DNA of 64,000 nucleotides from an uncultured Anaerolinea sp. Its GTDB lineage: Bacteria > Chloroflexota > Anaerolineae > JAAEKA01. This document shows positions 1 through 64,000 of the stretch, in pieces. The position numbers and the translations under genes are program-made. Below the pieces are notes generated by a model that had not been told where the DNA came from, searched no databases, and saw only the letters and a program-made list of their open reading frames with translations. The DNA is taken from positions 12,570 to 76,569 of the forward strand of contig CAZVGR010000014.1 of assembly GCA_964626845.1 (NCBI GenBank). The letters run 5' to 3'. Numbering within the stretch: the first letter of the stretch is position 1; every line of letters begins with the position of its first letter.

Positions 1-239
1 TCGATGGTGCCGCAGGATGTCCTTGGATGGGTCGAAGAGGGATTTGATCAGCATGGTGGGTGGTCCGGGGAGGGTTGGTGGGAACTGATGGGCGTTTGGA
101 GGAACTCAAGAAACTCGGATCACGACGGCAAGCTCAACGGCTTTTTGACAATGCCTACATCGGAGTGCGTCAGGAAATCGTAATCATCACATTAATCGTA
201 ACATATTTCGGCTAATCATAACATTCTGGCAGGCTTTGG

Positions 240-905
240 CTAAGCGCAATACCGGCTAGTTCTACCGGAGCCGATCAACTTAGCTTGACCTGTTTCGACC
301 AGCGCATTCAGGTCGCGAAATGCCGTCATATGGCTTACGCCAAAAAGCTCCTGATACTCTCGATTGGTCAGCTCCCGACCCTCGTTCACCATCAACGCCA
401 ACGCCTGCACCTGTCGCTCGTTGAGGCCCAGCGTCCGCAGGTCGGTGACGCCCGCTTCAGGGATCAGATCCAGAATATTGTCGCCCGGACCCGGGAAGGT
501 GACGCGGAAGGTCTGGCCGATCTGCTGGAAGATCGGTTCCGGCAGGCCGTGCGCTCGCATCAGTTGGCGCATGCGCAGGATCCCGGTGTTCCAGCGCTCG
601 ATATAGCGGATGTTGAACAGCAGCTCGGCGATGACGCGGTTGCGCAGCGCGTATTCCTCACCCAGCGTATCCAGGGTCAGCGGCGCAGGCAGCCGTCCGG
701 GGCTCTGCACCTCGATACGATCGGCAAAGATAGAGACGCGCACCTCCACGTCCTCGCGATCGTAGTCGCGATGCGCCACGGCATTGGCAATCGCCTCGCG
801 CACCGCTGCGTAGGGATACTCGGTGATCTCGCGGCGCTCGAAGCCGGTCACCTTGGCCGCCACCCGGGTGTTACGCAGCACGAAGCGCTCGGCCTCGTCG
901 ATCAT
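240..905 (-). CDS. RecG-like putative transcriptional regulator fragment (HATPase_c_4-like + C-terminal HTH); lacks the usual AlbA_2 N-domain
   Basis: ORF 240..1067. Conserved part starts at internal Met (MIDEAERF) at 905; the upstream ORF extension looks non-coding. Motifs typical of 'ATP-dependent DNA helicase RecG C-terminal' regulators. Confidence 0.55.
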   Translation of the reverse strand: MIDEAERFVLRNTRVAAKVTGFERREITEYPYAAVREAIANAVAHRDYDREDVEVRVSIFADRIEVQSPGRLPAPLTLDTLGEEYALRNRVIAELLFNIRYIERWNTGILRMRQLMRAHGLPEPIFQQIGQTFRVTFPGPGDNILDLIPEAGVTDLRTLGLNERQVQALALMVNEGRELTNREYQELFGVSHMTAFRDLNALVETGQAKLIGSGRTSRYCA

Positions 906-1457
906 CTCCGGCAGCGTATTGGGCAAGGAATTGAGTGCGCGCGAACAACGGCGCCAAAAAAGCATCGCTGCCCGGCGCGAAGAAAGCGCTCGGCCACCAG
1001 CCGAACTGCTCCCGTTCGCCCAGGTATCCAACGGTGATGCGCAAGGTTGCCAAGAGACTGAGATCAAGAGTGTCCACGCTGCATTTCCTCAGGACAAAGA
1101 GACCGATCGTTGCACTCCTACCTGGCGCAGCGGTTAAGGCTGGGAGATACGTCGCACGGATGGGGCCGGGAGGCCGCAGCCGGCGCAGGCGATGAGGCAG
1201 ACGATGACACGAGGCCTATCCCTCCGTGATCTGCTCCATCCCGTCTGGGGTGGCACGGCGGCCGCTGCAAGCGTCACGTCTTGTGAAGGGATGCCGTGCA
1301 GCGGGATCGACACGGCAATCATAGCAGAAGATCGTTGTTTGTACAATGATCTGGATCAGGTTTTTGGCGCTTCCTGTCAGAAACTTCGGAACCGGGTTCC
1401 GGAACCAGACTCCGGCGCCGGAACCCGATTCCGCGCGCGCCCACCGCGATACATTGG

Positions 1458-1488
1458 TTTCGCAGCCTGGTTTCCGCGTGGTATAATG
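1458..1488 (+). promoter_or_regulatory. Sigma-70-like promoter TTCGCA-17bp-TGGTATAAT; ATG at 1497, so transcript is leaderless or nearly so
   Basis: Extended -10 'tggtataat' at 1480-1488. -35-like 'ttcgca' lies 17 bp upstream. Start codon 8 nt after the -10; no SD. Confidence 0.4.
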
Positions 1489-1496
1489 CCATTCCC

Positions 1497-2375
1497 ATGT
1501 CTTCCATGTCGATCCTTACCGCCTCCGCCTGGCAGGATTACGCCCTTTTGGACAGCGGTGACGGCCGCAAGCTAGAGCGCTTTGGACCAGTGACCTTGAT
1601 CCGGCCAGAGGCGCAGGCTGTGTGGGCGCCGGCTCTGCCGCGGGCTGACTGGGACTCGGCTCACGCAGTCTTCGATCTGAAGGACGAGTCGGGCGGCCGC
1701 TGGCGCCAACGCCGCGCCGCGCCGCGCCGTTGGGAGATGCACTACGGCGCGCTCCATTTCTGGGCGCAAGCCAGCCAATCGCGCCAGGTAGGCGTCTTCC
1801 CCGAGAACGCAGTTCACTGGGAGTGGACCGCTCTGCAGGTGAGGCGCGCCGCGCGCCCCCTGCGCGTGCTCAACCTCTTTGGCTACACCGGCCTGGCCAC
1901 GCTGGCCGCCGCCGAGGCTGGAGCCAGCGTTACCCATGTGGACGCGTCCAAGAAGGCGGTGGTCTGGGCGCGCGACAACCAGACGCTGTCCGGCTTGCAA
2001 GATCGCCCCATTCGTTGGATCGTCGAAGATGCGTTGACCTATCTGCGCCGCGAGGCGCGGCGCGGCGTGCGCTACGATGGCCTGGTGCTCGACCCGCCAG
2101 CCTTCGGCCGCGGCCCCGGCGGCGAGGTGTGGACCTTTCAACGCCTTTTTGACGAGCTGTGCCAGGCCTGCCGCGCCGTGCTAAGCCCTTCGCCCCGTTT
2201 CGTCGTCGCCACAATTTACACCAAGGGCGTCACAGAGCAATCCCTGCACGCAGCCATCGGCGGCATGGTGGGCGGCCTGTCTGGCCAGAGCGAAATCGGC
2301 AAGATGGCCACTGTGGAACGCAGCGCCGGCCGCGTCCTGCACAACGCCCTGTACGCGCGCTGGCAGGCAGACTGA
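1497..2375 (+). CDS. Class I SAM-dependent (rRNA) methyltransferase, RlmI/RlmK-like
   Basis: 292 aa. Rossmann-type methyltransferase motifs (LNLFGYTGLATLAAA; DPPAFGRG). Confidence 0.7.
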   Translation: MSSMSILTASAWQDYALLDSGDGRKLERFGPVTLIRPEAQAVWAPALPRADWDSAHAVFDLKDESGGRWRQRRAAPRRWEMHYGALHFWAQASQSRQVGVFPENAVHWEWTALQVRRAARPLRVLNLFGYTGLATLAAAEAGASVTHVDASKKAVVWARDNQTLSGLQDRPIRWIVEDALTYLRREARRGVRYDGLVLDPPAFGRGPGGEVWTFQRLFDELCQACRAVLSPSPRFVVATIYTKGVTEQSLHAAIGGMVGGLSGQSEIGKMATVERSAGRVLHNALYARWQAD

Positions 2376-2426
2376 AGTCTTGCTGCGCTCTGAACCAACT
2401 CAACCAACCAACAAATCTCACCTCCT

Positions 2427-3815
2427 ATGCACGTGCAACCTATCCACATTGACCCCGCCGTTCTCCAGGCCGACCCCGAACGACGCCAACGTATCCTGCC
2501 GGTGCTTGAGGCGGCGTTGCACGCCGTCGCGCCCGGGCCCGCCGTTCGCCGCGCGCTGCAGCGCACAGGCAGCCGGCTGGCCGTCGGCGCCGCTGTCCAT
2601 GACTTGAGCCAGTTCGAGCACATCTATCTGCTGGGCATCGGCAAAGCGGCTGTGGCTATGGGCCTGGCAGCGGCGGACACGCTGGGCGAATGGCTGACAG
2701 CCGGCGCGCTGCTGACCAAACACGGCCACGCGGCCGGCGCTGAGGCGCTGCCAGCCAGCGTCGCCGTCTTGGAGGCAGGCCATCCCGTGCCCGACGCGGC
2801 CGGCGTCCAGGCAGCCCAAGGCATCGCCATGTTAATGCAGCAGACCACAGCGCATGACCTGGTGCTGTGCCTGGTCTCTGGCGGCGGCTCGGCCCTGCTG
2901 ACCCTGCCGGCCCGCGGGCTGAATCTGAGCGACCTGCAAGCCACCACCGAGGCGCTGCTGCACTGCGGCGCTGCTATCGACGAGATCAACACGCTGCGCA
3001 AGCACCTGGAACAGCTCAAAGGGGGGCAACTGGCGCGGCTGGCCAGTCCCGCCGCGCTGGAGAGTCTGGTGCTTTCTGACGTGGTCGGCAGCCCGCTCGA
3101 CGTGATTGCCTCTGGCCCGACGATGCCCGACCACTCCACCTGGAACGAGGCGTGGCAGATCGTGCAGCGCTATGCTCTGGAGACAACACTGCCAGACGCT
3201 GTGGTGCAGCGCCTGCGCGCTGGGCTGAGCGGCGATCTGCCCGACACACCCAAGCCAGGCGATCCGGCCTTCGCTCGCAGCCAGACCATCGTCGTGGCCG
3301 ACAATGCCCTGGCTGTGCAGGCTGCTCAGGCCGCGGCCCGCCAGCAGGGCTTCAACCCGCTGACGCTGACAACTTTCATCGAGGGCGAGGCGCGCGAGGT
3401 GGCCAGGATGGCCGTGGCTTTGGGCCGCGAGGTGGTCGCGCATGGCCAGCCTGTTGCACCGCCGGCCTGTCTCCTGTTGGGCGGCGAAACCACTGTTACC
3501 GTGCGCGGCCCAGGCCGCGGTGGGCGCAATCAGGAGCTGGCGCTGGCGGCTGCGCTGGAGCTGGCGCGCGTGCCGGAAGGAGAACGCATGGTCCTCGCCG
3601 CTCTGGCTACTGACGGCGGCGATGGTCCAACCGATGCGGCCGGCGGGCTGGCAGACGCCAGCGCTGTCGCGCGCGGCCATGCCCTGGGCCTGGACGCAGC
3701 CGAGTTCCTGGCCCGCAACGACGCCTACCCTTTTCTGCAGAGCGTTGGCGACCTGCTGCATACCGGTCCCACTCAGACCAACGTTAACGACCTGATCGCC
3801 GTCTTTGTGTTTTGA
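2427..3815 (+). CDS. Glycerate kinase (MOFRL/DUF4147 family)
   Basis: 462 aa. LCLVSGGGSALL and GGETTVTVRG..GRGGRNQE motifs typical of the MOFRL glycerate 2-kinase family. Confidence 0.8.
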   Translation: MHVQPIHIDPAVLQADPERRQRILPVLEAALHAVAPGPAVRRALQRTGSRLAVGAAVHDLSQFEHIYLLGIGKAAVAMGLAAADTLGEWLTAGALLTKHGHAAGAEALPASVAVLEAGHPVPDAAGVQAAQGIAMLMQQTTAHDLVLCLVSGGGSALLTLPARGLNLSDLQATTEALLHCGAAIDEINTLRKHLEQLKGGQLARLASPAALESLVLSDVVGSPLDVIASGPTMPDHSTWNEAWQIVQRYALETTLPDAVVQRLRAGLSGDLPDTPKPGDPAFARSQTIVVADNALAVQAAQAAARQQGFNPLTLTTFIEGEAREVARMAVALGREVVAHGQPVAPPACLLLGGETTVTVRGPGRGGRNQELALAAALELARVPEGERMVLAALATDGGDGPTDAAGGLADASAVARGHALGLDAAEFLARNDAYPFLQSVGDLLHTGPTQTNVNDLIAVFVF

Positions 3816-3824
3816 GCCAGCCCT

Positions 3825-4763
3825 ATGTCCAGTGAAGCCGGATCACCTACTATTGCAGAGCGACTCGAAGCAAGGTTTGCGCAAGCTGACAGCGCCAGCC
3901 GCGGGTGGCTGGGCGTGCTGCGCCGCACAATTGATCGCTTCACCGCAACGCGCGGCCCGCAGGCGGCTGCGGCTCTGTCCTACTACAGCTTGTTCTCTTT
4001 GTTTCCCCTTGCCGTCTTACTGATCACTGCGCTGGGCTTTTTGATTGATCCAGAGGCTGCCCGGCAGTTGACCGGTGTCGTGATACAGCGCATTCTGCCC
4101 GATGCTGAGGGTATCGAGGAGTTTGTGTTCGACGTCCTGGACAGCATCTTCGCCTCTCGCGGCCAGGTGACGCTGATCAGCCTGGTAGCGTTGCTTTGGG
4201 CTGCATCTGGCGTTTTCACCAACCTGACCTTCAACATCGACCTGGCTTGGTCTGAGAATGGCCGGCCGAATCTGTTCACAGCGCGCTTGATAGGCCTGTT
4301 GATGGTGGTGGTGGTCTATGTGGGATTGATCGTTCTCCTGCTGTCGTCAGCCACGCTGGGTATGCTGTCCATGCTGCCAGTGGCTTTGATGCGCTGGTTG
4401 GGCTTCAGCGGCCAGATCGCGCAGGTGTGGAGCGTGCGCTCGATTCCTCTTATCATCTCGGTGATTGTTTTCTTTGGGCTGTATAAGTGGGTGCCCCGCG
4501 TGCAGGTGCCTTGGCGCATTGCCCTGGGCGGCGCGCTGTTTGCTGCCCTGGCGACTCAGGTGCTGAATCTGGGCTTCACCTGGTATCTGAGCAGCGGTCT
4601 GGCGCGTTATGAGCGTCTTTATGGCCCGCTTACCACCATCATCGTCTTGCTATTCTGGTTCTACCTGACGGTCCTGATTATCTTGATCGGCGCACATTTT
4701 TGTGCAGCGATGACGCATCGGCGCAAAATCCGAGCTGAGGCGCGCGTGCTGCCCACGACGTAA
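3825..4763 (+). CDS. YihY/BrkB family membrane protein
   Basis: 312 aa, multi-TM. N-terminal LSYYSLFSLFPL motif typical of YihY/virulence factor BrkB. Confidence 0.8.
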   Translation: MSSEAGSPTIAERLEARFAQADSASRGWLGVLRRTIDRFTATRGPQAAAALSYYSLFSLFPLAVLLITALGFLIDPEAARQLTGVVIQRILPDAEGIEEFVFDVLDSIFASRGQVTLISLVALLWAASGVFTNLTFNIDLAWSENGRPNLFTARLIGLLMVVVVYVGLIVLLLSSATLGMLSMLPVALMRWLGFSGQIAQVWSVRSIPLIISVIVFFGLYKWVPRVQVPWRIALGGALFAALATQVLNLGFTWYLSSGLARYERLYGPLTTIIVLLFWFYLTVLIILIGAHFCAAMTHRRKIRAEARVLPTT

Positions 4764-4809
4764 CGCGCGCCTGTTGAGCTTCCCCCGGACGCTGCCAACC
4801 GCTGATGAC

Positions 4810-5475
4810 CTACTCTGTGACGGTGATCAGCGGCTTGATCTTCTCCAGCGTGGCAGGCCCGATTCCCCTGACCTTAACGATATCTTCAACCGAGGCAAAA
4901 GGGCCATTAGCCGTGCGATAATCGATGATGGCCTGGGCCGTAACTGGCCCGATGGACGGCAATGCCTCTAGCTCCTGGGCGCTGGCCGTATTGATGTTGA
5001 TCAGAGAGGCGTTGCCCAACTCCAGGCCAACGCTGCGCACAGCAACGGCTGGATCAGGGGCGGAGGCTGCAGCCGCAGGCCGGACGGTCGGGGCCACAAA
5101 TTTCTCCCCATCCTGCAAAGGCTGGGCCAGGTTGAGCGCGTTTTGGTCGGCGTTTGACGCCAGCCCACCGGCCGCAGCAATCGCATCGCCCACGCGCGCG
5201 CCGGCTGGCAAGACATAGACACCCGGCCGCTGCACTGCGCCATCTACATCGACCTGAATGGGTGCAGGGGTTGGCGTGGGCGCCGGGGTAGCAGTAGCTG
5301 GCGGCGGCTGAATTGCAAAAGCCACCGGTTGCGGCTGCCGCCAGGCCAGTGCTGCGCCGCCGGCCACAACCAGCCAGACCAACGAGGTCAGCAGCACCGC
5401 CAGCAGGATGGGCCGGCCGCCGGGTTCAGTCACAGATCCTTCAGCTTTGCTCTCCGCTCGTGGTTCTTGTCCCAT
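4810..5475 (-). CDS. comEA: ComEA family DNA-binding protein (SLBB + helix-hairpin-helix)
   Basis: 221 aa. N-terminal TM, Pro/Thr linker, and C-terminal 'NINTASAQELEALPSIGPVTAQAIIDYR...' HhH motif. Confidence 0.8.
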   Translation of the reverse strand: MGQEPRAESKAEGSVTEPGGRPILLAVLLTSLVWLVVAGGAALAWRQPQPVAFAIQPPPATATPAPTPTPAPIQVDVDGAVQRPGVYVLPAGARVGDAIAAAGGLASNADQNALNLAQPLQDGEKFVAPTVRPAAAASAPDPAVAVRSVGLELGNASLININTASAQELEALPSIGPVTAQAIIDYRTANGPFASVEDIVKVRGIGPATLEKIKPLITVTE

Positions 5476-5864
5476 GTTGGCTTTCCCTCCGCTTCCGGGC
5501 TCAGTAGGGCGGTCTCTTGCTGCGCCAGTTGAGTCAGCTCTGCCAGCAGATCAGCCAGTTCATCCTGGCTGGACAGGCGGCCAGCAACCGTTAACACCTG
5601 CTGCTTCTCCTTCAACAGACGCCAGGTTTGGTCGCCGCGAATCAACTCACGCCCATCGGCTGCGCAGATCGCACAGGTAGCTGTGAACCGCCAACGCCCA
5701 CTACGGTCGATCGCCAGACTCCATGCGCCGCGGTTAGGCAGATTGTCCTGGCGCGCTGCCACTTCGCCGGTCAGGTCGCTGGCGTAGGCATCCCAGCCAG
5801 CCTGCAACAACTGCTTACATAGACGAAAAAGGTCCAGCTCGTTGAATGGATCAGGTTGGCTCAT
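5430..5864 (-). CDS. Hypothetical protein
   Basis: ORF 5430..5915. Likely start is the ATG at 5864 preceded by GGGAG. No recognisable family. Confidence 0.4.
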   Translation of the reverse strand: MSQPDPFNELDLFRLCKQLLQAGWDAYASDLTGEVAARQDNLPNRGAWSLAIDRSGRWRFTATCAICAADGRELIRGDQTWRLLKEKQQVLTVAGRLSSQDELADLLAELTQLAQQETALLSPEAEGKPTWDKNHERRAKLKDL

Positions 5865-5951
5865 GAGCATACTCCCTGGGGTTTGGTAGGCGCTCGTTCG
5901 TCCCGATTTGAACAAATGGTAACACGTCCAGATGTAGCTGTCAAGCTTGCG

Positions 5952-7091
5952 CTAGGCACGCCTGCGCGCGCGGCGCCCCTCTGTCTTGCGCTCGCCGCCG
6001 CCGATCTGATAACGGCCAAGCAGCTCGTACCAATCGGTCAGAGGCTGGTCTGGCGGGCCGGGTTGCCAGGCGCGAGCCGCCTCAACCAGGGCATCCAGAC
6101 TGGCGGCGGGCGTGTCCGGCGAGACGCCGCCGCCCACCGAGAGGATCATGCCGCCGCCGGGCGCGCCGCGATCCAGGCAGGCTGTGGCGAACTCGGCCAC
6201 CACCGCGGGCGGCTGGCGCACGGCCACGTGCAGCGGCGGCACGTTGCCCATCAACGCCACCCGATGCCCCATAGCCGCCTTGGCCTGCGCGATATCTACT
6301 TCGTGGGTCCAGTTGAAGACGTCGAAGCCGGCCTCGGCTAGCGCGGGGTAGAGATGCGGGCAGGGCATGTCATTGTGGTAAACCCGCACCAGCCCGTCGA
6401 AGTGGGCAAAAATGCGCTGCAGGCGGGGGGCCACGAACTCCTGGTAATGCTCCAGCGACACCATGCCCACGATGTCGTCCAGCAGCAGGATGCCCTCAGG
6501 GTTGCGCAACAGCTCTAGCTGGGCGTCGAGCCAATCGATCAACGTGGCAGTAATCTTGTCCAGGCAGCGGTGGATCACGTCGGGCTGCTCCACCAGCCCC
6601 ATCATCAAGCTGGTCAGGCCCATGATCCAGCCGGCCGTGACCATCGGCCCGCGCGCGGCCACCATGTGCATGCCCAGCCCCTCGGCCTGCAAACGCGCCT
6701 CGCTGCGTTCGGTCAGGCGCAGCGCCAGCGGCATCAGCCCATCCTCACGCACGTTGGGCAGCGGCGCGGCCGCCCAATGGGCCGCATCTTCGACCACCGG
6801 TTCGATAGAAGGGGGGCGATCGTGGTGCCAGTGCATTCGGCAGCCAAAGGCCGATGGCTCGGTGGCCATGCCGTACTCCACCCAGAAGCCGGGGATCCAG
6901 GCCACATCCGGCCAGCGCTCCAGCAGGCTGCGGTGGATGCCGAACCAGCGCTCAAAGTCCAAAAAATAGTCCAGCGTGTGGACGCCCGCATAGCCTGGCA
7001 GCCACGGGCTGTCGACAATGAAGGCCACCGGCGGCTGGTCGGTCTCTTCCAGCCGCGCCGCCTGCTTGAACCGCTGCCATGCTGTGGTCAT
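5952..7091 (-). CDS. Uroporphyrinogen decarboxylase (URO-D) family protein, paralog 1
   Basis: The ORF extends to 7238, but that part only translates the tandem repeat. Real start is MTTAWQ at 7091 with an AAGGA SD. URO-D-like C-terminal motifs. Confidence 0.7.
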   Translation of the reverse strand: MTTAWQRFKQAARLEETDQPPVAFIVDSPWLPGYAGVHTLDYFLDFERWFGIHRSLLERWPDVAWIPGFWVEYGMATEPSAFGCRMHWHHDRPPSIEPVVEDAAHWAAAPLPNVREDGLMPLALRLTERSEARLQAEGLGMHMVAARGPMVTAGWIMGLTSLMMGLVEQPDVIHRCLDKITATLIDWLDAQLELLRNPEGILLLDDIVGMVSLEHYQEFVAPRLQRIFAHFDGLVRVYHNDMPCPHLYPALAEAGFDVFNWTHEVDIAQAKAAMGHRVALMGNVPPLHVAVRQPPAVVAEFATACLDRGAPGGGMILSVGGGVSPDTPAASLDALVEAARAWQPGPPDQPLTDWYELLGRYQIGGGERKTEGRRARRRA

Positions 7092-7110
7092 GAGGAGTCC
7101 TTTCGGGGAG

Positions 7111-7216
7111 GGGGAGTTGCAAGTTGCAGGTGGCAAGTTGCAGGTGGCAAGTTGCAGGTGGCAAGTTGCAGGTTGCAGGTGGCAAGTTGCAAGTTGCAGG
7201 TGGCAAGTTGCAGGTA
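7111..7216. repeat. Tandem ~14-bp (two heptamer) repeat (GCAAGTTGCAGGTG)n
   Basis: About 7.5 direct units visible in sequence. Confidence 0.9.
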
Positions 7217-7242
7217 GATGCATAAACAGCACAGACAAACGC

Positions 7243-7382
7243 CCTTGTCTACTTGCCTACTTGCCTACTTGCCTACTTGCCTACTTGTCTACTTGTCTAC
7301 TTGCCTACTTGCCTACTTGTCTACTTGCCTACTTGCCTACTTGCCTACTTGCCTACTTGCCTACTTGCCTACTTGCCTACTG
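7243..7382. repeat. Tandem octamer repeat (CTACTTGC/CTACTTGT) x17; reverse complement of the GGCAAGTAG family
   Basis: Direct inspection. Partially complementary to the 7111-7216 array. Confidence 0.9.
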
Positions 7383-7417
7383 ATCTGCCCTCCCAGTGTA
7401 CGCTATGACAATGGCGA

Positions 7418-7446
7418 TTGACAAATCATCTATCGTCCATTATAAT
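7418..7446 (+). promoter_or_regulatory. Consensus sigma-70 promoter TTGACA-17bp-TATAAT upstream of the LacI-family gene
   Basis: 'ttgaca' 7418-7423 and 'tataat' 7441-7446 with exact 17-bp spacing. Confidence 0.55.
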
Positions 7447-7450
7447 CTTT

Positions 7451-7467
7451 GTTAGCGTTAACGAAAC
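7451..7467 (+). promoter_or_regulatory. Candidate operator (palindromic core CGTTAACG) overlapping the predicted transcription start
   Basis: 'gttagcgttaacgaaac' sits immediately downstream of the -10. CG-centred palindrome typical of LacI-family sites. Confidence 0.3.
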
Positions 7468-7499
7468 CCCTCAATGCTGTCGCAATGGAGCGACTCCTC

Positions 7500-8501
7500 A
7501 TGAGTGTTCGCACCACCATGGCTGATGTAGCCCGCGAGAGCGGCGTCTCCCTGATGACCGTCTCACGCGTAATCAACGGCAAGACCGACGTCAGCGAAGA
7601 TACCCGCCAGCGCGTGCTGGAGGTAATCGACCGGCTGAACTACCGGCCCAGCGGCATTGCGCGCAGCCTGGCCACCCGCCGGACGGGTACGCTGGGTCTG
7701 GTGGTGCCTGATATCTCCAATCCCTTTTTTGCCGATGTCGCCCGCGGCGTGGCCGCAGCAGCCTACCGCGAGGACTACACCGTCTTTCTTTGCAGCAGCG
7801 AAGAAGATGGGCAGCGCGAGCTGGACCTGCTCCATTCGTTAGAAGAGAAGCGCATCGATGGCCTGATCCTGTGCAGCTCGCGCCTGGCTGACGACCAGTT
7901 GGCGGCCACGCTGGCCCGCTTTCCCTCGGCGGTGCTGGTCAATCGCAGCTCACGCGATCCCCAGTTCGGAACCGTACTCGCTGACGATGAGGCCGGCGCC
8001 CGCATGTTGATGACGCATCTGCTGCGCAGCGGACGCCGCCAGATCGGTTTCCTGGCCGGACCCCCCATGTCCCACAGCGGTTTGGCCCGCATGCGCGGCT
8101 ACCAGACAGCCCTGACTGTGGCAGACCAGCGCTGTGAAGCTGCGCTGATGGAGCCATGTGCGCCGGTGGTGAAAGGCGGCGTCGAAGCAGCTCTGACGCT
8201 GTTGGCCGCACAGCCCCAGATCGATGCCTTGTTCTGCTACAACGACCTGGTGGCTGTCGGCGCGCTGCAAGCCTGCGCCCGGCTGGGACGGCGCGTGCCT
8301 GACGACGTGGCCGTGACCGGTTTCGATGACGTCCCCCTGGCCGCGCTGGTAACGCCGGCGCTGACCACCTGTCGCGTGCCCCGCCACGAGTTGGGCGTTC
8401 AGGCCACGCAGCGGCTGCTAACGCAGATCGATAGCCGGCCCAACAGATGCTGCGAGACGGTCGTGCCGGTTGCCATGGTTGTCCGGGCCAGCGCACCTTA
8501 G
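7500..8501 (+). CDS. LacI family transcriptional regulator
   Basis: N-terminal HTH (MADVARESGVSLMTVSRVING) and periplasmic-binding-like sugar domain. Start taken at ATG 7500 with a GGAG SD; ORF begins at 7449. Confidence 0.85.
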   Translation: MSVRTTMADVARESGVSLMTVSRVINGKTDVSEDTRQRVLEVIDRLNYRPSGIARSLATRRTGTLGLVVPDISNPFFADVARGVAAAAYREDYTVFLCSSEEDGQRELDLLHSLEEKRIDGLILCSSRLADDQLAATLARFPSAVLVNRSSRDPQFGTVLADDEAGARMLMTHLLRSGRRQIGFLAGPPMSHSGLARMRGYQTALTVADQRCEAALMEPCAPVVKGGVEAALTLLAAQPQIDALFCYNDLVAVGALQACARLGRRVPDDVAVTGFDDVPLAALVTPALTTCRVPRHELGVQATQRLLTQIDSRPNRCCETVVPVAMVVRASAP

Positions 8502-8643
8502 CGCAAGCGATCAAGGAGGAGAAGAAAGGAGGTGCTGTCGCCCATTTGTCTGCTGCCCATCGATCCACGGCGCAACGACGCCCGTGATGCGGACCCTATG
8601 CCGGTTCCCTGTTGCCCCAAAGATGTCGCTTAGGAGGTTCTCT

Positions 8644-10689
8644 ATGTTTCGCTCGCTGCTTGTCCTGCTTCTGTTAGCCTCGCTGTTGGTAGCTGCCTGT
8701 GGCTCCCCGGCCCCGGCCCAACCCGCTCCGACCGAACCTGCCCCCGCCCAGCCTGCCCCGGCTGAGCCTGCCCCCGCTCAACCTGCTCCGGCTGAGCCCG
8801 AGCCTACTCAACCAGCGCCCGCCGAGCCGGTGTCTGCGCCATCCAAATACAACGAAGCGCCCATGTTGGCGGCGCTGGTGGCCAGCGGCGACCTGCCGCC
8901 GGTGGACGAGCGCTTGCCCGAAGAGCCGCTGGTGCATCCAGTCGCCGAGATCGGCAAATACGGCGGCACGCTGCGCCGCGGCTTCACCGGGCCCGGCGAC
9001 CACAACAACTACACGCGCCTGTCCTACGACGCGCTGGTGCGCTTCTCGCCCGACGGCGCCGAGGTCATCCCCCATATCGCCAAGGGGTGGGAGTCCAACG
9101 AAGACTTCTCAGTGTGGCGGGTTTTCCTGCGCGAGGGCATGAAGTGGTCGGACGGCGCGCCCTTCACGGCTGACGACATCCTGTTCTGGTACGAGCACAT
9201 CCTGCTCAACACCGACTTGATGCCCAGCGTGCCTGGCTGGATGATGAACAGCGACGGCACAGTGGCCAGGGTCGAGAAGTTGGATGATTACACCGTCCAA
9301 TGGACTTACGCCCAACCCAACACGGCCTTCCTGCTGGACCTGGCTAACAAAGACGGCGCCGACAGGTCGATCACCAACCTGGCCTTCGTGCCGGCCCATT
9401 ACCTCCAGGACTTCCATCCTGCGTTCACCGAACAGGCTGCGCTGGATGCCGTGGTCAAGGAGCGAGGCTTCGACACCTGGACCGAGCTGTTTGCCGTGGA
9501 GGCCATGCCGCACCTGAGCGGCAAGCGGCCCAGCACGGCAGCTTGGGTGCCGGACAACTCGACGGTGGCCGACCCGGTCTTCCGGCTCAAGCGCAATCCC
9601 TATTACTTCGCCGTGGACCAGGCTGGCAACCAGTTGCCCTACCTGGACGATGTGCGCTACACCTTCTTCGCGGACGTTGCAGCCCTGAACCTGGCTGCAG
9701 TGGGCGGCGAGATCGACATGCAGGGCCGCCACATCCAGATGAGCAACTACCCGGTGCTGGTGGAAAACGCCGAGAAGGGCGGCTACAACGTATTGACCTG
9801 GCCTACGTTCGGCGGTTCGGATGCGGTGCTGATGTTCAACCAGACCTTCAACGCCGACCCTGGCATCGCCGCGCTGTTGCAGAGCAAGGACTTCCGCATC
9901 GCCATGTCGCACTCCATTGACCGCGAGTCGATCAAGGAGCTGGCCTTCCTGGGCATCGGCGAGGCGCGCCAGGGTGTGCCCGCGCCCAACCACCCCTACT
10001 ACCCCGGCGATGAGTACGCCTTCAAGTACACCGAGTACGACACCGCTAAGGCCAACGAAATCCTGGATGGGCTGGGCTTGACCGGCCGCGACGGTGAGGG
10101 TTTCCGCACCCTGCCCGACGGCGGCCGGCTGGATATCGAGATCCAGGTCATCCCCGCCTTTGCCAACTGGCCCGACATTGGCCAGATCATCGTGCAAAAC
10201 TGGGCCGACGTGGGCGTGCGCGCCCACATCGAGACCCGCGAGCGCGCCTTGGGCTTCCAGATGCGCAACACCAACGACCTGATGGTGGAGATCTGGAACG
10301 AGGACACCACCGCCTTCCCCTTCAGCGGCCAGCCTAAGATGGACCCGCGCAGCGATCCGGCCCTAACCCTGGCGCCGCTGGTGCGCCAGTGGTACCTGAG
10401 CGGCGGCGCTGAGGGTGTCGAGCCGACGCCAGAGCTGGCCCGGCTGGTGGAGATCATCGACGAGGCCAAGCTGTCCGGCCGCGAGCGCCAGATCGAGCTG
10501 GCCCAGGAGTTGTTCCGTCTCTGGGCTGACAACATCTGGGAGATCGGCACCGTCGGCCTGACCCCCATGGTGCAGGGTGTGGTCGTGGTCAACCAGGACC
10601 TGCGCAACGTGCCTGAGACGGCCGGCAACGACTGGCCGCTGCGCACGCCCGGCAACACCCGGCCGGAGACGTTCTTCTTCGACCGGTAG
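8644..10689 (+). CDS. ABC transporter substrate-binding lipoprotein, family 5 (Opp/Dpp-like)
   Basis: Start ATG 8644 after AGGAGG. Lipoprotein signal (LLVAAC). PAPAQPAPAEP tandem linker, then SBP_bac_5 domain. Confidence 0.85.
   Translation: MFRSLLVLLLLASLLVAACGSPAPAQPAPTEPAPAQPAPAEPAPAQPAPAEPEPTQPAPAEPVSAPSKYNEAPMLAALVASGDLPPVDERLPEEPLVHPVAEIGKYGGTLRRGFTGPGDHNNYTRLSYDALVRFSPDGAEVIPHIAKGWESNEDFSVWRVFLREGMKWSDGAPFTADDILFWYEHILLNTDLMPSVPGWMMNSDGTVARVEKLDDYTVQWTYAQPNTAFLLDLANKDGADRSITNLAFVPAHYLQDFHPAFTEQAALDAVVKERGFDTWTELFAVEAMPHLSGKRPSTAAWVPDNSTVADPVFRLKRNPYYFAVDQAGNQLPYLDDVRYTFFADVAALNLAAVGGEIDMQGRHIQMSNYPVLVENAEKGGYNVLTWPTFGGSDAVLMFNQTFNADPGIAALLQSKDFRIAMSHSIDRESIKELAFLGIGEARQGVPAPNHPYYPGDEYAFKYTEYDTAKANEILDGLGLTGRDGEGFRTLPDGGRLDIEIQVIPAFANWPDIGQIIVQNWADVGVRAHIETRERALGFQMRNTNDLMVEIWNEDTTAFPFSGQPKMDPRSDPALTLAPLVRQWYLSGGAEGVEPTPELARLVEIIDEAKLSGRERQIELAQELFRLWADNIWEIGTVGLTPMVQGVVVVNQDLRNVPETAGNDWPLRTPGNTRPETFFFDR
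8701..8830 (+). repeat. In-frame tandem DNA repeat encoding the Pro/Ala-rich linker (PAPAQPAPAEP)n of the binding protein
   Basis: ~33-bp period visible in sequence. Confidence 0.7.
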
Positions 10690-11044
10690 ACCATGGCAGA
10701 GGAACTCAGAGGATCTGAGGAAACTCTCGCCGCAACGTGATCAGACATCTGACCCGCTCAGTGTGGCTCGAATATGTCATGCTGAGGCCGCCGAAGCATC
10801 TCCGCCCACAGCGCCGGAGACCCTTCGCCGAGCCTCAGGGTGACAGGACTGAGATGTCATGCTGAGCGGGTCGGACGGCCAAGGTTGTTGACGCACGCAA
10901 CGTCGCTGGCGGCCAACTGCCTTTGACGCACGCAACGCCAGCGAAGCATCCCCACACCTCATGCCGCAAGGGACGCTTCGCTGGCGAGTCGCCGCATGGT
11001 GTGTTGCGTGCCAGACCCGCTCAGCGTGACATCGGACCATCCCC
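10690..11044 (+). other. 356-bp intra-operon spacer dense in direct and inverted sub-repeats (GACCCGCTCAGC, GTCATGCTGAG, GACGCACGCAACG, CCAGCGAAGCATCC)
   Basis: Each motif occurs 2-3 times in both orientations. No ORF. Confidence 0.6.
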
Positions 11045-12031
11045 ATGATCCAACACATCATCAAACGCCTGCTGTTGCTGCCGGTGCTGCTCTTCATCTT
11101 CTCGGTCTTCGCCTTCGTCATCATCCAGGCCCCGCCGGGCGACTTTGTCACCAGCTACATCGCCGAGCTGGCTGCGTCTGGCTCGTCTATGGACCGGGTG
11201 CAGATCGACGCGCTGCGCGAGCAGTATGGCCTGGACCAGCCGGCCTACGTGCAATATAGCAAGTGGATCAGCCGCATCGTGCGCGGCGACCTGGGGGTGT
11301 CGCTGGACTGGCAGCGGCCCATCCGCCAGTTAATTGGCGAGCGGCTGGCGTTGACGGTGATCCTGGGCTTGATGACCTTCTTCTTTAGCTGGGTGCTGGC
11401 CGTGCCCATCGGCATCATCTCCGCGGTCAAGAAGTACTCACTGATCGACTACTTCCTGACCGTCTTCAACTATATCGGCGTCGCCACGCCGAGCTTCATG
11501 GTGGCGCTGATCGCCATGTGGCTGGCCTTCTCCTGGTTCGGCGTCAGCGTCACCGGCCTCTTCTCGCCAGAGTTCGTCGATGCTCCATGGAGCCTGGCGC
11601 GGGTGGCGGACATGCTCAAACACATGTGGCTACCCGTCCTGATCCTGACCCTGGGCGGCACGGCGCGCCTGGCCCGCATCATGCGCGCCAACCTGCTGGA
11701 CGAGCTGAACAAGCCCTACGTCGAAATGGCGCGCGCCAAGGGCATGTCGGAGTGGAAGCTGATCATGAAGTACCCGGTGCGGGTGGCCATCAACCCGCTG
11801 GTCAGCACCATCGGCTGGTTCCTGCCGCTGATCTTCTCCGGCAGCCTGGTGGTGGCCACGGTACTCAACCTGCCCACCATCGGCCCCATGTTCCTGCGCT
11901 CGCTGACCAACCAGGACATGTTCCTGGCCGGCGCCATCGTGCTGATCTACTGTATGCTGGCCATCATCGGCACGCTGATCTCCGACATCCTGCTGGCCTG
12001 GCTGGACCCGCGCATCCGGATGGAGGGCTGA
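11045..12031 (+). CDS. ABC transporter permease (DppB/OppB-like)
   Basis: 328 aa, multi-TM. ABC TM permease signature region. Confidence 0.85.
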   Translation: MIQHIIKRLLLLPVLLFIFSVFAFVIIQAPPGDFVTSYIAELAASGSSMDRVQIDALREQYGLDQPAYVQYSKWISRIVRGDLGVSLDWQRPIRQLIGERLALTVILGLMTFFFSWVLAVPIGIISAVKKYSLIDYFLTVFNYIGVATPSFMVALIAMWLAFSWFGVSVTGLFSPEFVDAPWSLARVADMLKHMWLPVLILTLGGTARLARIMRANLLDELNKPYVEMARAKGMSEWKLIMKYPVRVAINPLVSTIGWFLPLIFSGSLVVATVLNLPTIGPMFLRSLTNQDMFLAGAIVLIYCMLAIIGTLISDILLAWLDPRIRMEG

Positions 12032-12034
12032 CCC

Positions 12035-13309
12035 ATGACTGAACACCCAGAGCCTCAGTCCTCCTTCGGCCGCAGGCTAGTCGACAATCTGCAAGAGGCA
12101 TCCTCGGTCTCCTACCAGCCCATGGTGCGGCAAGACGAGGAAGCCGCGCTGGCGCCGATGGGCGCAACGACCCAGGGCGCCGAGGCATTCTACGTAGCGC
12201 CCAACTGGAAACTGGTCTGGTGGCGCTTCAAAAAGCATCGCCTGGCCATGATCAGCGGCGTGGTCATGATCTTTATCACGATCATTGCGCTGGTCCCCGA
12301 CTTCTTCGCCACCCAGGACCCCAACGCCACCGCCGCCCTGGAGTCGTTCATCCCGGTACAGCGGGTGCATTTCTTCGATGAGCGCCGGCTCAGCCCCTTT
12401 GTCTTCGGCGCAGTCGGTCAGCGCAACCCCAAGTCGCTGCGGGTCGAATGGACGATCGACGAAGAGGTCAAGATACCGGTACAATTCTTCACGCGCGGCT
12501 ATCCCTACAAGATATTGGGCGTGATCTCCACCGACATCCATTTGATTGGCGTCGCGCCCACCGAAGAGCAGGCAGCAATCCGCCAGGCCGCGGCCAGCGG
12601 CGAGCGCATCAGCCAGGGCATCCATCTGCTGGGCACCGACCGCCTGGGACGCGACCAGTGGTCGCGGCTGATGTTCGGCACGCGCGTCTCGCTGTCCATC
12701 GGCCTGTTTGCGGTGGCTGTCAGCACGGTGCTGGGCATCTTTCTGGGCGGCATCTCCGGCTATTTCGGCGGCACGATCGATATGATCGTACAGCGCACCA
12801 TCGAGATCCTGCAGTCGCTGCCGGCCATTCCGATCTGGCTGGCCCTGACGGCCGCGCTGCCCCGCACCTGGTCAGTGGAGCAGACCTACTTCGCTATCAC
12901 TATCATCCTGGCGCTGCTGGGCTGGACGACGCTGGCGCGCGAGATTCGCGGGCGCTTTCTGACGCTACGCGAGGAAGACTTCATCGTGGCAGCCAAACTG
13001 TCGGGCTGCAGCCAGCAGCGCGTCATCTTCCGCCACATGGCGCCCACCATGTCCAGCCACATCATCGCCGCCGTCACCCTGGCCATCCCGGTTATGATCA
13101 TCAACGAGACCTTTCTCAGCTTCCTGGGCCTGGGCCTGCGGCCGCCGGCCATCAGTTGGGGCGTGCTGCTGCAAGAGGCGCAGAACCTGCAATCTATCGC
13201 CCTGGCTCCGTGGCTCTTGTTGCCCGGCCTGGTGGTCATCATCACCGTGCTGGCCCTCAACATCTTGGGCGATGGCCTGCGCGACGCGGCCGACCCGTAT
13301 ACGAGCTGA
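12035..13309 (+). CDS. ABC transporter permease (DppC/OppC-like) with N-terminal extension
   Basis: 424 aa. OppC_N-like extension then permease domain. Confidence 0.85.
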   Translation: MTEHPEPQSSFGRRLVDNLQEASSVSYQPMVRQDEEAALAPMGATTQGAEAFYVAPNWKLVWWRFKKHRLAMISGVVMIFITIIALVPDFFATQDPNATAALESFIPVQRVHFFDERRLSPFVFGAVGQRNPKSLRVEWTIDEEVKIPVQFFTRGYPYKILGVISTDIHLIGVAPTEEQAAIRQAAASGERISQGIHLLGTDRLGRDQWSRLMFGTRVSLSIGLFAVAVSTVLGIFLGGISGYFGGTIDMIVQRTIEILQSLPAIPIWLALTAALPRTWSVEQTYFAITIILALLGWTTLAREIRGRFLTLREEDFIVAAKLSGCSQQRVIFRHMAPTMSSHIIAAVTLAIPVMIINETFLSFLGLGLRPPAISWGVLLQEAQNLQSIALAPWLLLPGLVVIITVLALNILGDGLRDAADPYTS

Positions 13310-13377
13310 TGATTGGGTGACTGGGTGATTGACTGCCACCCTTGCCACCTGCCACCTGCATCCTGCAACCTGCAACC
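13310..13377. repeat. Heptamer tandem repeats (TGGGTGA, then TGCCACC/TGCAACC)
   Basis: Direct inspection. Occupies the junction between the permease and ATPase genes. Confidence 0.8.
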
Positions 13378-14412
13378 ATGAACCAACCTTTGCTTTCGGT
13401 GCGCAACCTAAAGACCTACTTCTTCCTGGACGAAGGCATCGTCAAGGCCGTAGATGGCCTGAGTTTCGACGTCTACCCCGGCCAGGTGGTGGGCATCGTC
13501 GGCGAGAGCGGCTGCGGCAAGAGCGTGGCCATCAAGTCGGTACTGCGCATCGTGCCGCCACCCGGCCGCACGGCCCAAGGGCAGATCCTCTACCGGCCAC
13601 AGAAGCAGGCCAGCTATGAAGGCGTCGGGCCTGAAGGCGCCATCGACCTGGTGCAGTTGAACGAGCGCGGCAAGCAGATGCGGGCGCTGCGCGGGGCCGA
13701 GATCGCCCTCATCCCGCAGGAGCCGATGGCCTCCTTCAGCCCGGTACACACCATCGGCAACCAGCTCATCGAGGCCATCCGCCTGCACCAGCCGGTCGGC
13801 AAGAAGGAGGCCTGGCAGATCGCCGTGGAACGCATGCGCGAGGTGGGGGTGCCCAGCCCCGAACAGCGCATGAACGCCTACTCCTGGGAGCTGAGCGGCG
13901 GGCTGCGCCAGCGGGCCATGATCGCCATGGCGCTGTCGTGCAACCCCAGCCTGCTGATCGCCGACGAGCCGACCACAGCCATCGACGTGACCACCCAGGC
14001 CCAGGTGCTGACCTTGCTCAAAGGCCTACAGGCCGAGCGCCAGATGGCTATCATCTTCATCACCCACGACCTGGGCGTGATCGCGCAAATGGCCGATTGG
14101 GTGGTAGTGATGTACCTGGGGCGGGTGATGGAGCAGGGGCCGGCCGACGACATCTTCCACAGCCCGCAGCATCCCTACACCCGGGCGCTGCTGGAGTCGA
14201 TTCCCACCGTCCATTCAGCCGCGCGCACCTTCCTGCCCACCATTGCGGGCTCGATCCCGCATCCCTTCAACCGGCCGCCTGGCTGCCCTTACTACCCGCG
14301 CTGCGCCGAGTTCATGCCCGGCGTCTGCGACCAGCGCACCCCGGCCGCGCAGCCCATCGGCGAACGCCAATTGGTGAGCTGCTTCCTGCACCACGATGTG
14401 GCGGATGAGTGA
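13378..14412 (+). CDS. ABC transporter ATP-binding protein (DppD/OppD-like)
   Basis: Walker A GESGCGKS, signature LSGGLRQR, Walker B LLIADEPTTAIDV. Start ATG 13378 (MNQPLL). Confidence 0.85.
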   Translation: MNQPLLSVRNLKTYFFLDEGIVKAVDGLSFDVYPGQVVGIVGESGCGKSVAIKSVLRIVPPPGRTAQGQILYRPQKQASYEGVGPEGAIDLVQLNERGKQMRALRGAEIALIPQEPMASFSPVHTIGNQLIEAIRLHQPVGKKEAWQIAVERMREVGVPSPEQRMNAYSWELSGGLRQRAMIAMALSCNPSLLIADEPTTAIDVTTQAQVLTLLKGLQAERQMAIIFITHDLGVIAQMADWVVVMYLGRVMEQGPADDIFHSPQHPYTRALLESIPTVHSAARTFLPTIAGSIPHPFNRPPGCPYYPRCAEFMPGVCDQRTPAAQPIGERQLVSCFLHHDVADE

Positions 14413-14425
14413 GGCGTGAAACGTG

Positions 14426-15547
14426 ATGCGTGAAGAAGACCTGCCGCCCATGACTAACTCCCAGTTCCCTCCAGTTCCTCTGAGTTCCGCCGTTGCTGCC
14501 CAAAACGGCCGCAACCTGCTGCTGGAGGTCAACGATCTCAAGAAGTACTTCCCCATCAAGGAAGGCTTCGTCAAGAAGATCGTCGGCTTCGTGCGCGCCG
14601 TGGACCAGGTCAGCTTTCACATCTACGAGGGCGAAACGCTGGGGCTGGTGGGCGAGAGCGGCTGCGGCAAGACCACCACAGCTCGCTGCATCCTGCGCGC
14701 CATCGATCCCACCTCCGGCCAGATCCGCTTTCGCCTTGGCTCCGGCGAGATGGTCGATGTGGCGGCGCTGTCGGCTGGCCAGATGCGGCCGCTGCGCCGC
14801 GAGATGCAGATGATCTTTCAAGATCCCTACGCCTCGCTCAACCCGCGCATGACCCTGCTGGACATCGTGGGGGAGCCGCTACTGGTGGTAGATGGCATGA
14901 AAAGCCGGCAAGAGCGGCAGGCTCGGGTGGAGGAACTGCTCAAGCTGGTGGGGCTGCGGCCGGAGTACATGCAGCGCTATCCCCACGCCTTCAGCGGCGG
15001 CCAGCGCCAGCGCATCGTCATCGCCCGCGCCCTGGCTCTCAACCCGCGCTTCGTGGTGGCCGACGAGCCGGTCTCGGCCCTGGATGTGTCGGTGCAGGCC
15101 CAGGTGCTGAACCTGCTGCTCAAGCTGCAACAAGAGCTGCACCTGACCTACCTCTTCGTGGCCCACGACCTGAGCGTGGTCAAGCACATCTGCGACCGGG
15201 TGGCGGTGATGTACGTGGGCAAGATCGTGGAGACCGCGCCGACGCGCGAGCTGTTTTTCGCTCCCAAGCATCCCTACACGGCTGCGCTGATGTCGGCCGT
15301 GCCGGTGGCCAACCCGCGCATTCGCGCCCGCATGACCCCGCTGGAAGGGGACGTGCCCAGCCCGGCCAAGCCGCCATCAGGCTGCTATTTCCACCCCCGC
15401 TGCCGCTTCGCCGTCGATGTCTGCAAGAGCGACGCGCCGCCGCTGCACGAGTTCCAGCCGGGCCACTTCGTCGCCTGCCATCGAGCAAGCGAGCTGGAGC
15501 TGATCGGCATCGGCGATGCGCCAATCATCGGGGAGTTACAACCGTGA
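14426..15547 (+). CDS. ABC transporter ATP-binding protein (DppF/OppF-like)
   Basis: Walker [10 protein letters not shown], signature FSGGQRQR, Walker [13 protein letters not shown]. Confidence 0.85.
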
Positions 15548-16551
15548 CCACCATCCGCTGGGGTATCATCGGCTGCGGCGACGTGACCGAGGTCAAAAGC
15601 GGGCCTGGGTTCCAGAAGGCAGACGGCTCGGCGCTGGTGGCCGTGATGCGGCGCAACGCTGCGCTGGCCGAGGACTACGCACGCCGCCACGGCGTGCCCC
15701 GCTGGTACGCCGACGCGCAGTCGCTGATCGACGATCCGCAGGTGGATGCGGTCTACGTGGCCACGCCGCCCTCGACACACAAGCACTACACGCTGCTGGC
15801 CGCCCAGGCGGGCAAGCCGGTCTACGTCGAGAAGCCCATGGCGCTGAACCACGCCGAGTGCCAGGCGATGATCGACGCCTGCCGGGTCGCAGGCGTGCCG
15901 CTGTTCGTGGCCTATTACCGCCGCGCGCTGCCCCGCTTCGTCAAGATCAAGCAACTGTTGGACAGCGGCGCCATCGGCGCGGTACGTTTCGTCACTATCA
16001 CCCTTTACCAGCCGGCGCGGCCTGCTGAGCTGGAGCCGGCCAGCCTGCCCTGGCGCGTCCAGCCGGAGATCGCGGGCGGCGGCCACTTCGTCGACCTGGC
16101 CTCGCACACGCTGGACTTCCTGGACTACGTGCTGGGGCCGGTCCGAGCGGTGCAGGGCTTCGCCGGCAACCAGGCTAATCACTACCCAGCCGAGGATATC
16201 GTCACCGGCAGCTTCGTCTTTCAGTCAGGCGTGCAGGGTGCAGGCGTCTGGTGTTTCAGCGCCTACGACGCCCGCGACTCGGTGGAGATCGTCGGCGAGC
16301 AGGGCAAGATCAGCTTCTCTACCTTCGGCGCCGACGACTCGATGCGCCTGGTCACGCCCGACGGCGAGTGTGAGTTCTTCATCCCTCACCCGCCCCACGT
16401 GCAGCAGCCGCTGATCCAGACCGTGGTCGACGAACTGCTGGGACGCGGCCGCTGCCCCAGCACCGGCGACAGCGCCGCGCGCACAAGCTGGGTGATGGAT
16501 CGGATGCTATCAGTTCGGTTGATCGCCGATGCACAGAACAAGCCGACTTGA
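15544..16551 (+). CDS. Gfo/Idh/MocA family oxidoreductase
   Basis: GTG start overlapping the upstream stop (GTGA). N-terminal Rossmann motif '[11 protein letters not shown]' and EKP motif. Confidence 0.85.
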
Positions 16552-16593
16552 CGAGCGATCATCGAATGCGGAGCTTATCTTCCATGTGAGGTC

Positions 16594-16710
16594 GCCGGGG
16601 GATAAATCCCACCGGCTATAGAACTGCGCCGGATCAATCCGGCTACATCTGCGCACACCTTAGCCCCGTTGACGGGGCGCTGCTGGATAGCCGGTGGGAT
16701 TCATCCCCCG
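16594..16710. mobile_element. MITE-like element with 27-bp terminal inverted repeats (CGCCGGGGGATAAATCCCACCGGCTAT / ATAGCCGGTGGGATTCATCCCCCGGCG) and internal hairpins
   Basis: Arms match at 26 of 27 positions. Core contains hairpins gccgga-tcaa-tccggc and ccccg-ttga-cgggg. Confidence 0.5.
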
Positions 16711-16830
16711 GCGGCTGCCGCTCACGCACAAGGTGCATGTCAGCCGCGATCTACACCAGTATGTACGGATCGCCAATCCACCGGTCAAAGCTAATACCAA
16801 CCGCCCAGTAGCTAAACGTATCCGCGCACC

Positions 16831-17259
16831 ATGAACTACGTCTTTCCCACCACCAACCCACGCCGCTACCGCTTCCCCACCCACGCCAACGACCTGGTGA
16901 TGGACCGCGCCGAGGCGGCCACCAGCGAGGTCTTCATCGTCGAGATGGCGCCGGGCGAGGCGCCGCCGCGCCACCACCACGACGACATGGAGCAGATCTT
17001 CTACGTGCTGGCCGGCCAGGGCCGGCTGGAGATCGGCGACCCCACCGAGAGCGCGACGATCCATCCCGGCGACGTGGTGCGTATCCCCGTCTCCACCTGG
17101 CACACCGTCCACTGCCTGGGCGACGAGCCCTTACGCTACCTGGCCGTGGACTGCTTCATCGCTGGCCGTCCCGCCGCCGAGCCCACCTGGGACGACCACG
17201 TGCGCGTGGTGTGCCAGGAGCAAGGCTGGGACTACGATACCATCAGAAATGGTCAATGA
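16831..17259 (+). CDS. Cupin domain protein
   Basis: 142 aa. Cupin motifs (PPRHHHDDMEQIFYVLAG ... PVSTWHTV). Confidence 0.7.
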   Translation: MNYVFPTTNPRRYRFPTHANDLVMDRAEAATSEVFIVEMAPGEAPPRHHHDDMEQIFYVLAGQGRLEIGDPTESATIHPGDVVRIPVSTWHTVHCLGDEPLRYLAVDCFIAGRPAAEPTWDDHVRVVCQEQGWDYDTIRNGQ

Positions 17260-17345
17260 TCAATGGTCACTTGCCAATTGTCAATACTCAGAGCTTGCCA
17301 GCCATTGACAATTGACCATTGGACATTGAGATTTGGACATTAATC

Positions 17346-18530
17346 ATGCGCATCACCCCCCGCTTCCCCGACCTCCTCGCGATTTACCGCGCCGAGCTGC
17401 TGGAGCGCGTCGTGCCCTTCTGGCTGCGCCACGCCATCGACCGCCAGCACGGCGGCCTGTTGACCTGCATCGCCGACGACGGGGCCGTGCTGAGCACCGA
17501 CAAGTATCTCTGGTCGCAACTGCGCGCCGTCTGGACCTTCTCCGCGCTCTACAACCGCATCGAGCCGCGGCCGGAGTGGCTGGACGTCGCCCGCCACGTC
17601 TACGACTTTGCCAGCCGCTATGGCCGCGACGACGAGGGGCGCTGGGCCTTCGCCGTGGATCAGGACGGCCGCGTGCTGCAAGGCGCGGACAGCATTTTTG
17701 CCGACGGCTTTGCCATCTACGGCCTGACCGAGCTGGCCCGCGCCACCGGCGACCAGGCTGTCATCGACCTGGCGCTGGCGACCTACGCCAACGTGCAGCG
17801 GCGGCTGGCTGCGCCTGGATCCTACGGCATCGGCCCCTTCACCCTGCCTCCTGACGCCAAGGCCCACGCCGTCTCCATGATCTTTGCCCTGGTCTTCGAC
17901 GAGCTGGGCCAGTTGCTGGGCGACCAGGCCATCATCGCGGCCGGCCGCGCCCATGCCGATGAGGTGATGGACGCCTTCCTACGGCCCGACCGGCGCGTGC
18001 TCTACGAGTATGTCCACCTGGATAACACACTGATCGACACCCCGCAGGGCCGCGCAATCGTGCCCGGCCACGCCATCGAGTCCATGTGGTTCATGATTGA
18101 GATCTACCAGCGGGCCGGCCAGCCTGAGCGCGTCTGCCAGGCCGTGGAGGCGATCCGCTGGCACCTGGAGCTGGGCTGGGACGACGAGTACGGCGGCATC
18201 GTCCACGCCCGCGACGCGGCCGGCGGGCAGCCCTGGTGGCGCTTCGCCGACGCCAAGCTGTGGTGGCCGCAGACCGAGGCGCTGACCGCCCTGCTACTGG
18301 CCTGGGAGCACAGCCGCGAGCCGTGGTGCCTGGACTGGTTCGCCCGCGTCCACGACTATGCTTTCCACCACTACCCGGTGCCGCAGCATGGCGAATGGAC
18401 CCAGCGCCTGGACCGCCAGGGCCGCCCCTTCAACGCGACCGTGGCCCTGCCCGTCAAGGACCCGTTCCACCTGCCGCGCGCGCTGATCTACTGTGTTGGC
18501 GCGTTGCAGCGGCTGGCGGGGCAGGCGTAA
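17346..18530 (+). CDS. N-acylglucosamine 2-epimerase (AGE) family protein
   Basis: Start ATG 17346 (MRITPRF). (alpha/alpha)6-barrel AGE-family motifs. Confidence 0.8.
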   Translation: MRITPRFPDLLAIYRAELLERVVPFWLRHAIDRQHGGLLTCIADDGAVLSTDKYLWSQLRAVWTFSALYNRIEPRPEWLDVARHVYDFASRYGRDDEGRWAFAVDQDGRVLQGADSIFADGFAIYGLTELARATGDQAVIDLALATYANVQRRLAAPGSYGIGPFTLPPDAKAHAVSMIFALVFDELGQLLGDQAIIAAGRAHADEVMDAFLRPDRRVLYEYVHLDNTLIDTPQGRAIVPGHAIESMWFMIEIYQRAGQPERVCQAVEAIRWHLELGWDDEYGGIVHARDAAGGQPWWRFADAKLWWPQTEALTALLLAWEHSREPWCLDWFARVHDYAFHHYPVPQHGEWTQRLDRQGRPFNATVALPVKDPFHLPRALIYCVGALQRLAGQA

Positions 18531-18640
18531 TGCGTAATGCGTAACCCGTAACCCGGAAAGGCTCGCCGACGAGATCTCTGGTTACGGATTACGAGTTACG
18601 TGTTACGAGTTACGAGTTACGAGTTACGTGTTACAAGCAA
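18529..18640. repeat. Inverted heptamer arrays (TAATGCG/TAACCCG ... GTTACGA/GTTACGT) flanking hairpin core CGTAACCCGG...GGTTACG
   Basis: Direct inspection. Confidence 0.85.
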
Positions 18641-18663
18641 ACACCCGCCATCGAAAGGCGCCT

Positions 18664-20067
18664 GTGAGCTATCCCAACCTGCTCTTCCTCATCACCGACC
18701 AGCAACAGGCCGCGACCGTGGCGCCGGGCTCGCCTTGCCTGACGTCGAACCTGGACGCGCTGGCGGCGCGCGGGACGCAGTTCAATCGCTGTTATGCGCC
18801 CAACCCGATCTGCTCGCCCAGCCGCGCCAGCCTGTTCACCGGCCTGCTGCCCCACAGCCACGGCATGGTCGATGTGACCCACGCGGTGCCGCCCTACCGG
18901 GCCGAGCTGCAAGCAGGGCTGTCCTTCTGGCCGCAGGCTTTGCAGGCTGCCGGCTATCGCACAGGCTACTTCGGCAAGTGGCATGTGGAACGCACAAACC
19001 GGCTGGAGCGGTTCGGCTTCGACCAGTACGACGTGGCCCGCTACCACCAACTGCATGGGCTGGTGGAACGGCCCGAGCCCATGCAGCCCAGGGGCGTCGT
19101 GCGCCAACCGGGCTACCGCGACTTTCTGCTCTACGGCGTGGTGGACGAGCCGGTCGAGGCGACGCCGGAATGGGCGCTCTACCAGGACGGCGTGCGTTTC
19201 CTGCGCGACGCCGCCAGCCGGCCGGAACAACCGTGGGCGCTGTTCCTGAGCAGCGAGGCGCCGCACGATCCCTACGTGGCGCCGCGCAGCTACTACGAGC
19301 GCTACGATCCGGCCGACCTGCCGCGGCCGACCAGCTTCGGCGATGACCTTGCGGGCCGGCCCGCCCTCTACCGCCGCATACAGCGCGTCTGGCAGGAGCT
19401 GGACTGGGCGCAGGCCGCCGAGGCCACGGCCTGTTACTATGCGCTGTGCTCGCTGCTGGACGATCTGATCGGCGGCCTGCTGGCGGAGCTGGAGGCGCTG
19501 GGACTGGCCGAGAACACGATAGTGGTCTTCACGTCCGACCACGGCGACTACCTGGGCGCGCACGGACTTTTTCTGAAGGGAATACCGGCCTTCGAGGAGG
19601 CCTACCGCGTGCCGCTGATCCTGGCCGGGCGGGGCGTACCGGCCGGCAAGCAGGTGGAGGAGGTCGCCAGCCTGCTGGACCTGGCGCCGACGCTCCTGGA
19701 CCTGCTGCTGCGCCAGCCGTGGGGCGGCCATGGCCGGTCGCTGGCGCCGCTGCTGGCCGGCCAGACGGCTGATTGGCCCGACGAGGCCTACGCCGAGATG
19801 CAGGGCCAGCGCTTCGCCTACCAGCAGCGCATCGTGTGGCGTGAAAACTGGAAGTACGTCTTCAACACCTTCGACGAGGACGAGCTCTACGACCTGGCCG
19901 CGGACCCGCATGAGCTGCGCAACCTGGCCGTTGACCCCGGTCATCGAGACGCGCTGGAGGCCATGGCCCGGCGCATGTGGCGCTGGGTGGCCGACACCGG
20001 CGACGAGAACATGCTCAAGGCGCAGTACGGCATGTTTCGCTTTGCGCCGGTTGGGCCGGAACTGTGA
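18664..20067 (+). CDS. Sulfatase (formylglycine-dependent arylsulfatase family)
   Basis: Signature CSPSRASLFTG (C-x-P-x-R). Start probably GTG 18664 after AAAGG; ORF from 18628. Confidence 0.85.
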   Translation: MSYPNLLFLITDQQQAATVAPGSPCLTSNLDALAARGTQFNRCYAPNPICSPSRASLFTGLLPHSHGMVDVTHAVPPYRAELQAGLSFWPQALQAAGYRTGYFGKWHVERTNRLERFGFDQYDVARYHQLHGLVERPEPMQPRGVVRQPGYRDFLLYGVVDEPVEATPEWALYQDGVRFLRDAASRPEQPWALFLSSEAPHDPYVAPRSYYERYDPADLPRPTSFGDDLAGRPALYRRIQRVWQELDWAQAAEATACYYALCSLLDDLIGGLLAELEALGLAENTIVVFTSDHGDYLGAHGLFLKGIPAFEEAYRVPLILAGRGVPAGKQVEEVASLLDLAPTLLDLLLRQPWGGHGRSLAPLLAGQTADWPDEAYAEMQGQRFAYQQRIVWRENWKYVFNTFDEDELYDLAADPHELRNLAVDPGHRDALEAMARRMWRWVADTGDENMLKAQYGMFRFAPVGPEL

Positions 20068-20077
20068 GGCGTGAAAC

Positions 20078-21250
20078 GTGAAACGTGATGAAGCGGCGCC
20101 GCTGGCGCTGGTCAACGGGCGCATCGTGCTGCCCGACCGGGTGGTGGATGGCCGGGCGCTGTTGGTTGCGGATAGCAAAATTGTGGCTGTGGTCGCGCTG
20201 GACGAGCTGGCCGCGGACACAGCCCGCCTGGACGTGGGCGGCCGGCTCGTCACACCCGGCCTGATCGACATCCACACCCACGGCGCGCTGGGCCACACCT
20301 TCAACGAGCCCACGGCTGAGGCATTCGCGACGATCACGGCCGAGAACCTGCGCCGCGGGGTCACGTCGCTGCTGGCCACCACCGCCACCGCGCCCATCGA
20401 CGACCTGGTGGCCTGCCTGGAGTTCGCCCGCGGCTGGATGGCTGCGCCCCAGGCCGGCAGCCAGGTGCTGGGCGTCCACCTGGAAGGCCCGTACTTCCAT
20501 CCCGCCAAGGCCGGCGCGCAGGACCCGGCTGCGCTGCGCACCCCCGACGACGGCTCGGTGGATCACCTGCTGGCCCACGCGGACGTGGTGCGCATGATGA
20601 GCTACGCGCCGGAGCTGCCGGGCGCGCTGGCGCTGACCGAGCGGCTGGCGAAGCTGGGCATCGTCCCGGCCGCCGGCCACAGCAATGCCCGCGACACGGA
20701 CTTGGAGGCCGCCATGCAAGCCGGTCTGCGCCACATCATCCACGTCTGGAGCGCGCAATCGACCACCGTGTACGAGGGCGCATGGCGCAAACCGGGCCTG
20801 CTGGAGGCGTCGTTGGCCTTCGACGGCCTGACGGTGGAGATGATCGCCGACCACAAGCACCTGCCGCGCACCCTGATGCGGCTGGCCTACAAGGCCATTG
20901 GCCCCGACCGGCTGTGCATCGTCTCCGACGCCACCAGCGGCGCGGGCCTGCCTGAGGGCAGCCGCTTCCGCATGGGCGCGCTGGAGTACGTGGTCGAGGA
21001 CGGCGTGGGCATGATGCTGGACCGCTCCTCCTTTGCCGGCAGCAGCACGCTGCTGAACCAGATGCTGCCCGTGCTCGTCGACGTGGTGGGCATCCCGCTG
21101 GCCGAGGCCGTGCGCATAGCCACCCTCAATCCGGCGCGCGTCATCGGCGCGGATAATCGCAAGGGCAGCCTGGAGCCGGGCAAGGATGCCGACATCGCCA
21201 TCTTCGACGCTGACTTCACCGCCTGGCACGTGCTGGTCGGCGGACGGTAA
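20078..21250 (+). CDS. nagA: N-acetylglucosamine-6-phosphate deacetylase (amidohydrolase)
   Basis: GTG start. Metal-binding HTHG, NagA-like EGPYF and AAGHSNA motifs. Confidence 0.8.
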   Translation: MKRDEAAPLALVNGRIVLPDRVVDGRALLVADSKIVAVVALDELAADTARLDVGGRLVTPGLIDIHTHGALGHTFNEPTAEAFATITAENLRRGVTSLLATTATAPIDDLVACLEFARGWMAAPQAGSQVLGVHLEGPYFHPAKAGAQDPAALRTPDDGSVDHLLAHADVVRMMSYAPELPGALALTERLAKLGIVPAAGHSNARDTDLEAAMQAGLRHIIHVWSAQSTTVYEGAWRKPGLLEASLAFDGLTVEMIADHKHLPRTLMRLAYKAIGPDRLCIVSDATSGAGLPEGSRFRMGALEYVVEDGVGMMLDRSSFAGSSTLLNQMLPVLVDVVGIPLAEAVRIATLNPARVIGADNRKGSLEPGKDADIAIFDADFTAWHVLVGGR

Positions 21251-21310
21251 TCGGTGATCAGTAACCGGTCACCGGTCACGGATTACCGATCACCAAATCT
21301 GGAGCCAACC

Positions 21311-22087
21311 ATGTCATCCCCCATCCACCAAATCACCATCGACCAACTTCCCGTGCGCGTCTATGCCAGCAACGAGGCCATGGGCCAGGCTGCGGCAGTG
21401 GAGGCTGCGGCGGTAATCCAGCGGGCCATCGCCCAGCGCGGCGCAGCCAACGTCATCCTGGCCACGGGCAACTCGCAGCTCACCTTCTTGCGCAGCCTAC
21501 GCGAAAACCAGGATATCGAATGGCGGCATGTGCGCGTTTTCCACATGGACGAGTACGTGGGCCTCGACCCGCAGCACCCTGCCAGCTTTCCGCTCTTCCT
21601 GCGCCGCCATTTCCTGGACTACGTGGACGTGGGCGCGTTCTTCCCCGTGGCCGCGCCGGTCGAGGACACCGAGGCCGCCTGCCGGGCCTACGAGTCGTTG
21701 TTGCGCCATCACCCGGCCGACCTGTGCGCCTGCGGCATCGGCGAGAACGGCCACCTGGCCTTCAACGATCCGCCCTACGCCGACTTCGACGATCCCGTTT
21801 GGGTCAAGGTGGTGCAGTTGGACGAGCGATCGCGGCGCCAGCAGGTAGGCGAGGCCCATTTTACCACCCTGGACGAGGTACCCACCCACGCCGTCACCCT
21901 GACCATCCCCGCGCTGCTGGCCGCCGGGACCGTGCTGTGTATCGTCCCAGAAGCCCGCAAAGCCGAGGCCGTCCAGGCCAGCCTGCGCGGCCCGATTACC
22001 GAGGACTGCCCCGCGTCGATCCTGCGCACGCAGGCCCACGTCCGGCTGTATCTGGATCCGGAGTCGGGTAAATTGGTAAATTGGTAG
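21311..22087 (+). CDS. nagB: Glucosamine-6-phosphate deaminase (NagB/6-phosphogluconolactonase family)
   Basis: Start ATG 21311 (MSSPIHQ). Motifs ILATGNSQ and FHMDEYVGL. Confidence 0.8.
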   Translation: MSSPIHQITIDQLPVRVYASNEAMGQAAAVEAAAVIQRAIAQRGAANVILATGNSQLTFLRSLRENQDIEWRHVRVFHMDEYVGLDPQHPASFPLFLRRHFLDYVDVGAFFPVAAPVEDTEAACRAYESLLRHHPADLCACGIGENGHLAFNDPPYADFDDPVWVKVVQLDERSRRQQVGEAHFTTLDEVPTHAVTLTIPALLAAGTVLCIVPEARKAEAVQASLRGPITEDCPASILRTQAHVRLYLDPESGKLVNW

Positions 22088-22178
22088 ATTGGTAGATTGG
22101 TCATGACTCGCCGCGCGACAACATCACCAATCTACCAATCTACCAATCACCAATCTACCAATCTACCATTCACCAACC
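22075..22178. repeat. Inverted arrays of (TTGGTAAA / TTGGTAGA) and complementary (CAATCTAC / CAATCAC) hepta/octamer repeats
   Basis: Direct inspection. Forms a long imperfect palindrome between nagB and the downstream URO-D gene. Confidence 0.85.
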
Positions 22179-23327
22179 ATGAACCCACGAATCCGCCTCC
22201 TCACCGCCCTTTCCCACCGCGAGCCGGACCGCGTGCCCTTCGACCTGGGCAGCACGCAGGTGACCGGCATCCACGAGGTCGCCTACCGCGCCCTGCGCGC
22301 CGCGCTGGGGCTGCCGGCCGTGGAGCCGGTGCTTTGCGACGCGATCCAGCGCCTGGCCCTGCCTGACGAGGACCTGCTGCAAGCGCTGGGCGTGGACACG
22401 CGCGGCCTCTACCCGCTCAACAGCCACAACCTGCCCTTCGACGAAGCGGACGGCGGCGACTACTGGCTGTATCAAGACGAGTGGGGCATCACGCACCGTC
22501 GGCCCAAGGACGAGGGCCTCTACTACAGCATCTGGCAGGTCCCGCTGCCCCGCGACAACGTGAGCGTGCAGGAGATCGAGCGCTATCCCTGGCCCGACAT
22601 GGGCGCGGTCTGGCGCTTTGCCGGGCTGCGGGAGCAGGCTGAGCGCTGCCGCGCGGCCGGCTATGCCGTGGTGCTCAAGGATGGCTTTGCTGGCATCTTC
22701 GAGTTCGCCCAGCGTATGGTGGGCATGGAGAACCTGCTGGTGATGATGGCGCTACGGCCGGAGGCGGCCGAGGCGCTGTTCGACCAACTGCTGGCGCTGA
22801 AACTGGCCTACTGGCAGACCGCGCTGGCTGAGCTTGGCGACCTGGTGGACGTTGTTACCTACGCCGACGACTACGGCAGCCAGGTGTCGCAGATCATCTC
22901 GCCGCGCATGTTCCGCCGCCTGCTCAAGCCGCGCGTGCAGCAGGTCTTGGCGTTGCAAGCCAGGCTGGCGCCGCACGCTTACCGCTTTTTCCACTCCGAC
23001 GGCAACGTGCGGTCGCTCCTCCCCGACTTCATCGAGATCGGCGTGCAGATCCTCAACCCGATCCACATCCGCGCCACCGGCATGGATCCGGCCGCGCTGA
23101 AGCGTGACTTCGGCCGCGACCTGGCCTTCTGGGGCGGAGGCGTGGACACCCAGGGCGTGCTGCCCACCGGCACGCCGCAGCAGGTCAAGGAAGACGTGCA
23201 GCGCAACGTCGCGGCTTTGGCATCCGGCGGCGGCTACGTCTTCAACACCATCCACAACATCCAGGCCGACGTGCCGGCGGAGAATGTGTTGGCGATGGTG
23301 GAGGCATTGCGAGAGGTATCCCCATGA
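22179..23327 (+). CDS. Uroporphyrinogen decarboxylase (URO-D) family protein, paralog 2
   Basis: 382 aa. URO-D family N- and C-terminal motifs (DRVPFDLGS; FHSDGN; FNTIHNIQADVPAENV). Confidence 0.75.
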   Translation: MNPRIRLLTALSHREPDRVPFDLGSTQVTGIHEVAYRALRAALGLPAVEPVLCDAIQRLALPDEDLLQALGVDTRGLYPLNSHNLPFDEADGGDYWLYQDEWGITHRRPKDEGLYYSIWQVPLPRDNVSVQEIERYPWPDMGAVWRFAGLREQAERCRAAGYAVVLKDGFAGIFEFAQRMVGMENLLVMMALRPEAAEALFDQLLALKLAYWQTALAELGDLVDVVTYADDYGSQVSQIISPRMFRRLLKPRVQQVLALQARLAPHAYRFFHSDGNVRSLLPDFIEIGVQILNPIHIRATGMDPAALKRDFGRDLAFWGGGVDTQGVLPTGTPQQVKEDVQRNVAALASGGGYVFNTIHNIQADVPAENVLAMVEALREVSP

Positions 23328-24325
23328 AAGTTCTCTTTATCGGCGGCACCGGCGTGATCAGCTCGGCCTGCACAGAGTTGGCCGTGCAGCAGCACATCGA
23401 CCTGTATCTGCTCAACCGCGGGCAGAGCACGGCGCGGCCGGCGCCCATCGGCGCAACGGTGCTGCACGGCGACATCCGCGACCCGGCCAGCGTCGAAGCC
23501 GCTCTGCGCGGCCACAGCTTCGACGTGGTGGTGGACTGGATCGCCTTCACGCCCCAGCATGTGCAGACTGACATCGACCTGTTCCGGGGCCGCGTGGGCC
23601 AGGTCATCTTCATCAGCTCGGCCTCGGCCTATCAGACCCCGCCGGCCAGCCTGCCCGTCACCGAGTCGACGCTGCTGGACAACCCTTTCTGGGAGTACTC
23701 GCGCCAGAAGATCGCCTGCGAGGAGCTGCTGGTGCGGGCTTACCGCGACGAAAAGTTTCCCATGACCATCGTGCGCCCCTCGCACACCTACGACGCCACC
23801 AAGATACCGCTGTTGGGCGGCTACACCAGCCTCAAGCGCATGAAAGAGGGCCGGCCGGTGCTGGTCTACGGCGACGGCACATCCTTGTGGACGCTGACCC
23901 ATACGCGCGACTTCGCCACCGGCTTCGTCCCGCTGCTGGGCAACGCCCGCGCCATCGGCGAGGCGGTGCATATCACCTCCGACGAATGGCTGACCTGGAA
24001 CCAGATCTACCAGACCATGGCCGCGGCGCTGGGCGTGGAGGCCAGGCTGGTCCACGTGCCCAGCGAGCTGATCAACGCTTACGACCCGCACCACGGCGAG
24101 GGCCTGCTGGGCGACAAAAGCCACAGCATGATTTTCGACAACAGCAAGATCAAGCGTCTGGCCCCCGGCTTTGCCTGCACCACCCCCTTCGCCTGGGGCG
24201 CCCGCGAGATCGTCGCCTGGCACGAGGCCGACCCGGCCCGGCAGGGGATCGACCCGTACGTGGAGACGTTGATCGAGCGGGTGCTGGCGGCGTATGAGAA
24301 GTGCTGGCCGGGCAGTAATGCGTAA
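23324..24325 (+). CDS. NAD-dependent epimerase/dehydratase (SDR family)
   Basis: ATGA overlap with the upstream stop. Rossmann motif LFIGGTGVISS. Confidence 0.8.
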   Translation: MKVLFIGGTGVISSACTELAVQQHIDLYLLNRGQSTARPAPIGATVLHGDIRDPASVEAALRGHSFDVVVDWIAFTPQHVQTDIDLFRGRVGQVIFISSASAYQTPPASLPVTESTLLDNPFWEYSRQKIACEELLVRAYRDEKFPMTIVRPSHTYDATKIPLLGGYTSLKRMKEGRPVLVYGDGTSLWTLTHTRDFATGFVPLLGNARAIGEAVHITSDEWLTWNQIYQTMAAALGVEARLVHVPSELINAYDPHHGEGLLGDKSHSMIFDNSKIKRLAPGFACTTPFAWGAREIVAWHEADPARQGIDPYVETLIERVLAAYEKCWPGSNA

Positions 24326-24412
24326 CTCGTAACTCGTAACCCGGAATTCGGAGACTCGTGCAGGCCGACTCCGGGTTACGCATTACGAGTTACGGGTTAC
24401 GGGCGCATCCAA
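24307..24412. repeat. Heptamer arrays (TAACTCG/TAACCCG ... TTACGAG/TTACGGG) around hairpin CGTAACCCGGAA...TCCGGGTTACG
   Basis: Same family as 18529-18640 and 63195-63268. Confidence 0.85.
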
Positions 24413-24417
24413 CTCCC

Positions 24418-25476
24418 ATGAACCACCCATTTCTCCCGTTCGAGCTCGTCTTCAACCCCAACTGGTGGTTCCAGACGGCCGGCATCAGCTTCGATGAAAG
24501 TTTCTACCTGGACCCTGCGACGCGCATCCGCAACGACGTGACTATGCGTCGCGTGCTGTGGCAGCGCTACGGCGACCTGGGGCTGGGCGAGGCCGACCCG
24601 CAGCCGCGGCCGGTGATCGGCTCGCTGCACGTGGCCGGCGGCTTCGTCATCCCGGCCCTGCTGGGCGCCGAGATTCGCTTTGCGCCCGACGCCGCGCCCC
24701 AGCCGCTGCCGCGCCGGCTGACGGCTGAACAGATCGACGCGCTGGAGAAGCCTGACTTGCGCTCGCTGTGGCCGATGAACGCGCTGCTGGCCCAGATGGA
24801 CACGCTGGAGGCCGAGTACGGCTATGTGGTCGGCGACCTGAACACCGACGGCCTGCTCAACGCAGCCTACCACTTCTACGGCGAGGACTTGTTCGCCGAC
24901 TTCCACCTGGCCCCGCAGCGGGTGACGCGCCTGTTGTCGCTGATCGGCGAGTTGATCGTGGACGTGGCGCTGGCCGTGCGCAGCCGCACCGGTTCCTGTT
25001 CGATCAGCGTCAACCGCATGGTGGAGCGGGTGGACCCGGCCATTTTCTTCCACGCCAACTGCTCGGTGCAGATGATCTCGCCCAAGAGCTATCGCGCGCT
25101 GCACCTGCCCGTGGAGCAGGCCATGGCCCGCCGCATCCGGCCCTTCGGCATCCACCACTGCGGCAGCAATCTGCATAAAGTTGCAGCCGCCTACGCCGAG
25201 TTGCAGCCGGCGATGGTCGACGTGGGGTGGGGCTCGGACGTGGCCGCGGTGGCGGCGACGCTGCCCGCCACGTTTCTCAACCTGCGCCTCAGTCCGGTGC
25301 GCATGTTGCACAACACGCCGCAGGAGGTCGCTGCCGACGCCGAATATCTGTTGCAGGCCGCCGGCGACCTGACGCGCGCTGGCCTGTGCTGCATCAACAT
25401 GGACTACGGCACGCCCGACGACAACATCTGGGCCGTGGCCGAGGTCGTGGAGCGCTATCGACGCTACGGCGGTTGA
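24418..25476 (+). CDS. URO-D-like family protein (divergent), paralog 3
   Basis: Start ATG 24418 (MNHPFLPF). Weak URO-D-like C-terminal motifs (IHHCGSN; GTPDDNIWAV). Assignment tentative. Confidence 0.5.
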   Translation: MNHPFLPFELVFNPNWWFQTAGISFDESFYLDPATRIRNDVTMRRVLWQRYGDLGLGEADPQPRPVIGSLHVAGGFVIPALLGAEIRFAPDAAPQPLPRRLTAEQIDALEKPDLRSLWPMNALLAQMDTLEAEYGYVVGDLNTDGLLNAAYHFYGEDLFADFHLAPQRVTRLLSLIGELIVDVALAVRSRTGSCSISVNRMVERVDPAIFFHANCSVQMISPKSYRALHLPVEQAMARRIRPFGIHHCGSNLHKVAAAYAELQPAMVDVGWGSDVAAVAATLPATFLNLRLSPVRMLHNTPQEVAADAEYLLQAAGDLTRAGLCCINMDYGTPDDNIWAVAEVVERYRRYGG

Positions 25477-25609
25477 CAGAGACCCGGTGAATAGAATTCA
25501 CCGTCTGACAACACCAAGGCCCCTCAGGGCCTGCCTCCCCAGCGGCTGAGGCCGCTTCGTCCTGTTCAGCCAGGGATTTCCAATCCCTGACGTTTGTACC
25601 GAGCAAACC

Positions 25610-27022
<1,413 letters not shown>

Positions 27023-27039
27023 AGCTTTCCCTCACCCCA

Positions 27040-27125
27040 GCCCTCTCCCAGAGGGAGAGGGAGTCCGGAATCCGGAATCCGGAGTCCGGTCCCCTCTCCC
27101 TCTGGGAGAGGGTTAGGGTGAGGGC
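27040..27125. terminator. Long near-perfect palindrome (~33-bp arms) with a (TCCGGAA)n heptamer loop; candidate terminator after uxaC
   Basis: ccctcaccccagccctctcccagagggagaggg ... ccctctccctctgggagagggttagggtgaggg. Confidence 0.5.
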
Positions 27126-27134
27126 GAACCCACC

Positions 27135-28613
27135 GTGTATCAGAAAGCACCACCCATGACTATCGATAGCTTGACACATCTACCCATTTACCCCGCCTCG
27201 GTCATCCAGGCCGGCGAGACGACTTACTGCCTGCTGCGCGACCAGGGGCAGGGCAAGCATCTGGCCATCGCCGGCACGGCTGCCGGCTTCGAGGGGGAGC
27301 GCGCAGGCGACCTGCTGCTTTGTCCGTTGACGCCAGCCAACGCGGCTGTTCTGCGGGCAGTGTTGCCTCGGCTGCAGCCGCAGCCGCTGGGACTGCAAAC
27401 ATCGGCCGGCTTTGGCGATCGGCTGGGGCTGGCAACGCCCGGCCATGTGCGGGCCATGTGCAAGGCGGCCGGCGTGGCGCCGATCTTTGCGCAGCAGTCG
27501 ATTCGCGAGAACGCCCGCACCGGCCGCACGCCGCAGCAGGTACTGGACGACGCCATGTGGGGCGTGTTTCAGGAGGGCTGGCAGGCTGGCTACGGCGCCG
27601 ACGCCGATCACCTCAAGACCCCGGCCGACGCCGACAGCACCGCCGCGGCCGGCTACACCTTCTTCACCATCGACCCCGGCGAGCACGTGGACGACTCGGC
27701 CCACAGCGCTGCGCCGGCTGAGTTGACGGCCAAAGTAGCCGCGCTGCCCTGGGCCGCGCTGGAGATGCAGCCGGACGATCTGCCCCACCGTTACCTGGGC
27801 CAGGCCTTCGAGCTGGCGCGCGGCCGGCTAATTTTTGACGAACAAAGCCTGCTGCGGGCAGCCGCCAAGTATGGCCGCGCCGTGGCCCACGTGGCCCGCA
27901 TGTACCGCCACCTGGAAGCTGTCATGACCGACCGGGCCTGGGAGCTAGAGGTGTCGGTGGACGAGACCGAGACGCCCACGTCGCATCTGGAGCATCTCTA
28001 CATTGCCCTGGAGTTGAAACGGCTGGGCGTGCGCTGGGTCAGCCTGGCCCCGCGCTACGTGGGTCGTTTCGAGAAGGGCGTAGACTACATTGGCGATCTG
28101 GACGCGCTGCAGGCCGACCTGGCCGGGCACGCGGCTATTGCCGGCGCGTTCGGCCCTTACAAGCTCAGCCTGCACAGCGGCTCCGACAAGTTCAGCGTCT
28201 ACCCGCTGATCGTCGAGGCGACCGGCGGCCTGGTGCATCTCAAGACGGCCGGCACCAGCTACCTGGAGGCGCTGCGGGCCATTGCCCAGGTGGAGCCGGC
28301 CCTGTTGCGCGCAGTCTATGCGCTGGCCTTCGAGCGCTACGGCGAGGACCGCAAGACCTACCACGTGTCGGCCCAGCCTGGCCGCGCGCCGCAGCCTGAC
28401 AGCCTGACCGACGCTGCTCTGCCGGCCGTGCTGGACCAGTTCGACGCGCGCGAGATGCTGCACGTCACCTTCGGCTCGGCGCTGGCCCGCTACGGCGACG
28501 CCATCAAGGCCACCCTGCGCGCCCACGAGGAGGCCCACTATGCCGCCCTGGAGGCGCACTTCGACCGGCATCTGGCGGCGTTTGCAACCCCGGGACGGCA
28601 GCGCATGCCATGA
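27135..28613 (+). CDS. uxaE: Tagaturonate/fructuronate epimerase
   Basis: Motif blocks FGDRLGLATPGHVRA, FAQQSIRENARTGRT, VSVDETETPTS, SLHSGSDKFSVYP and KTAGTSYLEA match the characterised Thermotoga UxaE family, as recalled. Confidence 0.7.
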   Translation: MYQKAPPMTIDSLTHLPIYPASVIQAGETTYCLLRDQGQGKHLAIAGTAAGFEGERAGDLLLCPLTPANAAVLRAVLPRLQPQPLGLQTSAGFGDRLGLATPGHVRAMCKAAGVAPIFAQQSIRENARTGRTPQQVLDDAMWGVFQEGWQAGYGADADHLKTPADADSTAAAGYTFFTIDPGEHVDDSAHSAAPAELTAKVAALPWAALEMQPDDLPHRYLGQAFELARGRLIFDEQSLLRAAAKYGRAVAHVARMYRHLEAVMTDRAWELEVSVDETETPTSHLEHLYIALELKRLGVRWVSLAPRYVGRFEKGVDYIGDLDALQADLAGHAAIAGAFGPYKLSLHSGSDKFSVYPLIVEATGGLVHLKTAGTSYLEALRAIAQVEPALLRAVYALAFERYGEDRKTYHVSAQPGRAPQPDSLTDAALPAVLDQFDAREMLHVTFGSALARYGDAIKATLRAHEEAHYAALEAHFDRHLAAFATPGRQRMP

Positions 28614-28665
28614 TCTGGCTGGCCAGCAGTTTGTGTGACACTGTATACGGGGCTATAATGGCGCC

Positions 28666-28974
28666 ATGCTGGCAGTCATCGATACCAATGACATCTCCCT
28701 CAATCAGTATCTGGTCTATGCATTGACGCGCCAGGTTGCTTCGGATTACACCGTGGTGGCATGGCCGCCTGAAGCAGTCCAGCAGCAAAGGCAGCAATTC
28801 GAAGCCTTGTTGCAGCGCATCCGAGCAGCTTCACCGGAGGAGATCGCAGACGCGATGGCAGAACGGGAGATCGTTCCGCCCGAGCCAGACCTCGACCCCG
28901 ATCTGGTCCAACGCTTGCGTCTGCGCATCAACGAGGCGCGTGCGAGCTATGATCCCGTTAGCAGCGAAGCATGA
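28666..28974 (+). CDS. Hypothetical protein
   Basis: 102 aa in a locally AT-richer block. TATAAT 12 nt upstream of the ATG. Confidence 0.35.
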
Positions 28975-29011
28975 GCGGGGCAACCAACACGTAAACAGAA
29001 AGGATAAACCC

Positions 29012-29206
29012 ATGATCAACACCAAAGCACAGCCCGACCGCCACAGCGAGACCGTCGCCGAAGGCAAGACGGTCGCCTACTGCCGCTGCTGGCAGTCAGG
29101 CAAGTTCCCTTACTGCGACGGCACCCACCGCAAAGTGAACGCCGAGACCGGCGACAGCGTCGGCCCGGTGATCGTCAAAGGCGGCGCGGTCGAAGACGCC
29201 AGCTAG
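29012..29206 (+). CDS. CDGSH-type iron-sulfur domain protein
   Basis: 64 aa. [16 protein letters not shown] motif. AAAGGA SD. Confidence 0.75.
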
Positions 29207-29221
29207 GTATGCAGAGCGCCA

Positions 29222-29255
29222 AAGATGACATGTCTCGGAAGACATGTCATCTTTC
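29222..29255. repeat. Perfect 14-bp-arm palindrome AAAGATGACATGTC-tcggaa-GACATGTCATCTTT (member of the GAGATGACATTTCT family)
   Basis: Direct inspection. Related copies at 47303 and 54355. Confidence 0.8.
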
Positions 29256-29279
29256 ACCCTACACCCCCGGAGGATAATC

Positions 29280-30659
29280 ATGGCCGCTGACACGCTGTTG
29301 ATCCACAACGGCGCCGTCTGCACCTTTGGCGATGCCAACCAGGTGATCGACGACGGCGCGGTGCTGGTCGAGAATGGGCAGATTGCTGCCGTTGGCAGGG
29401 GCGACGAGCTGAAGCGCGCCTATCCGGACGCGCGGCGCGAGGACGCGGGCGGCAAAGTGCTGATGCCCGGCAACATCTGCTCGCACACCCACTTCTACGG
29501 CGCGTTCGCGCGCGGCCTGTACATCCCCGGCCCGGCGCCCAAGGATTTCCCCGAGATCCTGCGCCGGCTGTGGTGGACGCTGGACATGGCGCTGGACGAC
29601 GACGGCGTGCTGTACAGCGCGTTAGTCTGCCTGGTGGACGCGATCCGCAACGGCACGACCACCCTGTTCGACCACCATGCCAGCCCCAACGAGATCGACG
29701 GCAGCCTGGACATCATCGCCGGCGCGGTGGAGGCGGCCGGGCTGCGGGCGGTGTTGTGCTACGAGGTAACCGACCGCAACGGGCCAGAGGGCACGGCGGC
29801 CGGGATTGCTGAGAACGTGCGCTTTATCAAGGGGCAGCGGGCTCGATCAGGAGACCGGCCCGAGCAGGTGATGCTGTCAGGGCTGTTTGGGCTGCACGCA
29901 TCGCTGAGCCTGAGCGACGAGACCCTGGCGCAGTGCGTGGCCGAGGCCGAAGCGTTGGGCGATGTCGGCTTTCATGTCCACGCGGCCGAGGGGCCGGCCG
30001 ATCAGGAGGACAGCCTGGCCAGATACGGTCTGCGCACCATCGACCGCCTGCGCGCCCGGGGCGTGCTCAACCCGCGCAGCATCGTGGCCCACGTGACGGC
30101 CATTGACGGCTGGGAGATGGCCGCGCTGCGCAAGAGCGGCGCCTGGGTGACGCATCAGCCGAGGAGCAACATGAACAACGCGGTGGGGGTGGCCGACGTG
30201 CCGGCCATGCTGCGCGGCGGCATGCCGGTGCTGCTGGGCAACGATGGCTTCTCCAACGACATGTTCACGGAGATGAAGACCGCCTACTTATTACACAAGG
30301 CCTGGCGCAACGACCCGCGCGCCATGCCCGGCAACCAGGTGATCGACATGGCCTACCGCCACAACGCCCGCCTGGCGGCGCAACACTTCCCGCTGCCGCT
30401 GGGCGAGATCAGCGTGGGCGCGGCGGCCGACCTGATCCTGCTGGACTACTACCCCACCACCCCCATGACGGCCGACAACCTGCCCTGGCACATCCTCTTC
30501 GGCGTCAGCGGCAGCCACGTGACGCATACCATGGTCGCCGGCAAATGGCTGATGAAAGAGCGCGCGCTGTTGACCCTGGACGAGGCTGCGATCACCGCGC
30601 AGAGCCGCACAGTGGCCAAGGCAACCTGGGAGCGATTCTGGGAGTTGAGTGGGAAGTAG
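29280..30659 (+). CDS. Amidohydrolase family protein (chlorohydrolase/SsnA/aminodeaminase-like)
   Basis: Start ATG 29280 after GGAGG. Metal-binding HTH and later His motifs. Confidence 0.7.
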   Translation: MAADTLLIHNGAVCTFGDANQVIDDGAVLVENGQIAAVGRGDELKRAYPDARREDAGGKVLMPGNICSHTHFYGAFARGLYIPGPAPKDFPEILRRLWWTLDMALDDDGVLYSALVCLVDAIRNGTTTLFDHHASPNEIDGSLDIIAGAVEAAGLRAVLCYEVTDRNGPEGTAAGIAENVRFIKGQRARSGDRPEQVMLSGLFGLHASLSLSDETLAQCVAEAEALGDVGFHVHAAEGPADQEDSLARYGLRTIDRLRARGVLNPRSIVAHVTAIDGWEMAALRKSGAWVTHQPRSNMNNAVGVADVPAMLRGGMPVLLGNDGFSNDMFTEMKTAYLLHKAWRNDPRAMPGNQVIDMAYRHNARLAAQHFPLPLGEISVGAAADLILLDYYPTTPMTADNLPWHILFGVSGSHVTHTMVAGKWLMKERALLTLDEAAITAQSRTVAKATWERFWELSGK

Positions 30660-30720
30660 GGAAGTAGGCAAGTGGCAAGTGGCAAGTAGGCAAGTGGCAA
30701 GTAGGCAAGTGGCGAGTGGT
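30650..30720. repeat. Tandem GGCAAGT(A/G) hepta/octamer repeat x9
   Basis: Same unit family as the reverse-complement array at 7243-7382. Confidence 0.85.
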
Positions 30721-30811
30721 ATGGAATCACAAGGTGTCCTCGCCGGGTCTGGCTGCGCTGGGCCGGGCGGGGCGCCCTGGAGATCAAAAACGCGGAGAAA
30801 GCAGAACAACA

Positions 30812-31762
30812 GTGCAAACACAAGATGGTTTTGAGCGCGTTAATTTGGGCGCGACTGGCATCCAGGTCAGCCCGCTGGGTATCGGCACGTGGGCCTGGGG
30901 CGACAAGGTTTTCTGGCAGTACGGCCAGGATCACTCTGACGCCGACATCGAAGCGGCCTACCAGACCAGCCTGGCCTATGGCATCAACTTCTTCGACACG
31001 GCCGAGGTCTACGGCCTGGGTCGCTCCGAGCGGCTCTTGGGCCAGTACGCCCGCCAGGCCGGTTGGCCGGTGGTCATTGCCAGCAAGTTCTTCCCCTTCC
31101 CTTGGCGCTTGAGCAAGGTCCAGCAGCAGCGGGCGCTGCGCAAGAGCCTGGAGCGGCTGGGCGTGGACAGCATCGACCTCTACCAGATCCATTGGCCCTT
31201 TCCGCCGCGAAGTATCGACACCTGGATGGATGGGCTGGCCGACGTCGTCGAGGCCGGGCTGGTCAAGGCCGTGGGCGTGTCCAACTACAACGTAGCGCAG
31301 ACCCAGCGCGCCCACACGGCGTTGGCCCGCCGCGGCATCCCCCTGGCGTCCAACCAGGTCGAGTACAGCCTGTGGCAGCGCAAGCCGGAAACCAGTGGTC
31401 TGCTGGAGGTCTGCCGTCAGCTTGACGTGACGTTAATCGCCTACAGCCCGCTGGCGCAGGGGCTGCTGACCGGCAAGTACACGCCGCAGAACCCGCCCCC
31501 CGGCGTGCGCGGCCGGCGCTATGGCCGCGTCCTCGCTAAAGTTCAGCCGCTGGTAGGTCTGCTGCGCGAGCTGGGTGCGGCCCACAGCGGCAAGACCCCT
31601 GCCCAGGTAGCGCTGAACTGGGCCATCTGCAAAGGCGCGGTTCCTATCCCCGGCGCCAAGAACGCGCGCCAGGCCATGGACAACGCCGGTGCGCTGGGCT
31701 GGCGGCTCAGCCCCGACCAGGTGCAGGCTTTAGATCGCGCCAGCGAGCAGGCCAAGGGATAG
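30812..31762 (+). CDS. Aldo/keto reductase
   Basis: AKR motifs (LGIGTWAWG; IDLYQIHWP). Start uncertain: GTG 30812 proposed; ORF opens at 30716 inside the repeat. Confidence 0.7.
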   Translation: MQTQDGFERVNLGATGIQVSPLGIGTWAWGDKVFWQYGQDHSDADIEAAYQTSLAYGINFFDTAEVYGLGRSERLLGQYARQAGWPVVIASKFFPFPWRLSKVQQQRALRKSLERLGVDSIDLYQIHWPFPPRSIDTWMDGLADVVEAGLVKAVGVSNYNVAQTQRAHTALARRGIPLASNQVEYSLWQRKPETSGLLEVCRQLDVTLIAYSPLAQGLLTGKYTPQNPPPGVRGRRYGRVLAKVQPLVGLLRELGAAHSGKTPAQVALNWAICKGAVPIPGAKNARQAMDNAGALGWRLSPDQVQALDRASEQAKG

Positions 31763-31770
31763 CTACGTCC

Positions 31771-32823
31771 ATGCCAACCCCCCGCCCCGGTCCGGTGGTT
31801 TTGTTTGGTTCTGGCGAGACCTCGGCCAACGGCCAAAAAGCCTTCGATTGGGTCTTTCGCAGGCAGGACCAGCCTTTGCGAGTGGCGATTCTGGAGACGC
31901 CGGCCGGCTTCGAGTTGAACTCGCAGCAGGTAGCACAGCGCATCGCCGACTTCCTGCGCCAGCGCTTGCAGAACTACGCGCCGCAGGTGACGTTGGTTCC
32001 GGCCCGCCGCCGCAACACGCCATGGAGCCCGGAAGAGCCAGATGTGGTTGCGCCGCTGCTGCACAGCAACGTGATCTTCCTCGGTCCTGGCAGCCCCAGC
32101 TATGCCGTTCGACAACTGCACGATAGCCTGGCCTGGCACATGCTGCGCAGCCGGCAGCGCTTGGGCGCAGCCGCGGCGCTGGCCAGCGCTGCTACTGTGG
32201 CCGCTGGCGCCTACGCGCTGCCGGTCTACGAGATCTATAAAGTCGGCGAGGACCTGCACTGGAAGCCGGGGCTGGACCTGTTTGCCGACTTCGGTCTGAA
32301 GCTGGCAATCGTGCCGCACTGGAACAACACCGACGGCGGCGCAGAACTGGATACCAGCCGCTGTTTCATGGGGCGGGCGCGCTTTGAGCCGCTGCTGGCT
32401 ATGCTGCCCCCCGACGTGGTCGTTCTGGGCGTGGACGAGCAGACGGCGCTGGCCATGGACCTGGTAAATGGAACCGGCCATGTGTTGGGCGCGGGCAGTG
32501 TAACAGTGCTGGCTGCAGGCGCGAGCCAGGTTTTCAGCCGCGGCGAGAGCCTGCCTTTGGCCGCGCTAGGGCCTTTTTGCCTGCCGGAGGCAGGGTACGG
32601 CATTCCTGCGCCGGTCTGGCAGCAGGCGATGGAAGCAGCGGCAACGAGCCCGCAGGCAGTAGAGCCGCCGCCAGAAATCCTTGAGCTGGCCAGCCGACGC
32701 CAGCAGGCGCGCGAGCGGCGTGATTGGGCTACGGCCGACGCGCTGCGCAGCGAGATCGAAGCGCTAGGCTGGCTCGTACAGGACACGGCGGAGGGGCCGC
32801 GAGTGTCCGGGAAAAATGGTTAA
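31771..32823 (+). CDS. Hypothetical two-domain protein: peptidase S51/cyanophycinase-like (class I glutamine-amidotransferase-like) N-domain + CysRS C-terminal-like motif
   Basis: C-terminal 'RRQQARERRDWATADALRSEIEALGWLVQDT' resembles the cysteinyl-tRNA synthetase C-terminal domain. N-domain assignment weak. Confidence 0.4.
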   Translation: MPTPRPGPVVLFGSGETSANGQKAFDWVFRRQDQPLRVAILETPAGFELNSQQVAQRIADFLRQRLQNYAPQVTLVPARRRNTPWSPEEPDVVAPLLHSNVIFLGPGSPSYAVRQLHDSLAWHMLRSRQRLGAAAALASAATVAAGAYALPVYEIYKVGEDLHWKPGLDLFADFGLKLAIVPHWNNTDGGAELDTSRCFMGRARFEPLLAMLPPDVVVLGVDEQTALAMDLVNGTGHVLGAGSVTVLAAGASQVFSRGESLPLAALGPFCLPEAGYGIPAPVWQQAMEAAATSPQAVEPPPEILELASRRQQARERRDWATADALRSEIEALGWLVQDTAEGPRVSGKNG

Positions 32824-32868
32824 TGGGTGAATTGGTGAATGGTGAATTGTTAACAAGGAGTGTGTGGC

Positions 32869-33363
32869 ATGACGAGAGAGCGCGTTGAGCCTGGACCGGG
32901 GCAAGAGTCGGTCTGGGATTATCCGCGGCCGCCGCGTGTGGAGCGGACTGAGAAACAGGTTCAGGTGGTGTTCAACGGCGTGATGATTGCCGACACGCGG
33001 CGCGCCTGGCGGGTGCTGGAGACCAGCCATCCGCCGGTGTACTATATCCCACCTGAGGATATTCGCGTGGACTGCCTTGTGCCCACCAGGGGCAGTTCGT
33101 TCTGCGAGTGGAAGGGCCAAGCGGGCTACTATGACGTTGCTGTAGGCGGCAAAACCGCAGCCAGCGCAGCCTGGTATTATGCCAAGCCAAGGCCAGCCTT
33201 TGCCGCCATCCAAGATCACGTAGCCTTTTATGCCGGCCTGATGGACGCCTGCACGGTGGATGGCGAGTTGGTGCAGCCTCAGCCAGGCGGATTCTACGGC
33301 GGCTGGATCACCAGCGACATCGTGGGTCCTTTCAAAGGCAAGCCAGGCACGTGGGGCTGGTAG
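32869..33363 (+). CDS. DUF427 domain protein
   Basis: Start ATG 32869 after AAGGAG. 'WDYPRPP...YYIPPED' motifs. Confidence 0.65.
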   Translation: MTRERVEPGPGQESVWDYPRPPRVERTEKQVQVVFNGVMIADTRRAWRVLETSHPPVYYIPPEDIRVDCLVPTRGSSFCEWKGQAGYYDVAVGGKTAASAAWYYAKPRPAFAAIQDHVAFYAGLMDACTVDGELVQPQPGGFYGGWITSDIVGPFKGKPGTWGW

Positions 33364-33480
33364 ACGAAAATTCCAGGTGCCGGGCACTAAGGCTCACGTT
33401 TGCCAAGTCGTCCCCAAGACAAAGCTGCTCCGCCAATCGGCGTCAAGTGCCCGGCACCGTGGCAATCGAAAGCAGAGACT

Positions 33481-34236
33481 ATGAAAAACTATCTTATCGA
33501 CATGGACGGCGTGCTGGTCAGCGGACGCACCATCATTCCTGGCGCTGACCAGTTCATCGCGCGCTTGCAGGCCAGCGGCACGCAGTTCCTGGTGCTGACC
33601 AACAACCCGCTCTACACCCCTGGCGATCTGGCCCACCGCTTCAAACTGATCGGCCTGGACATCCCGGCCGAGCGCATCTTCACCTCGGCCATGGCCACAG
33701 CACGCTTTCTGCGCTCGCAGAAGGCCAACGCCACAGCTTTTGTGATCGGCGAGAGCGGCCTGACCTCGCCGATCCATGAGGTGGGCTACGTCATCACCGA
33801 CATCGAGCCGGACTATGTGGTGCTGGGCGAGACGCACAGCTACAACCTGGAGCAGATCACCAAGGCTATCCGACTGGTAGCGGCTGGCGCGCACTTCATC
33901 GCCACCAACCCCGATCCCTCCGGCCCCAGCGAGGGCGGCATCGTGCCAGCCTGCGGCGCGATGGCTGCGCTGATCGAGCGCGCCACCGGGGTCGCCCCCT
34001 TCTTCGTCGGCAAGCCCAACCCGCTGATGATGCGCATGGCGCTGAACTACCTGGATGTCCACTCCGAGGACACAGTGATGGTGGGCGACCGCATGGACAC
34101 CGACATCATCGGCGGCGTGCAGGCCGGCCTGGAGACGATCCTGGTGCTGACCGGCGTCACGGCCGAGGCCGACGTGCGCCGCTTCCCTTACCAGCCGACG
34201 CGCATCACGCCGTCGGTGGCCGCGATCGAGTTATAG
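33481..34236 (+). CDS. HAD-IIA family hydrolase (NagD-like sugar phosphatase)
   Basis: DMDGVL motif I, LTNN motif [10 protein letters not shown] motif IV. Confidence 0.8.
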
Positions 34237-36162
34237 GGCGTCTACTTCTTTGTTCTCGCCGCCGTTCTCTGCCTCCAACTCCATGATCTTCTGCGCCACC
34301 TGCTCGATAGCCACGCGCTGCTTGCGGTAGAGGTCAGACTCGCTCATGGCCAGCCGGTCGGCAATCTCGCGCACCCGCTTGCCCTGGATGAACTTCAACT
34401 CCAGGATGTTGTAGAGCAGCCACTCAGAGGCGGTCATCTGGCGCTGGCCTTCGGGCCGCAGCCCCTCGATGGCTTGAGCCAGCACCGACCGCAGCCCCTT
34501 GGTGGGACTGCCCTCCTCCTCGGCGGCCCTATTCACCACCTTCAGGCGCAGCAGCGGGCTATCGGTCAGCTTCGGGCCGCCCCAATAGTGGCTGAGCGCG
34601 TCCTTGACCCACTTGGTGAACTCTAACTGATAGACGATGCTGTCGGTCTCGGCTGGCTGCTGCAAGGGAGGCGTGCCGGGATAGGGCACCACACTGCGCC
34701 AGCGCTGCACCCGTTCGATCTGGGGCATGATCTCCATCACGGCCATGAAGACGCCCTGCTGCAAGAGCCGGTCCTCCAGCGCGGTTTCGGCGCGCTGCAC
34801 CAGCTCATCCACCACGTCGTACTCGGCAGGGGACGGGCCTGGTTGGCCGGGCCGGGCGGCCACGCCCAACAGGCCCAGGGCGTTTTCCCGCCCGCTGGTG
34901 CGCAGCGACCACACCCAATAGCCGTTGTATTGCACGCTGTCACCTGCGCTGTGGCTGCGATCGCGGTTGGTAGCCTCTTCCAGGACCTCCTGCCAGCCGG
35001 GATAGCGGCGGAATTCGTTTATCAGGTCGGCCGGGCCACAGGCAGCCTCAACCAACAGTTCCTCTCCCGCCTGAACGGCCACAAAGCCGCCCGGCACGCG
35101 CAGATATTCGCACATAGCCACCAGCACGTTCTCCAGAAACTGGCGCAGGTCGCTGGAGGTCAACAGCCGGCGGTCCAGCTCGCGGATGGCCATCAACTCC
35201 TGCTGGTCGTGGCTGTAGATCATGCGGTCGATGGTGGGCTTGACCAGCTCGATCAGCAGTTGCAGCAACACAATCAACGCCACCACCGTCAGCAATACAA
35301 CCGACTCGCGCGGCAGGCCCAGGATGCTCTCCACCTTGGGGACGGTCAGGATGGCGCCCACCACCAGGATGCCCAGCAGCGGCCCGCGGATCAAAAAGAC
35401 GATCAAGCCCCGCTTGACAACGCGGTCGGGGCTGAGCACGCCGTAGTAGGCCACGCTGTAGGTCATCACGATCAACATAACCGCCACGCCGATGTTGCCG
35501 ATCAGCGTCAGGAGCGAAACAAAGGCTCGCCCCGGATCCACGGTAAAGCCAGCCAACACCAGATAAGGAAAGACCCCCAGGCCAGGAGCGATGAAGGACA
35601 CCACCAGATAGGTCATGCGGCGCCGTGAGGCGGGGGTCAGGCAGCGTTGGCGCACCCGGTAGGTGTTGTACAGGCCATAGCCTGACGCCAGGAAGAAATA
35701 GATGACGAAGACCGGAAAGAAGCGCCCAGGGTCGAGATAGTAGAGGTTGTTCTCGCCGCTGGCCGATTGCACGATCAAATCGGTGAACAGAGCGAGCAGG
35801 GCGATGACGCCGCTGATAATGTAGCTGAACATCACCAGGCGAGTACGCCGCCGCGAGACAGCGTTGGTAGTTTGCAGCAGCGCATCGGACAGATCAAAGT
35901 ATGCGGCTGGCACAAAAGGGATGCCCAGCCACTGCAGGCGCAGCCACAGCTCAGTCTGCTCCGGCGCCACCAGATAGAGCAGCACGTCTCCGGTGTAGAC
36001 CACCATCACGCAGGCCAGCAGAATGGCAAAGGCCCTGCCCACCCGGTTGCGCACATTGTAGGCCACCACATAAGCCAACAGCGAAAAGGCCAGAATGGCA
36101 ACTGTGACTGACAGCAGCAGATTGGCCAGGTCGAGGATGGCTGACCAAGAAGGGAGTACCAT
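34231..36162 (-). CDS. Membrane-bound one-component regulator: N-terminal 7TM module + GAF-like domain + C-terminal sigma-70 region-4/LuxR-like HTH
   Basis: Multi-TM N-half. C-terminal '[33 protein letters not shown]'. Start taken at ATG 36162; ORF extends to 36243. Confidence 0.55.
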
Positions 36163-36166
36163 CTTC

Positions 36167-36703
36167 CTACCGCAACTCACGCCCAAAGAACAGCGCGACA
36201 CTGCCGTTGTTGAAATAGCGGTCGTTGAAGCCGCAAAAGGCAAAGCCGTGCCGCTGGAGGAAACGGACGCCAGGATCGTTCTGGGTCTGCAAGGGGGACA
36301 TCAAACGCCGTAGCTGATGGTCGGCGCTCCATTGTAGCGCTGCACGCAGCAGCATGCTGCCCACCCCCTGGCGTCGATGGCTGCGGTCGACGACTATGTG
36401 CCACAGCCAGCCGGTCTGTAGGTCTGGCTCTGGCCCAAGGTCCACATAGCCGACCACACCATCGCCCATCCAGTCTTCAGCCACCAGGATGCAATAGCCC
36501 CGCTGCCAGTGCATCAGCATGGCATTGTTGGGCGCCGGATAGTCCAAACGCATCTCGCGCGGCAGGGCGGTGGTGCGCAGTTGCGCCGACACCTGCTCGC
36601 GACCTTCGCGCAGGTCAAGCTGCCAGACGCGCCGGGTGTCAAACGAGGAGTCTAGCTGCAAACAGGTTTCAATGTCGTTCGGGGTGGCAAATCGCACGTG
36701 CAT
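36167..36703 (-). CDS. GNAT family N-acetyltransferase
   Basis: 178 aa. Acetyl-CoA binding motif RRQGVGSMLL. Confidence 0.75.
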   Translation of the reverse strand: MHVRFATPNDIETCLQLDSSFDTRRVWQLDLREGREQVSAQLRTTALPREMRLDYPAPNNAMLMHWQRGYCILVAEDWMGDGVVGYVDLGPEPDLQTGWLWHIVVDRSHRRQGVGSMLLRAALQWSADHQLRRLMSPLQTQNDPGVRFLQRHGFAFCGFNDRYFNNGSVALFFGRELR

Positions 36704-36848
36704 GGGCAGATTGTAGCATTGCGCCAGTGAAAAGGCAAAGGATATTTGGGCTTTGCTGCAAGCCGGCCCCTGGACTTCAGCTTTGGCTGCTGGCCTGGCT
36801 GAGCCAACCTGCGGCCGGCAGCCGCTGCGCCTGGTACGCGCGCGCAGA

Positions 36849-37793
36849 TCACGTCGCCCACAACACCAGGCTCAGCACGGGCACGGCCAGCAGCGTCGAA
36901 ATGGCCACAATGCTGCTGGCCAGCGTGCCGTCGGCCCCCATGCGCTCAGCCATGACAAAAGAGACGGCTGCGGTGGGCATGGCCAGGTAGAGCAGGACGA
37001 TCTGCAAGTCCTGGCCGGTCAAGCCCAGCGCCGAAGCCAGGGCCAGGCCAGCCAGCGGCGCAACAGCAACCTTGATCAGCGCTGCGGCTGTGGCTATCAG
37101 CCCCCCGGCGCGTATGTCGCGCAGGTGTAGCGTGGCCCCGATACCCAGCAGCGCCAGCGGCAGCGCCATCTGCCCCAAAGCCGACAGAGTACGCTGCACC
37201 GCAGTAGGCAGCGGCAGCGGCGAGTAGGCATAGATTACCCCTACGACGCAGGCGATAATCAACGGGTTGCTGGCCACGCCGCGCAGCAGCTTGCCGCTTT
37301 GCTGCATCAAGCTGGCCTGGCCGCTGCCAGCAGCGCCCAGCAGCACCAGCACGGCCAGCACATTATACAGGGCAATCATCGGGGTGACAGACAGCAGCGC
37401 CAACGATTGGTAGCCGGCTGAACCAGCGCCGTCGACAGCCTGCATGGCGTAGAGCACCACCGGCAGCCCCACATAGGTCAGGTTGCCCCGGTAGGCGCCC
37501 TGCACAAACGAGGCCAGAGCGGGTCGGGAAAGCCCCAGCCGCCAGCCAGCCAGGTAGCCTGTTGCCACGCATATCCCTGCGACCAGGGTTAAGACGGCCA
37601 CAATGCGAGCCGCCGCGCTGAACTCCGGCTCGGCAACAGCCATCTCGACAAAGAGCAAGGCTGGCAGGCCAAACCAGTAGACCAGCGTGTTGGCCTGCTT
37701 AAAGAAAACGCCGGGCAGAAAGCCGCTGCGCCGCAGAACAAAGCCCAGTGCGATCAGGACGACAATCGGGGTCAGGACGTTGATGACAACCAT
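36849..37793 (-). CDS. AEC (auxin efflux carrier) family transporter
   Basis: 314 aa, ~10 TM. AEC-type N- and C-terminal motifs. Confidence 0.8.
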   Translation of the reverse strand: MVVINVLTPIVVLIALGFVLRRSGFLPGVFFKQANTLVYWFGLPALLFVEMAVAEPEFSAAARIVAVLTLVAGICVATGYLAGWRLGLSRPALASFVQGAYRGNLTYVGLPVVLYAMQAVDGAGSAGYQSLALLSVTPMIALYNVLAVLVLLGAAGSGQASLMQQSGKLLRGVASNPLIIACVVGVIYAYSPLPLPTAVQRTLSALGQMALPLALLGIGATLHLRDIRAGGLIATAAALIKVAVAPLAGLALASALGLTGQDLQIVLLYLAMPTAAVSFVMAERMGADGTLASSIVAISTLLAVPVLSLVLWAT

Positions 37794-37803
37794 GTCGTTT
37801 TAC

Positions 37804-38694
37804 TCAGGTGGCGGGCGGGCGAGAAGGCAGCGAATCCGCTTTGGGCAGAGCCTCAGGGGCATCTTGCTGCACCGTGATGCTTGCCAACTCCAGCCACTGC
37901 TCGTTGCGCTTTTCGATCAGACCATGCCACAGCCGGCCCTGCGGCGTGACGATCATCGCCTGGTTGTCCAGCCAGATGACCAGCCCCAGCGGCCCGCGCG
38001 GCGGGGTGGCGCAGTCCAGGACAAGCGCGCCGTCCACCCAAAAGCGCGCCCGGTGTCGTCCCCATTCGATCACATAGGTGTGCCAATCGACCAGCGGGAC
38101 ATCCACAGACGCCTCGCTGACGCCCACAGCCCGCTGAATGCCAGGCCACAGCCGGGAATAGACCGCGGGCAGGCGCAACAAGGGCACAGCCAGCGGCGCA
38201 GTGGGCGCCAGCAGCAGCGCTGGACCGCGACTGGCATCGATGGTGGCAGCCTTCCAGCCGCAGCCCGGTGTGCCCAGGTCCAGCTTCATATTGGAGGGCG
38301 GCGAGGCATAGAAGAACCAGAGCGCGCGCGGCAGGGCGGGCAGGCGGCGTCCCGGCGTCCACGGATCGTTCCAGAAGCCGAAGCCGGCCGTGCCGCTGAT
38401 GATCGGCCCACTATCGGCGGGATAGACCAAGCCGCAGGGATGCTGCGGACGCGCGCCAGGGTGCGAGAAGCGCGCTCGCACCGTCAAGGTCAACGGCGGC
38501 GACCAGAGCAGGCGCCGTCGCGACAGCCCCTGATAGTCGTCGATCTGGGCGTTGCTGTAGCGCTGCGCCGATGTGGGGCCGTTGACCAGCCGCAGCGCGC
38601 CGTTGTTCAGCGCCAATCGGCCGCTGCCGCATTCGATGCGCTGCCAGCGGCTGGGCAGGCCGGCAGCAAAACCTTCGCTGCTATGCTGTACCAT
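37804..38694 (-). CDS. Hypothetical secreted protein, possibly concanavalin-like / GH16-like fold
   Basis: Start ATG 38694 (MVQHSS). 'WHTYVIEW' resembles a GH16 beta-sandwich motif, but the catalytic ExDxxE motif is absent. Confidence 0.4.
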   Translation of the reverse strand: MVQHSSEGFAAGLPSRWQRIECGSGRLALNNGALRLVNGPTSAQRYSNAQIDDYQGLSRRRLLWSPPLTLTVRARFSHPGARPQHPCGLVYPADSGPIISGTAGFGFWNDPWTPGRRLPALPRALWFFYASPPSNMKLDLGTPGCGWKAATIDASRGPALLLAPTAPLAVPLLRLPAVYSRLWPGIQRAVGVSEASVDVPLVDWHTYVIEWGRHRARFWVDGALVLDCATPPRGPLGLVIWLDNQAMIVTPQGRLWHGLIEKRNEQWLELASITVQQDAPEALPKADSLPSRPPAT

Positions 38695-38852
38695 GAGTGA
38701 GTACGTCGTAAACAAAGTTGTTGAGGTGCCCGGCACTTGACACGAGTTTCTGATCATGTATGAATCGTCGCCAAAGTGCCGGGCGCCGATACGCAGTTAA
38801 TTTGTTTACGGTGTAGTGAGTGGCAGGAATAACCAACAAACAACAGGGGCAC

Positions 38853-38897
38853 AGCCAGCGAGCTTGCCAGCTATGCCCCTGTTTGATCATGCATCCA
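38853..38897 (-). terminator. Rho-independent-like terminator (stem ACAGGGGCA/TGCCCCTGT followed by a T-rich run on the minus strand)
   Basis: Hairpin plus 'tgtttgttggtt' downstream of the 38942 stop. Confidence 0.5.
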
Positions 38898-38941
38898 GTT
38901 GAGGGTCAGAAGACAAGGGATTGGTCATGCGACCGCAGGTA

Positions 38942-39358
38942 TCAGGCGGCAGCAGGCCCCTTGTAGCGGGCGTCGCCAAAGCCCAGGATCAGGTAGCCAA
39001 TTGCACTGAGCAGGAAGAGGAGAATCACGCCCCAAGCCGCGCTCTTGTCAAAAGACTTGGCCAGATCGATGGACACGATCAAGGCGGCGAAGAAGTTGAC
39101 GAACGGGATGAAGAACAGGATCAGCCACCAGCCGGGCCGGCCGATGATCTGCAGCAGCACATAGATGTTGTAAATCGGGATGATGGCTGCCCAGCCAGGC
39201 TTGCCCGCCTTGGTGTACACGCGCCACAGCCCTGCGATAATCAGGATAGCAAAGATCAGACCACAGACGGACGCGAAGCCGCTGGTGAGCAGGGCAAAGA
39301 TTCCGGTATCGTCTTGCTGCAACACAGCCATCGACAAAATAGAAAGCAGATACGACAT
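38942..39358 (-). CDS. Small membrane protein (DUF5684-like)
   Basis: Start ATG 39358 after GGAGGAAA. Motif AGKPGWAAIIPIYNIYVLLQIIGRPGWW. Confidence 0.55.
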   Translation of the reverse strand: MSYLLSILSMAVLQQDDTGIFALLTSGFASVCGLIFAILIIAGLWRVYTKAGKPGWAAIIPIYNIYVLLQIIGRPGWWLILFFIPFVNFFAALIVSIDLAKSFDKSAAWGVILLFLLSAIGYLILGFGDARYKGPAAA

Positions 39359-39658
39359 AGAAATTTCCTCCGTAAGATCAAGAACAAGGGTGGCGCCGTG
39401 CCGCTTTTGGGATGACAGCGGCATCAACGCGCCGATACAACGAAAAAAACTGGATGCAAGACAGCTACAAGTATACTGCAATTCGATTACAATACAACTC
39501 TGGCAAGCCAGCGCACTGCGCCTCGCTGCTCCACAGTTTTCTTGCCCAGGTTACTCGTCAGGCGCCGGGCACTTGCAACCCATGCACCGCTTAAAGAGGA
39601 TCGGCGGACATCCTTGCAGGCGCAGATTCAAGCGCCCGGCGCCTATCGGCGCCTGGGG

Positions 39659-40354
39659 TTACTCGCTCAGGATGATCGGCACACGCCAAGGCGGATCATC
39701 GCGCCACACCACCCGCAGCATCAGTCCGGCTTCGGCTGCGCGCTGCTCCATGCGCGCCAACAGGCTGGCCGACTCAGCGCCAGAAATCTGCTGACTCAGC
39801 CTGCCCAAGGCGGGCCAGTCCACGTTGCAGGTCACGAACAAGCCGGCAATAATCAACCGGCCGCCCGGCCGCAGCACGCGACGAAACTCAGCCAGGCTGG
39901 CAGGGTCGACGATGTACTCGGCCGGGAAGGTGGCGACAACGCTGCCAAAGCTGGCTTGGGCCAGAGGCAACTGCTGGGCGCGGCCTCGCAGACGGGGGGT
40001 ATGAAGGCCGCGGCGGCGCAGCGTGGCGGCGGCCTGGCGCTGCATAGCCGGCGACAGGTCGATGCCCACGGCCGGCCAGCCGCGCTCGGCCATGGCCGCC
40101 AGCAGGTGGCCGGTGCCGAAGCCCACTTCCAGCACTGGCCAGCTTTCGACGTAATCCAGCGCCATGCGCCGCCAGCGGTCCCATCGGCCTGCGCTGACGA
40201 TCCACGCGGCCAGGTCATAGCTCCAGGCGAACTCGTTGTACAGCCGGCGCGTCGCCCAGAGGTAGAGCCGGGCTGGCAGCGGCAAGGGGTGGGCAGCTTG
40301 ATCCATGCGCTCAGTGTATCCCAGCCCATACCGATTGTCCAAAAGCGCCAGCAC
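39659..40354 (-). CDS. Class I SAM-dependent methyltransferase
   Basis: Motif I 'VLEVGFGTG'. GTG start 40354 after an AAAGGG SD. Confidence 0.7.
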   Translation of the reverse strand: MLALLDNRYGLGYTERMDQAAHPLPLPARLYLWATRRLYNEFAWSYDLAAWIVSAGRWDRWRRMALDYVESWPVLEVGFGTGHLLAAMAERGWPAVGIDLSPAMQRQAAATLRRRGLHTPRLRGRAQQLPLAQASFGSVVATFPAEYIVDPASLAEFRRVLRPGGRLIIAGLFVTCNVDWPALGRLSQQISGAESASLLARMEQRAAEAGLMLRVVWRDDPPWRVPIILSE

Positions 40355-40455
40355 GATTGCGCCCTTTCACTGATTGCCAAACCCTCCCCTTTCTGGTACA
40401 ATACCGCCCATCGATTGCCCAGTTCAACTATCGCCATCCCACAGGAGCGGGGCGC

Positions 40456-41997
40456 ATGCTGGCAAAAGTCATCAGTTGTTCAGTTGTCGGACTGGAAGGC
40501 ACGGCTGTTGAGGTGGAGGTGGATATCTATGCCAACTCGCTGCCGTCGATCACGCTGGTAGGGCTGCCCGATGCGGCAGTCAAGGAGTCGACAGAACGGG
40601 TGCGCGCGGCGCTGTTCAACTCGGCGCTGTACTATCCGCGCGGCCGGGTGACGGTCAACCTGGCGCCGGCCGACCTGCGCAAGGTGGGGCCGGTCTACGA
40701 CTTGCCCATCGCGGTCGGGCTGCTGGCGGCCAGCGAGCAGGTGCCGCTGGACCGGCTGGAAAACACGCTGTTCATCGGCGAGCTGAGCCTGGACGGCAGT
40801 CTGCGCCACATCGACGGCGTGCTGCCTATGGCCCACATGGCGCAGCAGCAGGGCATCCAGACCGTCTACCTGCCCGAGGTCGACGCGCCCGAGGCCGCGC
40901 TGATCCGCGGGCTGGAGGTCATCCCCGTGCCCTCCATGTCGGCGCTGGTCTCCCACCTGCGCGACTTCGATCCGATCCCCCCGTTCGAGCACAGCGAGAG
41001 CCTCGCCGAGGTAGAGGATCTGCCCTACACCGTCGATTTTGCCGATATAAAGGGTCAGGAACACATCAAAAGGGCGCTGGAAGTCGCCGCCGCCGGTGGT
41101 CATAATTGTCTGATGACTGGCTCTCCAGGAGCTGGCAAGACGCTGATGGCCCGCTCGCTGCCGTCGATTCTGCCCAAGCTGAGCCTGGACGAGGCGCTGG
41201 ACATCACCCGCATCTACTCGGTGACGGGGCAGTTGCCGCCTGGCACGCCGTTGGTCAACCAACGCCCCTTCCGCTCGCCGCATCACACCATCAGCAACGC
41301 CGGGCTGGTGGGCGGGGGCCGGCTGCCGCGGCCGGGTGAGATCAGCCTGGCCCACCGCGGCGTGCTCTTCCTGGATGAGCTGCCGGAGTTTGGGCCGCAT
41401 AACCTGGAAACCCTGCGCCAGCCGCTGGAGGACAAAGTGGTCACCATCAGCCGCGCGCAGGGATCGCTGAGCTTCCCGGCCAATTTCATGCTGGTCGGGG
41501 CCATGAACCCATGCCCTTGCGGCTGGTACGGCGACACGCAGCACGAATGCACCTGCTCGCCAGCCGTGGTCAGCCGCTACCAGAAGCGCCTCTCTGGACC
41601 GCTGCTGGACCGCATCGACATCCACGTGGAGGTGCCGCGCGTGGACTTCGACAAGCTGAGCGACGCACGCCGCGGCGAGACATCCAAGACGATCCGTGAG
41701 CGGGTTGAGGCGGCCAGGGAGCGGCAGCGGCAGCGTTTTGCCAGCTACGCCGATGGGCACAGCCAGCTACTGACCAACGCTGACATGGGACCGGGGGAGA
41801 TTCGCGAGTTCTGCGCAGTGGACGAGGCCGGCCACAGCCTGTTGCGCGCGGCCATGCGCCAACTGCACATGAGCGCCCGCGCCTATCACCGCACCCTCAA
41901 GCTGGCTCGCACCATCGCCGACCTGATCGGCGCCGAGCGCATCGAGACCGCCCACCTGGCTGAGGCGATTCAGTACCGGCCGCGCTGGCAAGTGTAA
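40456..41997 (+). CDS. comM: YifB/ComM family Mg-chelatase-like AAA+ ATPase
   Basis: Start ATG 40456 after AGGAG. ChlI-like AAA+ motifs (GSPGAGKT; LFLDELPEF). Confidence 0.85.
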   Translation: MLAKVISCSVVGLEGTAVEVEVDIYANSLPSITLVGLPDAAVKESTERVRAALFNSALYYPRGRVTVNLAPADLRKVGPVYDLPIAVGLLAASEQVPLDRLENTLFIGELSLDGSLRHIDGVLPMAHMAQQQGIQTVYLPEVDAPEAALIRGLEVIPVPSMSALVSHLRDFDPIPPFEHSESLAEVEDLPYTVDFADIKGQEHIKRALEVAAAGGHNCLMTGSPGAGKTLMARSLPSILPKLSLDEALDITRIYSVTGQLPPGTPLVNQRPFRSPHHTISNAGLVGGGRLPRPGEISLAHRGVLFLDELPEFGPHNLETLRQPLEDKVVTISRAQGSLSFPANFMLVGAMNPCPCGWYGDTQHECTCSPAVVSRYQKRLSGPLLDRIDIHVEVPRVDFDKLSDARRGETSKTIRERVEAARERQRQRFASYADGHSQLLTNADMGPGEIREFCAVDEAGHSLLRAAMRQLHMSARAYHRTLKLARTIADLIGAERIETAHLAEAIQYRPRWQV

Positions 41998-42023
41998 ACG
42001 GTCTGGCAGCGCCCGAAACCAGC

Positions 42024-42071
42024 GGCGGCCAGGATGCTTGGAGATGAGAATCCAAGCATCCTGGCCGCCGC
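42024..42071. terminator. Perfect 20-bp-stem palindrome (cggcggccaggatgcttgga-gatgagaa-tccaagcatcctggccgccg) between convergent genes
   Basis: Direct inspection. Likely bidirectional terminator. Confidence 0.55.
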
Positions 42072-42086
42072 TCCCTTTGCACAGTT

Positions 42087-45000
42087 TTACTGCACCAGAA
42101 TGGTCGTCTGCTGCGTGTCCAGCGTGCTATCCCCCGAGACGATAAAGGCGATGGTTTGCAGCCCCGCGCTAACAGCCTGCACGCGGGCGGTGACTGCAAC
42201 GACCTCATTGGCCGGTATCACCAGCGACTGAGCGCTCAAATCAACCCGCAGCCCAGCGCTGGTTTGCGCGGCCAGCCGCACAGCTTGCGCCTGCCGGCTG
42301 TAGTTGAAGATCTGCACGCGCACATCGACCTGCTCGCCGACCATCATCTGCCCTGGCACGTTGGACGACAAGAACACAGGCTGGAAAACCACCAACCGCG
42401 CCACAGCGCTGCCCAGCCGGCCGCTGCGATCCACGGCCAGCGCCGTGATGCGCCAGGTTGTGATGGCATCGCCGGTAGGGATCGAGACGCTCAGCCGGCC
42501 GCCTGGGTCGGTGATCGCTTCAGGGTTCCAGTAGAGCGTCTGGGGGAAGCGCTCCCGGATGATGGGCAGCGATTCCACAGGTATCTCAGCGGGCGCAACT
42601 GCCGCCTTGGCGGCAGCAGGAGCGGCCAGAGCGTCGGCGGCTGGCGCTTCGACCGTAGCTGGCGGCTGCGGGGTCGCAGTCGCTGCGGGCTGCGGGGTCG
42701 CAGTCGCTGCGGGCTGCGGGGTGGGCGTAGCTGGCGGCTGCGCCGTTGGCTCCGGCTGCGGCGTCGCAGTGGGTTCAGCGGTCGGCGATGCCGTCGGCTC
42801 TGGCGATGCCGTCGGCTCTGGCGATGCCGTCGGCGTTGCCTCCGGCGTCCAGGTGAACGTGGGGCTGGGCGTCGGGCTGGGCGTTGCCGTGGCGGTTGGG
42901 GTGCCAGCGGCATCTGCGCTCTGCGCGCGCACGGCTGCGTCCACTTCAGCAGGGGTCAGTGTCGGGGTCACGGTCGGCGTGATGGTAATCGTCGCCGTGG
43001 CCGTGATCGTCGCTGTGGGCGTGATCGTCGCCGTCTCAGACAGCACAACCGTGGCCGTAATCGGCGCCTGGGCAGCGAAAACCGAGGTCTCAGCCTCGAC
43101 CGTGCCGCTCATCGAACGCAGAGCGTCTGGCTCGATCGTCGGCGTCGCCAGGTCGGGTTCAGTTGTCGCCGTTGCCTCTGGCGCGACTTCAGCCACAACG
43201 GTGGCCTCAGGTTCGGCAGGCTGAAGCATAAACCCAGACGCTTCCTGCGCGCTGACTGCCTCAGTGGGGCCAGGTTCACCCTGCCCACCAAGTGTTTCTT
43301 CCACCATTGGCTGCGCCTCTGCGGCCAGCTCAGCCGGCGCGGCGGCAGATTCAAAGACGGGCGGCGGGGCAGGAGCAGCAGCCGGCGCGGCCATATCACC
43401 GGCGGCCGGCTGCGCTGCCAACCCCTGGCTCTGGGGAGCTGCCGGCGGCGCGGCGCAGGCCGTCAACAGACCGTTGCCCAGCCCATAGACCATTGGCGCA
43501 GTGACCCGCTGAATCAGCTCTGCGCCGCGGAAATCGACCGTGTTGAGGGCCGCCGTCAGCGGCATAACCAGCAAGGCCAGCAGCAGCATGCCCAGCCCGG
43601 CCCGCTTCTGGCCCTCCATGCGCAAGCCCCAGCCGAAGAGCAGCATAGTCGCCAGCAGCACGCCAAAGCTCAACGCCAGCGCCACCAGCCAGGCCGGCGA
43701 CAGCGTGGCGCCCTGGCCGGCTGCAAAGGCCAACAGCGCCAACAACGCCATATAGGCCAGCAGCAACAGGGCCACGTATTGCAGGCGCTGATCACGCTGC
43801 CGCCAGCCGTAGACCAGAAGGGCGATCAGCAGAGCCAGCCATAGCCCGCCAGCCGCAGCCAGCAGCAGCCAGTCACCCTGGCTCGACAGGTTGTCCAGCA
43901 GCATTTGGGTCAGGGCGATCAGCCCTGCGCCCAGCACCGCCAACACCAGCAGGGTCAGCAACAGACGGCCCAGCGCCCCGCCCAGCACACCGCTGCGCCG
44001 CAGTCCTAGCAGCACAATGGCGGCAGCCAGCAGCGCAGCCAGCACCAGCGCCAGGCTGAGGCCGCGGCTGATCTGGCTGAAGGCCTGCTGGCGGGCAGCG
44101 TTGGACGCGCTGTCGCTGGCCTGATCGATGGACTGGGCCGACAGGCTATACTGCCGGCCAGCATAGTTGGCCCAACTGGCCTGGGCTGTCAATTGCTGCG
44201 CCGCCCGTAGCTGCCTGAGCTCCTCGGCCGCAACATCGTCGCCCTCTGGCAGAGCTATACCGCTGTCTGACAGCTCCTGATCCAGCAAGAAGAAGGCGCG
44301 GGTAAAGCCGGGTTGATAAGCGCGCTGGCCGTAAACTGCCTCGTTGACCACCGCCAGCCCGACAGCCGTCTGCACGCCCTCTCCATCGGCCGTCGTCCTG
44401 ACGCTAAGCTCGGCTTGCTGGCCGGGGCGATACTCTACCCGGTCGGTGGCAAGCTGCACCTGCACGTCTTCGGGCGCATCCACCAAAGCCACGCGGGTGT
44501 CCCGCAGGACGTTGTTCTCGCCCGTAAGCTGGTAGGCGTTCAGCTCCAGCGCGCCGACCAACGCCGGCGTCAGGTCGATAGCCAGCGTCGCCTTGCCGTC
44601 CTGGATCAGCGCCGACTGGGTGAGCAGCGTCTGGCCGCCCTTGATCACGTCCACGTAGACCGCCGGGCCGCTGCCGGTGGCGATGGCCTCCACAGCCAGG
44701 GTGTCGCCCACCTGATACAGCGCGCGATCGGTGCGCAGCAGCAGCGTTTCCTGAGCTTCGTCCAGGGGCAGGACCAGCGAGGTCGAGCCGGTGCGGCCGG
44801 CCGCGTCCGTGGCGGTGACGACGACCGCGCGGTCGCCTTCTGCGCCGGCCCGCGGGGTATAGCGCACCTGGGCCACGCCGAAGTCGTTGGTGTCTTCCGT
44901 GATCAGCGCGCCGGAGCCGATCTGCACCTGGAGCGCTGTGGGGGCCGGCCGGCCGTCAGGATAGCTGGTCAGCACGTAGAGGATGTTCTCGACGCCCGCG

Positions 45001-46379
45001 CGCAGCGTGCCATCCTCCGGCGTCACGTCGATCAGGATCGGCTCGCGCGCCAGGGTCAGCGCCTGCCAGCCAAACTGGGCATCGCCGGTAACGTCGACCA
45101 CGGTGGCCTCCAGCGCCAAATCGATGACGCCGCCAGGGCCAAACGCGTCCTCTGCCAGGTCAGGCAACTGGAACTGGAAGGCGAACAGGCCGTCAGCGTT
45201 GCTCTCCCCCAGCAATTCCTCAGTAAACAGCAACACTTCGCCGGCAGTGGGGTCTTGCTCCAGGCGTATGCCCACCAGGCGCAAGGCGACCTGGCCGCCG
45301 GCCACGGGCTTGCCGAAGAAATAGCTGGCGCTAACCTGGCCGGTCAGCAGGTCGCCAGGCAGGTAGTACGGGGCGTCGGTCTTCACATCGACCAGGAAGG
45401 TGGGCAGCGGCGCCTGGCCCAGGGTCACGCTCAGCTCCGACACCGTATCGCCCAGCGTGGCGCGCAGTTGGTACTGGCCTAACGGGGTGTCGACGGCCAG
45501 GGGCAGGCTGGTGGCGGCGATGCCAAACTCCGACGACATCTGCTGCTGCGACAGGATCTGCCGGCCGGCCGCGTCGAAGACCTCGAAGCGCGTGACCGCG
45601 CCAGAGGCCGGGGTCTCGTCCACCGTGCCCAGGGCCAGCGTGCGCAGATGGATGGTCTCACCCGGCTGGTAAACCGGCTTGTCGCTGCTCAGCAGCAGGC
45701 GGTAAGAGCGCTGCAACAGCACGGGCGCGACGACTTCGTCCTGGCCCAGATCGCTCTGGGTGGACACGATCAACTCGGCGTTGCCCTCCCAGTCGGCCGG
45801 CACGTCGAACTGCACCGGCGCCGAGCCGGTGGCGTCGGTGCGGCCCTGGAAGACGGTGCGGGCCAGGCCGGCCTGGCGCATCTGCACGGCCACGCTGGCA
45901 TCGGCGACTGGTTGGTTATCGGCTGGGTTATTGACCACCACGCGCAGCGCGGCCTGGCTGCCGGGCGCCAGGGTGTCCTGGCCCAGCACCAGGGTCTGCT
46001 GGGCGCTGTTCTGCGCCGGGAGCCGGGTTGCGCTGAGCACCATGCCAAAGAAGAAAACGGCCACCAGCGGGATAGCTGCCTTGCTCAGGGGGCGCAACCC
46101 GGCCAGCAGCGCGGCCCACAGGCCGGCCAGGCTGCTCTCTTTACGGTTGCGTTGAGCCAGCAAAGCGCTGCGCATGCGCGCTTCCGCGGCCGCAGACAGA
46201 TGGACCGAGTTATAGACCACCGGCACAACTGTGCTCAGGCCCACCCGCAGCCGCTGGAGGTCCACCAGCTCAGCCGCGCAGGCCGGGCAGTCAGCGATAT
46301 GCGCCTCGGCGGCCTGCATCTCCGCCGGGCTCAGCTCACCATCCAGGTAAGCCAGCAGGTCTAGTTCGATGTGAGTCAT
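42087..46379 (-). CDS. Giant anti-sigma factor: N-terminal zf-HC2 anti-sigma domain, TM, alpha-2-macroglobulin-like (MG) domains, internal multi-TM block, Thr/Pro/Ala-rich linker, A2M-like C-terminal domain
   Basis: 1430 aa. 'HIADCPACAAEL' zinc-finger anti-sigma motif. Repeated 'Y(Q/R)PGE(T/Q)' MG-domain signatures. Directly downstream of the ECF sigma gene. Confidence 0.7.
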   Translation of the reverse strand: MTHIELDLLAYLDGELSPAEMQAAEAHIADCPACAAELVDLQRLRVGLSTVVPVVYNSVHLSAAAEARMRSALLAQRNRKESSLAGLWAALLAGLRPLSKAAIPLVAVFFFGMVLSATRLPAQNSAQQTLVLGQDTLAPGSQAALRVVVNNPADNQPVADASVAVQMRQAGLARTVFQGRTDATGSAPVQFDVPADWEGNAELIVSTQSDLGQDEVVAPVLLQRSYRLLLSSDKPVYQPGETIHLRTLALGTVDETPASGAVTRFEVFDAAGRQILSQQQMSSEFGIAATSLPLAVDTPLGQYQLRATLGDTVSELSVTLGQAPLPTFLVDVKTDAPYYLPGDLLTGQVSASYFFGKPVAGGQVALRLVGIRLEQDPTAGEVLLFTEELLGESNADGLFAFQFQLPDLAEDAFGPGGVIDLALEATVVDVTGDAQFGWQALTLAREPILIDVTPEDGTLRAGVENILYVLTSYPDGRPAPTALQVQIGSGALITEDTNDFGVAQVRYTPRAGAEGDRAVVVTATDAAGRTGSTSLVLPLDEAQETLLLRTDRALYQVGDTLAVEAIATGSGPAVYVDVIKGGQTLLTQSALIQDGKATLAIDLTPALVGALELNAYQLTGENNVLRDTRVALVDAPEDVQVQLATDRVEYRPGQQAELSVRTTADGEGVQTAVGLAVVNEAVYGQRAYQPGFTRAFFLLDQELSDSGIALPEGDDVAAEELRQLRAAQQLTAQASWANYAGRQYSLSAQSIDQASDSASNAARQQAFSQISRGLSLALVLAALLAAAIVLLGLRRSGVLGGALGRLLLTLLVLAVLGAGLIALTQMLLDNLSSQGDWLLLAAAGGLWLALLIALLVYGWRQRDQRLQYVALLLLAYMALLALLAFAAGQGATLSPAWLVALALSFGVLLATMLLFGWGLRMEGQKRAGLGMLLLALLVMPLTAALNTVDFRGAELIQRVTAPMVYGLGNGLLTACAAPPAAPQSQGLAAQPAAGDMAAPAAAPAPPPVFESAAAPAELAAEAQPMVEETLGGQGEPGPTEAVSAQEASGFMLQPAEPEATVVAEVAPEATATTEPDLATPTIEPDALRSMSGTVEAETSVFAAQAPITATVVLSETATITPTATITATATITITPTVTPTLTPAEVDAAVRAQSADAAGTPTATATPSPTPSPTFTWTPEATPTASPEPTASPEPTASPTAEPTATPQPEPTAQPPATPTPQPAATATPQPAATATPQPPATVEAPAADALAAPAAAKAAVAPAEIPVESLPIIRERFPQTLYWNPEAITDPGGRLSVSIPTGDAITTWRITALAVDRSGRLGSAVARLVVFQPVFLSSNVPGQMMVGEQVDVRVQIFNYSRQAQAVRLAAQTSAGLRVDLSAQSLVIPANEVVAVTARVQAVSAGLQTIAFIVSGDSTLDTQQTTILVQ
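42620..42900 (-). repeat. In-frame tandem DNA repeats (18-bp units, e.g. ggcgatgccgtcggctct x3) encoding the TASPEP/TPTATA linker
   Basis: Direct inspection. Confidence 0.7.
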
Positions 46380-46419
46380 AAATGAATGTATCGCTCGGGC
46401 CGGTCTCCGACCGAGCCCG

Positions 46420-47136
46420 TCAGCGCAGTGTCAGCAAAAGCATCATCATCTGCGCTGCCGAACGACGCCGGCCCAGGTCGGGTGCTTGCGTTGTCAGAAT
46501 CTCCTGTAACTTCTTGTGCGCATTGAAGAGCCGCGACTTGACGGTGCCGATGTTGATCTGCAAGGCGTCTGCGATCTCCTCATACGAAAACTCCTGGCCG
46601 TAGCGCATCAGCACCACTTCACGATGCACGTCGCTCAACTGGTTGACCGCGGCCCACAGGCGGACTTTGTCCTCCTGACGCAGGGCCAGGTCCTCTGGAT
46701 TGCCAGCCACGTGGCCGGTCATCGAGCCGTCAGACGGCTCAGCCTCGGCCGGCATGCGCTCCAGGCGCTCTTCCATCTCGTCCCAGTCGGCCGAGGGCAG
46801 GCGTTTTTTGCGCAGCCGCGTCTTGCAGCGGTTGACCGTCACCCGGTAGACCCAGGTCTCGAAGCGGGCCGCGCCGTCCACGTCATAGCTTCTCAGGCCG
46901 CGCAGCACGTCCATGAAAGTCTCCTGCGTGGCCTCTTCGGCGTCGTCGCTGTTGCGCAACGTCATGTAGGCCACGCGGTACACATAGTCCTTGTAGCGCT
47001 CGAACAGCGCGTCAAAGGCCGCTGGCTGGCCGGCCTGGTGACGCCTGATCAATTCCTCGGTGGACACACCGTAGGTTGGGGTCCTGCTGCGCCCAGCCGG
47101 GACTGCGCTGGCAGGGTTCGCTACATCGGAAGGCAC
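46420..47136 (-). CDS. RNA polymerase ECF-type sigma-70 factor
   Basis: Region 2 (FDALFERYKDYVYRVAYMTL...ETFM) and region 4 (FSYEEIADALQINIGTVKSRL). GTG start with AAGGA SD. Confidence 0.8.
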   Translation of the reverse strand: MPSDVANPASAVPAGRSRTPTYGVSTEELIRRHQAGQPAAFDALFERYKDYVYRVAYMTLRNSDDAEEATQETFMDVLRGLRSYDVDGAARFETWVYRVTVNRCKTRLRKKRLPSADWDEMEERLERMPAEAEPSDGSMTGHVAGNPEDLALRQEDKVRLWAAVNQLSDVHREVVLMRYGQEFSYEEIADALQINIGTVKSRLFNAHKKLQEILTTQAPDLGRRRSAAQMMMLLLTLR

Positions 47137-47302
47137 GTCGTATTCCTTGACGCCTGCGGGTTACATGCAGGGCGAGTGGGATTTGTTCGCAGGAGGAGAC
47201 GGCCTGCGAAGATGGGATGGTTCCCGTTGTTGGCTTGCAGTGTAGCCGGGGAGATAGAAGGAGTCAAACTGCGGGGAATGGGTTTGCCGGGGATGAGAGT
47301 GA

Positions 47303-47338
47303 GAGATGACATTTCTTCCGCAGAAATGTCATCTCTGA
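47303..47338. repeat. Palindrome AGAGATGACATTTCT-tccgcag-AGAAATGTCATCTCT (GAGATGACATTTCT family)
   Basis: Direct inspection. Lies between the dinB-like operon end and the sigma gene. Confidence 0.8.
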
Positions 47339-47356
47339 AGGATGGAGGGCAGGCCC

Positions 47357-47845
47357 TTAACGCTCTAGCTCATCGAAGTACGCCCAACTATCCAGCTCCG
47401 GCGGCTCGATGCCCAGTTGCGTCAGAATGGCCATGACCTGGGCGCGGTGCTCGGTGGCATGGTTGATGGCCTGGGTGAGCAGGATTGTCTTGGGCACGTC
47501 GCGCAGCACGCCGTCCCAGTCGATCTCTACCACGTCGCCGGCCTGCACCTGGGGCGCCCAGTCGACCAGGCCGGCGCCGCTGGCGCGCGTCCATGCGAGC
47601 ATCTCGGCCAGGGTCAGCGGCGGCGCATCGGCGGGATGGCGGTACGGCCGGCCGGTGCTGATGCGGGAGAAATAGGAGCGCTCGGCGCTGACGATATGCT
47701 GCAAGGTGTCGCGGATCGAGCCGAACGTGCCCAGCAGCGTGGCGTCCAGTTGTTCGTCGCTCAGCCCGGCGCACAGCTCGATGAGGCGCTCGTTGGCCCA
47801 CAGGTTGTGACGGAAGAGGGTGGTGAGGGTGTCGGTAGGGTTCAT
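47357..47845 (-). CDS. DinB/YfiT-like (DinB_2) family protein
   Basis: Start ATG 47845 (MNPTDT) after GGAG. The ORF extension to 48346 is spurious. His-rich DinB-fold motifs. Confidence 0.65.
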   Translation of the reverse strand: MNPTDTLTTLFRHNLWANERLIELCAGLSDEQLDATLLGTFGSIRDTLQHIVSAERSYFSRISTGRPYRHPADAPPLTLAEMLAWTRASGAGLVDWAPQVQAGDVVEIDWDGVLRDVPKTILLTQAINHATEHRAQVMAILTQLGIEPPELDSWAYFDELER

Positions 47846-48420
47846 GGGAGCACTCCGTTGGTGGCAGCGAAATCGACTTCCTCGGCCGTGGCGATGCGGT
47901 TGGCGCGGCCAGGGTAGCTTAGCCAGGTCATGGCAACGTTGAGGTCGCGGATGATGCTCTCCGCCTCGATGCGCATGCCGTCGTCGAACTCCATGGCGCC
48001 GGTGGTGTGGGCGTCCTTGAGGAGGGTCAGGTCGTAGCCGCGATCCAGCGCGCCGTAGGCTGTGGCGCGGATGCACCAGTTGGTGGCGGCGCCGGCCAGC
48101 ACCACGTGGGTTGCGCTGAGCCGGGCCAGCTCCTCTTCCAGGGTGGTCTGCTCGAACGAGGAGTTGAAGCGCTTGTGGATCACCGGCTCGTCCGCGGCCG
48201 GCGTGAGTTCCGGCGCCCACTGCCACGCCTCGCTGCCGTACACCAACTCCTCGTCCGAATGCTGCACCCAGATCACGGGCGCGCCACGAAGGCGCGCCCG
48301 CTGGACGGCGCGCGCCACATTCCTGACGATGCGGGGGGCATCCCACGCCTCGCTCACCACGCCGACCTGCACATCGACCACCAGCAGGACTGTCTTGTTG
48401 CCTGCGCGTATTGTTGCCAT
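47842..48420 (-). CDS. Isochorismatase family (cysteine hydrolase) protein
   Basis: Start ATG 48420 (MATIRAG) after GGAG. ATGA overlap with the downstream gene. Confidence 0.7.
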   Translation of the reverse strand: MATIRAGNKTVLLVVDVQVGVVSEAWDAPRIVRNVARAVQRARLRGAPVIWVQHSDEELVYGSEAWQWAPELTPAADEPVIHKRFNSSFEQTTLEEELARLSATHVVLAGAATNWCIRATAYGALDRGYDLTLLKDAHTTGAMEFDDGMRIEAESIIRDLNVAMTWLSYPGRANRIATAEEVDFAATNGVLP

Positions 48421-48510
48421 GCCATTATCTCCAATCGCCGTCAGCCAATGGTACGGCGCGATCATGGGTCTCGGCCCATCTGTCGAAAAGCTGAGTGCGC
48501 TCTGTTTGGT

Positions 48511-48699
48511 TCATAGCTGAGGAGTCTCTTCTTCTGTCTCCTCTGCCAACAATTCTTCGAGCACTTGAATGGCGCCGCTGATGCGCTGCAGGGTGGTTTG
48601 CAGATCGGCCTTTTTGGTCTCCAGATCAGCCAGCATTTTTTGGCCGGCTTCGTATTCGGACTTTAACTCGGCGATACGTCGTTCAAGCTGTGGGCGCAT
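48511..48699 (-). CDS. Small coiled-coil hypothetical protein (62 aa)
   Basis: AAAGGA SD 5 nt upstream. Heptad-like sequence. Confidence 0.4.
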   Translation of the reverse strand: MRPQLERRIAELKSEYEAGQKMLADLETKKADLQTTLQRISGAIQVLEELLAEETEEETPQL

Positions 48700-48720
48700 A
48701 TCAAATCCTTTCTGTATGCC

Positions 48721-49062
48721 TTATGACTGCGGGTCGAACTGGAAGACGCGCAACTCCTGGTCGCAGCGGCAGGCCCTGGCGATGCGCGCGGCCCACGCGA
48801 CCGCCTCCTCGCGCGAGGGCAGTTCGAGCACGGTGAAGCCGCCGTCGAGCGGGGGCGCCCACGGATAGCCGCCCTCGGCGACCGCGCCGTCGGCCGAGAC
48901 GAGCACAGGTGGCACGTCCGCGTCGATGCCGCCGCCGAAGACGTAGACGCCGGCAGCCTTTGCCTCATCGATCACGGCATGTGCGTCACGGCCCACCGCC
49001 TCCCACTCGCCGTCGGGCACGTCCATCGCCGCGCTGGGAAAGGAAATCAGGTACTTGGACAT
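48721..49062 (-). CDS. YciI-like (YCII-related) family protein
   Basis: 113 aa. DGPF-type domain pattern. Confidence 0.6.
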   Translation of the reverse strand: MSKYLISFPSAAMDVPDGEWEAVGRDAHAVIDEAKAAGVYVFGGGIDADVPPVLVSADGAVAEGGYPWAPPLDGGFTVLELPSREEAVAWAARIARACRCDQELRVFQFDPQS

Positions 49063-49117
49063 TGGTGCTCCTTCTGTTGGGGATTATGACCGCGAGTTCG
49101 TCGCCTGCAAGCACTCG

Positions 49118-49651
49118 TTAGCCCGGCCGATTGGACAATTGGTCATCTTCTCTGTGACCCGGACACCCCGCGGTTTGGAGTACCATTGTGACGACTTCCT
49201 GCAAAGCGATGCTGGCGTCAATCTCATGATCTGCAACCTTTCGCAACAAAGGCTCAATCTCGGAGATGTTGCTCAGGACAGCGGCTGCTTCTGCGGGGTC
49301 CTTCCCGTATGGATTCCCCGTTCGCGTGGTCAGCCGGTCGAGGAGTACTTCGGCAGGCGCACTTAGCAGGATCACATGATCGAACTGCGGCAGGAACTCT
49401 CCCATATTCGCTGCACAACCACTCACGAAGAGCCAGTCGGCAGCCTCGTCTGCGAGAAGATCCTGAACCGCGTCCTCCCTCCACACCCAGTCCTTGCCAA
49501 CACGGGATCCCGTCGGATTGCCGGCGATGTCGACCCAGTGCGACCACTCTTCTGAGTCGAGATCCACCGCCATGTACCCGAATTCACCGAGTTTCTGCGT
49601 GATCGATGATTTTCCGGTTCCGGACATGCCGGTCAGTAGAACTCGGATCAT
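49118..49651 (-). CDS. P-loop NTPase (small kinase-like AAA family ATPase)
   Basis: Walker A 'LTGMSGTGKSS'. 177 aa. Lower-GC context. Confidence 0.55.
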   Translation of the reverse strand: MIRVLLTGMSGTGKSSITQKLGEFGYMAVDLDSEEWSHWVDIAGNPTGSRVGKDWVWREDAVQDLLADEAADWLFVSGCAANMGEFLPQFDHVILLSAPAEVLLDRLTTRTGNPYGKDPAEAAAVLSNISEIEPLLRKVADHEIDASIALQEVVTMVLQTAGCPGHREDDQLSNRPG

Positions 49652-49855
49652 GAAGCCCTATCCTCCTTGTGATGTCGGTGCCCAAGCGCCTAAACCGGCT
49701 AACGGATCAAGAGATTCATGTGGTGCGCTGGCAGCCAAGAGACAACTCGATTGGCAAAGCCAGCCACCATCATGTACCGTCGTTCAGGGTGCAGAGCGCC
49801 GGTTCTCTTCCTAACATTAGCCGTCCTGTTCGGTTTACGGCTTCGTTCACCGGTG

Positions 49856-50287
49856 TTATTGGTTGGCGACGATTCCGTAGACGTAGATACCATCTTCAGG
49901 CCCGTTCTTGAACCGGTTAGCAACCCGTTGCACGGGCCACATGACCGCTCCGCTGGCCAAGACAACGGCGATGTTCATTTCGGCTTCTGGATCATTGTCG
50001 TCCCCTTGCCACTTCCCGTTGTAAGCACGAATGATGACCTCGCCAACGTATGAGCCGATTGCGAAGATGCGGGAGCCAAGCTGTTCCGCAAGCAGACCCC
50101 CGGGGATGGCTTGTCCGTTTTGCGCATGTTCATCGAAAAACCGATCGATTTCGCGAAGGCTCTCAATCGAAAAATCGGCGTGGTAGCCGGAACTGGAAAG
50201 CGCCTTGGCGATCCACTCTGCCCCTTTTCGGGCGTCATCGATAACCGCCGGCACTTGTGCATGTCGCTTCCGTAACCAGTCAAACAT
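49856..50287 (-). CDS. Hypothetical protein
   Basis: Start ATG 50287 (MFDWLRK); ORF to 50344. No family recognised. Confidence 0.35.
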   Translation of the reverse strand: MFDWLRKRHAQVPAVIDDARKGAEWIAKALSSSGYHADFSIESLREIDRFFDEHAQNGQAIPGGLLAEQLGSRIFAIGSYVGEVIIRAYNGKWQGDDNDPEAEMNIAVVLASGAVMWPVQRVANRFKNGPEDGIYVYGIVANQ

Positions 50288-50539
50288 GCGGGTACCTCTT
50301 ACCAGCGAACGGAATGAGAAATCTACGGGGCATGCTGTCACCAAGCAGGCGCCTCTTCATGCAAAGCCAGTCATCATTAAAGATCGGCGGTTGTTCAGAA
50401 TGAATACCGCCGCACGAAGGCAAGTGTAACATTGCGGGCCAAAAAGGTCAACAGCAATCCCGCCTGGCAAGCGCACAGGACGAGGTGTGATTTCCCAATC
50501 CGCCCGCCATGGGCAATCAGCCATCAACAAGCGCCGGCC

Positions 50540-51050
50540 TCACGGCTCACCTGACTCTTCTTCTGCCTGCAGCCAGGCCAGTGTCTCGGCCTGGGCTTGC
50601 TCAAACGAGACGACCGGTTGATAACCCAGCGCGCGCGCGGCCTTATCGTGCGAGAAGAAGAAGTCAACGCAGGTGGAAGCGACCACATAGCGCGTGAGCG
50701 TTGGGGTCGACGGGCCGATTCCCCGCCGGGCGGCCGTTTCCATCACGATCGCCAGCCAATAGGCCACACGGTAGGGGATGCGCCTCCTCGCCGGCGGGAA
50801 CCCGAACGCGGCCAGGTAAGGTGTGAAGAAATCGAAGAAGTTCCCTGCCGGGTGGTCGCCAATGAAGTACGCCTGCCCGGCGGCTGGGCCAGCCAGCGCC
50901 TCAGCGGCCAGGATGTGGGCATGCACTACGTTGGCCACGTACACAATTGTCAAAGGCGCGAACGCTCACGCCGCGGTTTTTCAGCTCCGAAGCCAGGGCA
51001 GCGCCAAGAAATCCCGCCCCACCTATGACCAGTGCGTTTTGCATCAAGTT
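50540..51050 (-). pseudogene. Disrupted NAD-dependent epimerase/3-beta-hydroxysteroid dehydrogenase gene (N-terminal Rossmann segment fused out of frame to a C-terminal fragment)
   Basis: Minus-strand 'MQNALVIGGAGFLGAALASELKNRGVSVRAFD' at 51046-50951 is in a different frame from the 137-aa C-terminal ORF 50540..50953. About 150 codons of the central domain are missing. Confidence 0.55.
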
Positions 51051-51051
51051 C

Positions 51052-51396
51052 CTATCGATTACCTTTGGCCCGGTTGTGGGTAGTGCAGAGCATCTGGCAG
51101 TTCCTGGCTGTACTTTCGCCGCCTTTGCTCCATGCCGAGACGTGGTCGGCGTCCATTTCGTTGAACTTGTAGATTCTGCTCTTGTTCGCGGTGTCCCCGA
51201 CCGCGCAGAGCGGGCAGTTGGACTTGCCCTTGCCCTGGGCTGCTTGCGTCTGCTGAGTGTAGGCGACTTGCTTTACCTTGTCATCGAATACCCGAACTGC
51301 CAATAACTTCTTGTTTGCCGACGCGGCGTGCAGGCCTTGGTTCAACGACTTGCTTTCCATGGCGTGATTGGCTTCCTTGGGTTTCTTTGATGGCAT
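51052..51396 (-). CDS. HNH endonuclease
   Basis: Motif 'CPLC...DHV.AWSKGG...NCQMLCTTHNRAKGN'. Confidence 0.75.
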   Translation of the reverse strand: MPSKKPKEANHAMESKSLNQGLHAASANKKLLAVRVFDDKVKQVAYTQQTQAAQGKGKSNCPLCAVGDTANKSRIYKFNEMDADHVSAWSKGGESTARNCQMLCTTHNRAKGNR

Positions 51397-51537
51397 TTCG
51401 GGCTAATGTTCCGCTTCAGCCGCGGCGCGCAGCGCCGTCCACTGCATGCTGTTGTTAGCCGGCCTTCCGAGGCCTGTAGTTGCTTTCCTAGTCTCTCCGG
51501 TCATTTGTTCCCATTTCAGAGCGTTGAGCGCGTAGCG

Positions 51538-52590
51538 TCAGTCAGAAACATCATCGGGCATGTCTTCTTGATCGGCATCGACAAGCTCGTCGGTACGCTC
51601 AATTCGGAGCTTATCGTTGCCAACCTCAAACTCGACGTGCCCCCCGTCGGCCATCCGCACCGTCATCGGCGGCAAAGGGTCGGACGCGTCATTCAGTAGC
51701 GCCGCAAGCGGTTCTCGGACGTATCGTTCCAGAAACACGCTCATCACAGGTCCGGCCTTGGACTCAAGGTGCTGCCAAGCTGAGTCGCCAACGAACGCAT
51801 GCCCGCCCACGTCGTGGAACGCCTTAACCAAATCTGTAAGCTTAGGGTTGGGGGTTGGATCAAGTACAACAAGCACGGGAGTGAACCCCGACCCAACACA
51901 GTCAATTGGGAACTGAAGCTCTTCCCCCCACCGGCCTTGGCCCGATGCTGCGATTGTCACACGAATCTTGAATTCGTAAGCCAACTTCTGCTTCACGCAA
52001 TCGACCTGGCGGCCCTTCCCTCGGTCGCCCTGCCGTTTCACGGGGCTTCTCTTCGCACTTACCGGCGTGCCGCCGATGGCATTTGCGAGAATCGGCTCGA
52101 ACAGGTATCCAGTCTCCTGAGCCGCGCGATTGTCCAAGTCGTAAAGCCACTTGCGCCAGTACAGCATTCCGGCGAGTGCCGGGGATGGCAGGCTACCGAA
52201 CTGAAGCAATCCGCGCGGACCCACCTGGTCGAAGGTTGGGAAGGCTTGTCGCTGCAGGATTTGTTCGTACTTTAGGCGGCTCTTGTGCAGTGTTGCGAGG
52301 CAGGAGAAGTACGTGTCTGAGTCCGGCTTGAGGGAGAACAACTTTGCTGCCAAGTCCTCAAATGGAATCCTCGCCAACGTGAGAGAGGAAACCGGCCAAG
52401 TTTCGAAGAACGGCGGCAGGTCTTGAGGTACCTCGGGGACTTGCGAGATGAGATTAAGGTCTTTGACTACGACGCCGCAGAGATAGGCGCAGACCTCTTC
52501 AGAAAGAGGCACTGCCATCTCGCTGTTGCCAACGTTGCGTGCCTTTTCAATAAGCGTCTTCTGAGATAGTGTGAGTTCGTAGTTTGTCAT
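51538..52590 (-). CDS. Putative type II restriction endonuclease (partner of the adjacent C5-methyltransferase)
   Basis: 350 aa, no family recognised. Start codon overlaps the methyltransferase stop. Low-GC island. Confidence 0.45.
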   Translation of the reverse strand: MTNYELTLSQKTLIEKARNVGNSEMAVPLSEEVCAYLCGVVVKDLNLISQVPEVPQDLPPFFETWPVSSLTLARIPFEDLAAKLFSLKPDSDTYFSCLATLHKSRLKYEQILQRQAFPTFDQVGPRGLLQFGSLPSPALAGMLYWRKWLYDLDNRAAQETGYLFEPILANAIGGTPVSAKRSPVKRQGDRGKGRQVDCVKQKLAYEFKIRVTIAASGQGRWGEELQFPIDCVGSGFTPVLVVLDPTPNPKLTDLVKAFHDVGGHAFVGDSAWQHLESKAGPVMSVFLERYVREPLAALLNDASDPLPPMTVRMADGGHVEFEVGNDKLRIERTDELVDADQEDMPDDVSD

Positions 52591-53843
52591 TAGTCCCGTC
52601 CTACTTGCGCGGTCTCGGTGTCCGCGAACAGCGTGAGCTGTTGGGACCGAATGATGGCGCGGTAGCTGCTCTCGACCGCATCGACGGTCTTCTGAAGCGC
52701 TGGGCTCATGCCGTTTGAGTTCGTGGGCACAAAACTCTTAAGCCCTGCGTCCGATCTCCGATCTGTAATCTCGCGGAAGGCATGTGCAAGATGAGCGGCA
52801 ATTGCATTTGCAAAACGAGGCGGTACGGCATTGCCAATAAGCAGGGCTCGCTGCGCCTGAGTACCAGCAAATTCAAAGTCATCGGGAAACGTCTGGAGTC
52901 GCGCACACTCCCGAAGTGTCAGATTGCGATGTGCAGTCGGATGTACGAACTCGGAAGTGGCCCCGCTGGTGATCGCCTTTGACGGCAGGTCCGGATCTAG
53001 TCGCCGTAGTCCTGAAGGTGCGCCCCCCCTGCGTTCTGTTGGGGTCCCATCCATCACCCTCCTGAAGGCGCGGCGGCGGTAGGTTTCGTGCCAGAGTTCC
53101 TCTGGAATGTCCTTCATGGTCTTGCCGATGCCGAGTGCCTCGAAACGAAGACGGTCCATCTCATTCGGCGGACGAGAGAAATGATCGGTAACGACCGCGC
53201 TTTCTGGATCGCATGCTGCATTTGGAAGGCCATCGAGAGCCTTGGCGACGCTGTCGCACAATGGAAGCTTACCCGCCACGAGATCTGCCCCTGGCGCGCC
53301 TGTGGCGCAGTGGGTCGGCTCCGGAAACCCGGGGTCCCATCCTAAACCTGCAATTGCCAACACCCGTTTGCGATGTTGTGGAACCCCGTAGTTAGCGGCG
53401 TTCACTTTGCGAAGGTGAATGCAGTAGCCAGCACTTACAAGAGGATCGAGCAGATCGGTAACCCAACGGCCTCCCTCACCAGTCAGGAAGCCTTCCACGT
53501 TTTCAAAAACAAACGCTTTTGGGCGATGTCTTGCCACGAGGTGAGCGAAGACCGCCACCAGCGTGTTGCGGGCATCACCAGGCTTCCGCAGGCCTGCTGA
53601 CGAGAACCCCTGACAGGGAGGACCACCGATGATGATGTCGCATGGGGGCAGCACCGTGTCCCAGTTGAGCTTCACATTTTCTACATGGTCCCCGATGTTC
53701 CTCCGGTACGTTTCTACCGCAGGCAAGAACGCATCGGCAGCCCAGACGATACTGAAGCCCTGAGCACGAAATCCTAACCCCAGCCCGCCTGCACCGCAGA
53801 AGAGGTCAGCGACTGTGATTGCTGGCCGCATTTCGAAATCCAA
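52590..53843 (-). CDS. DNA (cytosine-5)-methyltransferase
   Basis: Motifs I FCGAGG, IV GGPPCQGFS, VI ENV, VIII QHRKRV, IX/X RLQTFPDDF and GNAVPP. TTG start after a GGAG SD. Confidence 0.85.
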   Translation of the reverse strand: MDFEMRPAITVADLFCGAGGLGLGFRAQGFSIVWAADAFLPAVETYRRNIGDHVENVKLNWDTVLPPCDIIIGGPPCQGFSSAGLRKPGDARNTLVAVFAHLVARHRPKAFVFENVEGFLTGEGGRWVTDLLDPLVSAGYCIHLRKVNAANYGVPQHRKRVLAIAGLGWDPGFPEPTHCATGAPGADLVAGKLPLCDSVAKALDGLPNAACDPESAVVTDHFSRPPNEMDRLRFEALGIGKTMKDIPEELWHETYRRRAFRRVMDGTPTERRGGAPSGLRRLDPDLPSKAITSGATSEFVHPTAHRNLTLRECARLQTFPDDFEFAGTQAQRALLIGNAVPPRFANAIAAHLAHAFREITDRRSDAGLKSFVPTNSNGMSPALQKTVDAVESSYRAIIRSQQLTLFADTETAQVGRD

Positions 53844-53902
53844 CTTTTACTCCATCACGCTAAGTTAGGCAGAAACGCCATCTCAGTTGAGTTCCGGCTA
53901 CC

Positions 53903-54207
53903 GTAACTGCTCAGCCGGCCGGTCAGAAACCGGGTTTTTCTCGTTGGGCAATGATTTCTGAGTTTGCAAACGCATTGCTCGGGGCTATGATAGCCGCTTC
54001 CGCAGCAAAAACCCGGTTTCTCTAAGGAGCTGTTTAAAAAGCCCGGCAGCGTCGGAATCAGAGGTTGAAACCATCTGGCTGAAAGTACGAAGCGGCCTCA
54101 GCCGCTGGATTCCAGGCCCTGAGGGGCCTTCGTGCTGTCAGCCGGTGGGTTTCCAACCACCGATCCGGGGCTTTTCAAACAGCCTCTAAGCCCAGCCTGA
54201 GCAGTAA
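53903..54207. mobile_element. Left copy of a ~140-bp MITE (TIR TAACTGCTCAG.../...CTGAGCAGTAA), interrupted by a nested MITE
   Basis: Reverse-complement match (1 mismatch) to 60237-60376, split by the 54026-54183 insertion. Confidence 0.7.
54026..54183. mobile_element. Nested 158-bp MITE with ~16-bp TIRs (GCTGTTTAAAAAGCCC / GGGGCTTTTCAAACAGC) and 7-bp target-site duplication CTCTAAG
   Basis: CTCTAAG at 54019-54025 and 54184-54190. The right MITE copy at 60237-60376 has a single uninterrupted CTCTAAG. Confidence 0.7.
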
Positions 54208-54354
54208 CCAGCTACCTAATAATTCGCGGGAATGCCGGCCGTCATATCCCGCTATTGCTCCATCGCCTACCGCTGACGGCCAGTCCATAGTGGCCGCCAT
54301 TGTACCATTTCACCCGTGGGAGGGCAAAAGGGCGCGTTCCGGGCTGCCCAGGGC

Positions 54355-54390
54355 GCGAGAGATGCCATTTCTGCGGAAGAAATGGCATCT
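54355..54390. repeat. Palindrome GAGATGCCATTTCT-gcggaag-AGAAATGGCATCTC (GAGATGACATTTCT family) just downstream of the LTD gene stop
   Basis: Direct inspection. Confidence 0.8.
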
Positions 54391-54410
54391 CTTCGCGTCA
54401 CGCCACCACC

Positions 54411-57400
54411 CTACCGGATTGACAACCACGCATCCCACAGAGTCGCCAGCGCCGGCGGCCGCACGGTCAGCACCGCACCAGTGAGGGGCAGGAAGACGGG
54501 CGCGCGGTTCCAGGCCGTGTCGTCCTGCACGCCGTTGCTGTAGGCTGTCCCGTTGGCGCGGCCGGCCGCGGCAGCCCGGCCGCGCTGCAAGTCGGCCTCG
54601 CGGCGCGGCAGCAGGCGATAGCCGCTCTCGGTCTGGCTGACCACGCCCACCACCGTCCACACCTCGCCGATGTTGACGTAGGGCCGGCGGATGCCGGTCG
54701 CAGGCCGGATGGTGATGCGCGCCTCGCCGCTGCCGTCGTCCAGATAGAGGGTGGTTTCCTTCCAGAAGCCGGTGATGGGGCCGCTGAGCTGCACCAGCCG
54801 GCCCTCGTTGGCCTCGGCCACCTCGCCCGTGCGGATAGGCAGCGGCGCAGGCGGCGCGGCCGGCTGCATGGTCTTGATGTCGTCGATGCGCACCAGGCTG
54901 ATCTGCCGCTCCTCGTAGAAGGTGCCCAGCCGGCCGTTGACTCGCACCCACTGCCCCTCGCTGAGCGGCGGCCACTGGGCCGAACGCAGGAAGACCCGCA
55001 TGCCGCCCGTGGCATCCTGGATGTAGATCTCCTGGTCGTCAAAGACGTTGGGCAGCGCCGTCACCTGGCCCTCCAGCGTCAGCCGCGTGCCGTCGGGCAG
55101 GCTGCGGGCGTGGGCGATGGTCGCCAGGTCGAAGTTGAAGCGGTCGTAGGGCTGTCCACTGCCCGACCCGCCGCCGCTACTGCTTCCACCGCCGCCGCCC
55201 GATCCGCCGCCGCTGTTGGGGTCGGCCGCGTTGGCCTGGCCTGGCGTTTCGATGCAGTCGCGGGACCACTCGCCCACGCCATCGGGCAGTCGGCACCAGG
55301 ATTGGTCATAGCCGGAGAAGACATTGTAGCTCATGCTGTCGGCCAGACTATTGTCCGGGTAGAGCAAGCGCACCTGTTCGCTGCTGGCGTCCAGCGCCAA
55401 GCCGCTCTGAGCGCGGTAGATCACCAGATAGCCCTGGGCCGGCAGCACAAGACCAGAGGGCAGGATGTAGGTCCGGTCTGGCTCATGGCTGGCTGGCTGG
55501 CCATCAGCCAGCTTCCAACCGGCCAGATCGACTGGCTCCTCGCCCAGATTTGTCAACTCGATCCACTCGTCCAGATAGCTTGGGACGCCGTTGCCGTCCC
55601 AGTCCACGTTCTGCGGCGAGGGCAGCACCTCGTTCAGCCGCACGGTGGTGGCCACCGGCGTCGGCGTCAGTTGCGGCGTCGCGGTGGGCGTCGGCGTGGG
55701 CGTGCCGCCGGGCGTGTTGCTGCCGCCGGGCGTGGGCGGGTAGCTGCGCGTCCACTCTGCGCCGCCGTCCACCGTCTTACTGGCGGCCTGATCGTCGCGG
55801 CTGCTGCTGTACTGGGTCTCCTCCACCACCAGGCCATCGGGCCGCAGCAGCCGCACCCAGTCGCCGTCGTTGTTCAGGGCGATGCCGGTCTGGCTGCGGA
55901 AGAAGAGCAGGAAGCCGCGGGCCGGGATGGTCGCGCCGGGCGGCAGGGTGTAGGGCGCTGAGCCGCCGCTCGCCACGTCGTCCAACTGCCAGCCGCTCAG
56001 ATCGACCGCGAAGTCGTTGGCGTTGTATAGCTCGATGTACTCATCGTCCTGGTTGGCTGCGCCGTCGCCGTTCCAATCGGAGGCGGGGTCGGGCATGTAC
56101 TCGTTCAGGCCGACGCCATCAGGATAGACGCCGGGCGTAGCCGTCAGCGTGGCAGTCGGTGTTGGCGTCGGGGTCGCGGCCTGGTTGGACGCGCCGGGCG
56201 AGGGCGGGTAGGCCATCGTCCACTGGTCGCCGCCGTCCACCGTCTTGCTGTAACTGACGTCGGCCGGCGCGGCCGTGTAGCTGTGGTTCTCCACCTCCAC
56301 GCCGTCGGGCCGCAGCAGCCGCACGCTGTCGCCGCCGCTGTTGTTGAGGGCGATGGCCGTGTCCCGGCTCCACAGGGTTAGGAAGCCTTGCGCCTCGATC
56401 ACCGCGCCGGCCGGCAAGGTGTAGGGCGACGACCCACCGCCCGCCACATCGTCCACCTGCCAACCGCTTAAGTCGACGGCGAAGTCGTTGGCGTTGTAGA
56501 GCTCGATGTACTCGTCGTTGGCGTCGCCCACGATGCCATCGCCGTTCCAGTCGGCCTCGGGGTTGGGCATGAACTCGTTGAGCACAATGCCATCAGGGTA
56601 GACCACGGGCGTACCGGTGGGCGTGGCGGTCGGGGTAGGCGTGGCCGTAGGGGTGTTGGCAGCCTGGTTGGACGCGCCGGGCGAGGGTGGGTAGCTCATC
56701 GTCCATTCGTCGCCGCCATCTGTGGTCTTGCTGTAGCTGACGTCGGCCGGCGCGGCTGTGTAGGGGTGGTTCTCCACCTCCACACCGTCGGGCCGCAGCA
56801 GCCGCACGCTGTCGCCGCCGCTGTTGTTGAGGGCGATGTTCGTGTCGCGGCTCCAGAACACCAGGAAACCTTGCGCCTCGATCACCGCGCCAGCCGGCAA
56901 GGTATAGGGGGACGAGCCGCCGCCGGCGACGTCGTCTACCTGCCAGCCGCTCAGGTCGACGGCAAAATCGTTGGCGTTGTAGAGCTCAATGTACTCGTCG
57001 TTGGCGTCGCCCCGGATGCCGTCTTCGTTCCAGTCAGCCTCGGGATTGGGCATGAACTCGTTGAGCACGATGCCTTCGGGATAGTCTACCGGCAGCGGGG
57101 TTGGCGTGGGCGTCGGCGTGCCGGCCGGCTGGTTGGATGCGCCAGGCGAGGGCGGATAGTCCGTCGTCCACTGGTCGCCGCCGTCCACGGTCTTGCTGTA
57201 GCTCACATCGGCCGGCGCGGCCGTGTAGCTGTGGCTCTCCACCTCCACACCGTCGGGGCGCAGCAAGCGCACGCTGTCGCCGCCGCTGTTGTTGAGAGCG
57301 ATGTTTGTGTCCCGGCTCCAGAACACCAGGAAGCCTTGCGCCTCGATCACCGCGCCAGCAGGCAAGGTATAGGGGGACGAGCCGCCGTTGGCGATGTCAT

Positions 57401-60173
57401 CCAACCGCCAGCCGCTCAGGTTGACGGGGAAGTCGTTGGCGTTGTACAGCTCGATGTACTCGTCGTTGGCGTCGCCAATGATGCCATCTTCGTTCCAGTC
57501 GGCCTCCGGGTTGGGCATGAACTCGTTGAGCACGATGCCGTCAGGGTAGACCACGGGCGTGCCGGTGGGCGTGGCCGTCGGGGTAGGCGCGGCCGTGGGA
57601 GTGTTGGCGGGCCGGTTGGGCGCGCCGGGCGAAGGCGGATAACTGCGCGTCCACTGGCTACCGCCGTCCACAGTCTTGCTGTAAGCCTCATCGTCGCGGC
57701 TGCTGGGATATTCGACCTGCTCGACGACTGCCCCATCAGGCCGCAGCAGGCGCACCCAGTCGCCGTCGTTGTTGAGCGCAATGCCGCTCTGGCTGCGAAA
57801 AACCAGCAGAAAGCCGCGCGCCTCAATGATTGTGCCGGTGGGCAGGATGTAAGGCGGGCTGCCGCTGGGCGTGAAGGGCGAGCGAAGCTGGCCAAAGCCA
57901 TCGTCTACGTCGTCCAGGCGCCAGCCGCTGAGATCGACGGCAAAGTCGTTGGCGTTGTACAGCTCGATATATTCGTCGTTCAGATCAGCCGTGCCGTTGC
58001 CGTCCCAATCGGAGGCGGGGTCGGGCATGAATTCGTTGAGGCTGATGCCATCAGGATAGACGCCGGGGGTGGCTGTTGGCGTCGCAGTCGGCGTTGGGGC
58101 CGGTTGGTTGGATGCGCCAGGCGAGGGCGGGTGGGTCATCGTCCACTGGTCGCCGCCATCCTCTGTTTTGCTGTAGGCCACGTCAGCCGGCGCGGCGGTG
58201 TAGCTGTGGCTCTCCACCTCCACGCCGTCGGGCGTCAGCAGACGCGCTGCATCGCCGCCGCTGTTGTTGAGGGCGATGCGCGTGTCCCGGCTCCAGAACA
58301 CCAGGAAGCCCTGCGCTTCGATCACTGTGCCGGCCGGCAGGGTGTAGGGGGACGAGCCGCCGCTGGCGATGTCGTCCAGTTGCCAGCCGCTCAGGTCCAC
58401 AGCGAAGTCGTTGGCGTTGTACAGCTCGATGTACTCGTCGTTAGTGTCCCCCAGGATGCCGTCGTCGTTCCAGTCGGCCTCCGGGTTAGGCATAAACTCG
58501 TTCAGGCTGACGCCTTCCGGGTAGGGCGTAGGCGAGGCGGCGGGCGTCGTTGCAGATGTGGGCGATGGCGTCGCCGTTGGCGTGGGCGTAGGTGTGGCCG
58601 TTGGCGTAATCGTGGGCGTGGCTGTCCAGGCCGGCGGCTGGTTGGATGCGCCAGGCGACGGCGGGTAGGCCATGGTCCATTCTGCGCCGCCGTCCACGGT
58701 CTTACTGTAACTCACGTCAGCCGGCGCAGCCGTGTAGAAGTGGCTTTCGACCTCCACCCCGTCCGGCCGCAGCAGCCGCGCCCAGTCGCCGCCGCTGTTG
58801 TTGAGCGCGATGCCGGTGTCCCGGCTCCACAGCACCAGATGGGACTGCGACTCGATCCAGGCGCCGGCCGGCAGGGTGTAGGGCGCTGATCCGCCGTTAG
58901 CCACGTCGTCCAGCATCCACCCACCGATGTCCACGGCAAAGTCGTTGGCGTTGTAGATCTCGATGTACTCGTCGTTGCCGTCGCCCAGAATGCCGTCGTT
59001 GTTCCAGTCGGCCTCCGGATTGGGCATGAACTCGTTCAGGCTGAGGCCGGTGGGATAGACGGCCGGGGTGGCCGTGTGGGTGGGGGTTGGGGGCGGCGCG
59101 GGTTGGTTGGAAGCGCCCGGCGAGGGCGGGTAGGTCATGGTCCAATCGCTGCCGCCATCCACCGTTTTGCTGTAGGCCACGTCAGCCGGCGCAGCGGTGT
59201 AGCTGTAGCTCTCGACCTCAACACCGTCGGGCCGCAGCAGACGCACCATGTCGCCGCCGCTGTTGTTGAGCGCAATGCGAGTATCCCGGCTCCACAGCGC
59301 CAGGAAGCCATGCGCCTGGATCGTCGTGCCAGCAGGCAAGGTGTAAGGCGACGAGCCGCCGTTGGGTATGTCATCCACGCGCCAGCCGCCCAAATCAACG
59401 GCAAAATCGTTGGGATTATACAGCTCGATGTACTCGTCGTTGGCGTCGCCGAAAATGCCGTCGTCGTTCCAGTCGGCCTCGGGGTTGGGCATGAACTCGT
59501 TGAGGTGGATGACAAGCGGCGCGGGGGTGGGCGAAGGAGTCGCAGTGGGCGTGGGCGTGGCGGTGGCTGGCCCTGGCGGCTGATTGGCGGCGCCTGGCGA
59601 GGGTGGGTAATCAGCCGTCCACTGGTTGCCGCCATCGACTGTTTTGCTGAAGGCCCCATCCGCTTGGGTCTGGGTGTAGCTGAAGCTCTCAACAGGGACA
59701 TCGTCCGGCGTCAACAGGCGCACCGCGCCGCTGCTGTCGTCCAACTCAAGGCCTGTTTGGACACCCCACAGCACCAAATGACGCTGCGCGCGCAGCACTG
59801 TACCAGGAGGCAGCGCATAGGGCGGCAAGCCGCTGCTCTCGCCAGCGTCCAGCTTCCACCCGCTGATGTCCACGTCGAAAGGGTTGGCGTTATAAAGCTC
59901 GATGTATTCGTCGTTGTTGCCGCCCGTCACCCCATCGCCGTTCCAGTCATACACCGGCTGTGGCATTAACTCGTTGAGGACAACGCCGCCAGGATAGCTG
60001 CTCTGAGCAGCCGCAGGCAGCACCCCTGCGCCACGCGCGATCTGTGGGCCGAGAACGAGCAGCAGAACACTGCCGGCTGTCAGCAGGCCGGCGATCCAGG
60101 AACGATACGATGCACGACAAGACGACATGATCCCACCTCCACAAAGCTGTCTGGCAGGCCGATCCCACGACAC
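54411..60173 (-). CDS. Secreted giant protein with ten tandem lamin-tail-domain (LTD) repeats, Thr/Pro linkers, a Gly/Ser-rich linker and a C-terminal OB-fold-like domain
   Basis: 1920 aa. Signal peptide. Ten copies of 'LNEFMPNPEADWN.DG..GD.NDEYIELYNANDFAVDLSGW.LDD...GGSSPYTLPAG' (LTD/PF00932-like), each followed by a PTPTATP linker. ~450-bp near-identical DNA periodicity. Confidence 0.8.
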   Translation of the reverse strand: MSWDRPARQLCGGGIMSSCRASYRSWIAGLLTAGSVLLLVLGPQIARGAGVLPAAAQSSYPGGVVLNELMPQPVYDWNGDGVTGGNNDEYIELYNANPFDVDISGWKLDAGESSGLPPYALPPGTVLRAQRHLVLWGVQTGLELDDSSGAVRLLTPDDVPVESFSYTQTQADGAFSKTVDGGNQWTADYPPSPGAANQPPGPATATPTPTATPSPTPAPLVIHLNEFMPNPEADWNDDGIFGDANDEYIELYNPNDFAVDLGGWRVDDIPNGGSSPYTLPAGTTIQAHGFLALWSRDTRIALNNSGGDMVRLLRPDGVEVESYSYTAAPADVAYSKTVDGGSDWTMTYPPSPGASNQPAPPPTPTHTATPAVYPTGLSLNEFMPNPEADWNNDGILGDGNDEYIEIYNANDFAVDIGGWMLDDVANGGSAPYTLPAGAWIESQSHLVLWSRDTGIALNNSGGDWARLLRPDGVEVESHFYTAAPADVSYSKTVDGGAEWTMAYPPSPGASNQPPAWTATPTITPTATPTPTPTATPSPTSATTPAASPTPYPEGVSLNEFMPNPEADWNDDGILGDTNDEYIELYNANDFAVDLSGWQLDDIASGGSSPYTLPAGTVIEAQGFLVFWSRDTRIALNNSGGDAARLLTPDGVEVESHSYTAAPADVAYSKTEDGGDQWTMTHPPSPGASNQPAPTPTATPTATPGVYPDGISLNEFMPDPASDWDGNGTADLNDEYIELYNANDFAVDLSGWRLDDVDDGFGQLRSPFTPSGSPPYILPTGTIIEARGFLLVFRSQSGIALNNDGDWVRLLRPDGAVVEQVEYPSSRDDEAYSKTVDGGSQWTRSYPPSPGAPNRPANTPTAAPTPTATPTGTPVVYPDGIVLNEFMPNPEADWNEDGIIGDANDEYIELYNANDFPVNLSGWRLDDIANGGSSPYTLPAGAVIEAQGFLVFWSRDTNIALNNSGGDSVRLLRPDGVEVESHSYTAAPADVSYSKTVDGGDQWTTDYPPSPGASNQPAGTPTPTPTPLPVDYPEGIVLNEFMPNPEADWNEDGIRGDANDEYIELYNANDFAVDLSGWQVDDVAGGGSSPYTLPAGAVIEAQGFLVFWSRDTNIALNNSGGDSVRLLRPDGVEVENHPYTAAPADVSYSKTTDGGDEWTMSYPPSPGASNQAANTPTATPTPTATPTGTPVVYPDGIVLNEFMPNPEADWNGDGIVGDANDEYIELYNANDFAVDLSGWQVDDVAGGGSSPYTLPAGAVIEAQGFLTLWSRDTAIALNNSGGDSVRLLRPDGVEVENHSYTAAPADVSYSKTVDGGDQWTMAYPPSPGASNQAATPTPTPTATLTATPGVYPDGVGLNEYMPDPASDWNGDGAANQDDEYIELYNANDFAVDLSGWQLDDVASGGSAPYTLPPGATIPARGFLLFFRSQTGIALNNDGDWVRLLRPDGLVVEETQYSSSRDDQAASKTVDGGAEWTRSYPPTPGGSNTPGGTPTPTPTATPQLTPTPVATTVRLNEVLPSPQNVDWDGNGVPSYLDEWIELTNLGEEPVDLAGWKLADGQPASHEPDRTYILPSGLVLPAQGYLVIYRAQSGLALDASSEQVRLLYPDNSLADSMSYNVFSGYDQSWCRLPDGVGEWSRDCIETPGQANAADPNSGGGSGGGGGSSSGGGSGSGQPYDRFNFDLATIAHARSLPDGTRLTLEGQVTALPNVFDDQEIYIQDATGGMRVFLRSAQWPPLSEGQWVRVNGRLGTFYEERQISLVRIDDIKTMQPAAPPAPLPIRTGEVAEANEGRLVQLSGPITGFWKETTLYLDDGSGEARITIRPATGIRRPYVNIGEVWTVVGVVSQTESGYRLLPRREADLQRGRAAAAGRANGTAYSNGVQDDTAWNRAPVFLPLTGAVLTVRPPALATLWDAWLSIR

Positions 60174-60236
60174 CGCTTCGCATCGGCTGGCCAGCTCGGT
60201 TGTTACGGAACCCCGCCGAGAAACATTCGGCGTTTG

Positions 60237-60376
60237 TTACTGCTCAGGCTGGGCTTAGAGAAACCGGGTTTTTGCTGCGGAAGCGGCTATCATAGCCCCG
60301 AGCAATGCGTTTGCAAGCTCAGAAATCATTGCCCAACGAGAAAAACCCGGTTTCTGACCGGCCGGCTGAGCAGTTA
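60237..60376. mobile_element. Right copy of the ~140-bp MITE in inverted orientation, with 9-bp target-site duplication CGGCGTTTG
   Basis: CGGCGTTTG directly flanks both ends (60228-60236 and 60378-60386). Internal hairpins (gcaatg...cattgc; gctatgatagc). Confidence 0.7.
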
Positions 60377-60439
60377 CCGGCGTTTGTTGTAATGGGGCTG
60401 ACGCCGGCGCTGCTATGGGGCGCCGATTCCAGCCTGAGC

Positions 60440-60485
60440 GGAGAAACAAAAACGGCTGCGGGCCTTCCAGGCCGCCCGCAGCCGT
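60440..60485 (-). terminator. Rho-independent terminator (stem CGGCTGCGGGCGGCC/GGCCCGCAGCCG followed by TTTTTGTTT on the minus strand)
   Basis: GC-rich hairpin plus U-tract immediately after the 60497 stop. Confidence 0.65.
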
Positions 60486-60496
60486 CTCACCAACCT

Positions 60497-61693
60497 CTAT
60501 GCTTGCTTGCCGTCCTTGGGCAGGTCGCCCAGGGCGCTTTCCAGGGAGCCCAGCCAGCGCTGCGCCTCTTGCAGGCGGTGCGCGGCGTAGGTCTCTTGCA
60601 GCCGCCAGAGCTGGCGGATCAGCCCACGCAATGTTTCGATGTCCTTACGCAGCGGCGGGAAGCCCACAGCCAGGTCGCGGTTGACCTTGTCCTGCTCGGC
60701 CCAGCGGTGATCCCACTCCAGGGTCTGCTTCTTCCAGCGCTTCTCGTCCTCGCTCAGGAACGCGTCCAGCTCCTTGCGCTGGCGCTCCTCGGCCAGGCGC
60801 TGCAGCTCGGCCACCTGGTGCTGGTCGCGGCGGATGCTCTCCTCGAAGCCTTGCAAGCTCTGCAAGATGCGCCGGCTGTCGTTGATGTGGGTATCAAAGC
60901 CCTGAACCCGCTTCTGCTGCTCGGCCATCAGATCGCGCTGTTGCTCAAACTCCTGCTGCCAGTTGGCCAGTTGGCGGGTGCGCTCTACGTCTGCCAGCTT
61001 CTGGCTCTCGACAAAGCTGGCCACCTCGTTGCGCATCTGATCGGGCACAGGCTGCACTGCGGCTACGGCCCGTTCCACCCGTTGAATGGCAGCTTCCAAA
61101 GGCGGCACCTTGCCAAACACGGCCTCGCTGCGCTTGAACAACTCCACGGTCTCCTGTTGCAACTGAGCAATCCGCTTGTTGTCCTGGGCGCGCTGCTCCA
61201 TGATAAAGGGCAGGCTGCGGGTACGCTCGTCGATGTCCTTGTTGATGTTGTTGACCTGCTGGCGCACCGCCATCACAATTTCACTCAGCCGTTGGTCTTC
61301 CGCCTTGCGCTGCTGCAGTTCCTCTTCGATGCGGCTGAAGCGCGGCAGCTCCTTGCGTACTTCTGACAGGCCGCGCGCGGCCGCCTCGCGCTCCGCGCCG
61401 CGCAGCCGCTCGCTCTCACGCTGGTCGGCCAGGCGCTGCTCCTCCTGGCGTTGCAGCATCAGTACCAGCTCATTCTTGAGCTGCTGCATGGCATCATCCA
61501 CCTGGCTGAAACGCACCAGTTGGGCCTGGGTGCTGGCCAACTGGCCCTCCAACTCCTGGATGCGCCGGGACTGCTCGACAATTTCAGTCGCCTGGCCCTC
61601 GATGCGCTGTTGCAGCTTGGCGATTTCCCCGCGGCCACGCCGATGTTCTTCGTCCAGCCAGGTAACCATCTGGCTCAGTTGATCTATATCCAT
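60497..61693 (-). CDS. Hypothetical coiled-coil protein
   Basis: 398 aa. Highly charged E/Q/R-rich heptad-like sequence. No family recognised. Confidence 0.5.
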   Translation of the reverse strand: MDIDQLSQMVTWLDEEHRRGRGEIAKLQQRIEGQATEIVEQSRRIQELEGQLASTQAQLVRFSQVDDAMQQLKNELVLMLQRQEEQRLADQRESERLRGAEREAAARGLSEVRKELPRFSRIEEELQQRKAEDQRLSEIVMAVRQQVNNINKDIDERTRSLPFIMEQRAQDNKRIAQLQQETVELFKRSEAVFGKVPPLEAAIQRVERAVAAVQPVPDQMRNEVASFVESQKLADVERTRQLANWQQEFEQQRDLMAEQQKRVQGFDTHINDSRRILQSLQGFEESIRRDQHQVAELQRLAEERQRKELDAFLSEDEKRWKKQTLEWDHRWAEQDKVNRDLAVGFPPLRKDIETLRGLIRQLWRLQETYAAHRLQEAQRWLGSLESALGDLPKDGKQA

Positions 61694-61855
61694 GCCTATC
61701 CTCGTCTGGTAATCTGGGGCGGCATTATAGCATGGCTCGCCGCAACGCGCAATGTGCAGATTCTAGCCCACGCAAAGGCGCAAAGACCGCAAAGCAGAGC
61801 CGATTTCTTGGCGCTCTTAGCGTCTTGGCGTGAGCATGGCGCCGTACTGCTGCGA

Positions 61856-63139
61856 TCAGTTGCTGCGCCGCTCGATGTGCGCGCCCAGGCCGAGCAGCTT
61901 CTTCTCCAACTGCTCATAGCCGCGATCGATCTGGCCGATGTTGCCGATCTCGCTGACCCCTTCGGCGCACAGCGCGGCGATGACCAGCGCCATGCCAGCG
62001 CGAATGTCGGGGCTGACCACGGTGCTGCCGCGCAGCGTGGCCGGCCCGACCACCACGGCGCGATGCGGGTCGCAGAGGATGATCTGCGCGCCCATGGTGA
62101 TCAACTTGTCGGTGAAGAACAGGCGACTCTCGAACATCTTGTCGTGGATCAGCACCGTGCCCTGGGCTTGGGTGGCCGTCACCAGGGCGATGCTCAACAC
62201 GTCGGCCGGGAAGGCCGGCCAGGGCGCGTTGTCGATGGTCGGCACCGCGCCGCCCACGTCGGGCTGAATGGCCAGATGCTGCTCATCCTCTACCACCAGG
62301 GTGTCGCCCTCGTAGTGCATGCGCACCCCCAGGCGCTGGCGAAAGACCATATCGACCATGCGCAGGTGCTCACGGTTGACGCCGCGAATGCGCACCTCGC
62401 CGCGCGTCACCGCGCCGAGGCCGATGTAGCTGCCGATCTCGATGTGGTCGGGGCAGATGGTCCACTGGCCGCCGTGCAGCTTGGGCACGCCCTCGACCAC
62501 CAGGATGTTGCTGCCGATGCCGCTGATCTTGCCGCCCATGCCGTTGATGCACAGGCACAGGTCCTGCACGTGCGGCTCCGACGCTGCGTTGCGGATGATG
62601 GTCGTCCCCTGAGCCAGGGCTGCGGCCATGACGGCGTTCTCGGTGGCGGTGACGCTGGCCTCGTCCAACAGGATATCGGCGCCATGCAGCCGGCTGGCTT
62701 GCAGCGCGAAGCCGCCGTTGTGGCTGGCCTCGGCGCCCATGGCCTCCAGGGCCAGCAGGTGGGTGTCGATGCGCCGCCGGCCGATCTTGTCGCCGCCCGG
62801 CAGGGGCAGATGGATCGAGCCGGCGCGCGCGATCATGGGTCCGATCAGGGTGATCGAGCCGCGGGTACGGCGGAACAGGTCGGGATCGGGGGTGGTGTGG
62901 CGCAAGGTGTGGGCGTGCAGGGTCAGCGTGTGCTGATCCTGCCACGAGGCGGCGACGCCCAGCTCGACCAGCAGCTCGATCTGGGTTTCGATGTCGCCGA
63001 TGCGCGGCACGTTGTGCAGGGTGAGAGGCTCGTCGGTGAGCAAACAGGCTGCCAGCAGCGGCAGAGCGGCGTTCTTGTTGCCGCTGGGGGTCACCTCGCC
63101 GTTGAGGGAATGGCCCCCTTCGATGATAAATTGTTCCAT
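61856..63139 (-). CDS. murA: UDP-N-acetylglucosamine 1-carboxyvinyltransferase
   Basis: 427 aa. Full-length MurA including active-site region '[15 protein letters not shown]'. Confidence 0.9.
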
Positions 63140-63194
63140 GGGGAGATCTCCGGGCTGTGGGTTGTGAGCTTGGTTGGTTGTCGATGGCGATCCG

Positions 63195-63268
63195 AAGTGA
63201 TGCGTAACGAGTACTGCGTAACCCGGAATCGCGCATGGCGTCTCCGATTACGTGTCACTCGTTACGTA
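63195..63268. repeat. GCGTAAC(C/G)... heptamer/hairpin element (GCGTAACCCGGAATCG ... CGATTACG ... CGTTACG)
   Basis: Same family as 18529-18640 and 24307-24412. Confidence 0.75.
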
Positions 63269-64000
63269 TTACACGTCACCTGCCATTCCATGCGGAGCCG
63301 CAACGATAGGTTCACCGGCCGCCACGCCCAGCCGCGCAGCGGCGCTGCCATCGCGCACGGCCACCTCCAGCGTGCCATCGCTGCTGACCAGCGACAGAAG
63401 CTGGCCCGGCGCGGCCTCGGCGTAGGTCAGGCTGGGGCCGACGACTTGCTGGCCGGCGATGCGCACGGTCCAGAACCGGCCGGCCAGCCAATCGCCAGGG
63501 ATGTTGCTGACCAGGTTGCCGAAGCGGTCGACGTGGACGATCTGGCCGCGCAGGCTGCCGCCCAGCTCGCGCTGCGGGGGCTGCACGGTGAAGCGAACAG
63601 GGTCGTCGATGGGCGCGCCCAGGGCCTGGAGCGGGGTTCCCAGCGCCAGATGGGCCGCCACCGGCGCGAAGATGTCGCGGCCGTGGAAGGTGCGGCTGAC
63701 GTGGGGCAGCCAGTAGGCCGGGTTGTCCAGATGGACGCAGGCCGCCGGCTGGCCGGCCGGCAGGGCATAGGTGAACACGCCGTTGTCGGGGCCGACCAGG
63801 GTATAGTTGCTTACCTGCGCCGCCATCGGCCGGCGCGCGCTGCCCACCCCAGGATCGACAATGGCGACGTGAACCGTGCCCGGCGGAAAGTAGGGCAGGG
63901 CTGTGGCCAGCACGTAGGCCGCCTCGCGCACGTTCTGCGGGGCAATCTGGTGGGTGATGTCGACCACCGTGGCCTGCGGCGCGATGCTCAGGAGCACGCC
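63269..64000 (-). CDS. SAM hydroxide adenosyltransferase / SAM-dependent halogenase family (DUF62) protein, 5' end beyond window
   Basis: C-terminal 242 aa with 'VDRFGNLVSNI' motif. ORF open to the window edge. Confidence 0.7.
   Translation of the reverse strand, partial: GVLLSIAPQATVVDITHQIAPQNVREAAYVLATALPYFPPGTVHVAIVDPGVGSARRPMAAQVSNYTLVGPDNGVFTYALPAGQPAACVHLDNPAYWLPHVSRTFHGRDIFAPVAAHLALGTPLQALGAPIDDPVRFTVQPPQRELGGSLRGQIVHVDRFGNLVSNIPGDWLAGRFWTVRIAGQQVVGPSLTYAEAAPGQLLSLVSSDGTLEVAVRDGSAAARLGVAAGEPIVAAPHGMAGDV

Follow-up and report, generated by a model that had tools for sequence, protein, structure and literature searches.

Inverted motif pairs at three intergenic sites

The DNA analysed here, a 64-kb stretch referred to throughout as the window, contains a DUF427 gene followed by a HAD gene and, further along, a class I methyltransferase gene (minus strand), a DUF5684 gene and a gene labelled ConA-like in the preliminary description, for which no Pfam match and no exact protein match on record were obtained. 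Three exact inverted pairs of GGYGCCSGGCRCT were identified at 33376-33458, 38725-38787 and 39561-39643, and the elements that contain them are termed E1, E2 and E3 (Table 1). All three pairs are intergenic, and the genes on either side of each point the same way. The E1 pair begins 12 nt past the DUF427 stop codon (33361-33363) and ends 22 nt before the start codon of the HAD gene (33481). E2 is flanked on one side by the DUF5684 terminator hairpin (38842-38883) and on the other by the ConA-like gene, which starts at 38694 on the minus strand. E3 is found some 195 nt ahead of where the DUF5684 gene starts (39367). Neighbouring open reading frames run into the elements because these are GC-rich and free of stop codons. 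A spanning-open-frame test of coding versus intergenic placement (median of 465 nt versus 1179 nt at random positions) was weak and was not used as evidence.

Table 1. Coordinates and sequences of the elements, their repeats and related loci. Positions are those of the window unless a locus (L) is named.
Feature	Position	Strand	Sequence	Description
E1	33370..33466	-		Degenerate copy, 83-bp-core subfamily; family orientation on minus strand
E1 inner arms	33376-33390 / 33444-33458		GGTGCCGGGCACTAA / CAAGTGCCCGGCACC	Inner unit 83 bp
E1 outer repeat remnants			ATTCCA / TGGCAAT	
E1 flanking direct repeat	33365-33369 and 33467-33471		CGAAA	5 bp
E2	38704..38814	+		Complete 111-bp copy, 63-bp-core subfamily
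E2 inner arms	38725-38739 / 38773-38787		GGTGCCCGGCACTTG / AAAGTGCCGGGCGCC	Inner unit 63 bp
E2 terminal inverted repeats			CGTCGTAAACAAA / TTTGTTTACGGTG	11/13 matching
E2 left target-site duplication	38696..38703		AGTGAGTA	Direct sequence reading
E2 right target-site duplication	38815..38822		AGTGAGTG	Direct sequence reading
E3	39550..39662	+		113-bp copy, 83-bp-core subfamily
E3 left terminal repeat	39550-39560		GTTACTCGTCA	
E3 inner arms	39561-39575 / 39629-39643		GGCGCCGGGCACTTG / CAAGCGCCCGGCGCC	Inner unit 83 bp
E3 right end	39644-39662		TATCGGCGCCTGGGGTTAC	Diverged, finishing GTTAC
E3 candidate duplication	39542-39549 / 39663-39670		TTGCCCAG / TCGCTCAG	6/8 matching
Second-family MITE, 142 bp	60236..60377	+	GTTACTGCTCAGG / GCTGAGCAGTTAC (outer repeats); CGGCGTTT (duplication)	Perfect 8-bp duplication
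Second-family copy, 306 bp	53903..54208	-	CGGCTACC / CAGCTACC (duplication)	Duplication 7/8 matching
Bare-hairpin loci	L011 220-330; L030 2640-2750; L035 6355-6440; L037 7775-7860			
Bare-hairpin loci, further	L025 5985-6195; L016 2870-2945 and 3840-3875; L093 11990-12030			

The arms are 13-15 nt long with the consensus GGYGCCSGGCRCTTG, and their 11-nt core, GYGCCSGGCRC, is a palindrome about a single central base, in keeping with the preliminary description, which had called the core GTGCC(C/G)GGCAC palindromic. The inverted pairs that it had reported at three loci are likewise real, with small offsets in their coordinates, since the window has three exact pairs, whereas 300 first-order Markov simulations, with one mismatch tolerated per arm, gave 0.01 on average. 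Single sites were not significantly enriched alone (9 matches with up to two mismatches versus 5.5 expected in the window), and the significance therefore rests on the paired arrangement. When the 15-mer was searched across the 64 kb, no match with up to one mismatch was found beyond the six arm sites, and up to two mismatches added one site, at 4056 (2 mismatches). The 15-mers are separated by 53 bp in E1, 33 bp in E2 and 53 bp in E3, and not by the 40-56 bp given previously.

The preliminary description had interpreted these sites as paired operators of a dimeric regulator, with looping. On that reading a transcription factor would bind GTGCCSGGCAC at two sites 50-70 bp apart and would control the HAD, ConA-like and DUF5684 genes. 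The palindromic 11-bp core, its paired occurrence in non-coding DNA ahead of three genes and the centre-to-centre arm distances (70, 50 and 70 bp in E1, E2 and E3, a difference of about two helical turns) all fit such an arrangement. Set against it is the central base of the arms, which is always complementary within a pair (G...C or C...G). As one arm has G at this position and the other has C, the arms are true reverse complements, which marks a single inverted-repeat unit and not two independent copies of an operator. The neighbouring 670-aa 7TM protein has only HisKA_7TM as a Pfam match, and nothing ties the pairs to it.

Element anatomy and target-site duplications

The pairs proved to be the inner part of larger units. 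A canonical element of about 111 bp consists of an 8-bp target-site duplication, an outer repeat that starts from GTAAC (GTAACTATTCA ... CTGAATAGTTRC), inner arms (GGTGCCSGGCACTTG / CAAGTGCCSGGCACC) and a non-coding core, which sets the inner unit at 83 or 63-64 bp. From alignments of the flanks, the 83-bp unit reads as the 8-bp duplication, GTAACTATTCA, GGTGCCGGGCACTTG ... CAAGTGCCCGGCACC, TAGGGCTGAATAGTTRC and the same 8 bp again, and the 63/64-bp class follows the same plan with GTAACGACTCA / TGAGTCGTTAC. The terminal repeat consensus of the family is GTAACTATTCAGGTGCCGGGCACTTG and its inverse. In the window the elements measure 97-113 bp, and in relatives about 111 bp; they have no coding capacity and at this length could not accommodate a transposase gene.

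These boundaries were further supported by a blind search of all fetched loci for repeat ends accompanied by a perfect 8-bp direct repeat, which returned 16 cases, with CACAGCAT, CCATTTTC and GTCAAGAC as examples of perfect duplications, and which included one nested insertion and the 142-bp second-family element of the window. At L026 6181-6548, a 249-bp element with GTAACTGCTCAG ends is nested in a GGTGCC arm of a 111-bp copy and has a motif-derived duplication, GCCCGGCA.

The three window copies differ in how well these features are preserved. In E2 the two duplications agree at 7 of 8 positions, AGTGAGT(A/G), in E3 the candidate duplication agrees at 6 of 8, and E1, which is without canonical GTAAC termini, has only the 5-bp direct repeat. 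E3 is an older copy. A check for target-site duplications had been proposed in the preliminary description and turned out positive, with the duplications about 11-27 bp outside the pairs, as the elements are longer than had been recognised there.

A family HMM was derived from 18 full-length copies of about 111 bp, none from the window, and it matches E3 at 39551-39646 on the plus strand (E 4e-16), where the core aligns to the family over its full length, and E1 at 33375-33458 on the minus strand (E 1.8e-8). E3 also aligns with copies in the MAGs MFD10570 bin10 and H71_756, and E1 is the same core reversed. E2 has its homologue at L044 1321-1383, with the left outer segment GTAAACRAAGT common to both. 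The sequence between the arms, previously considered unrelated from one locus to the next, thus goes back in E1 and E3 to one 83-bp core, diverged and oppositely oriented in the two copies, and in E2 matches the 63-bp core of L044.

Presence and absence at orthologous sites

A search with the HAD protein led to close relatives (Anaerolineae bacterium) with 92-96% identity in this protein, and two of their loci, L131 and L133 (HAD identity 94%), provide an empty site for E1. The distance from the DUF427 stop to the HAD start is 16 nt in both, versus 117 nt in the window, and E1 appears in the alignment as a single clean 101-bp gap with flanks that are more than 90% identical. E1 is the only element with a base-exact empty site. 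By its insertion it separates a tight DUF427-HAD gene pair and brings a hairpin of about -46 kcal/mol into the transcript. The insertion relative to L131 is clean despite the missing GTAAC termini, and both truncated ends at transposition and later decay are conceivable.

The same gap holds a different insertion of about 279 bp in another close relative, one with an identical HAD protein (L132 9706-10000). This insert contains a long foldback, GGGTGTGTTCAAAATGGGTTGA...TCAACCCATTTTGAACGCACCC, and partly resembles a segment downstream of the methyltransferase gene in L131 and L050. The DUF427-HAD gap looks like a hot spot for small repeats.

For E2 and E3, the loci L049, L050 and L131 keep the order of methyltransferase gene, DUF5684 gene, terminator hairpin and ConA-like gene, and neither element is present there. 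MAFFT alignments of these regions with relatives at 80% protein identity were too unclean for exact empty sites, and the claim is accordingly one of absence from the syntenic interval. Since L131 is a contig of MFD10570 bin10, which has the family at no fewer than 10 other places, the element exists in that lineage and is absent at these particular sites.

Effects on the adjacent genes can be read at both elements. A single base (38695) separates the left duplication of E2 from the ConA-like start codon (CAT, 38692-38694), and the element itself stands a few bases in front of that codon. The stop codon of the methyltransferase gene (39659-39661) falls within the GTTAC that ends E3, so that the stop TAA is supplied by the GTAAC terminus of the element. 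The protein ends in ...SE* in the window, versus a longer and different ...AERSP* in relatives without E3 (L050 3255-3270, L131 ~18573-18590), which indicates that the insertion rewrote the gene end; the last methyltransferase codons were replaced together with the stop codon.

Two observations concern the DUF5684 gene itself. A region of about 140 nt upstream of it (window ~39368-39510, minus strand; L049 1-148; L050 ~3380-3532) is conserved with relatives whose ConA-like protein is 80% identical, holds TTGTAATCGAATTGCAGTATACT and an internal hairpin, and could be a promoter and 5' UTR element; E3 lies upstream of this leader. In L050 (~3530-3735) and L131 (~18100-18310) the gene is interrupted by an in-frame TAG and an internal deletion relative to the window and L049, and in that relative it is probably a pseudogene.

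Against the operator interpretation, close relatives lack the motif sites in all three orthologous intergenic regions, E1 and E3 sit directly after stop codons, and the place of E1 is a 16-nt operon junction in relatives. The sites also lie within units bounded by inverted repeats and duplications.

Distribution of the family across genomes

The paired pattern was scanned for in species-representative genomes, and at least 47 loci were recovered. Among the matches listed, all are Anaerolineae/Chloroflexota MAGs save two in Streptomyces, which are apparently chance matches in coding sequence. Within single MAGs the pairs are spread over many contigs, with no fewer than 20 contigs of H71_756 (DAOUBX01), 10 of MFD10570 bin10 (JBAQCH01) and 7 of NAM bin18, while the source genome has 3 copies in the 64 kb covered. 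The inner lengths among the matches listed cluster at 83 bp (at least 22 copies) and at 63-64 bp, which are the sizes seen in the window. In H71_756 the 83-bp core is near-identical between copies, and both orientations are present. Many decayed copies without exact arms were also picked up by the family HMM, and even in these no part of the element is better conserved than the inner near-palindrome.

This conservation is compatible with protein binding and in that respect suits an operator, but the occurrence of the pairs at many unrelated loci in both orientations does not. Together with the absence of the sites from the same intergenic regions of relatives and their position inside elements with terminal inverted repeats and target-site duplications, it largely refutes looping operators as the origin of the sites, and we consider that a dimeric regulator can hardly account for them.

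Other Chloroflexota MAGs carry the motif in a different form, namely as bare 31-46-nt hairpins such as GGTGCCGGGCACTTCGGAAGTGCCCGGCACC, which often follow a stop codon directly. In some cases two or three direct half-site copies with a period of 24-34 bp stand ahead of the hairpin and form a tandem array. No outer repeats or duplications are visible at the bare hairpins or half-site arrays of these MAGs. Their behaviour is REP/BIME-like, and a simple MITE model fails to account for them. Integron attC sites (no R/L core motif and no cassette arrays) and CRISPR arrays (the "spacers" of the tandem arrays are identical to each other) were also ruled out.

The question that follows is whether the window copies are themselves REP sequences or REPINs, that is, two inverted REP units that form a single-stranded hairpin and are moved by a RAYT, an IS200/IS605-like HUH tyrosine transposase. 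Their architecture would fit, with two inverted palindromic units forming a hairpin around a spacer, extragenic placement and high copy number, and so would the short hairpins after stops and the BIME-like arrays of the other MAGs. Furthermore, both arms change together in some subfamilies, from CAC/GTG to CAT/ATG and with the central pair from G-C to C-G. Elements of the window type nevertheless possess 8-bp duplications and outer terminal repeats, and to our knowledge, single-strand HUH transposition of the IS200/IS605 type yields neither. No RAYT gene was seen in an unsystematic look. The arm ends also lack the GTAG or CGTC tags that have been described for large REP super-families (PMC3733652). 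A RAYT-driven origin of the window copies is consequently regarded as very improbable.

RNA folding of the elements

All three elements form long hairpins, whichever strand is folded (-33 to -55 kcal/mol; z from -3.5 to -5.9, the latter for E1), and E1 and E3 are situated just after stop codons on the same strand as the downstream gene and are thus probably co-transcribed. This raises the idea of a structured non-coding RNA under selection, be it a small RNA, a terminator or attenuator, or a hairpin that stabilises mRNA. However, both strands fold equally well, as for any DNA inverted repeat, and the hairpins are not followed by a T run. Rfam gave no match over the whole window at gathering scores and, in the 6.7-kb region at an E-value threshold, only a chance match to a miRNA precursor (E 0.19). 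In RNAalifold with 20 diverse copies, essentially the arms alone pair and the covariation term is -0.14 kcal/mol, and in view of this lack of covariation the idea was dropped. The pattern of presence and absence and the duplications show in addition that the elements arrived by insertion, and selection for an RNA structure is judged extremely unlikely to explain them.

A second family and other repeats of the window

The window contains a second family of MITEs with outer repeats of the same type (GTWACTGCTCAG) as those of the GGTGCC-motif family, represented by a 142-bp element and by a 306-bp copy that is enlarged by about 165 bp of additional internal sequence. This family has an inner inverted pair, AAACCGGGTTTTT / AAAAACCCGGTTT, and no GGTGCC motif; a different CCSGG-centred palindrome (AAACCGGGTTT) occupies the equivalent place. 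A similar 142-bp element is found at L124 6768-6909.

The intergenic DNA of the window also has several other kinds of short repeat, inverted or tandem, at 16593-16713, 17241-17348, 22072-22168, 24315-24401, 27029-27124 and 63197-63272. Among them are heptamer/octamer arrays of ATTGGTAG and CGTAACT, arranged as inverted blocks, and CCCTCTCCC / GGGAGAGGG palindromes. The source genome is rich in small repeats. Between the convergent ChlI-like gene (stop 41997) and a 1430-aa ORF (stop 42087), a perfect 22-bp inverted repeat with an 8-nt loop (42021-42072) is probably a bidirectional terminator.

Origin of the elements and the transposase question

Taken together, the elements exist in many copies, have inverted repeats and duplications at their boundaries, and are found at a given orthologous site in some genomes and not in others. 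The three paired palindromes of the window are therefore, with high probability, the conserved sub-terminal arms of three copies of a MITE family found in Anaerolineae. A family of short MITEs had been named as an alternative in the preliminary description, and it is this alternative that gains support from the multi-copy spread, the terminal repeats, the duplications and the empty sites. Mechanistically, a DDE-type transposase encoded elsewhere would bind both ends, cut out or copy the element and insert it with an 8-bp staggered cut, and the local effects on genes are side effects of insertion.

A parent element was sought in several ways. The outer-repeat pattern gave none in the window, the fetched loci, about 0.9 Mb in all, yielded neither an autonomous element nor a transposase when searched for repeat ends up to 6 kb apart with a duplication, and the terminal repeat searched in viral contigs disclosed no parent element there. 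A tblastn search of the same small sample (~0.9 Mb of fetched DNA) with an IS66 TnpB-like peptide, which is a weak query, gave no significant match and thus no IS66-like ORF. The inverted repeats of the IS66 family are 20-30 bp long and start with GTAAGCG or GTAACCG, and its direct repeats are 8 bp (PMC11946415, PMC12888890). By analogy with these features, namely GTAA termini and an 8-bp duplication, the IS66 family is put forward tentatively as a possible source of the transposase, a suggestion that we hold to be somewhat more doubtful than probable.

The inner near-palindrome is probably a protein-binding or hairpin-forming module of the element ends and not a host operator. Its status as the best conserved part, together with the CCSGG palindrome at the equivalent place in the second family, leads us to infer a functional sub-terminal module, and the like layout of the second family hints that inner palindromes are a functional part of this transposon group. 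On the other hand, the second family shares the outer repeats without the motif, and the motif may thus be dispensable for transposition despite its strong conservation.

A broader proposal is that AGGTGCCSGGCACYT is a stand-alone REP-like module across Chloroflexota, occurring as bare hairpins, in half-site arrays and as sub-terminal arms of MITEs. We regard this as unlikely. If true, it would imply a conserved sequence-specific factor, whether a transposase domain, a RAYT-like enzyme or a host protein, as well as elements of a hybrid class, with a REP-type palindrome being spread by a DDE-type MITE.

Implications and comparison with known systems

These results have direct consequences for annotation. 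A false regulatory lead is removed, the motif pairs should be masked as repeats, and they offer no basis for inferring a regulon or the function of the 7TM protein. The family is abundant in uncultured Anaerolineae, and breaks in short-read assemblies are to be expected from its elements. Insertions reshape gene ends, with a new stop codon through E3 and a split operon junction through E1, and the presence or absence of an element at a site is usable as a strain marker. The two-tier ends and the independent inner palindrome could provide a route to the transposase or binding factor.

The elements are ordinary selfish repeats, a MITE family and thus a known kind of element, and no description of the GGTGCC-motif family was found in literature searches on the motif, on REP in Anaerolineae and on MITEs in Anaerolineae. 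Comparison with looping operators of the lac, gal, ara and deo type shows a likeness in the two palindromic sites a few helical turns apart upstream of genes; the difference is that the sites described here are not conserved at orthologous promoters, are dispersed in many copies and are delivered by insertion. The REP/BIME/REPIN-RAYT systems resemble the family in their extragenic inverted palindromic pairs with a spacer and their hairpins, and REP-like hairpins and arrays do exist in other Chloroflexota MAGs, but window-type copies differ in having outer repeats with 8-bp duplications and no GTAG or CGTC tag.

IS66 elements share termini from GTAA and an 8-bp duplication with the family, whose combined outer and inner repeat is about 26 bp. 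In contrast to IS66, the elements here are without tnpA, tnpB and tnpC and their repeat differs beyond GTAA(C), the link consisting of two short features only. There is also a close likeness to bacterial MITEs such as Correia of Neisseria, MITEAba12, ERIC/IRU and RUP, which are also non-coding elements of about 100-150 bp with terminal inverted repeats and duplications, many mostly intergenic copies, long hairpins and insertion polymorphism between relatives, and whose insertions can alter gene ends, as E3 does here by providing a stop codon. What sets the window family apart from these MITEs is its two-tiered ends, in which a variable outer GTAAC... repeat is combined with a much better conserved inner near-palindrome, and the fact that this near-palindrome is common to subfamilies with different cores and lengths and also occurs alone in other genomes.

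Follow-up and report, generated by a model that had tools for sequence, protein, structure and literature searches.

Organization of the locus

The locus consists of two minus-strand genes, the first encoding an ECF sigma factor and the second, which follows after 40 nt, encoding a 1430-aa protein with an N-terminal anti-sigma domain, seven predicted transmembrane (TM) helices and an ectodomain related to alpha-2-macroglobulin (A2M; table 1). This pairing had been proposed in the initial annotation of the window (the whole 64-kb stretch of DNA analysed here), and its coordinates and strand are exact. The sigma protein matches the Pfam models Sigma70_r2 (63 bits) and Sigma70_r4_2 (53.8 bits) and the NCBIfam model TIGR02937 for sigma70-ECF, where it scores 114.9 bits with the cut-off at 42.9. 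Profile searches matched neither region 3 nor region 1.1, so the protein contains regions 2 and 4 only, as in ECF (group 4) sigma factors. The start codon is preceded at 7 nt by a ribosome-binding site (AAGGAA), and the alignment with relatives begins at residue 1. A family HMM search found no second ECF sigma factor in the 64-kb window.

An exact-sequence look-up of the 1430-aa protein returned no record, and among the 504 homologs that we collected full-length identity does not exceed 81%. Given that full-length homologs with 51–81% identity occur in many metagenomes and MAGs, and that a truncated genome fragment (L008) encodes a protein 88% identical, the gene is real rather than a chance open reading frame. 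It is flanked by the sigma gene and, in convergent orientation, by a Mg-chelatase-like gene. The PADLOC defence models gave no match to the anti-sigma protein.

Table 1. Features of the sigma/anti-sigma locus, in order of transcription (aa, residues of the 1430-aa protein)
Feature	Position	Strand	Basis or remark
Terminator-like hairpin	47302..47336	-	Between upstream DinB-family gene and sigma operon; -22.2 kcal/mol, z-score -5.3
Housekeeping-type promoter candidate TTGACT-N17-TACACT	47239..47267	-	Kept in 7/8 closest loci
ECF-type autoregulatory promoter candidate GAAC-N17-CATGTAA	47161..47188	-	Ends 25 nt before sigma start codon
ECF sigma factor gene	46420..47136	-	238 aa, GTG start
Anti-sigma/7-TM A2M-like gene	42087..46379	-	1430 aa plus stop codon
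Predicted cytoplasmic class-I anti-sigma domain (aa 1-93)	46101..46379	-	zf-HC2 match, zinc motif
TM1 (aa 98-116)	46032..46088	-	Predicted in to out; hydropathy
Predicted extracytoplasmic MG1 to first half of MG6, with bait-region domain (aa 120-690)	44310..46022	-	Pfam, AF2, Foldseek
Helical stalk from MG6a to membrane (aa 691-772)	44064..44309	-	Alignment; helical in both AF2 models
Six-TM block (aa 773-945)	43545..44063	-	Family-specific, at bait-region insertion point
Conserved post-TM7 segment (aa 946-975)	43455..43544	-	Ends in lipobox-like L-T-A-C975
Disordered Ala/Pro/Thr/Glu-rich loop (aa 976-1270)	42570..43454	-	At bait position; composition, perfect tandem DNA repeats
Second half of MG6 and MG7 (aa 1271-1430)	42090..42569	-	Protein end; Pfam A2M, 70 bits

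A zinc-type anti-sigma domain

The N-terminal region, read at the outset as an anti-sigma domain, scores above the curated cut-off for zf-HC2 (aa 8-35, 35.1 bits against 22.2). It contains the zinc motif H27-x3-C31-x2-C34, and H3 is also conserved; the HxxxCxxC pattern is found in 75 of the 97 aligned family members. Among solved structures, those of the anti-sigma factors DdvA (E 2e-4) and RslA are closest to the domain, and the AF2 model of a homolog places four helices ahead of TM1, whose in-to-out orientation agrees with the positive-inside rule by loop charge counts. An ECF sigma gene lies directly upstream in all 33 of the anti-sigma-bearing loci; it is found in only 2 of the 49 full-length loci that lack the domain by HMM, both with divergent N-termini. 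Because the sigma and anti-sigma domains both exceed curated cut-offs and every anti-sigma-bearing member is accompanied by an ECF sigma factor, it is well supported at the level of sequence that the two proteins form a genuine ECF sigma/class-I (zinc-type) anti-sigma pair, and they are predicted to be co-transcribed, given the 40-nt gap between the genes, and to bind one another.

The conserved H-x3-C-x2-C motif also suits an RsrA-type cytoplasmic redox switch, in which oxidation of the zinc-binding cysteine pair would release the sigma factor and the A2M-like part would have some unrelated function. A DinB-family gene with a weak match to mycothiol S-transferase, located just upstream of the sigma operon here and in locus L001, is in line with this idea; however, it is cut off from the operon by the strong hairpin and is missing from other loci. 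In addition, the anti-sigma-like N-termini of two family members (P0236 and P0249) apparently lack the cysteine pair, as judged by eye, and a redox switch leaves the strict coupling of the anti-sigma domain to the 7-TM A2M body unexplained. Redox sensing is, to our knowledge, confined to a minority of zinc-type anti-sigma domains. We therefore regard this alternative as very improbable.

A macroglobulin ectodomain without a thioester domain

Pfam models match the ectodomain as MG2 (aa 228-307, 65.2 bits), MG3 (aa 325-370, 23.6 bits), the bait-region domain A2M_BRD (aa 548-683, 58.9 bits) and A2M (PF00207; aa 1281-1369, 70 bits), with bMG3 (aa 143-207) under the cut-off. A phmmer search of the PDB with the 1430-aa protein retrieves A2M, C3, C5, CD109 and TEP1. 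The AF2 model of a homolog with 39% identity (P0089; pLDDT 84.7) is all-beta in the region from MG1 to MG6a, with pLDDT mostly above 90, and in Foldseek it matches CD109, C3, A2M and ECAM (E 6e-31) as well as C5. These searches identify a true module of the A2M/TEP superfamily, in agreement with the initial annotation, and not a series of generic Ig/Big repeats.

The C-terminal end of the protein had been described as an A2M C-terminal-like domain, which is incorrect: it is the second half of MG6 followed by MG7. Residues 1272-1375 (IIRERFPQTLYWNPE...) align with residues 703-804 of human A2M (VRKYFPETWIWD...) and with residues 733-841 of C3, which are the strands immediately past the bait region of A2M and the anaphylatoxin (ANA) domain of C3. 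The protein stops after MG7, so that CUB and the receptor-binding domain (MG8) are absent and the tail after MG7 measures 0 aa in the alignment, versus about 550 aa in TED-bearing relatives. The protein has no Pfam match to TED/A2M_comp and no CxEQ thioester motif, and its only three cysteines are C31, C34 and C975; nor did a family HMM search detect a TED gene in the window. Given that CUB, TED, CxEQ and the receptor domain are all missing, the protein cannot act as a covalent protease trap, and the "protease-trapping" label first attached to this protein has to be dropped. A split A2M with its TED supplied in trans was considered and rejected: in members of the split type the chain continues for 60 aa beyond MG7 and a TED gene follows at a distance of 19-52 bp, and the query possesses neither feature.

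A six-helix block and a disordered loop at the bait position

MG6 is interrupted by four consecutive elements. The first is the stalk, which opens with an invariant PGF..FLL motif. It is followed by six helices (aa 773-791, 806-824, 838-856, 869-887, 898-916 and 927-945), hydropathy analysis giving exactly six beyond TM1 where about six had been estimated. The lipobox-like cysteine that ends the third element has a counterpart in 80 of 97 members and in all 75 of those that bear the anti-sigma domain, and the position before it is Gly or Ala in 95 of 97. The fourth element, initially called a Thr/Pro/Ala linker, is indeed a predicted disordered loop of 295 aa (78 Ala, 54 Pro and 49 Thr) with very few basic residues (one Lys and two Arg); the counterpart in the homolog AF2 model has a pLDDT below 50, and family members have loops of 53 to 358 aa. 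In the phmmer alignment the six-TM block and the loop map exactly onto the insertion point of the bait region of A2M and the anaphylatoxin domain of C3.

The predicted topology, supported by the charge distribution, places the N-terminus inside and the MG domains and C-terminus outside. With seven TM helices and an ectodomain tethered at both ends, the protein differs from anti-sigma factors of the RseA/RsiW type with a removable single-pass ectodomain. The classical route of ectodomain removal followed by site-2 protease cleavage cannot apply unchanged, because MG1-6 would still be held at both ends once the loop had been cut.

Distribution of the family

The family defined by the 7-TM architecture comprises 191 clusters at 50% identity; it is found chiefly in Chloroflexota, with further members in Planctomycetota and other phyla. 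This answers the question of phyletic distribution raised in the initial annotation: the design is widespread. It is also undescribed in the literature that we searched, which covered anti-sigma factors with macroglobulins, a 2026 review of A2M evolution, and DUF4349 with sigma factors; the main text of the ECF reclassification paper mentions neither macroglobulin, A2M nor Chloroflexi. Family members occur with or without the anti-sigma domain, and their TED is present in cis, present in trans or absent. In sister clades of the query the same anti-sigma domain is fused to a full TED with CxEQ. Among the neighborhoods compared, no conserved protease gene lies near the family loci.

Candidate promoters and regulon members

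The candidate autoregulatory promoter GAAC-N17-CATGTAA is conserved, fixed in spacing and strand-specific. An exact copy precedes the sigma gene in 22 of the 33 related loci that contain one, and its CATGTAA/CATGAAA element is present in 24 of those 33 and in the window and covers all three anti-sigma classes. The window holds one copy at 0 mismatches, and the strand bias is 40 to 1 in 1.0 Mb of oriented loci. The motif GGAAC-N18-CGTC (47198-47224) was our first promoter candidate and was rejected: it is kept only by the nearest relatives and is expected 0.49 times by chance in the window.

Extra copies of the motif in relatives precede DUF4349 genes in L004/L005 (a duplicate pair counted as one), L017, L020, L029 and L032, five distinct loci in all, and a vWA gene in L015; these are all lipoprotein genes. 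Another copy precedes an operon encoding an A2M with a thioester-bearing TED and no anti-sigma domain (L031), which belongs to the same MAG as a sigma/anti-sigma locus (L014). The query's own clade shows no regulon member besides the operon itself within 6-8 kb.

These envelope lipoproteins are consistent with a sensor that does not depend on proteolysis, in which the ligand of the MG ring would be a partner protein or a component of the cell wall or surface, comparable to the links of ECAM with PBP1c and of MagD with MagB, and envelope damage would free the sigma factor. The Ala/Pro/Thr loop would then be a mere flexible or wall-spanning tether, or an entropic shield. The absence of the thioester, the resemblance of the loop to PT-type linkers with recent repeat expansion, and the known action of bacterial A2Ms in membrane complexes (PMC5764988) suit this explanation, as does a weak motif copy upstream of murA (63286-63313). 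That copy is conserved in three close relatives and lost or changed in others; however, its conservation is uninformative, because the site lies within the coding 3' end of the upstream gene. The loop is located exactly at the bait site, and both of its ends return to MG6, so it is no spacer that could reach anything; moreover, the relatives that combine the same anti-sigma domain with a reactive-looking CxEQ TED point to protease chemistry. On balance we consider this sensor unlikely, yet it is the alternative that we take most seriously.

Many of the members without an anti-sigma domain, which are presumably effectors, also have an ECF-type promoter (GAAC-N17-CGTCTAA). Their existence and their promoters, together with an autoregulated operon that encodes the anti-sigma protein itself, agree with a homeostatic arrangement in which the protein would be mainly a membrane-anchored shield or decoy against proteases, the anti-sigma domain reporting only its own loss: damage and degradation of the protein would free the sigma factor, and more protein would be made. 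We view this arrangement as improbable, given that the effector parts (TED, CUB and receptor-binding domain) are gone from the query clade, which fits a specialised sensor better. It overlaps in practice with proteolytic sensing, because proteolysis would still be the input.

A model for sensing of bait-loop proteolysis

We tentatively favor, at a little under an even chance, an autoregulated sigma/anti-sigma module whose A2M-like ectodomain senses proteolysis of the loop at the bait position. The sigma factor would be held by the cytoplasmic zinc-type anti-sigma domain, from which TM1 leads outward to a ring of six macroglobulin domains. MG6 is broken at the bait/ANA position by the stalk, the six TM helices, the Cys motif and the loop, after which the chain comes back to complete MG6 and form MG7. 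The exposed loop may serve as bait for extracellular endopeptidases, and its cleavage would release a conformational change of the A2M type. Given that one end of the bait would be anchored in the six-TM bundle, probably packed with TM1, we propose that this change is relayed to the anti-sigma domain or destabilises it, setting the sigma factor free. The sigma factor would then transcribe its own operon from GAAC-N17-CATGTAA as well as envelope genes, which in relatives may include those for the DUF4349 and vWA lipoproteins and, in at least one case, an effector operon for a thioester-bearing A2M.

The analysis shows the pairing, the domain order and topology, the insertion site, the lack of a thioester, the distribution of the family and the promoter motif; that proteolysis is the signal, and how it would be transmitted, is what we infer, and the support for a protease sensor is circumstantial. 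We favor it because the six-TM block and the disordered loop occupy the exact position of the bait region, because in the sister clades this anti-sigma domain is combined with a complete, CxEQ-containing TED, and because the promoter motif of the sigma factor also precedes a thioester-A2M operon in one MAG. In A2M, bait cleavage is described as triggering the conformational change as the severed bait withdraws from the channel of the MG ring (PMC9352918). "Host factor", named alongside an external protease in the initial annotation, is unlikely as a ligand, because the organism is an environmental Anaerolineae-like (Chloroflexota) bacterium. Pro/Thr/Ala-rich linkers are often protease-resistant spacers, which counts against reading this loop, with its scarcity of Lys and Arg, as a bait. 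The missing TED, CUB and receptor domains and the lack of a conserved protease gene nearby are further points against a bait sensor, and so are the tethering of the ectodomain at both ends and the absence, within 6-8 kb in the query's own clade, of any regulon member other than the operon.

Comparison with known systems

Bacterial alpha-2-macroglobulins are so far described as passive traps for proteases and fall into two types, both soluble and periplasmic. Type I proteins (ECAM/YfhM of E. coli and SaA2M of Salmonella) share with the 1430-aa protein the MG ring, the bait-region domain, MG7 and an outward-facing anchorage in the cytoplasmic membrane, and Foldseek matches the homolog AF2 model to type I structures 5a42, 4u48 and 4ziq with E of about 1e-24 to 1e-25. 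ECAM is, however, a soluble body lipidated at its N-terminus, with CUB, a TED (CxEQ) and MG8, and pbpC is the partner of its gene. The 1430-aa protein has none of the type I hallmarks (N-terminal lipoprotein signal, thioester, pbpC neighbor); it has instead seven TM helices, six of them at the bait site, no CUB, TED or MG8, an N-terminal anti-sigma domain and a sigma gene as neighbor. Type II proteins (MagD of P. aeruginosa and YfaS of E. coli) resemble it in lacking the thioester and in associating with the inner membrane (PMC5764988). Whereas MagD is a soluble protein with a bait region and a TED-like domain without CxEQ, has MagB as its tether and comes from a mag/yfa operon of six genes, the protein described here is itself polytopic, has no TED at all and belongs to a sigma/anti-sigma pair with no such operon.

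The best matches in sequence and fold are eukaryotic: A2M, complement C3 and CD109. A2M and C3 share the insertion site in MG6, which holds the bait region in the former and the anaphylatoxin domain in the latter and is the site of proteolytic activation. Unlike the 1430-aa protein, these eukaryotic proteins have no membrane helices at the insertion site (the GPI anchor of CD109 aside), possess a TED and have no signaling link to a transcription factor. The comparators on the signaling side are ZAS anti-sigma factors with large sensor domains: RslA of M. tuberculosis, DdvA of Myxococcus with a CHAT domain, and RsgI of Clostridium with carbohydrate-binding modules. They share the N-terminal H-x3-C-x2-C domain, a TM helix, an extracytoplasmic sensor and an autoregulated operon; in contrast, all three are single-pass, and none has an A2M-type ectodomain or six membrane re-entries.

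We put forward a broader reading as a rather doubtful one: the family may add to the bacterial A2M/TEP proteins a third class, so far undescribed, of polytopic "7-TM macroglobulins" that would present a bait loop on a six-helix bundle, with any endopeptidase that cuts it activating an anti-sigma switch that turns on envelope defences, including thioester-A2M effectors. Within this reading, the invariant lipobox-like cysteine with which the bait begins may be a site of lipidation or of cleavage. Cleavage there would yield a two-chain protein split where C3 is split, and the class would parallel, in bacteria, the way in which complement turns proteolytic activation into a response.

Implications

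A membrane-integral A2M wired to a transcription factor would, if the favored model is true, mean that the principle of bait and conformational change has been reused for signaling, giving the cell a generic means to detect any foreign protease. With two genes and a defined promoter, the module offers a testable system for the study of a large extracytoplasmic conformational change that would cross the membrane, and a sigma/anti-sigma pair that is gated by proteases and whose bait loop can be exchanged might serve as a synthetic-biology sensor. The family enlarges the repertoire of sensor domains predicted for ECF anti-sigma factors in Chloroflexota and Planctomycetota, both of which are poorly studied.

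Gene Pair and Domain Composition

Both open reading frames lie exactly where the initial annotation had placed them; they are on the minus strand and 40 nt apart, and the upstream gene is, as proposed there, an ECF sigma factor, matching Sigma70_r2 (63 bits), r4_2 (53.8 bits), and, well above its cut-off of 42.9, TIGR02937 (114.9 bits). The order proposed for the large protein (the query) is likewise borne out by Pfam, hydropathy, and composition: an anti-sigma domain is followed by a transmembrane (TM) helix, alpha-2-macroglobulin (A2M)-type domains, a block of six TM helices, and a Thr/Pro/Ala linker. The module that had been read as an A2M C-terminal-like domain is not the A2M receptor-binding domain but the second half of macroglobulin (MG) domain 6 plus MG7. 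The thioester domain (TED) is absent from the query, which has three cysteines in its entire length and no CxEQ motif, and an HMM built from the TED regions of relatives found no match in the 64-kb window.

An ECF sigma gene lies directly upstream in all 33 loci whose protein carries the anti-sigma domain, versus only 2 of the 49 full-length loci judged by HMM to lack it, both of which have divergent N-termini. The H-x3-C-x2-C motif occurs in 75 of 97 aligned family members, and among solved structures the anti-sigma factors DdvA and RslA come closest to the domain. The sigma/anti-sigma relationship of the two genes is thus well supported, and their products are predicted to bind. A stable hairpin (-22.7 kcal/mol, z -3.3) spans the sigma stop codon just 5' of the anti-sigma start codon. 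No obvious ribosome-binding site precedes that start codon, and the hairpin may adjust how much sigma is made relative to anti-sigma. In related locus L001, where the two genes are 8 nt apart, the hairpin is not kept. The DinB/isochorismatase gene pair directly upstream of the operon also occurs in L001 and is absent from more distant loci. A gene elsewhere in the window encodes 1920 aa, with about ten lamin-tail domains (LTD, 565 bits) and, toward the C-terminus, an OB-fold-like region; an LTD gene of similar kind lies near L001.

Features of the window and of related loci (L numbers)
Feature	Protein position (aa)	Nucleotide position	Strand	Basis or remark
ECF sigma gene		46420-47136	-	238 aa; Pfam, NCBIfam
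Anti-sigma/A2M-like gene		42087-46379	-	1430 aa; Pfam, hydropathy
zf-HC2	8-35			Pfam, 35.1 bits (cut-off 22.2)
TM1	98-116			Hydropathy
MG2				Pfam, 65.2 bits
MG3				Pfam
A2M_BRD	C-terminal end at 683			Pfam, 58.9 bits
Six further TM helices	between 773 and 945			Hydropathy
L-T-A-C975	972-975	43455-43466	-	Lipobox-like
Linker/loop	976-1270			295 residues, mostly Ala, Pro, Thr, Glu
A2M (PF00207)	1281-1369			Pfam, 70 bits
Tandem repeats in loop-coding DNA		42655-42742, 42784-42834, 42988-43034		Units of 24 and 18 nt
Hairpin		46392-46425	-	Overlaps sigma stop codon
Inverted repeat CCTG ... CAGG		47161-47175	-	Brackets CATGTAA
Candidate ECF promoter GAAC-N17-CATGTAA		47161-47188	-	Ends 25 nt before GTG start
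Candidate housekeeping-type promoter TTGACT-N17-TACACT		47239-47267	-	Kept in closest relatives
DinB-family and isochorismatase-family genes		47357-48465	-	
LTD gene		54411-60173	-	1920 aa
murA		61856-63139		
Motif copy near murA		63286-63313	-	CATGGAA variant, one mismatch
DUF4349 lipoprotein genes		L004 11637-12700; L017 11383-12407; L020 9664-10673; L029 9560-10575; L032 10909-11967		
vWF_A/VWA lipoprotein gene		L015 11183-12188		
Exact ECF motif		L031 5798-5825		Upstream of A2M+TED operon
Split macroglobulin		L006 8001-12881		

Insertion at the Bait Site

A phmmer search of PDB sequences aligned query residues 1272-1375 (IIRERFPQTLYWNPE...) with residues 703-804 of human A2M (VRKYFPETWIWD...) and with 733-841 of C3, which are the strands directly after the bait region in A2M and the anaphylatoxin domain in C3. 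Given that A2M_BRD ends at residue 683, residues ~690-1270 form one large insertion within MG6, at the site where members of the A2M/TEP superfamily are classically activated by proteolysis. The insertion runs from a helical stalk through six TM helices and a short conserved segment to a disordered loop. Among 97 members, mean Lys+Arg content is 2.0-3.5 in the three predicted cytoplasmic loops versus 0.2-0.7 in the two short outer loops, a distribution that supports a topology with the anti-sigma domain inside and MG1-6 outside. The six helices then make three in-and-out passes, with the loop and MG7 outside again.

The structure of homolog P0089 (1158 aa, 39% identical, matching architecture with a shorter loop) was modelled from an alignment of 97 sequences (mean pLDDT 84.7, pTM 0.67). 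The model has four N-terminal helices, then TM1, beta domains at 124-651, a helical stalk and six helical TM segments, a region of pLDDT below 50 (941-1005), and confident beta domains from there to the C-terminus. Foldseek matched it in the PDB to CD109, C3, C4, C5, A2ML1, A2M, TEP1, ECAM, and Salmonella A2M (E 6e-31 to 7e-24).

The query's loop is of Pro/Thr/Ala type with almost no basic residues; its coding DNA contains near-perfect or perfect tandem repeats, and it appears to be evolving through recent repeat expansion. Among family members the loop can be as short as 53 aa or as long as 358 aa. Approximately 29 residues after TM7, exactly at the onset of disorder, is a lipobox-like motif, [LMFV][TMSA][GA]C, whose cysteine is invariant in the anti-sigma-bearing members (75/75) and is the sole cysteine outside the zinc motif. 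The query chain may be lipidated or cut internally at Cys975; if lipidation or signal-peptidase-II-type cleavage occurs there, the result would be a two-chain protein split where C3 divides into its beta and alpha chains.

Family Distribution and Architectures

A word-indexed search returned 504 homologs, and essentially all of the 120 listed have TM1 and the 6-TM block at constant relative position, the few exceptions being fragments or borderline hydropathy calls. A stalk plus 6-TM profile matched 191 of 1.84 billion representative proteins (E <=0.001); the full-length matches are all ~1000-1850 aa with the block in the middle third, and the others look like fragments. Hence the block is confined to this A2M lineage. 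A one-genome-per-species scan found relatives in at least 559 genomes, which is an upper bound for the 7-TM family given that ordinary single-TM A2Ms were caught too. The best 79 loci are mostly from Anaerolineae, Caldilineales, Thermoflexales, and Ardenticatenales, with a few from Planctomycetota, Poribacteria, Acidobacteriota, Bacillota, and Vulcanimicrobiota. Identity is highest, at 88% and 83%, in genomes of uncultured Anaerolineae.

Four architectures recur. The first has the anti-sigma domain and 7 TM but no TED, and includes the query clade (loops 245-358 aa) and a 'short' clade (80-140 aa); the second adds CUB/TED/MG8 with CxEQ; the third has 7 TM and a TED in cis without the anti-sigma domain; and the fourth, also without that domain, is a split A2M whose TED and receptor domain are encoded by a separate gene 19-52 bp downstream, confirmed by Pfam for L006. 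In the split type the first gene encodes MG1-MG7 with 7 TM and the second a protein of ~462-481 aa; further cases are L019, L021, L023, L024, L026, L027, L030, L031, and others.

Promoters and Candidate Regulon

The DinB-family gene upstream of the operon is followed by a strong hairpin (-22.2 kcal/mol, z -5.3), and both candidate promoters come after it. Exact GAAC-N17-CATGTAA, with fixed spacing, precedes the sigma gene in 22 related loci covering all three anti-sigma classes, in DNA that is otherwise unalignable, and the CATGTAA/CATGAAA element is present in 24 related loci and the window. In 1.0 Mb of oriented loci the gene strand has 40 occurrences of the relaxed motif and the opposite strand one. 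This pattern is characteristic of an ECF promoter that is autoregulated and specific to its group. In many loci a short inverted repeat brackets the CATGTAA element, and it could be an operator or a 5' end structure of the transcript.

In relatives, DUF4349 lipoprotein genes just downstream of the short-class anti-sigma gene (L004/L005, L017, L020, L029, L032) are each preceded by GAAC-N17-CATG[TG]AA, as is the similarly placed vWF_A/VWA lipoprotein gene of L015; these are likely regulon members there, and the window has no homologs of them. Exact GAAC-N17-CATGTAA also precedes an A2M+TED operon without the anti-sigma domain in L031, from the same MAG as sigma/anti-sigma locus L014, and GAAC-N17-CGTCTAA precedes 7-TM A2M genes of this kind in L039, L043, L045, L051, and L054. 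In L031, these five loci, and L019, the ECF-type motif stands 18-196 nt before a 7-TM A2M gene that has neither the anti-sigma domain nor an adjoining sigma gene. Copies with at most two mismatches were found in 10 of 49 anti-sigma-less loci (~1.5 expected). The window has only one further copy, 147 nt before murA; three close relatives retain it, which says little because it lies in coding sequence, at the 3' end of the upstream gene. Repeated GTTACG/CGTAAC-like elements also occur in the murA leader.

Proposed Sensing Mechanism and Novelty

With confidence, the module can be called a sigma/anti-sigma pair under autoregulation. Its sensor is an A2M-type body that lacks the thioester and is held in the membrane at two points, TM1 and the bait site. 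We infer that loop proteolysis is the input signal, a reading favored by the position and disorder of the loop and by the TED-bearing relatives, which keep the common anti-sigma domain plus a reactive-looking thioester domain. In A2M, bait cleavage sets off the conformational change as the cleaved bait withdraws from the channel of the MG ring (PMC9352918). The proximal end of the 'bait' is here the 6-TM bundle, through which the change could plausibly be passed to TM1 and on to the cytoplasmic domain. Against loop proteolysis, the Pro/Thr/Ala composition, scarce basic residues, and recent perfect repeats are typical of resistant linkers, and the classical site-1/site-2 route could work in a 7-TM protein only in altered form. 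A third point against it is that in the query's clade no regulon member is known beyond the operon itself. Rival readings are a non-proteolytic envelope sensor, self-replacement homeostasis, and a cytoplasmic redox switch.

Database labels for the homologs are generic ('alpha-2-macroglobulin family protein', 'zf-HC2 domain-containing protein', 'anti-sigma factor RsiW'), and our literature search found no paper joining anti-sigma factors with macroglobulins and none on a polytopic A2M. The two recognized bacterial A2M types, lipid-anchored ECAM and MagD tethered by MagB, are both soluble (PMC5764988), unlike the polytopic, 7-TM query family. The anatomy is surprising and open to direct test; the function is inferred. 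In the query an ECF anti-sigma factor carries a sensor module that is new, and its 7-TM family apparently represents a third architectural type among bacterial A2Ms.

Follow-up and report, generated by a model that had tools for sequence, protein, structure and literature searches.

The described restriction-modification (R-M) systems closest to the one analysed here are ApaLI, a two-gene type IIP system with a separate endonuclease that cuts G^TGCAC (PF09499), and the m5C type II systems HaeIII and HhaI, in which the methyltransferase motifs follow the order I, IV, VI, VIII, TRD, IX, X. As for its sensitivity to modification, ApaLI does not cut fully 5mC-substituted DNA of phage Xp12 (PMC7653180). 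In the window, by which we mean the whole 64-kb stretch of DNA that was analysed, a comparable gene pair lies in a low-GC island, and we consider it probable that this pair is a horizontally acquired, self-contained type IIP R-M cassette inside a 7.0-kb lineage-specific mosaic. The predicted cassette, of ~2.5 kb (window positions 51398-53904), comprises the following elements.

51398 to 51537, minus strand: 3' tail, including a REP-like palindrome of ~60 nt (~51400-51462); DNA homology with the homologous locus L011 extends to 51398
51538 to 52590, minus strand: putative type IIP restriction endonuclease, ApaLI-like PD-(D/E)XK, 350 aa, predicted site GTGCAC (PF09499, invariant residues, AF2 model)
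52590 to 53843, minus strand: putative cognate C5-cytosine DNA methyltransferase (Dcm) (PF00145, 2.7e-60; TIGR00675, 5.2e-51; M.HaeIII, 5.8e-33)
53844 to 53904, minus strand: leader of ~60 nt; DNA homology with L011 reaches 53904, the start of MITE-A

The methyltransferase, 417 aa long from a TTG codon with a GGAG Shine-Dalgarno sequence or 413 aa long from the ATG at 53831, scores above the curated cut-offs of both PF00145 (204.9 bits, cut-off 22) and TIGR00675 (174.2, cut-off 100.65), and its TTG start with the GGAG sequence is kept in L011 and L013. All six motifs checked (I, IV, VI, VIII, IX, and X) are present, with FCGAGG at position 11, PPCQGFS at 71, ENV at 110, QHRKR at 152, RECARLQTFP at 307, and GNAVPP at 333 in the 413-aa numbering, in agreement with the first-pass annotation, which had described a Dcm-type C5-methyltransferase with canonical motifs whose stop overlaps the start of a 350-aa open reading frame (ORF). 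The junction reads TAATG, in which the TAA stop and the endonuclease's ATG have 1 nt in common, so that translational coupling of the endonuclease is likely. We propose that the C5-cytosine methyltransferase would be translated first and would protect the host's own sites, and that the ApaLI-like endonuclease downstream would cleave incoming DNA that lacks this methylation.

The 350-aa protein had previously been regarded as the presumptive cognate endonuclease without a recognisable family. The second part of this description has to be corrected, as the protein can probably be assigned to RE_ApaLI (PF09499) and has more than 2,800 homologues, named "restriction endonuclease" by NCBI; the first part stands, the family being one of nucleases. 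In particular, version.16 of the Pfam model gave an E value of 0.0024 and 18.1 bits against a gathering score of 25, in a match that covers only residues 186-277 (profile positions 93-186) and leaves outside ~185 N-terminal and 70 C-terminal residues. The same profile is matched by 19 of the 33 endonuclease relatives (best, 8e-5), and in a precomputed table based on model version.18 the match is unmarked, i.e., E<=1e-5, for the 350-aa protein and for all listed homologues. Residues E165, D197, and E206-x-K208 are invariant across 33 endonuclease sequences, and in the AF2 model (pLDDT, 81.5) these residues are located on a helix and on the consecutive strands 196-200 and 203-208. The protein therefore displays the catalytic core of the PD-(D/E)XK nucleases, with a weak structural similarity to solved ones: the Foldseek search of the model against the PDB yielded no significant match, the best being EcoO109I (E, 0.05). 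These elements identify it as a probable ApaLI-like PD-(D/E)XK restriction endonuclease.

As far as the recognition site is concerned, we favour GTGCAC, which would be methylated as GTG(m5C)AC, as the rather more probable solution. GTGCAC is absent from the window (0 observed, 15-22 expected), and in the 1.27 Mb surrounding 72 homologous cassettes from many phyla it shows the strongest depletion among 2,054 hexamers (72 observed, 214 expected), with CTGCAC and ATGCAC, both one mismatch away, being enriched in the same DNA. Moreover, at three alignable orthologous positions GTGCAC occurs in the relative and not in the window, one of them being a GTGCAC to GTGTAC change. The site GWGCWC was also considered and is disfavoured, since GAGCAC/GTGCTC is not depleted around the 72 cassettes.

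A functional type II cassette with a site other than GTGCAC, be it another palindrome such as CAGCTG or CTCGAG or a site beyond the reach of the present analysis, is possible, if distinctly less likely. Both of these palindromes have no copies in the window (CAGCTG, 36 expected; CTCGAG, 11-22 expected), the resemblance to the ApaLI family is a distant one, and specificity often differs between distant endonuclease relatives. In addition, GTGCAC is somewhat depleted in control loci too (ratio, 0.66), and given this control set its pooled depletion exceeds that of other palindromes only modestly, the cassette-versus-control contrast of 0.49 being the lowest of all palindromes and others reaching 0.56-0.60. 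However, CAGCTG and CTCGAG are equally missing from the relatives whose locus lacks the cassette, in which GTGCAC stays near baseline, with 8 copies in 47.5 kb (13.5 expected); therefore, only the loss of GTGCAC is specific to the present genome, and the absence of the two further palindromes from the window indicates a genome under several restriction pressures. GTGCAC is also the sole characterised specificity of PF09499 according to the Pfam description. A tension is to be observed between the un-ameliorated composition of the cassette (GC3 of about 0.6 versus 0.85), which suggests a recent arrival, and a 64-kb sequence entirely devoid of GTGCAC, which suggests a long exposure; it may be that the genome carries another isospecific system elsewhere, either an earlier one or a second one.

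Decay does occur in this family, as in the L007/L008 copy (87% identical), where the endonuclease is intact and the gene of the methyltransferase seems to be split or truncated. That the cassette of the window is likewise no longer a working restriction system, e.g., with an inactive endonuclease and a methyltransferase serving as a solitary epigenetic enzyme, is nevertheless improbable: both ORFs are full length, the methyltransferase motifs and the invariant endonuclease residues are all retained, the identical cassette was recovered in several sequencing runs, and the lack of any GTGCAC is in keeping with ongoing selection.

The reading of a self-contained cassette is further consistent with its distribution. 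A Dcm orthologue is found directly upstream of the endonuclease, ending a few bases from its start, in 78 of 78 loci with upstream DNA available, and the identities of the two proteins covary among homologous loci, so that the separate M and R genes are adjacent and inherited together, as in type II systems. Copies with 81-83% DNA identity are found in metagenome-assembled genomes (MAGs) belonging to at least four other phyla (Acidobacteriota, Proteobacteria, Desulfovibrionaceae, and Cyanobacteriota), with homology that ends at the cassette edges, and the GC content of the cassette stays at 0.49-0.60 against 0.57-0.72 in the flanks. The cassette thus appears to be an ordinary two-gene R-M system spread between bacterial phyla. 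For the cassette itself, we identified neither a mobility gene nor an attachment site or a target duplication. Palindromes resembling that of its tail, for which the Rfam search gave no match, are present three times in L053 and also in L102 and L011. Its neighbours in other hosts include, by reading of the ORFs, toxin-antitoxin genes and an IS91-like transposase.

The remaining genes of the segment, all on the minus strand as earlier described for the island, are as follows.

47357 to 47860, minus strand: DinB-family gene, host-like GC (PF05163, 1.8e-22), absent from the closest relative, L092
47842 to 48465, minus strand: isochorismatase-family hydrolase gene, host-like GC (PF00857, 1.1e-36)
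48511 to 48699, minus strand: 62-aa coiled-coil protein (sub-threshold coiled-coil matches only)
48721 to 49062, minus strand: 113-aa YciI-like protein, host-like GC (0.70) (PF03795, E 0.003, below the Pfam cut-off)
49118 to 49651, minus strand: 177-aa P-loop kinase-like NTPase, AAA_18/shikimate-kinase-like (PF13238, 2.6e-11; PF01202, 6.3e-7)
49856 to 50344, minus strand: protein of 162 aa, or of 143 aa according to other gene calls, with an uncharacterised domain of ~125 aa
50540 to 51044, minus strand: pseudogene of an NAD-dependent epimerase/3-beta-HSD/OleD-like reductase, with internal deletion and frameshift
51052 to 51396, minus strand: small stand-alone gene for an HNH endonuclease of 114 aa, or of 102 aa if translation starts at the next ATG (PF01844, 7.6e-7)

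The HNH gene lies 140 nt downstream of the R-M pair on the same strand, and its product resembles the C terminus of a PADLOC type II REase model (1.8e-10), which could point to a three-gene system in which the HNH protein would work with the methyltransferase and be its true nuclease, or else serve it as an accessory of the Vsr-like or methyl-directed kind. We deem this very unlikely, as an HNH homologue was found at 0 of 80 M-R loci, the homologues elsewhere (more than 1,000, typically ~116 aa) occur in varied and unrelated contexts without Dcm linkage, and the cassette homology of L011 stops 2 nt short of the HNH start codon. Since the other small island genes do not accompany the R-M pair in any of these 80 loci either, all of them seem to be acquisitions separate from the cassette.

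The nuclease assignment of the HNH protein, already made in the first-pass annotation, is borne out by its PF01844 score (29.6 bits, cut-off 21.4) and by the His-Me finger motif at its C terminus (DADHVSAWSKGG...NCQMLCTTHNRAKGN), and that of the P-loop NTPase by the AAA_18 match; the YciI-like protein keeps its name on a weak match only, and its 90%-identity cluster has 492 members. The epimerase gene is broken, as had been noticed, by an internal deletion of ~165 aa and a frameshift rather than by truncation: the piece 51044-50901 corresponds to positions 1-39 of the Epimerase profile, Rossmann GxxGxxG motif included, and the piece 50953-50540, in another frame, to positions 202-321 of 329 of OleD. 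Conversely, the two proteins previously termed orphans both belong to widespread families, the 62-aa protein to a 90%-identity cluster of 26 members from many samples and the 162-aa protein, without matches in Pfam, NCBIfam, PADLOC, and PHROG, to a family in which 818 representative clusters match at E<=1e-3 and whose ~125-aa domain is fused in some homologues to HEAT, TPR, WD40, or DUF6630.

The compositional contrast claimed for the island is clear. GC is 0.55-0.60 across ~48.3-54.3 kb and averages 0.654 elsewhere in the window (in 500-bp windows, 0.581 [sd, 0.027] within versus 0.654 [sd, 0.035] outside), and none of the low-GC runs elsewhere in the 64 kb exceeds ~1.3 kb. GC3 is 0.57-0.74 in most island genes (Dcm, 0.59; endonuclease, 0.66; P-loop, 0.65; 162-aa ORF, 0.61; 62-aa ORF, 0.57; HNH, 0.74) versus 0.81-0.86 in the flanking DinB, isochorismatase, sigma factor, anti-sigma factor, and LTD genes. 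The island is a mosaic, because the composition of the YciI-like gene (GC3, 0.88) and of the epimerase remnant (GC3, 0.76) is host-like.

In three related Anaerolineae (sigma factor 78-82% identical), the order EPSP synthase, LTD, sigma factor, anti-sigma factor is kept, with the last three genes directly adjacent and none of the ten intervening segment genes present at the locus. The low-GC stretch is thus foreign DNA missing from related bacteria, and this absence, together with the occurrence of the R-M pair across phyla, upholds the horizontal acquisition proposed before. The extent given at that time (48500-53850) describes a real low-GC stretch; however, the segment absent from relatives is wider, ~47337-54357 (7.0 kb), and takes in the DinB and isochorismatase genes. 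In L092, ~30 nt replace window positions 47281-47868, around DinB, and another low-GC gene (DUF2200) is found at this locus; the isochorismatase is shared with L092 (85% aa identity), homology stopping at window position 48433, and is absent from the more distant relatives L174-L178. Among the features by which genomic islands are recognised, deviant composition and absence from related genomes are both observed, and a mobility gene, a tRNA target, and flanking direct repeats were not found at the segment: no integrase or transposase is among the Pfam matches of its genes, and no tRNA gene is in the 64-kb window. That low GC merely reflects local sequence constraint or relaxed selection on native DNA, in keeping with the lack of a detected mobility or tRNA gene and with the further short low-GC patches in the window, is hardly credible in view of the conserved gene order around the gap in the three relatives and of the 81-83% identical cassettes in other phyla.

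The only repeats flanking the segment are inverted copies of a hairpin, and MITEs are found nearby.

47302 to 47336, no strand assigned: boundary of the segment on the sigma side, a perfect 35-nt hairpin (stem of 15 bp, loop of 5 nt), inverted copy of 54358-54392
54358 to 54392, no strand assigned: 35-nt hairpin, LTD-proximal boundary, 18 nt past the LTD stop codon
53903 to 54208, plus strand: copy of MITE-A (an element of 142 nt with GTWACTGCTCAG as its 12-nt terminal inverted repeat), interrupted by a second MITE
54027 to 54183: second MITE, 157 nt, inside the MITE-A copy and flanked by a 7-bp CTCTAAG duplication
60236 to 60377: uninterrupted inverted MITE-A copy, on the far side of the LTD gene

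The hairpins (RNA fold, -20 to -24 kcal/mol) differ at one stem pair, where a compensated change has turned A-T into C-G, and homology with the relatives resumes right past the one at 47302-47336, at the conserved sigma promoter. The MITE-A copies on either side of the LTD gene agree with the MITE-flanked LTD locus that the island had been said to adjoin, and the MITE-A repeat is the reason why metagenome contigs (L001, L003-L005) break off at 53929-53930. We suggest that the cassette arrived horizontally and that the mosaic was built up between the LTD terminator hairpin and the ECF sigma-factor promoter, its unrelated acquisitions being the HNH gene, the decayed epimerase, the P-loop kinase, three small conserved proteins, the isochorismatase, and DinB. 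The inverted REP-like hairpins bracket 7 kb of independently acquired genes with no recombinase detected, and the cassette has a REP-like tail. On this basis, one might speculate, with little confidence, that in this Anaerolineae lineage the gap is a hairpin-marked gene-accretion site and that the cassette travels on its own among five or more phyla by hairpin- or terminator-targeted insertion; if so, the enzymes, provided in trans, would be of the REP/RAYT-like or single-strand transposition type. To our knowledge, no R-M cassette has been described as spreading in this way.

Compared with HaeIII and HhaI, the window pair shares the motif order of the methyltransferase, which matches M.HhaI at 1e-22 in addition to M.HaeIII, and the tight linkage of the two genes; different from those systems, its target-recognition region is unrelated, its endonuclease comes from another family, and a controller (C) protein and a vsr gene are absent beside it. 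EcoO109I (PDB 1wtd), a PD-(D/E)XK type IIP enzyme, is the best structural match of the endonuclease model (Foldseek probability, 0.89), a non-significant one (TM, 0.23-0.29; 12% identity) that gives only a hint of the fold class. The similarity to ApaLI, made through the PF09499 profile, is remote and sub-threshold with version.16, and the specificity is predicted; however, the two-gene arrangement with a separate endonuclease, the match over the catalytic D...ExK region, the purge of GTGCAC from the host sequence, and a C5-methyltransferase partner that fits the failure of ApaLI on 5mC-substituted DNA are all shared. Finally, even though selfish mobile R-M complexes differ in that neither a mobility gene nor an attachment site or a target duplication was identified here, the cassette resembles them and the genomic islets of variable hot spots in being compact, in having its own base composition, in occurring in unrelated contexts across phyla, and in its location at a hot spot where MITEs and REP-like hairpins also occur.

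The R-M cassette of the low-GC island is formed by two minus-strand genes, one for a Dcm-type C5-methyltransferase and one for a 350-aa protein (51538-52590). The first-pass annotation had assigned canonical motifs to the methyltransferase, and its matches to PF00145, TIGR00675 and M.HaeIII, together with the complete set of motifs I, IV, VI, VIII, IX and X, bear this out. The gene starts at a TTG codon with a GGAG Shine-Dalgarno sequence, which is conserved in other copies of the cassette, and its TAA stop shares one base with the start codon of the 350-aa ORF (TAATG), an overlap that had also been noted. The features on which the following relies are listed here.

Features in the window (coordinates, strand where assigned, description)
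52590-53843, minus strand, C5-cytosine methyltransferase (PF00145 2.7e-60; TIGR00675 5.2e-51; M.HaeIII 5.8e-33)
49856-50344, minus strand, 162-aa protein with an unannotated domain of about 125 aa
47302-47336, no strand, 35-nt perfect hairpin, inverted copy, just before the conserved TTGAC-type sigma promoter
54358-54392, no strand, 35-nt perfect hairpin with a 15-bp stem, 18 nt past the stop of the LTD gene
29223-29252, third, partial copy of the hairpin
60236-60377, 142-nt MITE with 12-nt terminal inverted repeats GTWACTGCTCAG and an 8-bp flanking duplication AAACGCCG
53903-54208, inverted copy of the 142-nt MITE, split by a second MITE
54027-54183, second MITE, 157 nt, with a 7-bp CTCTAAG flanking duplication
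25499-25573, 75-nt fragment of the second MITE, 87% identical

The view that the 350-aa protein belongs to no recognisable family has to be abandoned, since matches to RE_ApaLI (PF09499) were found in precomputed tables and in its relatives. In the local copy of Pfam the protein itself gave a sub-threshold match (E 0.0024), and the precomputed tables hold an unmarked match for this exact protein. Its homologues number 2,872 at E<=1e-3; PF09499 is present on 120 of 120 among the matches listed, several of them named 'restriction endonuclease' by NCBI, and 19 of 33 aligned relatives match the family independently (best 8e-5). Residues E165, D197, E206 and K208 are invariant in the alignment of relatives, and in the AlphaFold model (pLDDT 81.5, pTM 0.82) they fall on a helix and then on the adjacent strands 196-200 and 203-208, an arrangement that would represent the usual layout of a PD-(D/E)XK core. 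No meaningful match was retrieved from the PDB by sequence search, and PHROGs, PADLOC and NCBIfam contain no model for this endonuclease.

The two genes travel together. In 78 of 80 loci with an endonuclease relative, taken from GTDB species representatives, the gene immediately upstream, in the same orientation, encodes a Dcm orthologue (53-87% identical) and ends at most a few bases from where the endonuclease gene begins; in the remaining two the contig ends at the upstream position; furthermore, methyltransferase and endonuclease identities track each other across loci. The other products of the island (the HNH, P-loop and YciI-like proteins, the epimerase fragment and the two small ORFs) have no homologue in any of the 80 loci. 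The presentation of the island as a single unit therefore needs correcting: the R-M pair stands apart from the other small genes.

Copies of the cassette that are 86-91% identical in protein and 81-83% in DNA are found in MAGs of other groups, labelled Acidobacteriota, Proteobacteria, Desulfovibrionaceae and Cyanobacteriota. DNA homology between copies ends at the cassette edges, and the widest match, to the Acidobacteriota-MAG contig L011, covers 51398-53904, stopping 2 nt ahead of the HNH start codon at one end and reaching the first base of the MITE at the other. Cassette GC is 0.49-0.60 in hosts whose flanks have 0.57-0.72. The collections of plasmids and phages returned three remote plasmid matches only and no phage match, with neither a close copy nor a vector among them. 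The 3' tail of the cassette (about 51400-51462) is a palindromic REP-like element of about 60 nt with the pattern GGCTAACAAC.GCATGCAGC.GAC...GCTGA...GTTAGCC, and similar elements occur in unrelated Gemmatimonadaceae, Acidobacteriota and metagenome contigs (L011, 11129; L053, 1062, 2806 and 8032; L102, 436). In a cassette with 87% identity, from a MAG labelled Desulfovibrionaceae (L007, 8666-10000; L008, 2673-3910) the methyltransferase is called split or truncated and the endonuclease is intact, which reflects either decay or an assembly error. In other hosts, the neighbours of the cassette presumably include HicAB-like toxin-antitoxin genes and an IS91-like transposase, from ORFs read by eye; in L011 we take, likewise by eye, the ORFs upstream of the 91%-identical cassette (6096-8551) to be IS91-family-transposase-like and HNH-motif-like, and one downstream to be HicA-like. 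The cassette is a clean example of an R-M pair that crosses phylum boundaries with its own composition and sharply defined ends.

The surroundings in which it is lodged were described as a lower-GC island at 48500-53850, and the composition agrees: the sliding-window profile gives a GC of 0.55-0.60 across about 48.3-54.3 kb against 0.65-0.72 on either side, and 500-bp windows average 0.581 inside and 0.654 outside, with no other low-GC run longer than about 1.3 kb in the 64-kb window. GC3 is shifted likewise, being 0.57-0.74 in the genes for the methyltransferase, the endonuclease, the HNH and P-loop proteins and two small ORFs, and 0.81-0.86 in the flanking DinB, isochorismatase, sigma, anti-sigma and LTD genes. 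All the genes listed for the island are present and on the minus strand. The island is a mosaic, in that two of its members, the YciI-like gene and the remnant of the epimerase gene, resemble the host in composition. Other short low-GC patches (38500-39800, 6800-7900, 3700-5000 and 1-700) reach minima of 0.52-0.57; within the first of these, at 38.9-39.5 kb, there is a 179-aa membrane-like ORF.

The island proved to be the low-GC part of a larger variable segment, whose extent, to judge from the gene order and content of relatives, is about 47337-54357 (7.0 kb) and which was assembled stepwise. For the flanking ECF sigma factor, the closest relatives that carry a name come from Anaerolineae MAGs. 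In three distinct relatives with a sigma factor 78-82% identical (L174, L175/L176 and L177/L178), the sigma gene comes straight after the LTD gene, with the anti-sigma/alpha-2-macroglobulin gene next in line, and all ten genes between DinB and methyltransferase, these two included, are missing; upstream, L174 retains the EPSP synthase and the 398-aa protein, as in the window. In the closest relative found, L092 (sigma factor 93% identical), the isochorismatase gene adjoins the sigma gene, DinB is missing, and beyond the equivalent of position 48433 there is another gene of low GC, DUF2200; an isochorismatase scan covering 80 metagenome loci gave only one syntenic relative. The DinB gene and hairpin form an indel with respect to L092 (window 47281-47868, L092 1160-1189), and DinB has a host-like GC. 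It follows that the cassette is lodged in a small composite islet which relatives lack, and the proposed horizontal acquisition is supported, also by the deviating composition.

Two copies of the 35-nt hairpin, differing by one compensated base pair, exactly bracket the 7-kb segment and may be terminators or REP-like elements; Rfam has no match within 46.5-61 kb, so that neither the hairpins nor the REP-like tail are known RNA families. The window carries two MITE families, and the 142-nt copies at 53903-54208 and 60236-60377, in inverted orientation, flank the LTD locus as the first-pass annotation had indicated. The MITE repeat at 53903-54208 accounts for the breaks in several metagenome contigs from this organism, which stop at 53929-53930. 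Neither an integrase nor a transposase was detected in the variable segment, and the 64-kb window has no tRNA gene. Outside the segment, a gene trio is conserved across related Anaerolineae (window 42087-47136 and 54411-60173; L174-L178), consisting of a giant secreted protein of 1920 aa with 10 lamin-tail domains (repeat period 465-483 nt) and a BOF/OB-fold tail, the ECF sigma factor, and a 1430-aa anti-sigma factor (zf-HC2) fused to an alpha-2-macroglobulin-like body.

As for the remaining genes, the HNH protein is a member of an extensive family (>1,000 homologues) whose proteins, of about 116 aa, stand alone and are found in variable contexts with no link to methyltransferases; its gene is an independent one. 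The epimerase/OleD-like gene, reported as disrupted, is a pseudogene: the beginning of the gene, Rossmann motif included, is preserved at 51044-50901, and the reading frame resumes in another frame at profile position ~202 (50953-50540), which points to an internal deletion of about 165 codons. Truncation by insertion of the R-M and HNH block was rejected, the N terminus being intact at 51044, and the missing half does not lie upstream of the methyltransferase, where the DNA is that of the MITE. The two supposed orphans are not such. The domain of the 162-aa protein occurs in 818 representative clusters, alone, in tandem or sometimes fused to HEAT, TPR, WD40 or DUF6630, a pattern that may resemble that of immunity-type proteins, and the 62-aa coiled-coil protein has a 90%-identity cluster of 26 members (492 for the YciI-like protein).

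Three hexamer palindromes are wholly absent from the window: CAGCTG (36 expected), GTGCAC (15.4 expected by a Markov model, 21.8 by composition) and CTCGAG (11-22 expected). In the 1.27 Mb that surround 72 homologous cassettes, none of the 2,054 hexamers considered is as strongly depleted as GTGCAC (72 observed, 214 expected), and there is enrichment of CTGCAC and ATGCAC, each of which differs from it by one base. The degenerate sites GWGCWC and GDGCHC were rejected, as GAGCAC/GTGCTC and GGGCAC occur at expectation. In a composition control of 79 unrelated metagenome loci, the rest of the isochorismatase scan, GTGCAC is more mildly depleted (ratio 0.66); its contrast between cassettes and control, 0.49, is lower than that of any other palindrome, but values of 0.56-0.60 are found for others, and thus the pooled depletion alone is only suggestive.

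A sharper test of specificity is the comparison within the lineage. GTGCAC occurs 8 times (13.5 expected) in the 47.5 kb of four related contigs that have no cassette at this locus, whereas CAGCTG and CTCGAG are entirely absent from three of them (L092, L175 and L177). Therefore, avoidance of CAGCTG and CTCGAG is shared by the lineage and only the loss of GTGCAC is specific to the genome with the ApaLI-like cassette. Moreover, at three alignable orthologous positions GTGCAC is present in a relative and not in the window; one of these differences, GTGCAC to GTGTAC, is what deamination of 5-methylcytosine at position 4 would produce, but a single case proves nothing. A cassette that is itself un-ameliorated sits at odds with a genome already purged of GTGCAC. 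GGGCCC, GAGCTC and CTAG are also strongly depleted. The depleted sites imply other restriction systems in the lineage, for instance of PvuII and XhoI type; none is encoded in the 64-kb window, and a search of its other low-GC patches for R-M genes that would explain the avoidance of CAGCTG and CTCGAG found none.

The predicted m5C/GTGCAC restriction barrier gives this genome a testable annotation, relevant to transforming these uncultured Anaerolineae or reading their methylation, and the comparison with relatives illustrates how the specificity of an endonuclease family that is uncharacterised can be assigned from the sites that are avoided. ApaLI does not cut DNA of phage Xp12, in which all cytosines are 5mC (PMC7653180), and this block would be compatible with a C5-methyltransferase as the protecting enzyme. 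To a specialist nothing here is surprising: the cassette is an ordinary type II R-M system of the ApaLI-like kind, with predicted activity and specificity.

Follow-up and report, generated by a model that had tools for sequence, protein, structure and literature searches.

A pair of inverted MITE copies around a giant lamin-tail gene in Anaerolinea DNA

The LTD locus and its MITE copies

The locus lies in the right part of the window, i.e., the whole 64-kb stretch of Anaerolinea DNA analysed here, and is dominated by a giant gene with lamin-tail (LTD) domains, which is bracketed by two inverted copies of a MITE. The LTD gene holds tandem units of ~483 bp, its start region is conserved in relatives, and its product is a large, repetitive and probably surface-exposed protein, with 10 LTD domains in the window compared to 9 in a relative. 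On the left, the bracket adjoins a restriction-modification module that has a 94.6%-identical counterpart on a contig of unrelated context (L113). This homology stops at 53884, 19 bp from the left MITE, and the GC content is 0.57-0.60 over 49-54 kb, compared to 0.63-0.69 on either side. On the right, the MITE is inserted between the terminator-like hairpin of an upstream 398-aa gene and the conserved LTD leader. The features are as follows (window coordinates):

51486-53884, minus strand: mobile type II restriction-modification module (C5 methylase, 52590-53843; ApaLI-like endonuclease, 51538-52590)
53895-53902, no strand: left-copy flanking repeat CGGCTACC, with its partner CAGCTACC at 54209-54216 (7/8 match)
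53903-54026, plus strand: positions 1-124 of the left MITE copy, from End A; differs from the right copy at 53963 only
53964-53991, plus strand: sigma-70-like TTGCAA-16-TATGAT in the left copy, a consensus match only; directed antisense into the LTD 3' end
54020-54026, no strand: left half of the nested-insertion duplication CTCTAAG (right half, 54184-54190), recognised by comparison with the uninterrupted right copy
54027-54183, no strand: palindromic 157-bp element nested in the left copy, from a second repeat family, terminal inverted repeats GCTGTTTrAAAAGCCC
54184-54208, plus strand: final 25 bp of the left MITE copy, with End B; opens with the second CTCTAAG and is 100% complementary to 60236-60260
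54358-54392, no strand: perfect 15-bp-stem hairpin 3' of the LTD gene; synteny with a relative (L105) ends here
54411-60128, minus strand: LTD giant gene, 1905 aa, 10 LTD domains; probable start ATG at 60128 after GGAGGTGGGA
60228-60235, no strand: right-copy target-site duplication, inner half CGGCGTTT; found a single time, as AACCGCCG on the minus strand, at each of seven MITE-free orthologous loci
60236-60377, minus strand: right MITE copy, complete, 142 bp, GTTAC...GTTAC; in family orientation (minus strand) GTAACTGCTCAGCC...GGCTGAGCAGTAAC, End B toward the LTD gene
60289-60316, minus strand: sigma-70-like TTGCAA-16-TATGAT in the right copy, a consensus match only; points toward the LTD gene, sense
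60378-60385, no strand: right-copy target-site duplication, outer half CGGCGTTT
60445-60483, minus strand: intrinsic-terminator-like hairpin and T-run of the upstream 398-aa gene, read from the sequence and conserved in relatives

By BLAST and pattern search, the 64-kb window contains exactly two MITE copies, and shuffled versions contain none. The inverted repeat of the right copy extends over 53903-54208, where an inverted-repeat search pairs 53903-54026 with 60254-60377 (124 nt, 99% complementary) and 54184-54208 with 60236-60260 (25 nt, 100%). The sole mismatch between the copies is 53963 T vs. 60317 G (plus strand), and this near-identity (1 mismatch in 142) could be due to gene conversion instead of recent transposition. 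The first-pass annotation had described an inverted ~140-bp pair with one mismatch, which encloses the whole LTD gene with its leader and 3' hairpin and adjoins a lower-GC restriction-modification island; this description holds, with the unit now measured as 142 bp. The 9-bp target-site duplication that it had assigned to the right copy exists as well, but is 8 bp long, in keeping with the family rule: CGGCGTTT lies flush with both element ends, and the supposed extra C is the element's own final base. At the left copy, which has no empty-site comparator, the flanks CGGCTACC and CAGCTACC are alike at 7 of 8 positions.

The left copy had likewise been recognised in two pieces, which is correct, but the 165-bp interruption had not been recognised as a second, nested mobile element. 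The gap at 54027-54183 holds another, palindromic element of 157 bp, which inserted there and generated a 7-bp duplication (CTCTAAG, 54020-54026 and 54184-54190); the uninterrupted right copy acts as its empty site. The centre of the nested element contains two hairpins, GCGGCCTCAGCCGC and GGCCCTGAGGGGCC, and its predicted fold energy is -83 kcal/mol. Related modules are found elsewhere in the window (25499-25573) and at two loci of the close relative CH3 (L031 and L037).

The MITE family and its relation to IS66-type elements

The 142-bp element is a true MITE and belongs to a multi-copy family. A family scan yields at least 97 matching stretches, among them duplication-bearing copies, in five Anaerolineae/Caldilineales assemblies; the complete SSC4 chromosome has at least 24 element matches and CH3 at least 83. 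The window's own genome is absent among the family matches listed; two copies were seen in its 64 kb, and a metagenome scan with the window-specific MITE interior gave no match. Family members are ~141 bp long and uniform in size (140-142 bp in 20/24 end-pairs), and they align with clear polarity and a mean column identity of 88%. Terminal inverted repeats, GTAACTGCTCAG, are accompanied by a second inverted pair, AGAAACCGGGTTTTT; the ends read GT(A/T)ACTGCTCAG / CTGAGCAGT(A/T)AC, and the subterminal inverted pair matches at 15/15 positions. All open reading frames that touch the 142-bp element are at most 64 aa long and run into the flanks, and none independent of the flanks was found in the MITE.

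Insertion of the family into its targets is documented in two ways. First, the 8-bp duplication is perfect in 16/27 family copies and matches at seven or more positions in 20/27, compared to 0/27 for a displaced control at the same cutoff. Second, empty sites exist. At seven orthologous loci (L105-L112), a 396-aa gene is followed by the LTD gene without an intervening MITE, and the target is present a single time. The reciprocal case is provided by CH3, in which a copy with the duplication GGTTTTTC/GGTTTTTT lies at the equivalent of ~34233-34254, where the window has none. The earlier designation as a MITE with terminal inverted repeats is thereby confirmed, as are copies elsewhere in genomes and an empty site in sister genomes. 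The family, common in Anaerolineae, is previously undescribed: no description of such a family for Anaerolineae/Caldilineales was found in the literature, and it appears to be the first one defined for this group.

Several features point to the parentage of the family. The terminal 12-14 nt of the MITE and its 8-bp duplication match single-ORF insertion sequences of the IS66 family (ISBst12 group), an origin that the first-pass annotation had missed. Insertion sequences of this type include ISDge4 of Deinococcus geothermalis, whose published repeats are GTAACTGCTCAGCA / GTGACTACTCAGCA and whose direct repeat has 8 bp (PMC12898284), an element on Geobacillus kaustophilus pHTA426 (end GTAACTATTCAGCCC, duplication 8/8), a D. 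wulumuqiensis plasmid element (end GTAACTGCTCAGCA), a B. thuringiensis element (end GTAACTACTCAGCT), and a 1485-bp element in six copies (end GTAACTACTCAGG), with perfect 8-bp duplications in 6/6; the same terminal 12-mer occurs on three further contigs. The MITE ends begin with GTAACTnCTCAG, as in the ISBst12 group, and agree with the D. wulumuqiensis element at 12/12 positions, with the published ISDge4 repeat at 13/14, and with the Geobacillus and B. thuringiensis elements at 12/14. The likeness thus consists of a terminal GTAACT(G/A)CTCAG(C) flush with the ends (12-13/14) and a target duplication of 8 bp, which for the insertion sequences is seen as a direct repeat in 6/6 of L121-L126, at 8/8 in L115, and in ISDge4 as published.

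This likeness stops after ~14 nt. Elements of the ISBst12 group are 1.4-1.6 kb long and encode a transposase with DUF6444, zf-IS66 and DDE_Tnp_IS66 domains, whereas the MITE has 141 bp and no ORF. Moreover, the conserved subterminal repeat AGAAACCGGGTTTTT is a feature of the MITE without counterpart in any of the ISBst12-type insertion sequences examined. Judged by its termini and duplication length, the MITE family is a putative derivative of IS66/ISBst12-type insertion sequences. Since neither an ISBst12-type transposase (in the window and ~0.6 Mb of examined Anaerolineae DNA) nor a full-length element with the MITE ends (in the window or the Anaerolineae loci examined) was found, we infer that the MITE would be mobilised in trans by a transposase of this type, which, as the termini suggest, these genomes have yet to reveal.

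Two insertions beside the LTD gene

The bracket is very probably the result of two copies of one non-autonomous DNA transposon, the ~141-bp MITE, having inserted independently into both spacers beside the LTD gene. Each copy has its own duplication, and in the MITE-free relatives (seven loci) the LTD gene occupies the same place beside the 396-aa gene in the same orientation, which together argue for two independent insertions. Such proximity is not exceptional: at 16 of the 97 family loci listed, two or more copies lie within 8 kb of each other, in both relative orientations, and the geometry is therefore as expected of chance insertion into adjacent intergenic spacers. A DDE transposase of the ISBst12 group, encoded elsewhere in the genome, would bind the GTAACTGCTCAG ends, make 8-bp staggered cuts in the target, and integrate the MITE. 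The left copy was later struck by the second small palindromic mobile element, which generated the 7-bp duplication. The bracket would then be a by-product of insertions into neighbouring spacers, with the LTD segment now in its ancestral orientation. The 124-bp and 25-bp inverted homologies might support rare RecA-dependent inversion, but there is no sign that it takes place or serves a function. The MITE pair is ordinary mobile-DNA litter, and nothing shows a gene-flipping switch.

Alternative roles of the bracket

Small elements of this kind are known from other phyla. The Correia elements of Neisseria and the pneumococcal RUP are non-coding, ~100-160 bp long, intergenic and high-copy, have terminal inverted repeats, fold into long hairpins, and sometimes carry promoter-like or terminator-like sequence. 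The window MITE resembles them in small size, lack of coding capacity, terminal inverted repeats, intergenic position, high copy number and long-hairpin fold; it differs in its parental family, its phylum, and its 8-bp duplication, which in Correia elements and RUP is TA.

The two copies might have been exapted as a regulatory module, with the right copy shielding the LTD gene from upstream read-through by the End-A hairpin and T-run and supplying a new promoter, and the left copy driving antisense transcription into the LTD 3' end. Both copies indeed carry TTGCAA-16-TATGAT pointing inward, End A has a terminator-like CCGGTCAGAAACCGG followed by GTTTTT, four promoter-like sites occur in the region compared to 0.7 expected (three of them within the MITE copies), and the right copy has the terminator of the upstream gene on one side and the conserved LTD leader on the other. 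However, these motifs are consensus matches only, in a group whose promoter rules are poorly known, and the End-A hairpin has only 5 bp. The family consensus at the promoter-like site reads GTGCAA...CATGAC, so the window hexamers are not conserved and the promoter is not a property of the family. Furthermore, MITE-free relatives, too, express the LTD gene from this spacer, and a native promoter is thereby implied. No evidence of regulatory use was found for the window MITE, and exaptation of the pair is unlikely.

The inverted copies might also serve as recombination substrates, such that the 6.3-kb LTD segment flips and expression becomes phase-variable. The bracketing homology (124 bp with one mismatch, plus 25 bp) is compatible with this, as the 124-bp stretch exceeds the minimal processing segment of RecA-dependent recombination, and large repetitive proteins that are probably surface-exposed, here with 10 vs. 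9 domains, are of a kind whose genes are often variable. RecA-mediated inversion is physically possible but unsupported. Invertible switches of the fim, hin and shufflon type, which the locus resembles in that inverted repeats bracket a segment, have short specific repeats and an adjacent site-specific recombinase and flip promoters or gene segments. At the LTD locus, by contrast, copies of a transposon make up the repeats, the ORFs tested (42-64 kb) yielded neither an invertase nor a tyrosine recombinase, and the orientation is the ancestral one, equal to that of the MITE-free relatives. A net inversion would have separated the halves of each duplication; both duplications are intact, which indicates a net un-inverted state. 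Since the two copies are arranged symmetrically and turn one and the same end, with one and the same promoter-like motif, towards the LTD gene, inversion would alter nothing that the MITEs supply. Pairs at short distance, inverted as well as direct, are frequent among family members. The only contigs from the source metagenomes (SRR13617034-44) are short-read ones that break off 28 nt into the repeat and are hence uninformative on orientation. An invertible cassette is accordingly very improbable. The first-pass annotation had seen a geometry that would allow inversion, but no support was obtained for an inverting segment or a functional bracket. A broader version is quite unlikely, too, namely that the window copies form a subfamily with a working inward promoter and an outer terminator hairpin, which rewires LTD transcription (sense from the right, antisense from the left), and/or that the 6.3-kb segment flips by homologous recombination at a population-relevant frequency; if so, no dedicated recombinase would be needed for phase variation of a giant surface-repeat gene.

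A structured non-coding RNA gene or a REP-like element spread by recombination would fit the strikingly uniform size (140-142 bp), the interior conserved across species, and the stable predicted hairpin of -63 kcal/mol. This non-transposon reading is extremely improbable, as the consensus fold is the inverted-repeat hairpin alone, with almost no covariation (2/34 pairs), no Rfam match was obtained for the MITE, and a DDE transposon group has identical termini; this reading is already contradicted by the precise 8-bp duplications and the empty sites.

MITE pairs that flank cargo are known, e.g., the MITE-flanked integrons in Acinetobacter, and the window geometry, with two copies of one MITE around a gene-sized segment, would be compatible with such a composite transposon that carried the LTD gene into the site; however, Acinetobacter-type composites have a single duplication around the whole unit, which shows joint mobilisation, whereas in the window each copy has its own duplication, the outer flanks are unlike (CGGCTACC vs. 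CGGCGTTT), and the cargo is ancestral, sitting at the same place beside the 396-aa gene in seven MITE-free relatives, so that this reading is already contradicted and its probability is negligible.

For the LTD gene, the preferred reading of two unrelated insertions is a caution, in that a neat inverted bracket is best read neither as a switch nor as a mobile cassette. In practical terms, presence/absence polymorphisms of the MITE are usable as strain markers, and the MITE is exactly where short-read assemblies of these organisms break, with CH3 contigs ending 65-69 nt inside.

Two inverted MITE copies and a nested insertion

The giant lamin-tail-domain (LTD) gene (54411-60128, minus strand) lies between two MITE copies, and the inverted repeat pair claimed in the first-pass annotation is real: a repeat search of the window recovers the arms 53903-54026/60254-60377 (124 nt, 99% complementary) and 54184-54208/60236-60260 (25 nt, 100% complementary). 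The features are as follows.

53903-54208, plus strand: left MITE copy, with flanks CGGCTACC / CAGCTACC matching at 7/8 positions
54027-54183: nested insertion in the left copy, a near-perfect palindrome of 157 bp (-83 kcal/mol) that has terminal inverted repeats of its own
60236-60377, minus strand: right MITE copy, 142 bp, GTTAC...GTTAC, boundaries from reading the ends
60228-60235 and 60378-60385: right-copy target duplication CGGCGTTT, a perfect 8 bp, flush with the ends

The right-copy duplication had been read as 9 bp with an extra C; it is 8 bp, and the C is the element's last base. For the left copy the earlier inverted match stands, and the stretch that had been skipped without interpretation (54027-54183) is a nested second element: CTCTAAG is duplicated at its borders and single in the intact right copy. 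The window contains the 38-nt MITE core exactly twice, shuffled sequences never contain it, and neither BLAST nor the family profile finds a third copy within the 64 kb.

The 157-bp insertion, with its 7-bp duplication in the left MITE, is a copy of a second repeat family, which also occurs at window 25499-25573 and in CH3 (L031 7167-7282; L037 3814-3888). Its module, ...CTGGCTGAmAGTACGAAGCsGCCTCAGCsGCTGG..., is often a palindromic dimer. A metagenome scan with its core gave 0 matches, and relatives were found only locally (elsewhere in the window and in CH3).

A MITE family with ISBst12-like ends

The element is a textbook MITE, which upholds the earlier interpretation and sharpens it by the 8-bp duplication, the nested second element, an empty site in relatives and a putative ISBst12/IS66 ancestry. 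When one genome per species was scanned with the end motif ACTGCTCAG-N10/11-AGAAACCGGGTTTTT, at least 97 stretches matched, and all those listed come from Anaerolineae/Caldilineales assemblies; among the matches listed, CH3 holds 70 loci, the complete chromosome of SSC4 (CP059258.1) 19, clx_CAG2 six, and two other assemblies one each. The matches listed do not include the window's own genome. Paired ends are 140-142 bp apart in 20/24 cases, the remaining four being shorter deletion derivatives. The MITE has a definite polarity in the profile search. When 24 full copies are aligned in one orientation, the mean column identity is 88%, and the window's copies have the most divergent interior. Of 27 copies, 16 carry identical 8-mers on their two sides and 20 agree at seven or more positions; in a control that shifts the right flank by 20 nt, no copy reaches seven. 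No ORF independent of the flanks is present in the MITE, a tRNA scan found none, and Rfam returned nothing over 53500-60800 at E≤1. A structured-RNA reading was rejected: the RNAalifold consensus contains only the long hairpin of the inverted ends, with 2/34 pairs covarying.

The same profile search shows that contigs of CH3 typically break off 65-69 nt into the MITE (dozens, e.g., L002, L010, L020, L027), the hallmark of a k=70 assembly interrupted by a high-copy repeat; the MITE is therefore a leading reason why that short-read assembly is fragmented. Scans of metagenomes (with the MITE interior specific to the window) and of viruses each gave 0 matches, and plasmid and phage collections held no MITE match. 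The family seems to be undescribed in the literature and belongs to a well-known kind of element. Internal-deletion derivatives of 90-113 bp keep 8-bp duplications (L003 6801-6890; L057 309-417; L069 6455-6559; L097 177-289; L024 5423-5612), and at one locus a partial copy adjoins a full one in tandem.

Deinococcus geothermalis ISDge4, which belongs to the single-ORF ISBst12 group of IS66, encodes a single 449-aa transposase and has inverted repeats GTGACTACTCAGCA and GTAACTGCTCAGCA and an 8-bp direct repeat (PMC12898284). The MITE ends in GTAACTGCTCAGCC and GTTACTGCTCAGGC. Similar termini recur elsewhere: the 1635-bp IS66-type element of Geobacillus pHTA426, whose protein carries DUF6444, zf-IS66 and DDE_Tnp_IS66 domains, has ends GTATCTATTCAGCCC / GTAACTATTCAGCCC and a perfect 8-bp duplication, GACGAGTT; a plasmid element of D. 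wulumuqiensis begins GTAACTGCTCAGCA; and both ends of a B. thuringiensis element carry GTAACTACTCAGCT. A 1485-bp element present in six copies in one assembly always ends GTAACTACTCAGG, with perfect 8-bp duplications in 6/6, and the same terminal 12-mer occurs on three further metagenomic contigs. On the basis of termini and duplication length, the MITE can be placed with the ISBst12 group, to whose elements its similarity does not extend beyond ~14 nt.

An Anaerolineae parent presumably shares the invariant subterminal AGAAACCGGGTTTTT and would be a 1.4-1.7-kb element ending GTAACTGCTCAG-N10-AGAAACCGGGTTTTT. Homologues of the Deinococcus transposase all have the terminal 12-mer and none the subterminal motif; those with a named source, together with the P0349 contigs, are all Deinococcus or Deinococcus-like. 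By tblastn, no ISBst12-type transposase was found in the window or the compared Anaerolineae loci, no end-pairs 0.4-6 kb apart were found except two adjacent MITEs, and an all-against-all search gave no long repeats. The ORFs beside solo ends in SSC4 and DTUCFX11 were rejected as transposases, encoding ClpB-like, hydrolase or TPR proteins. No long element with these ends was found in the DNA compared; we infer that the MITE would be mobilised in trans by an ISBst12-type transposase.

Empty sites and the bracket around the LTD gene

Upstream of LTD lies a 398-aa gene whose orthologues are 90-94% identical. In 7/7 orthologue contigs compared, the LTD orthologue comes next in the same orientation, the MITE is absent, and the right-copy target is single (AACCGCCG vs AAACGCCG in the window, minus strand). 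These loci represent the right copy's empty site exactly, the MITE-less state for which a comparison with sister genomes had been proposed. The reciprocal case is found in CH3, whose orthologous genes share 85-90% identity with those of the window: a copy with the duplication GGTTTTTC/GGTTTTTT occupies the spacer that corresponds to window ~34233-34254, a site without a copy in the window. The MITE is absent from ~110 kb of the closest relatives and two restriction-modification-module contigs (L105-L114). For the left copy there is no comparator for an empty site, because the closest homologues of the methylase beside it lie in unrelated contexts.

The bracket around LTD is probably not meaningful. 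Regulatory exaptation of the copies has a low probability: a consensus scan finds an inward-pointing TTGCAA-16-TATGAT in both copies and a weak hairpin with a T-run at the end facing away from LTD, and the right copy separates the conserved LTD leader (ribosome-binding site GGAGGTGGGA, ATG at 60128) from the conserved terminator of the upstream gene (60445-60483), but conservation in the family consensus does not extend to the promoter-like hexamers. The suggestion that the LTD segment inverts by homologous recombination between the copies is unsupported and unnecessary. On physical grounds, RecA-mediated inversion between homologies of 124 + 25 bp is plausible; however, it would swap the inner flanks and split both target duplications, and since these are intact and LTD is oriented as in the MITE-free relatives, the present state is the original one for the 6.3-kb segment. 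Moreover, no recombinase or transposase was found among tested ORFs at 42-64 kb, and the same MITE end faces the gene on both sides, so that an inversion would alter nothing the MITEs contribute. Close pairs are also common in the family, with at least two copies within 8 kb at 16/97 loci among the matches listed, in both relative orientations. The source metagenomes (SRR13617034-44), where the organism is present at 100% identity, yield only contigs that stop 28 nt inside the repeat. A composite transposon carrying LTD is excluded by the separate duplication of each copy, the non-matching outer flanks and the ancestral presence of LTD at the site.

The LTD gene encodes 10 lamin-tail domains (1905 aa), compared with nine (1740 aa) in the closest relative (L105 11596-16818). 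It is built of tandem units of ~483 bp (73% matches), and the repeat number therefore varies between lineages. Among the relatives' loci, gyrB of L112 (2402-6028) encodes 1208 aa with intein-splicing and LAGLIDADG domains, whereas in L105 (4199-6130) and L111 (4191-6122) it encodes 643 aa and no intein domains.

The restriction-modification island and neighbouring repeats

Beside the left copy, a 417-aa ORF encodes a C5 cytosine methylase; the adjacent 350-aa ORF has no Pfam match in a direct scan and is 88% identical to a protein of L114 with a precomputed RE_ApaLI match. Window 51486-53884 shares 94.6% DNA identity with a JGI contig, where the module lies among hydrogenase genes, and 81% with another, where it lies among glycosyltransferases. 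The segment is a mobile restriction-modification module. Its homology stops 19 bp from the left MITE, and the bracket had correctly been placed at the edge of the island. Synteny with L105 ends at 54358, and the downstream genes of L105 are absent from the window. GC falls to 0.57-0.60 over 49-54 kb. The low-GC island, taken here as 49000-53884, holds, besides the ApaLI-like pair, other ORFs:

49118-49651: AAA_18/shikimate-kinase-like ORF
50540-50953: C-terminal fragment of a 3-beta-HSD/OleD-like reductase, probably a pseudogene remnant
51052-51396: HNH endonuclease ORF

A third short palindromic intergenic repeat, GCGCAAAGACGCCAAGAACGCCAAGAG...CTTGGCGGTCTTTGCGCC, occurs at these sites:

Window 61766-61830: spacer between the 398-aa gene and an EPSP-synthase-like gene
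L105 11191-11330; L112 11207-11311 and 9809-9930; L064 780-844: other sites

In L105, L108 and L112 a copy lies immediately past the stop codon of the 396-aa gene; the window has none at this position. At 42087-47136, an ECF-type sigma factor gene (46420-47136) adjoins the gene of a 1430-aa protein with an N-terminal zf-HC2 anti-sigma motif as well as alpha-2-macroglobulin MG2, bait-region and A2M domains.
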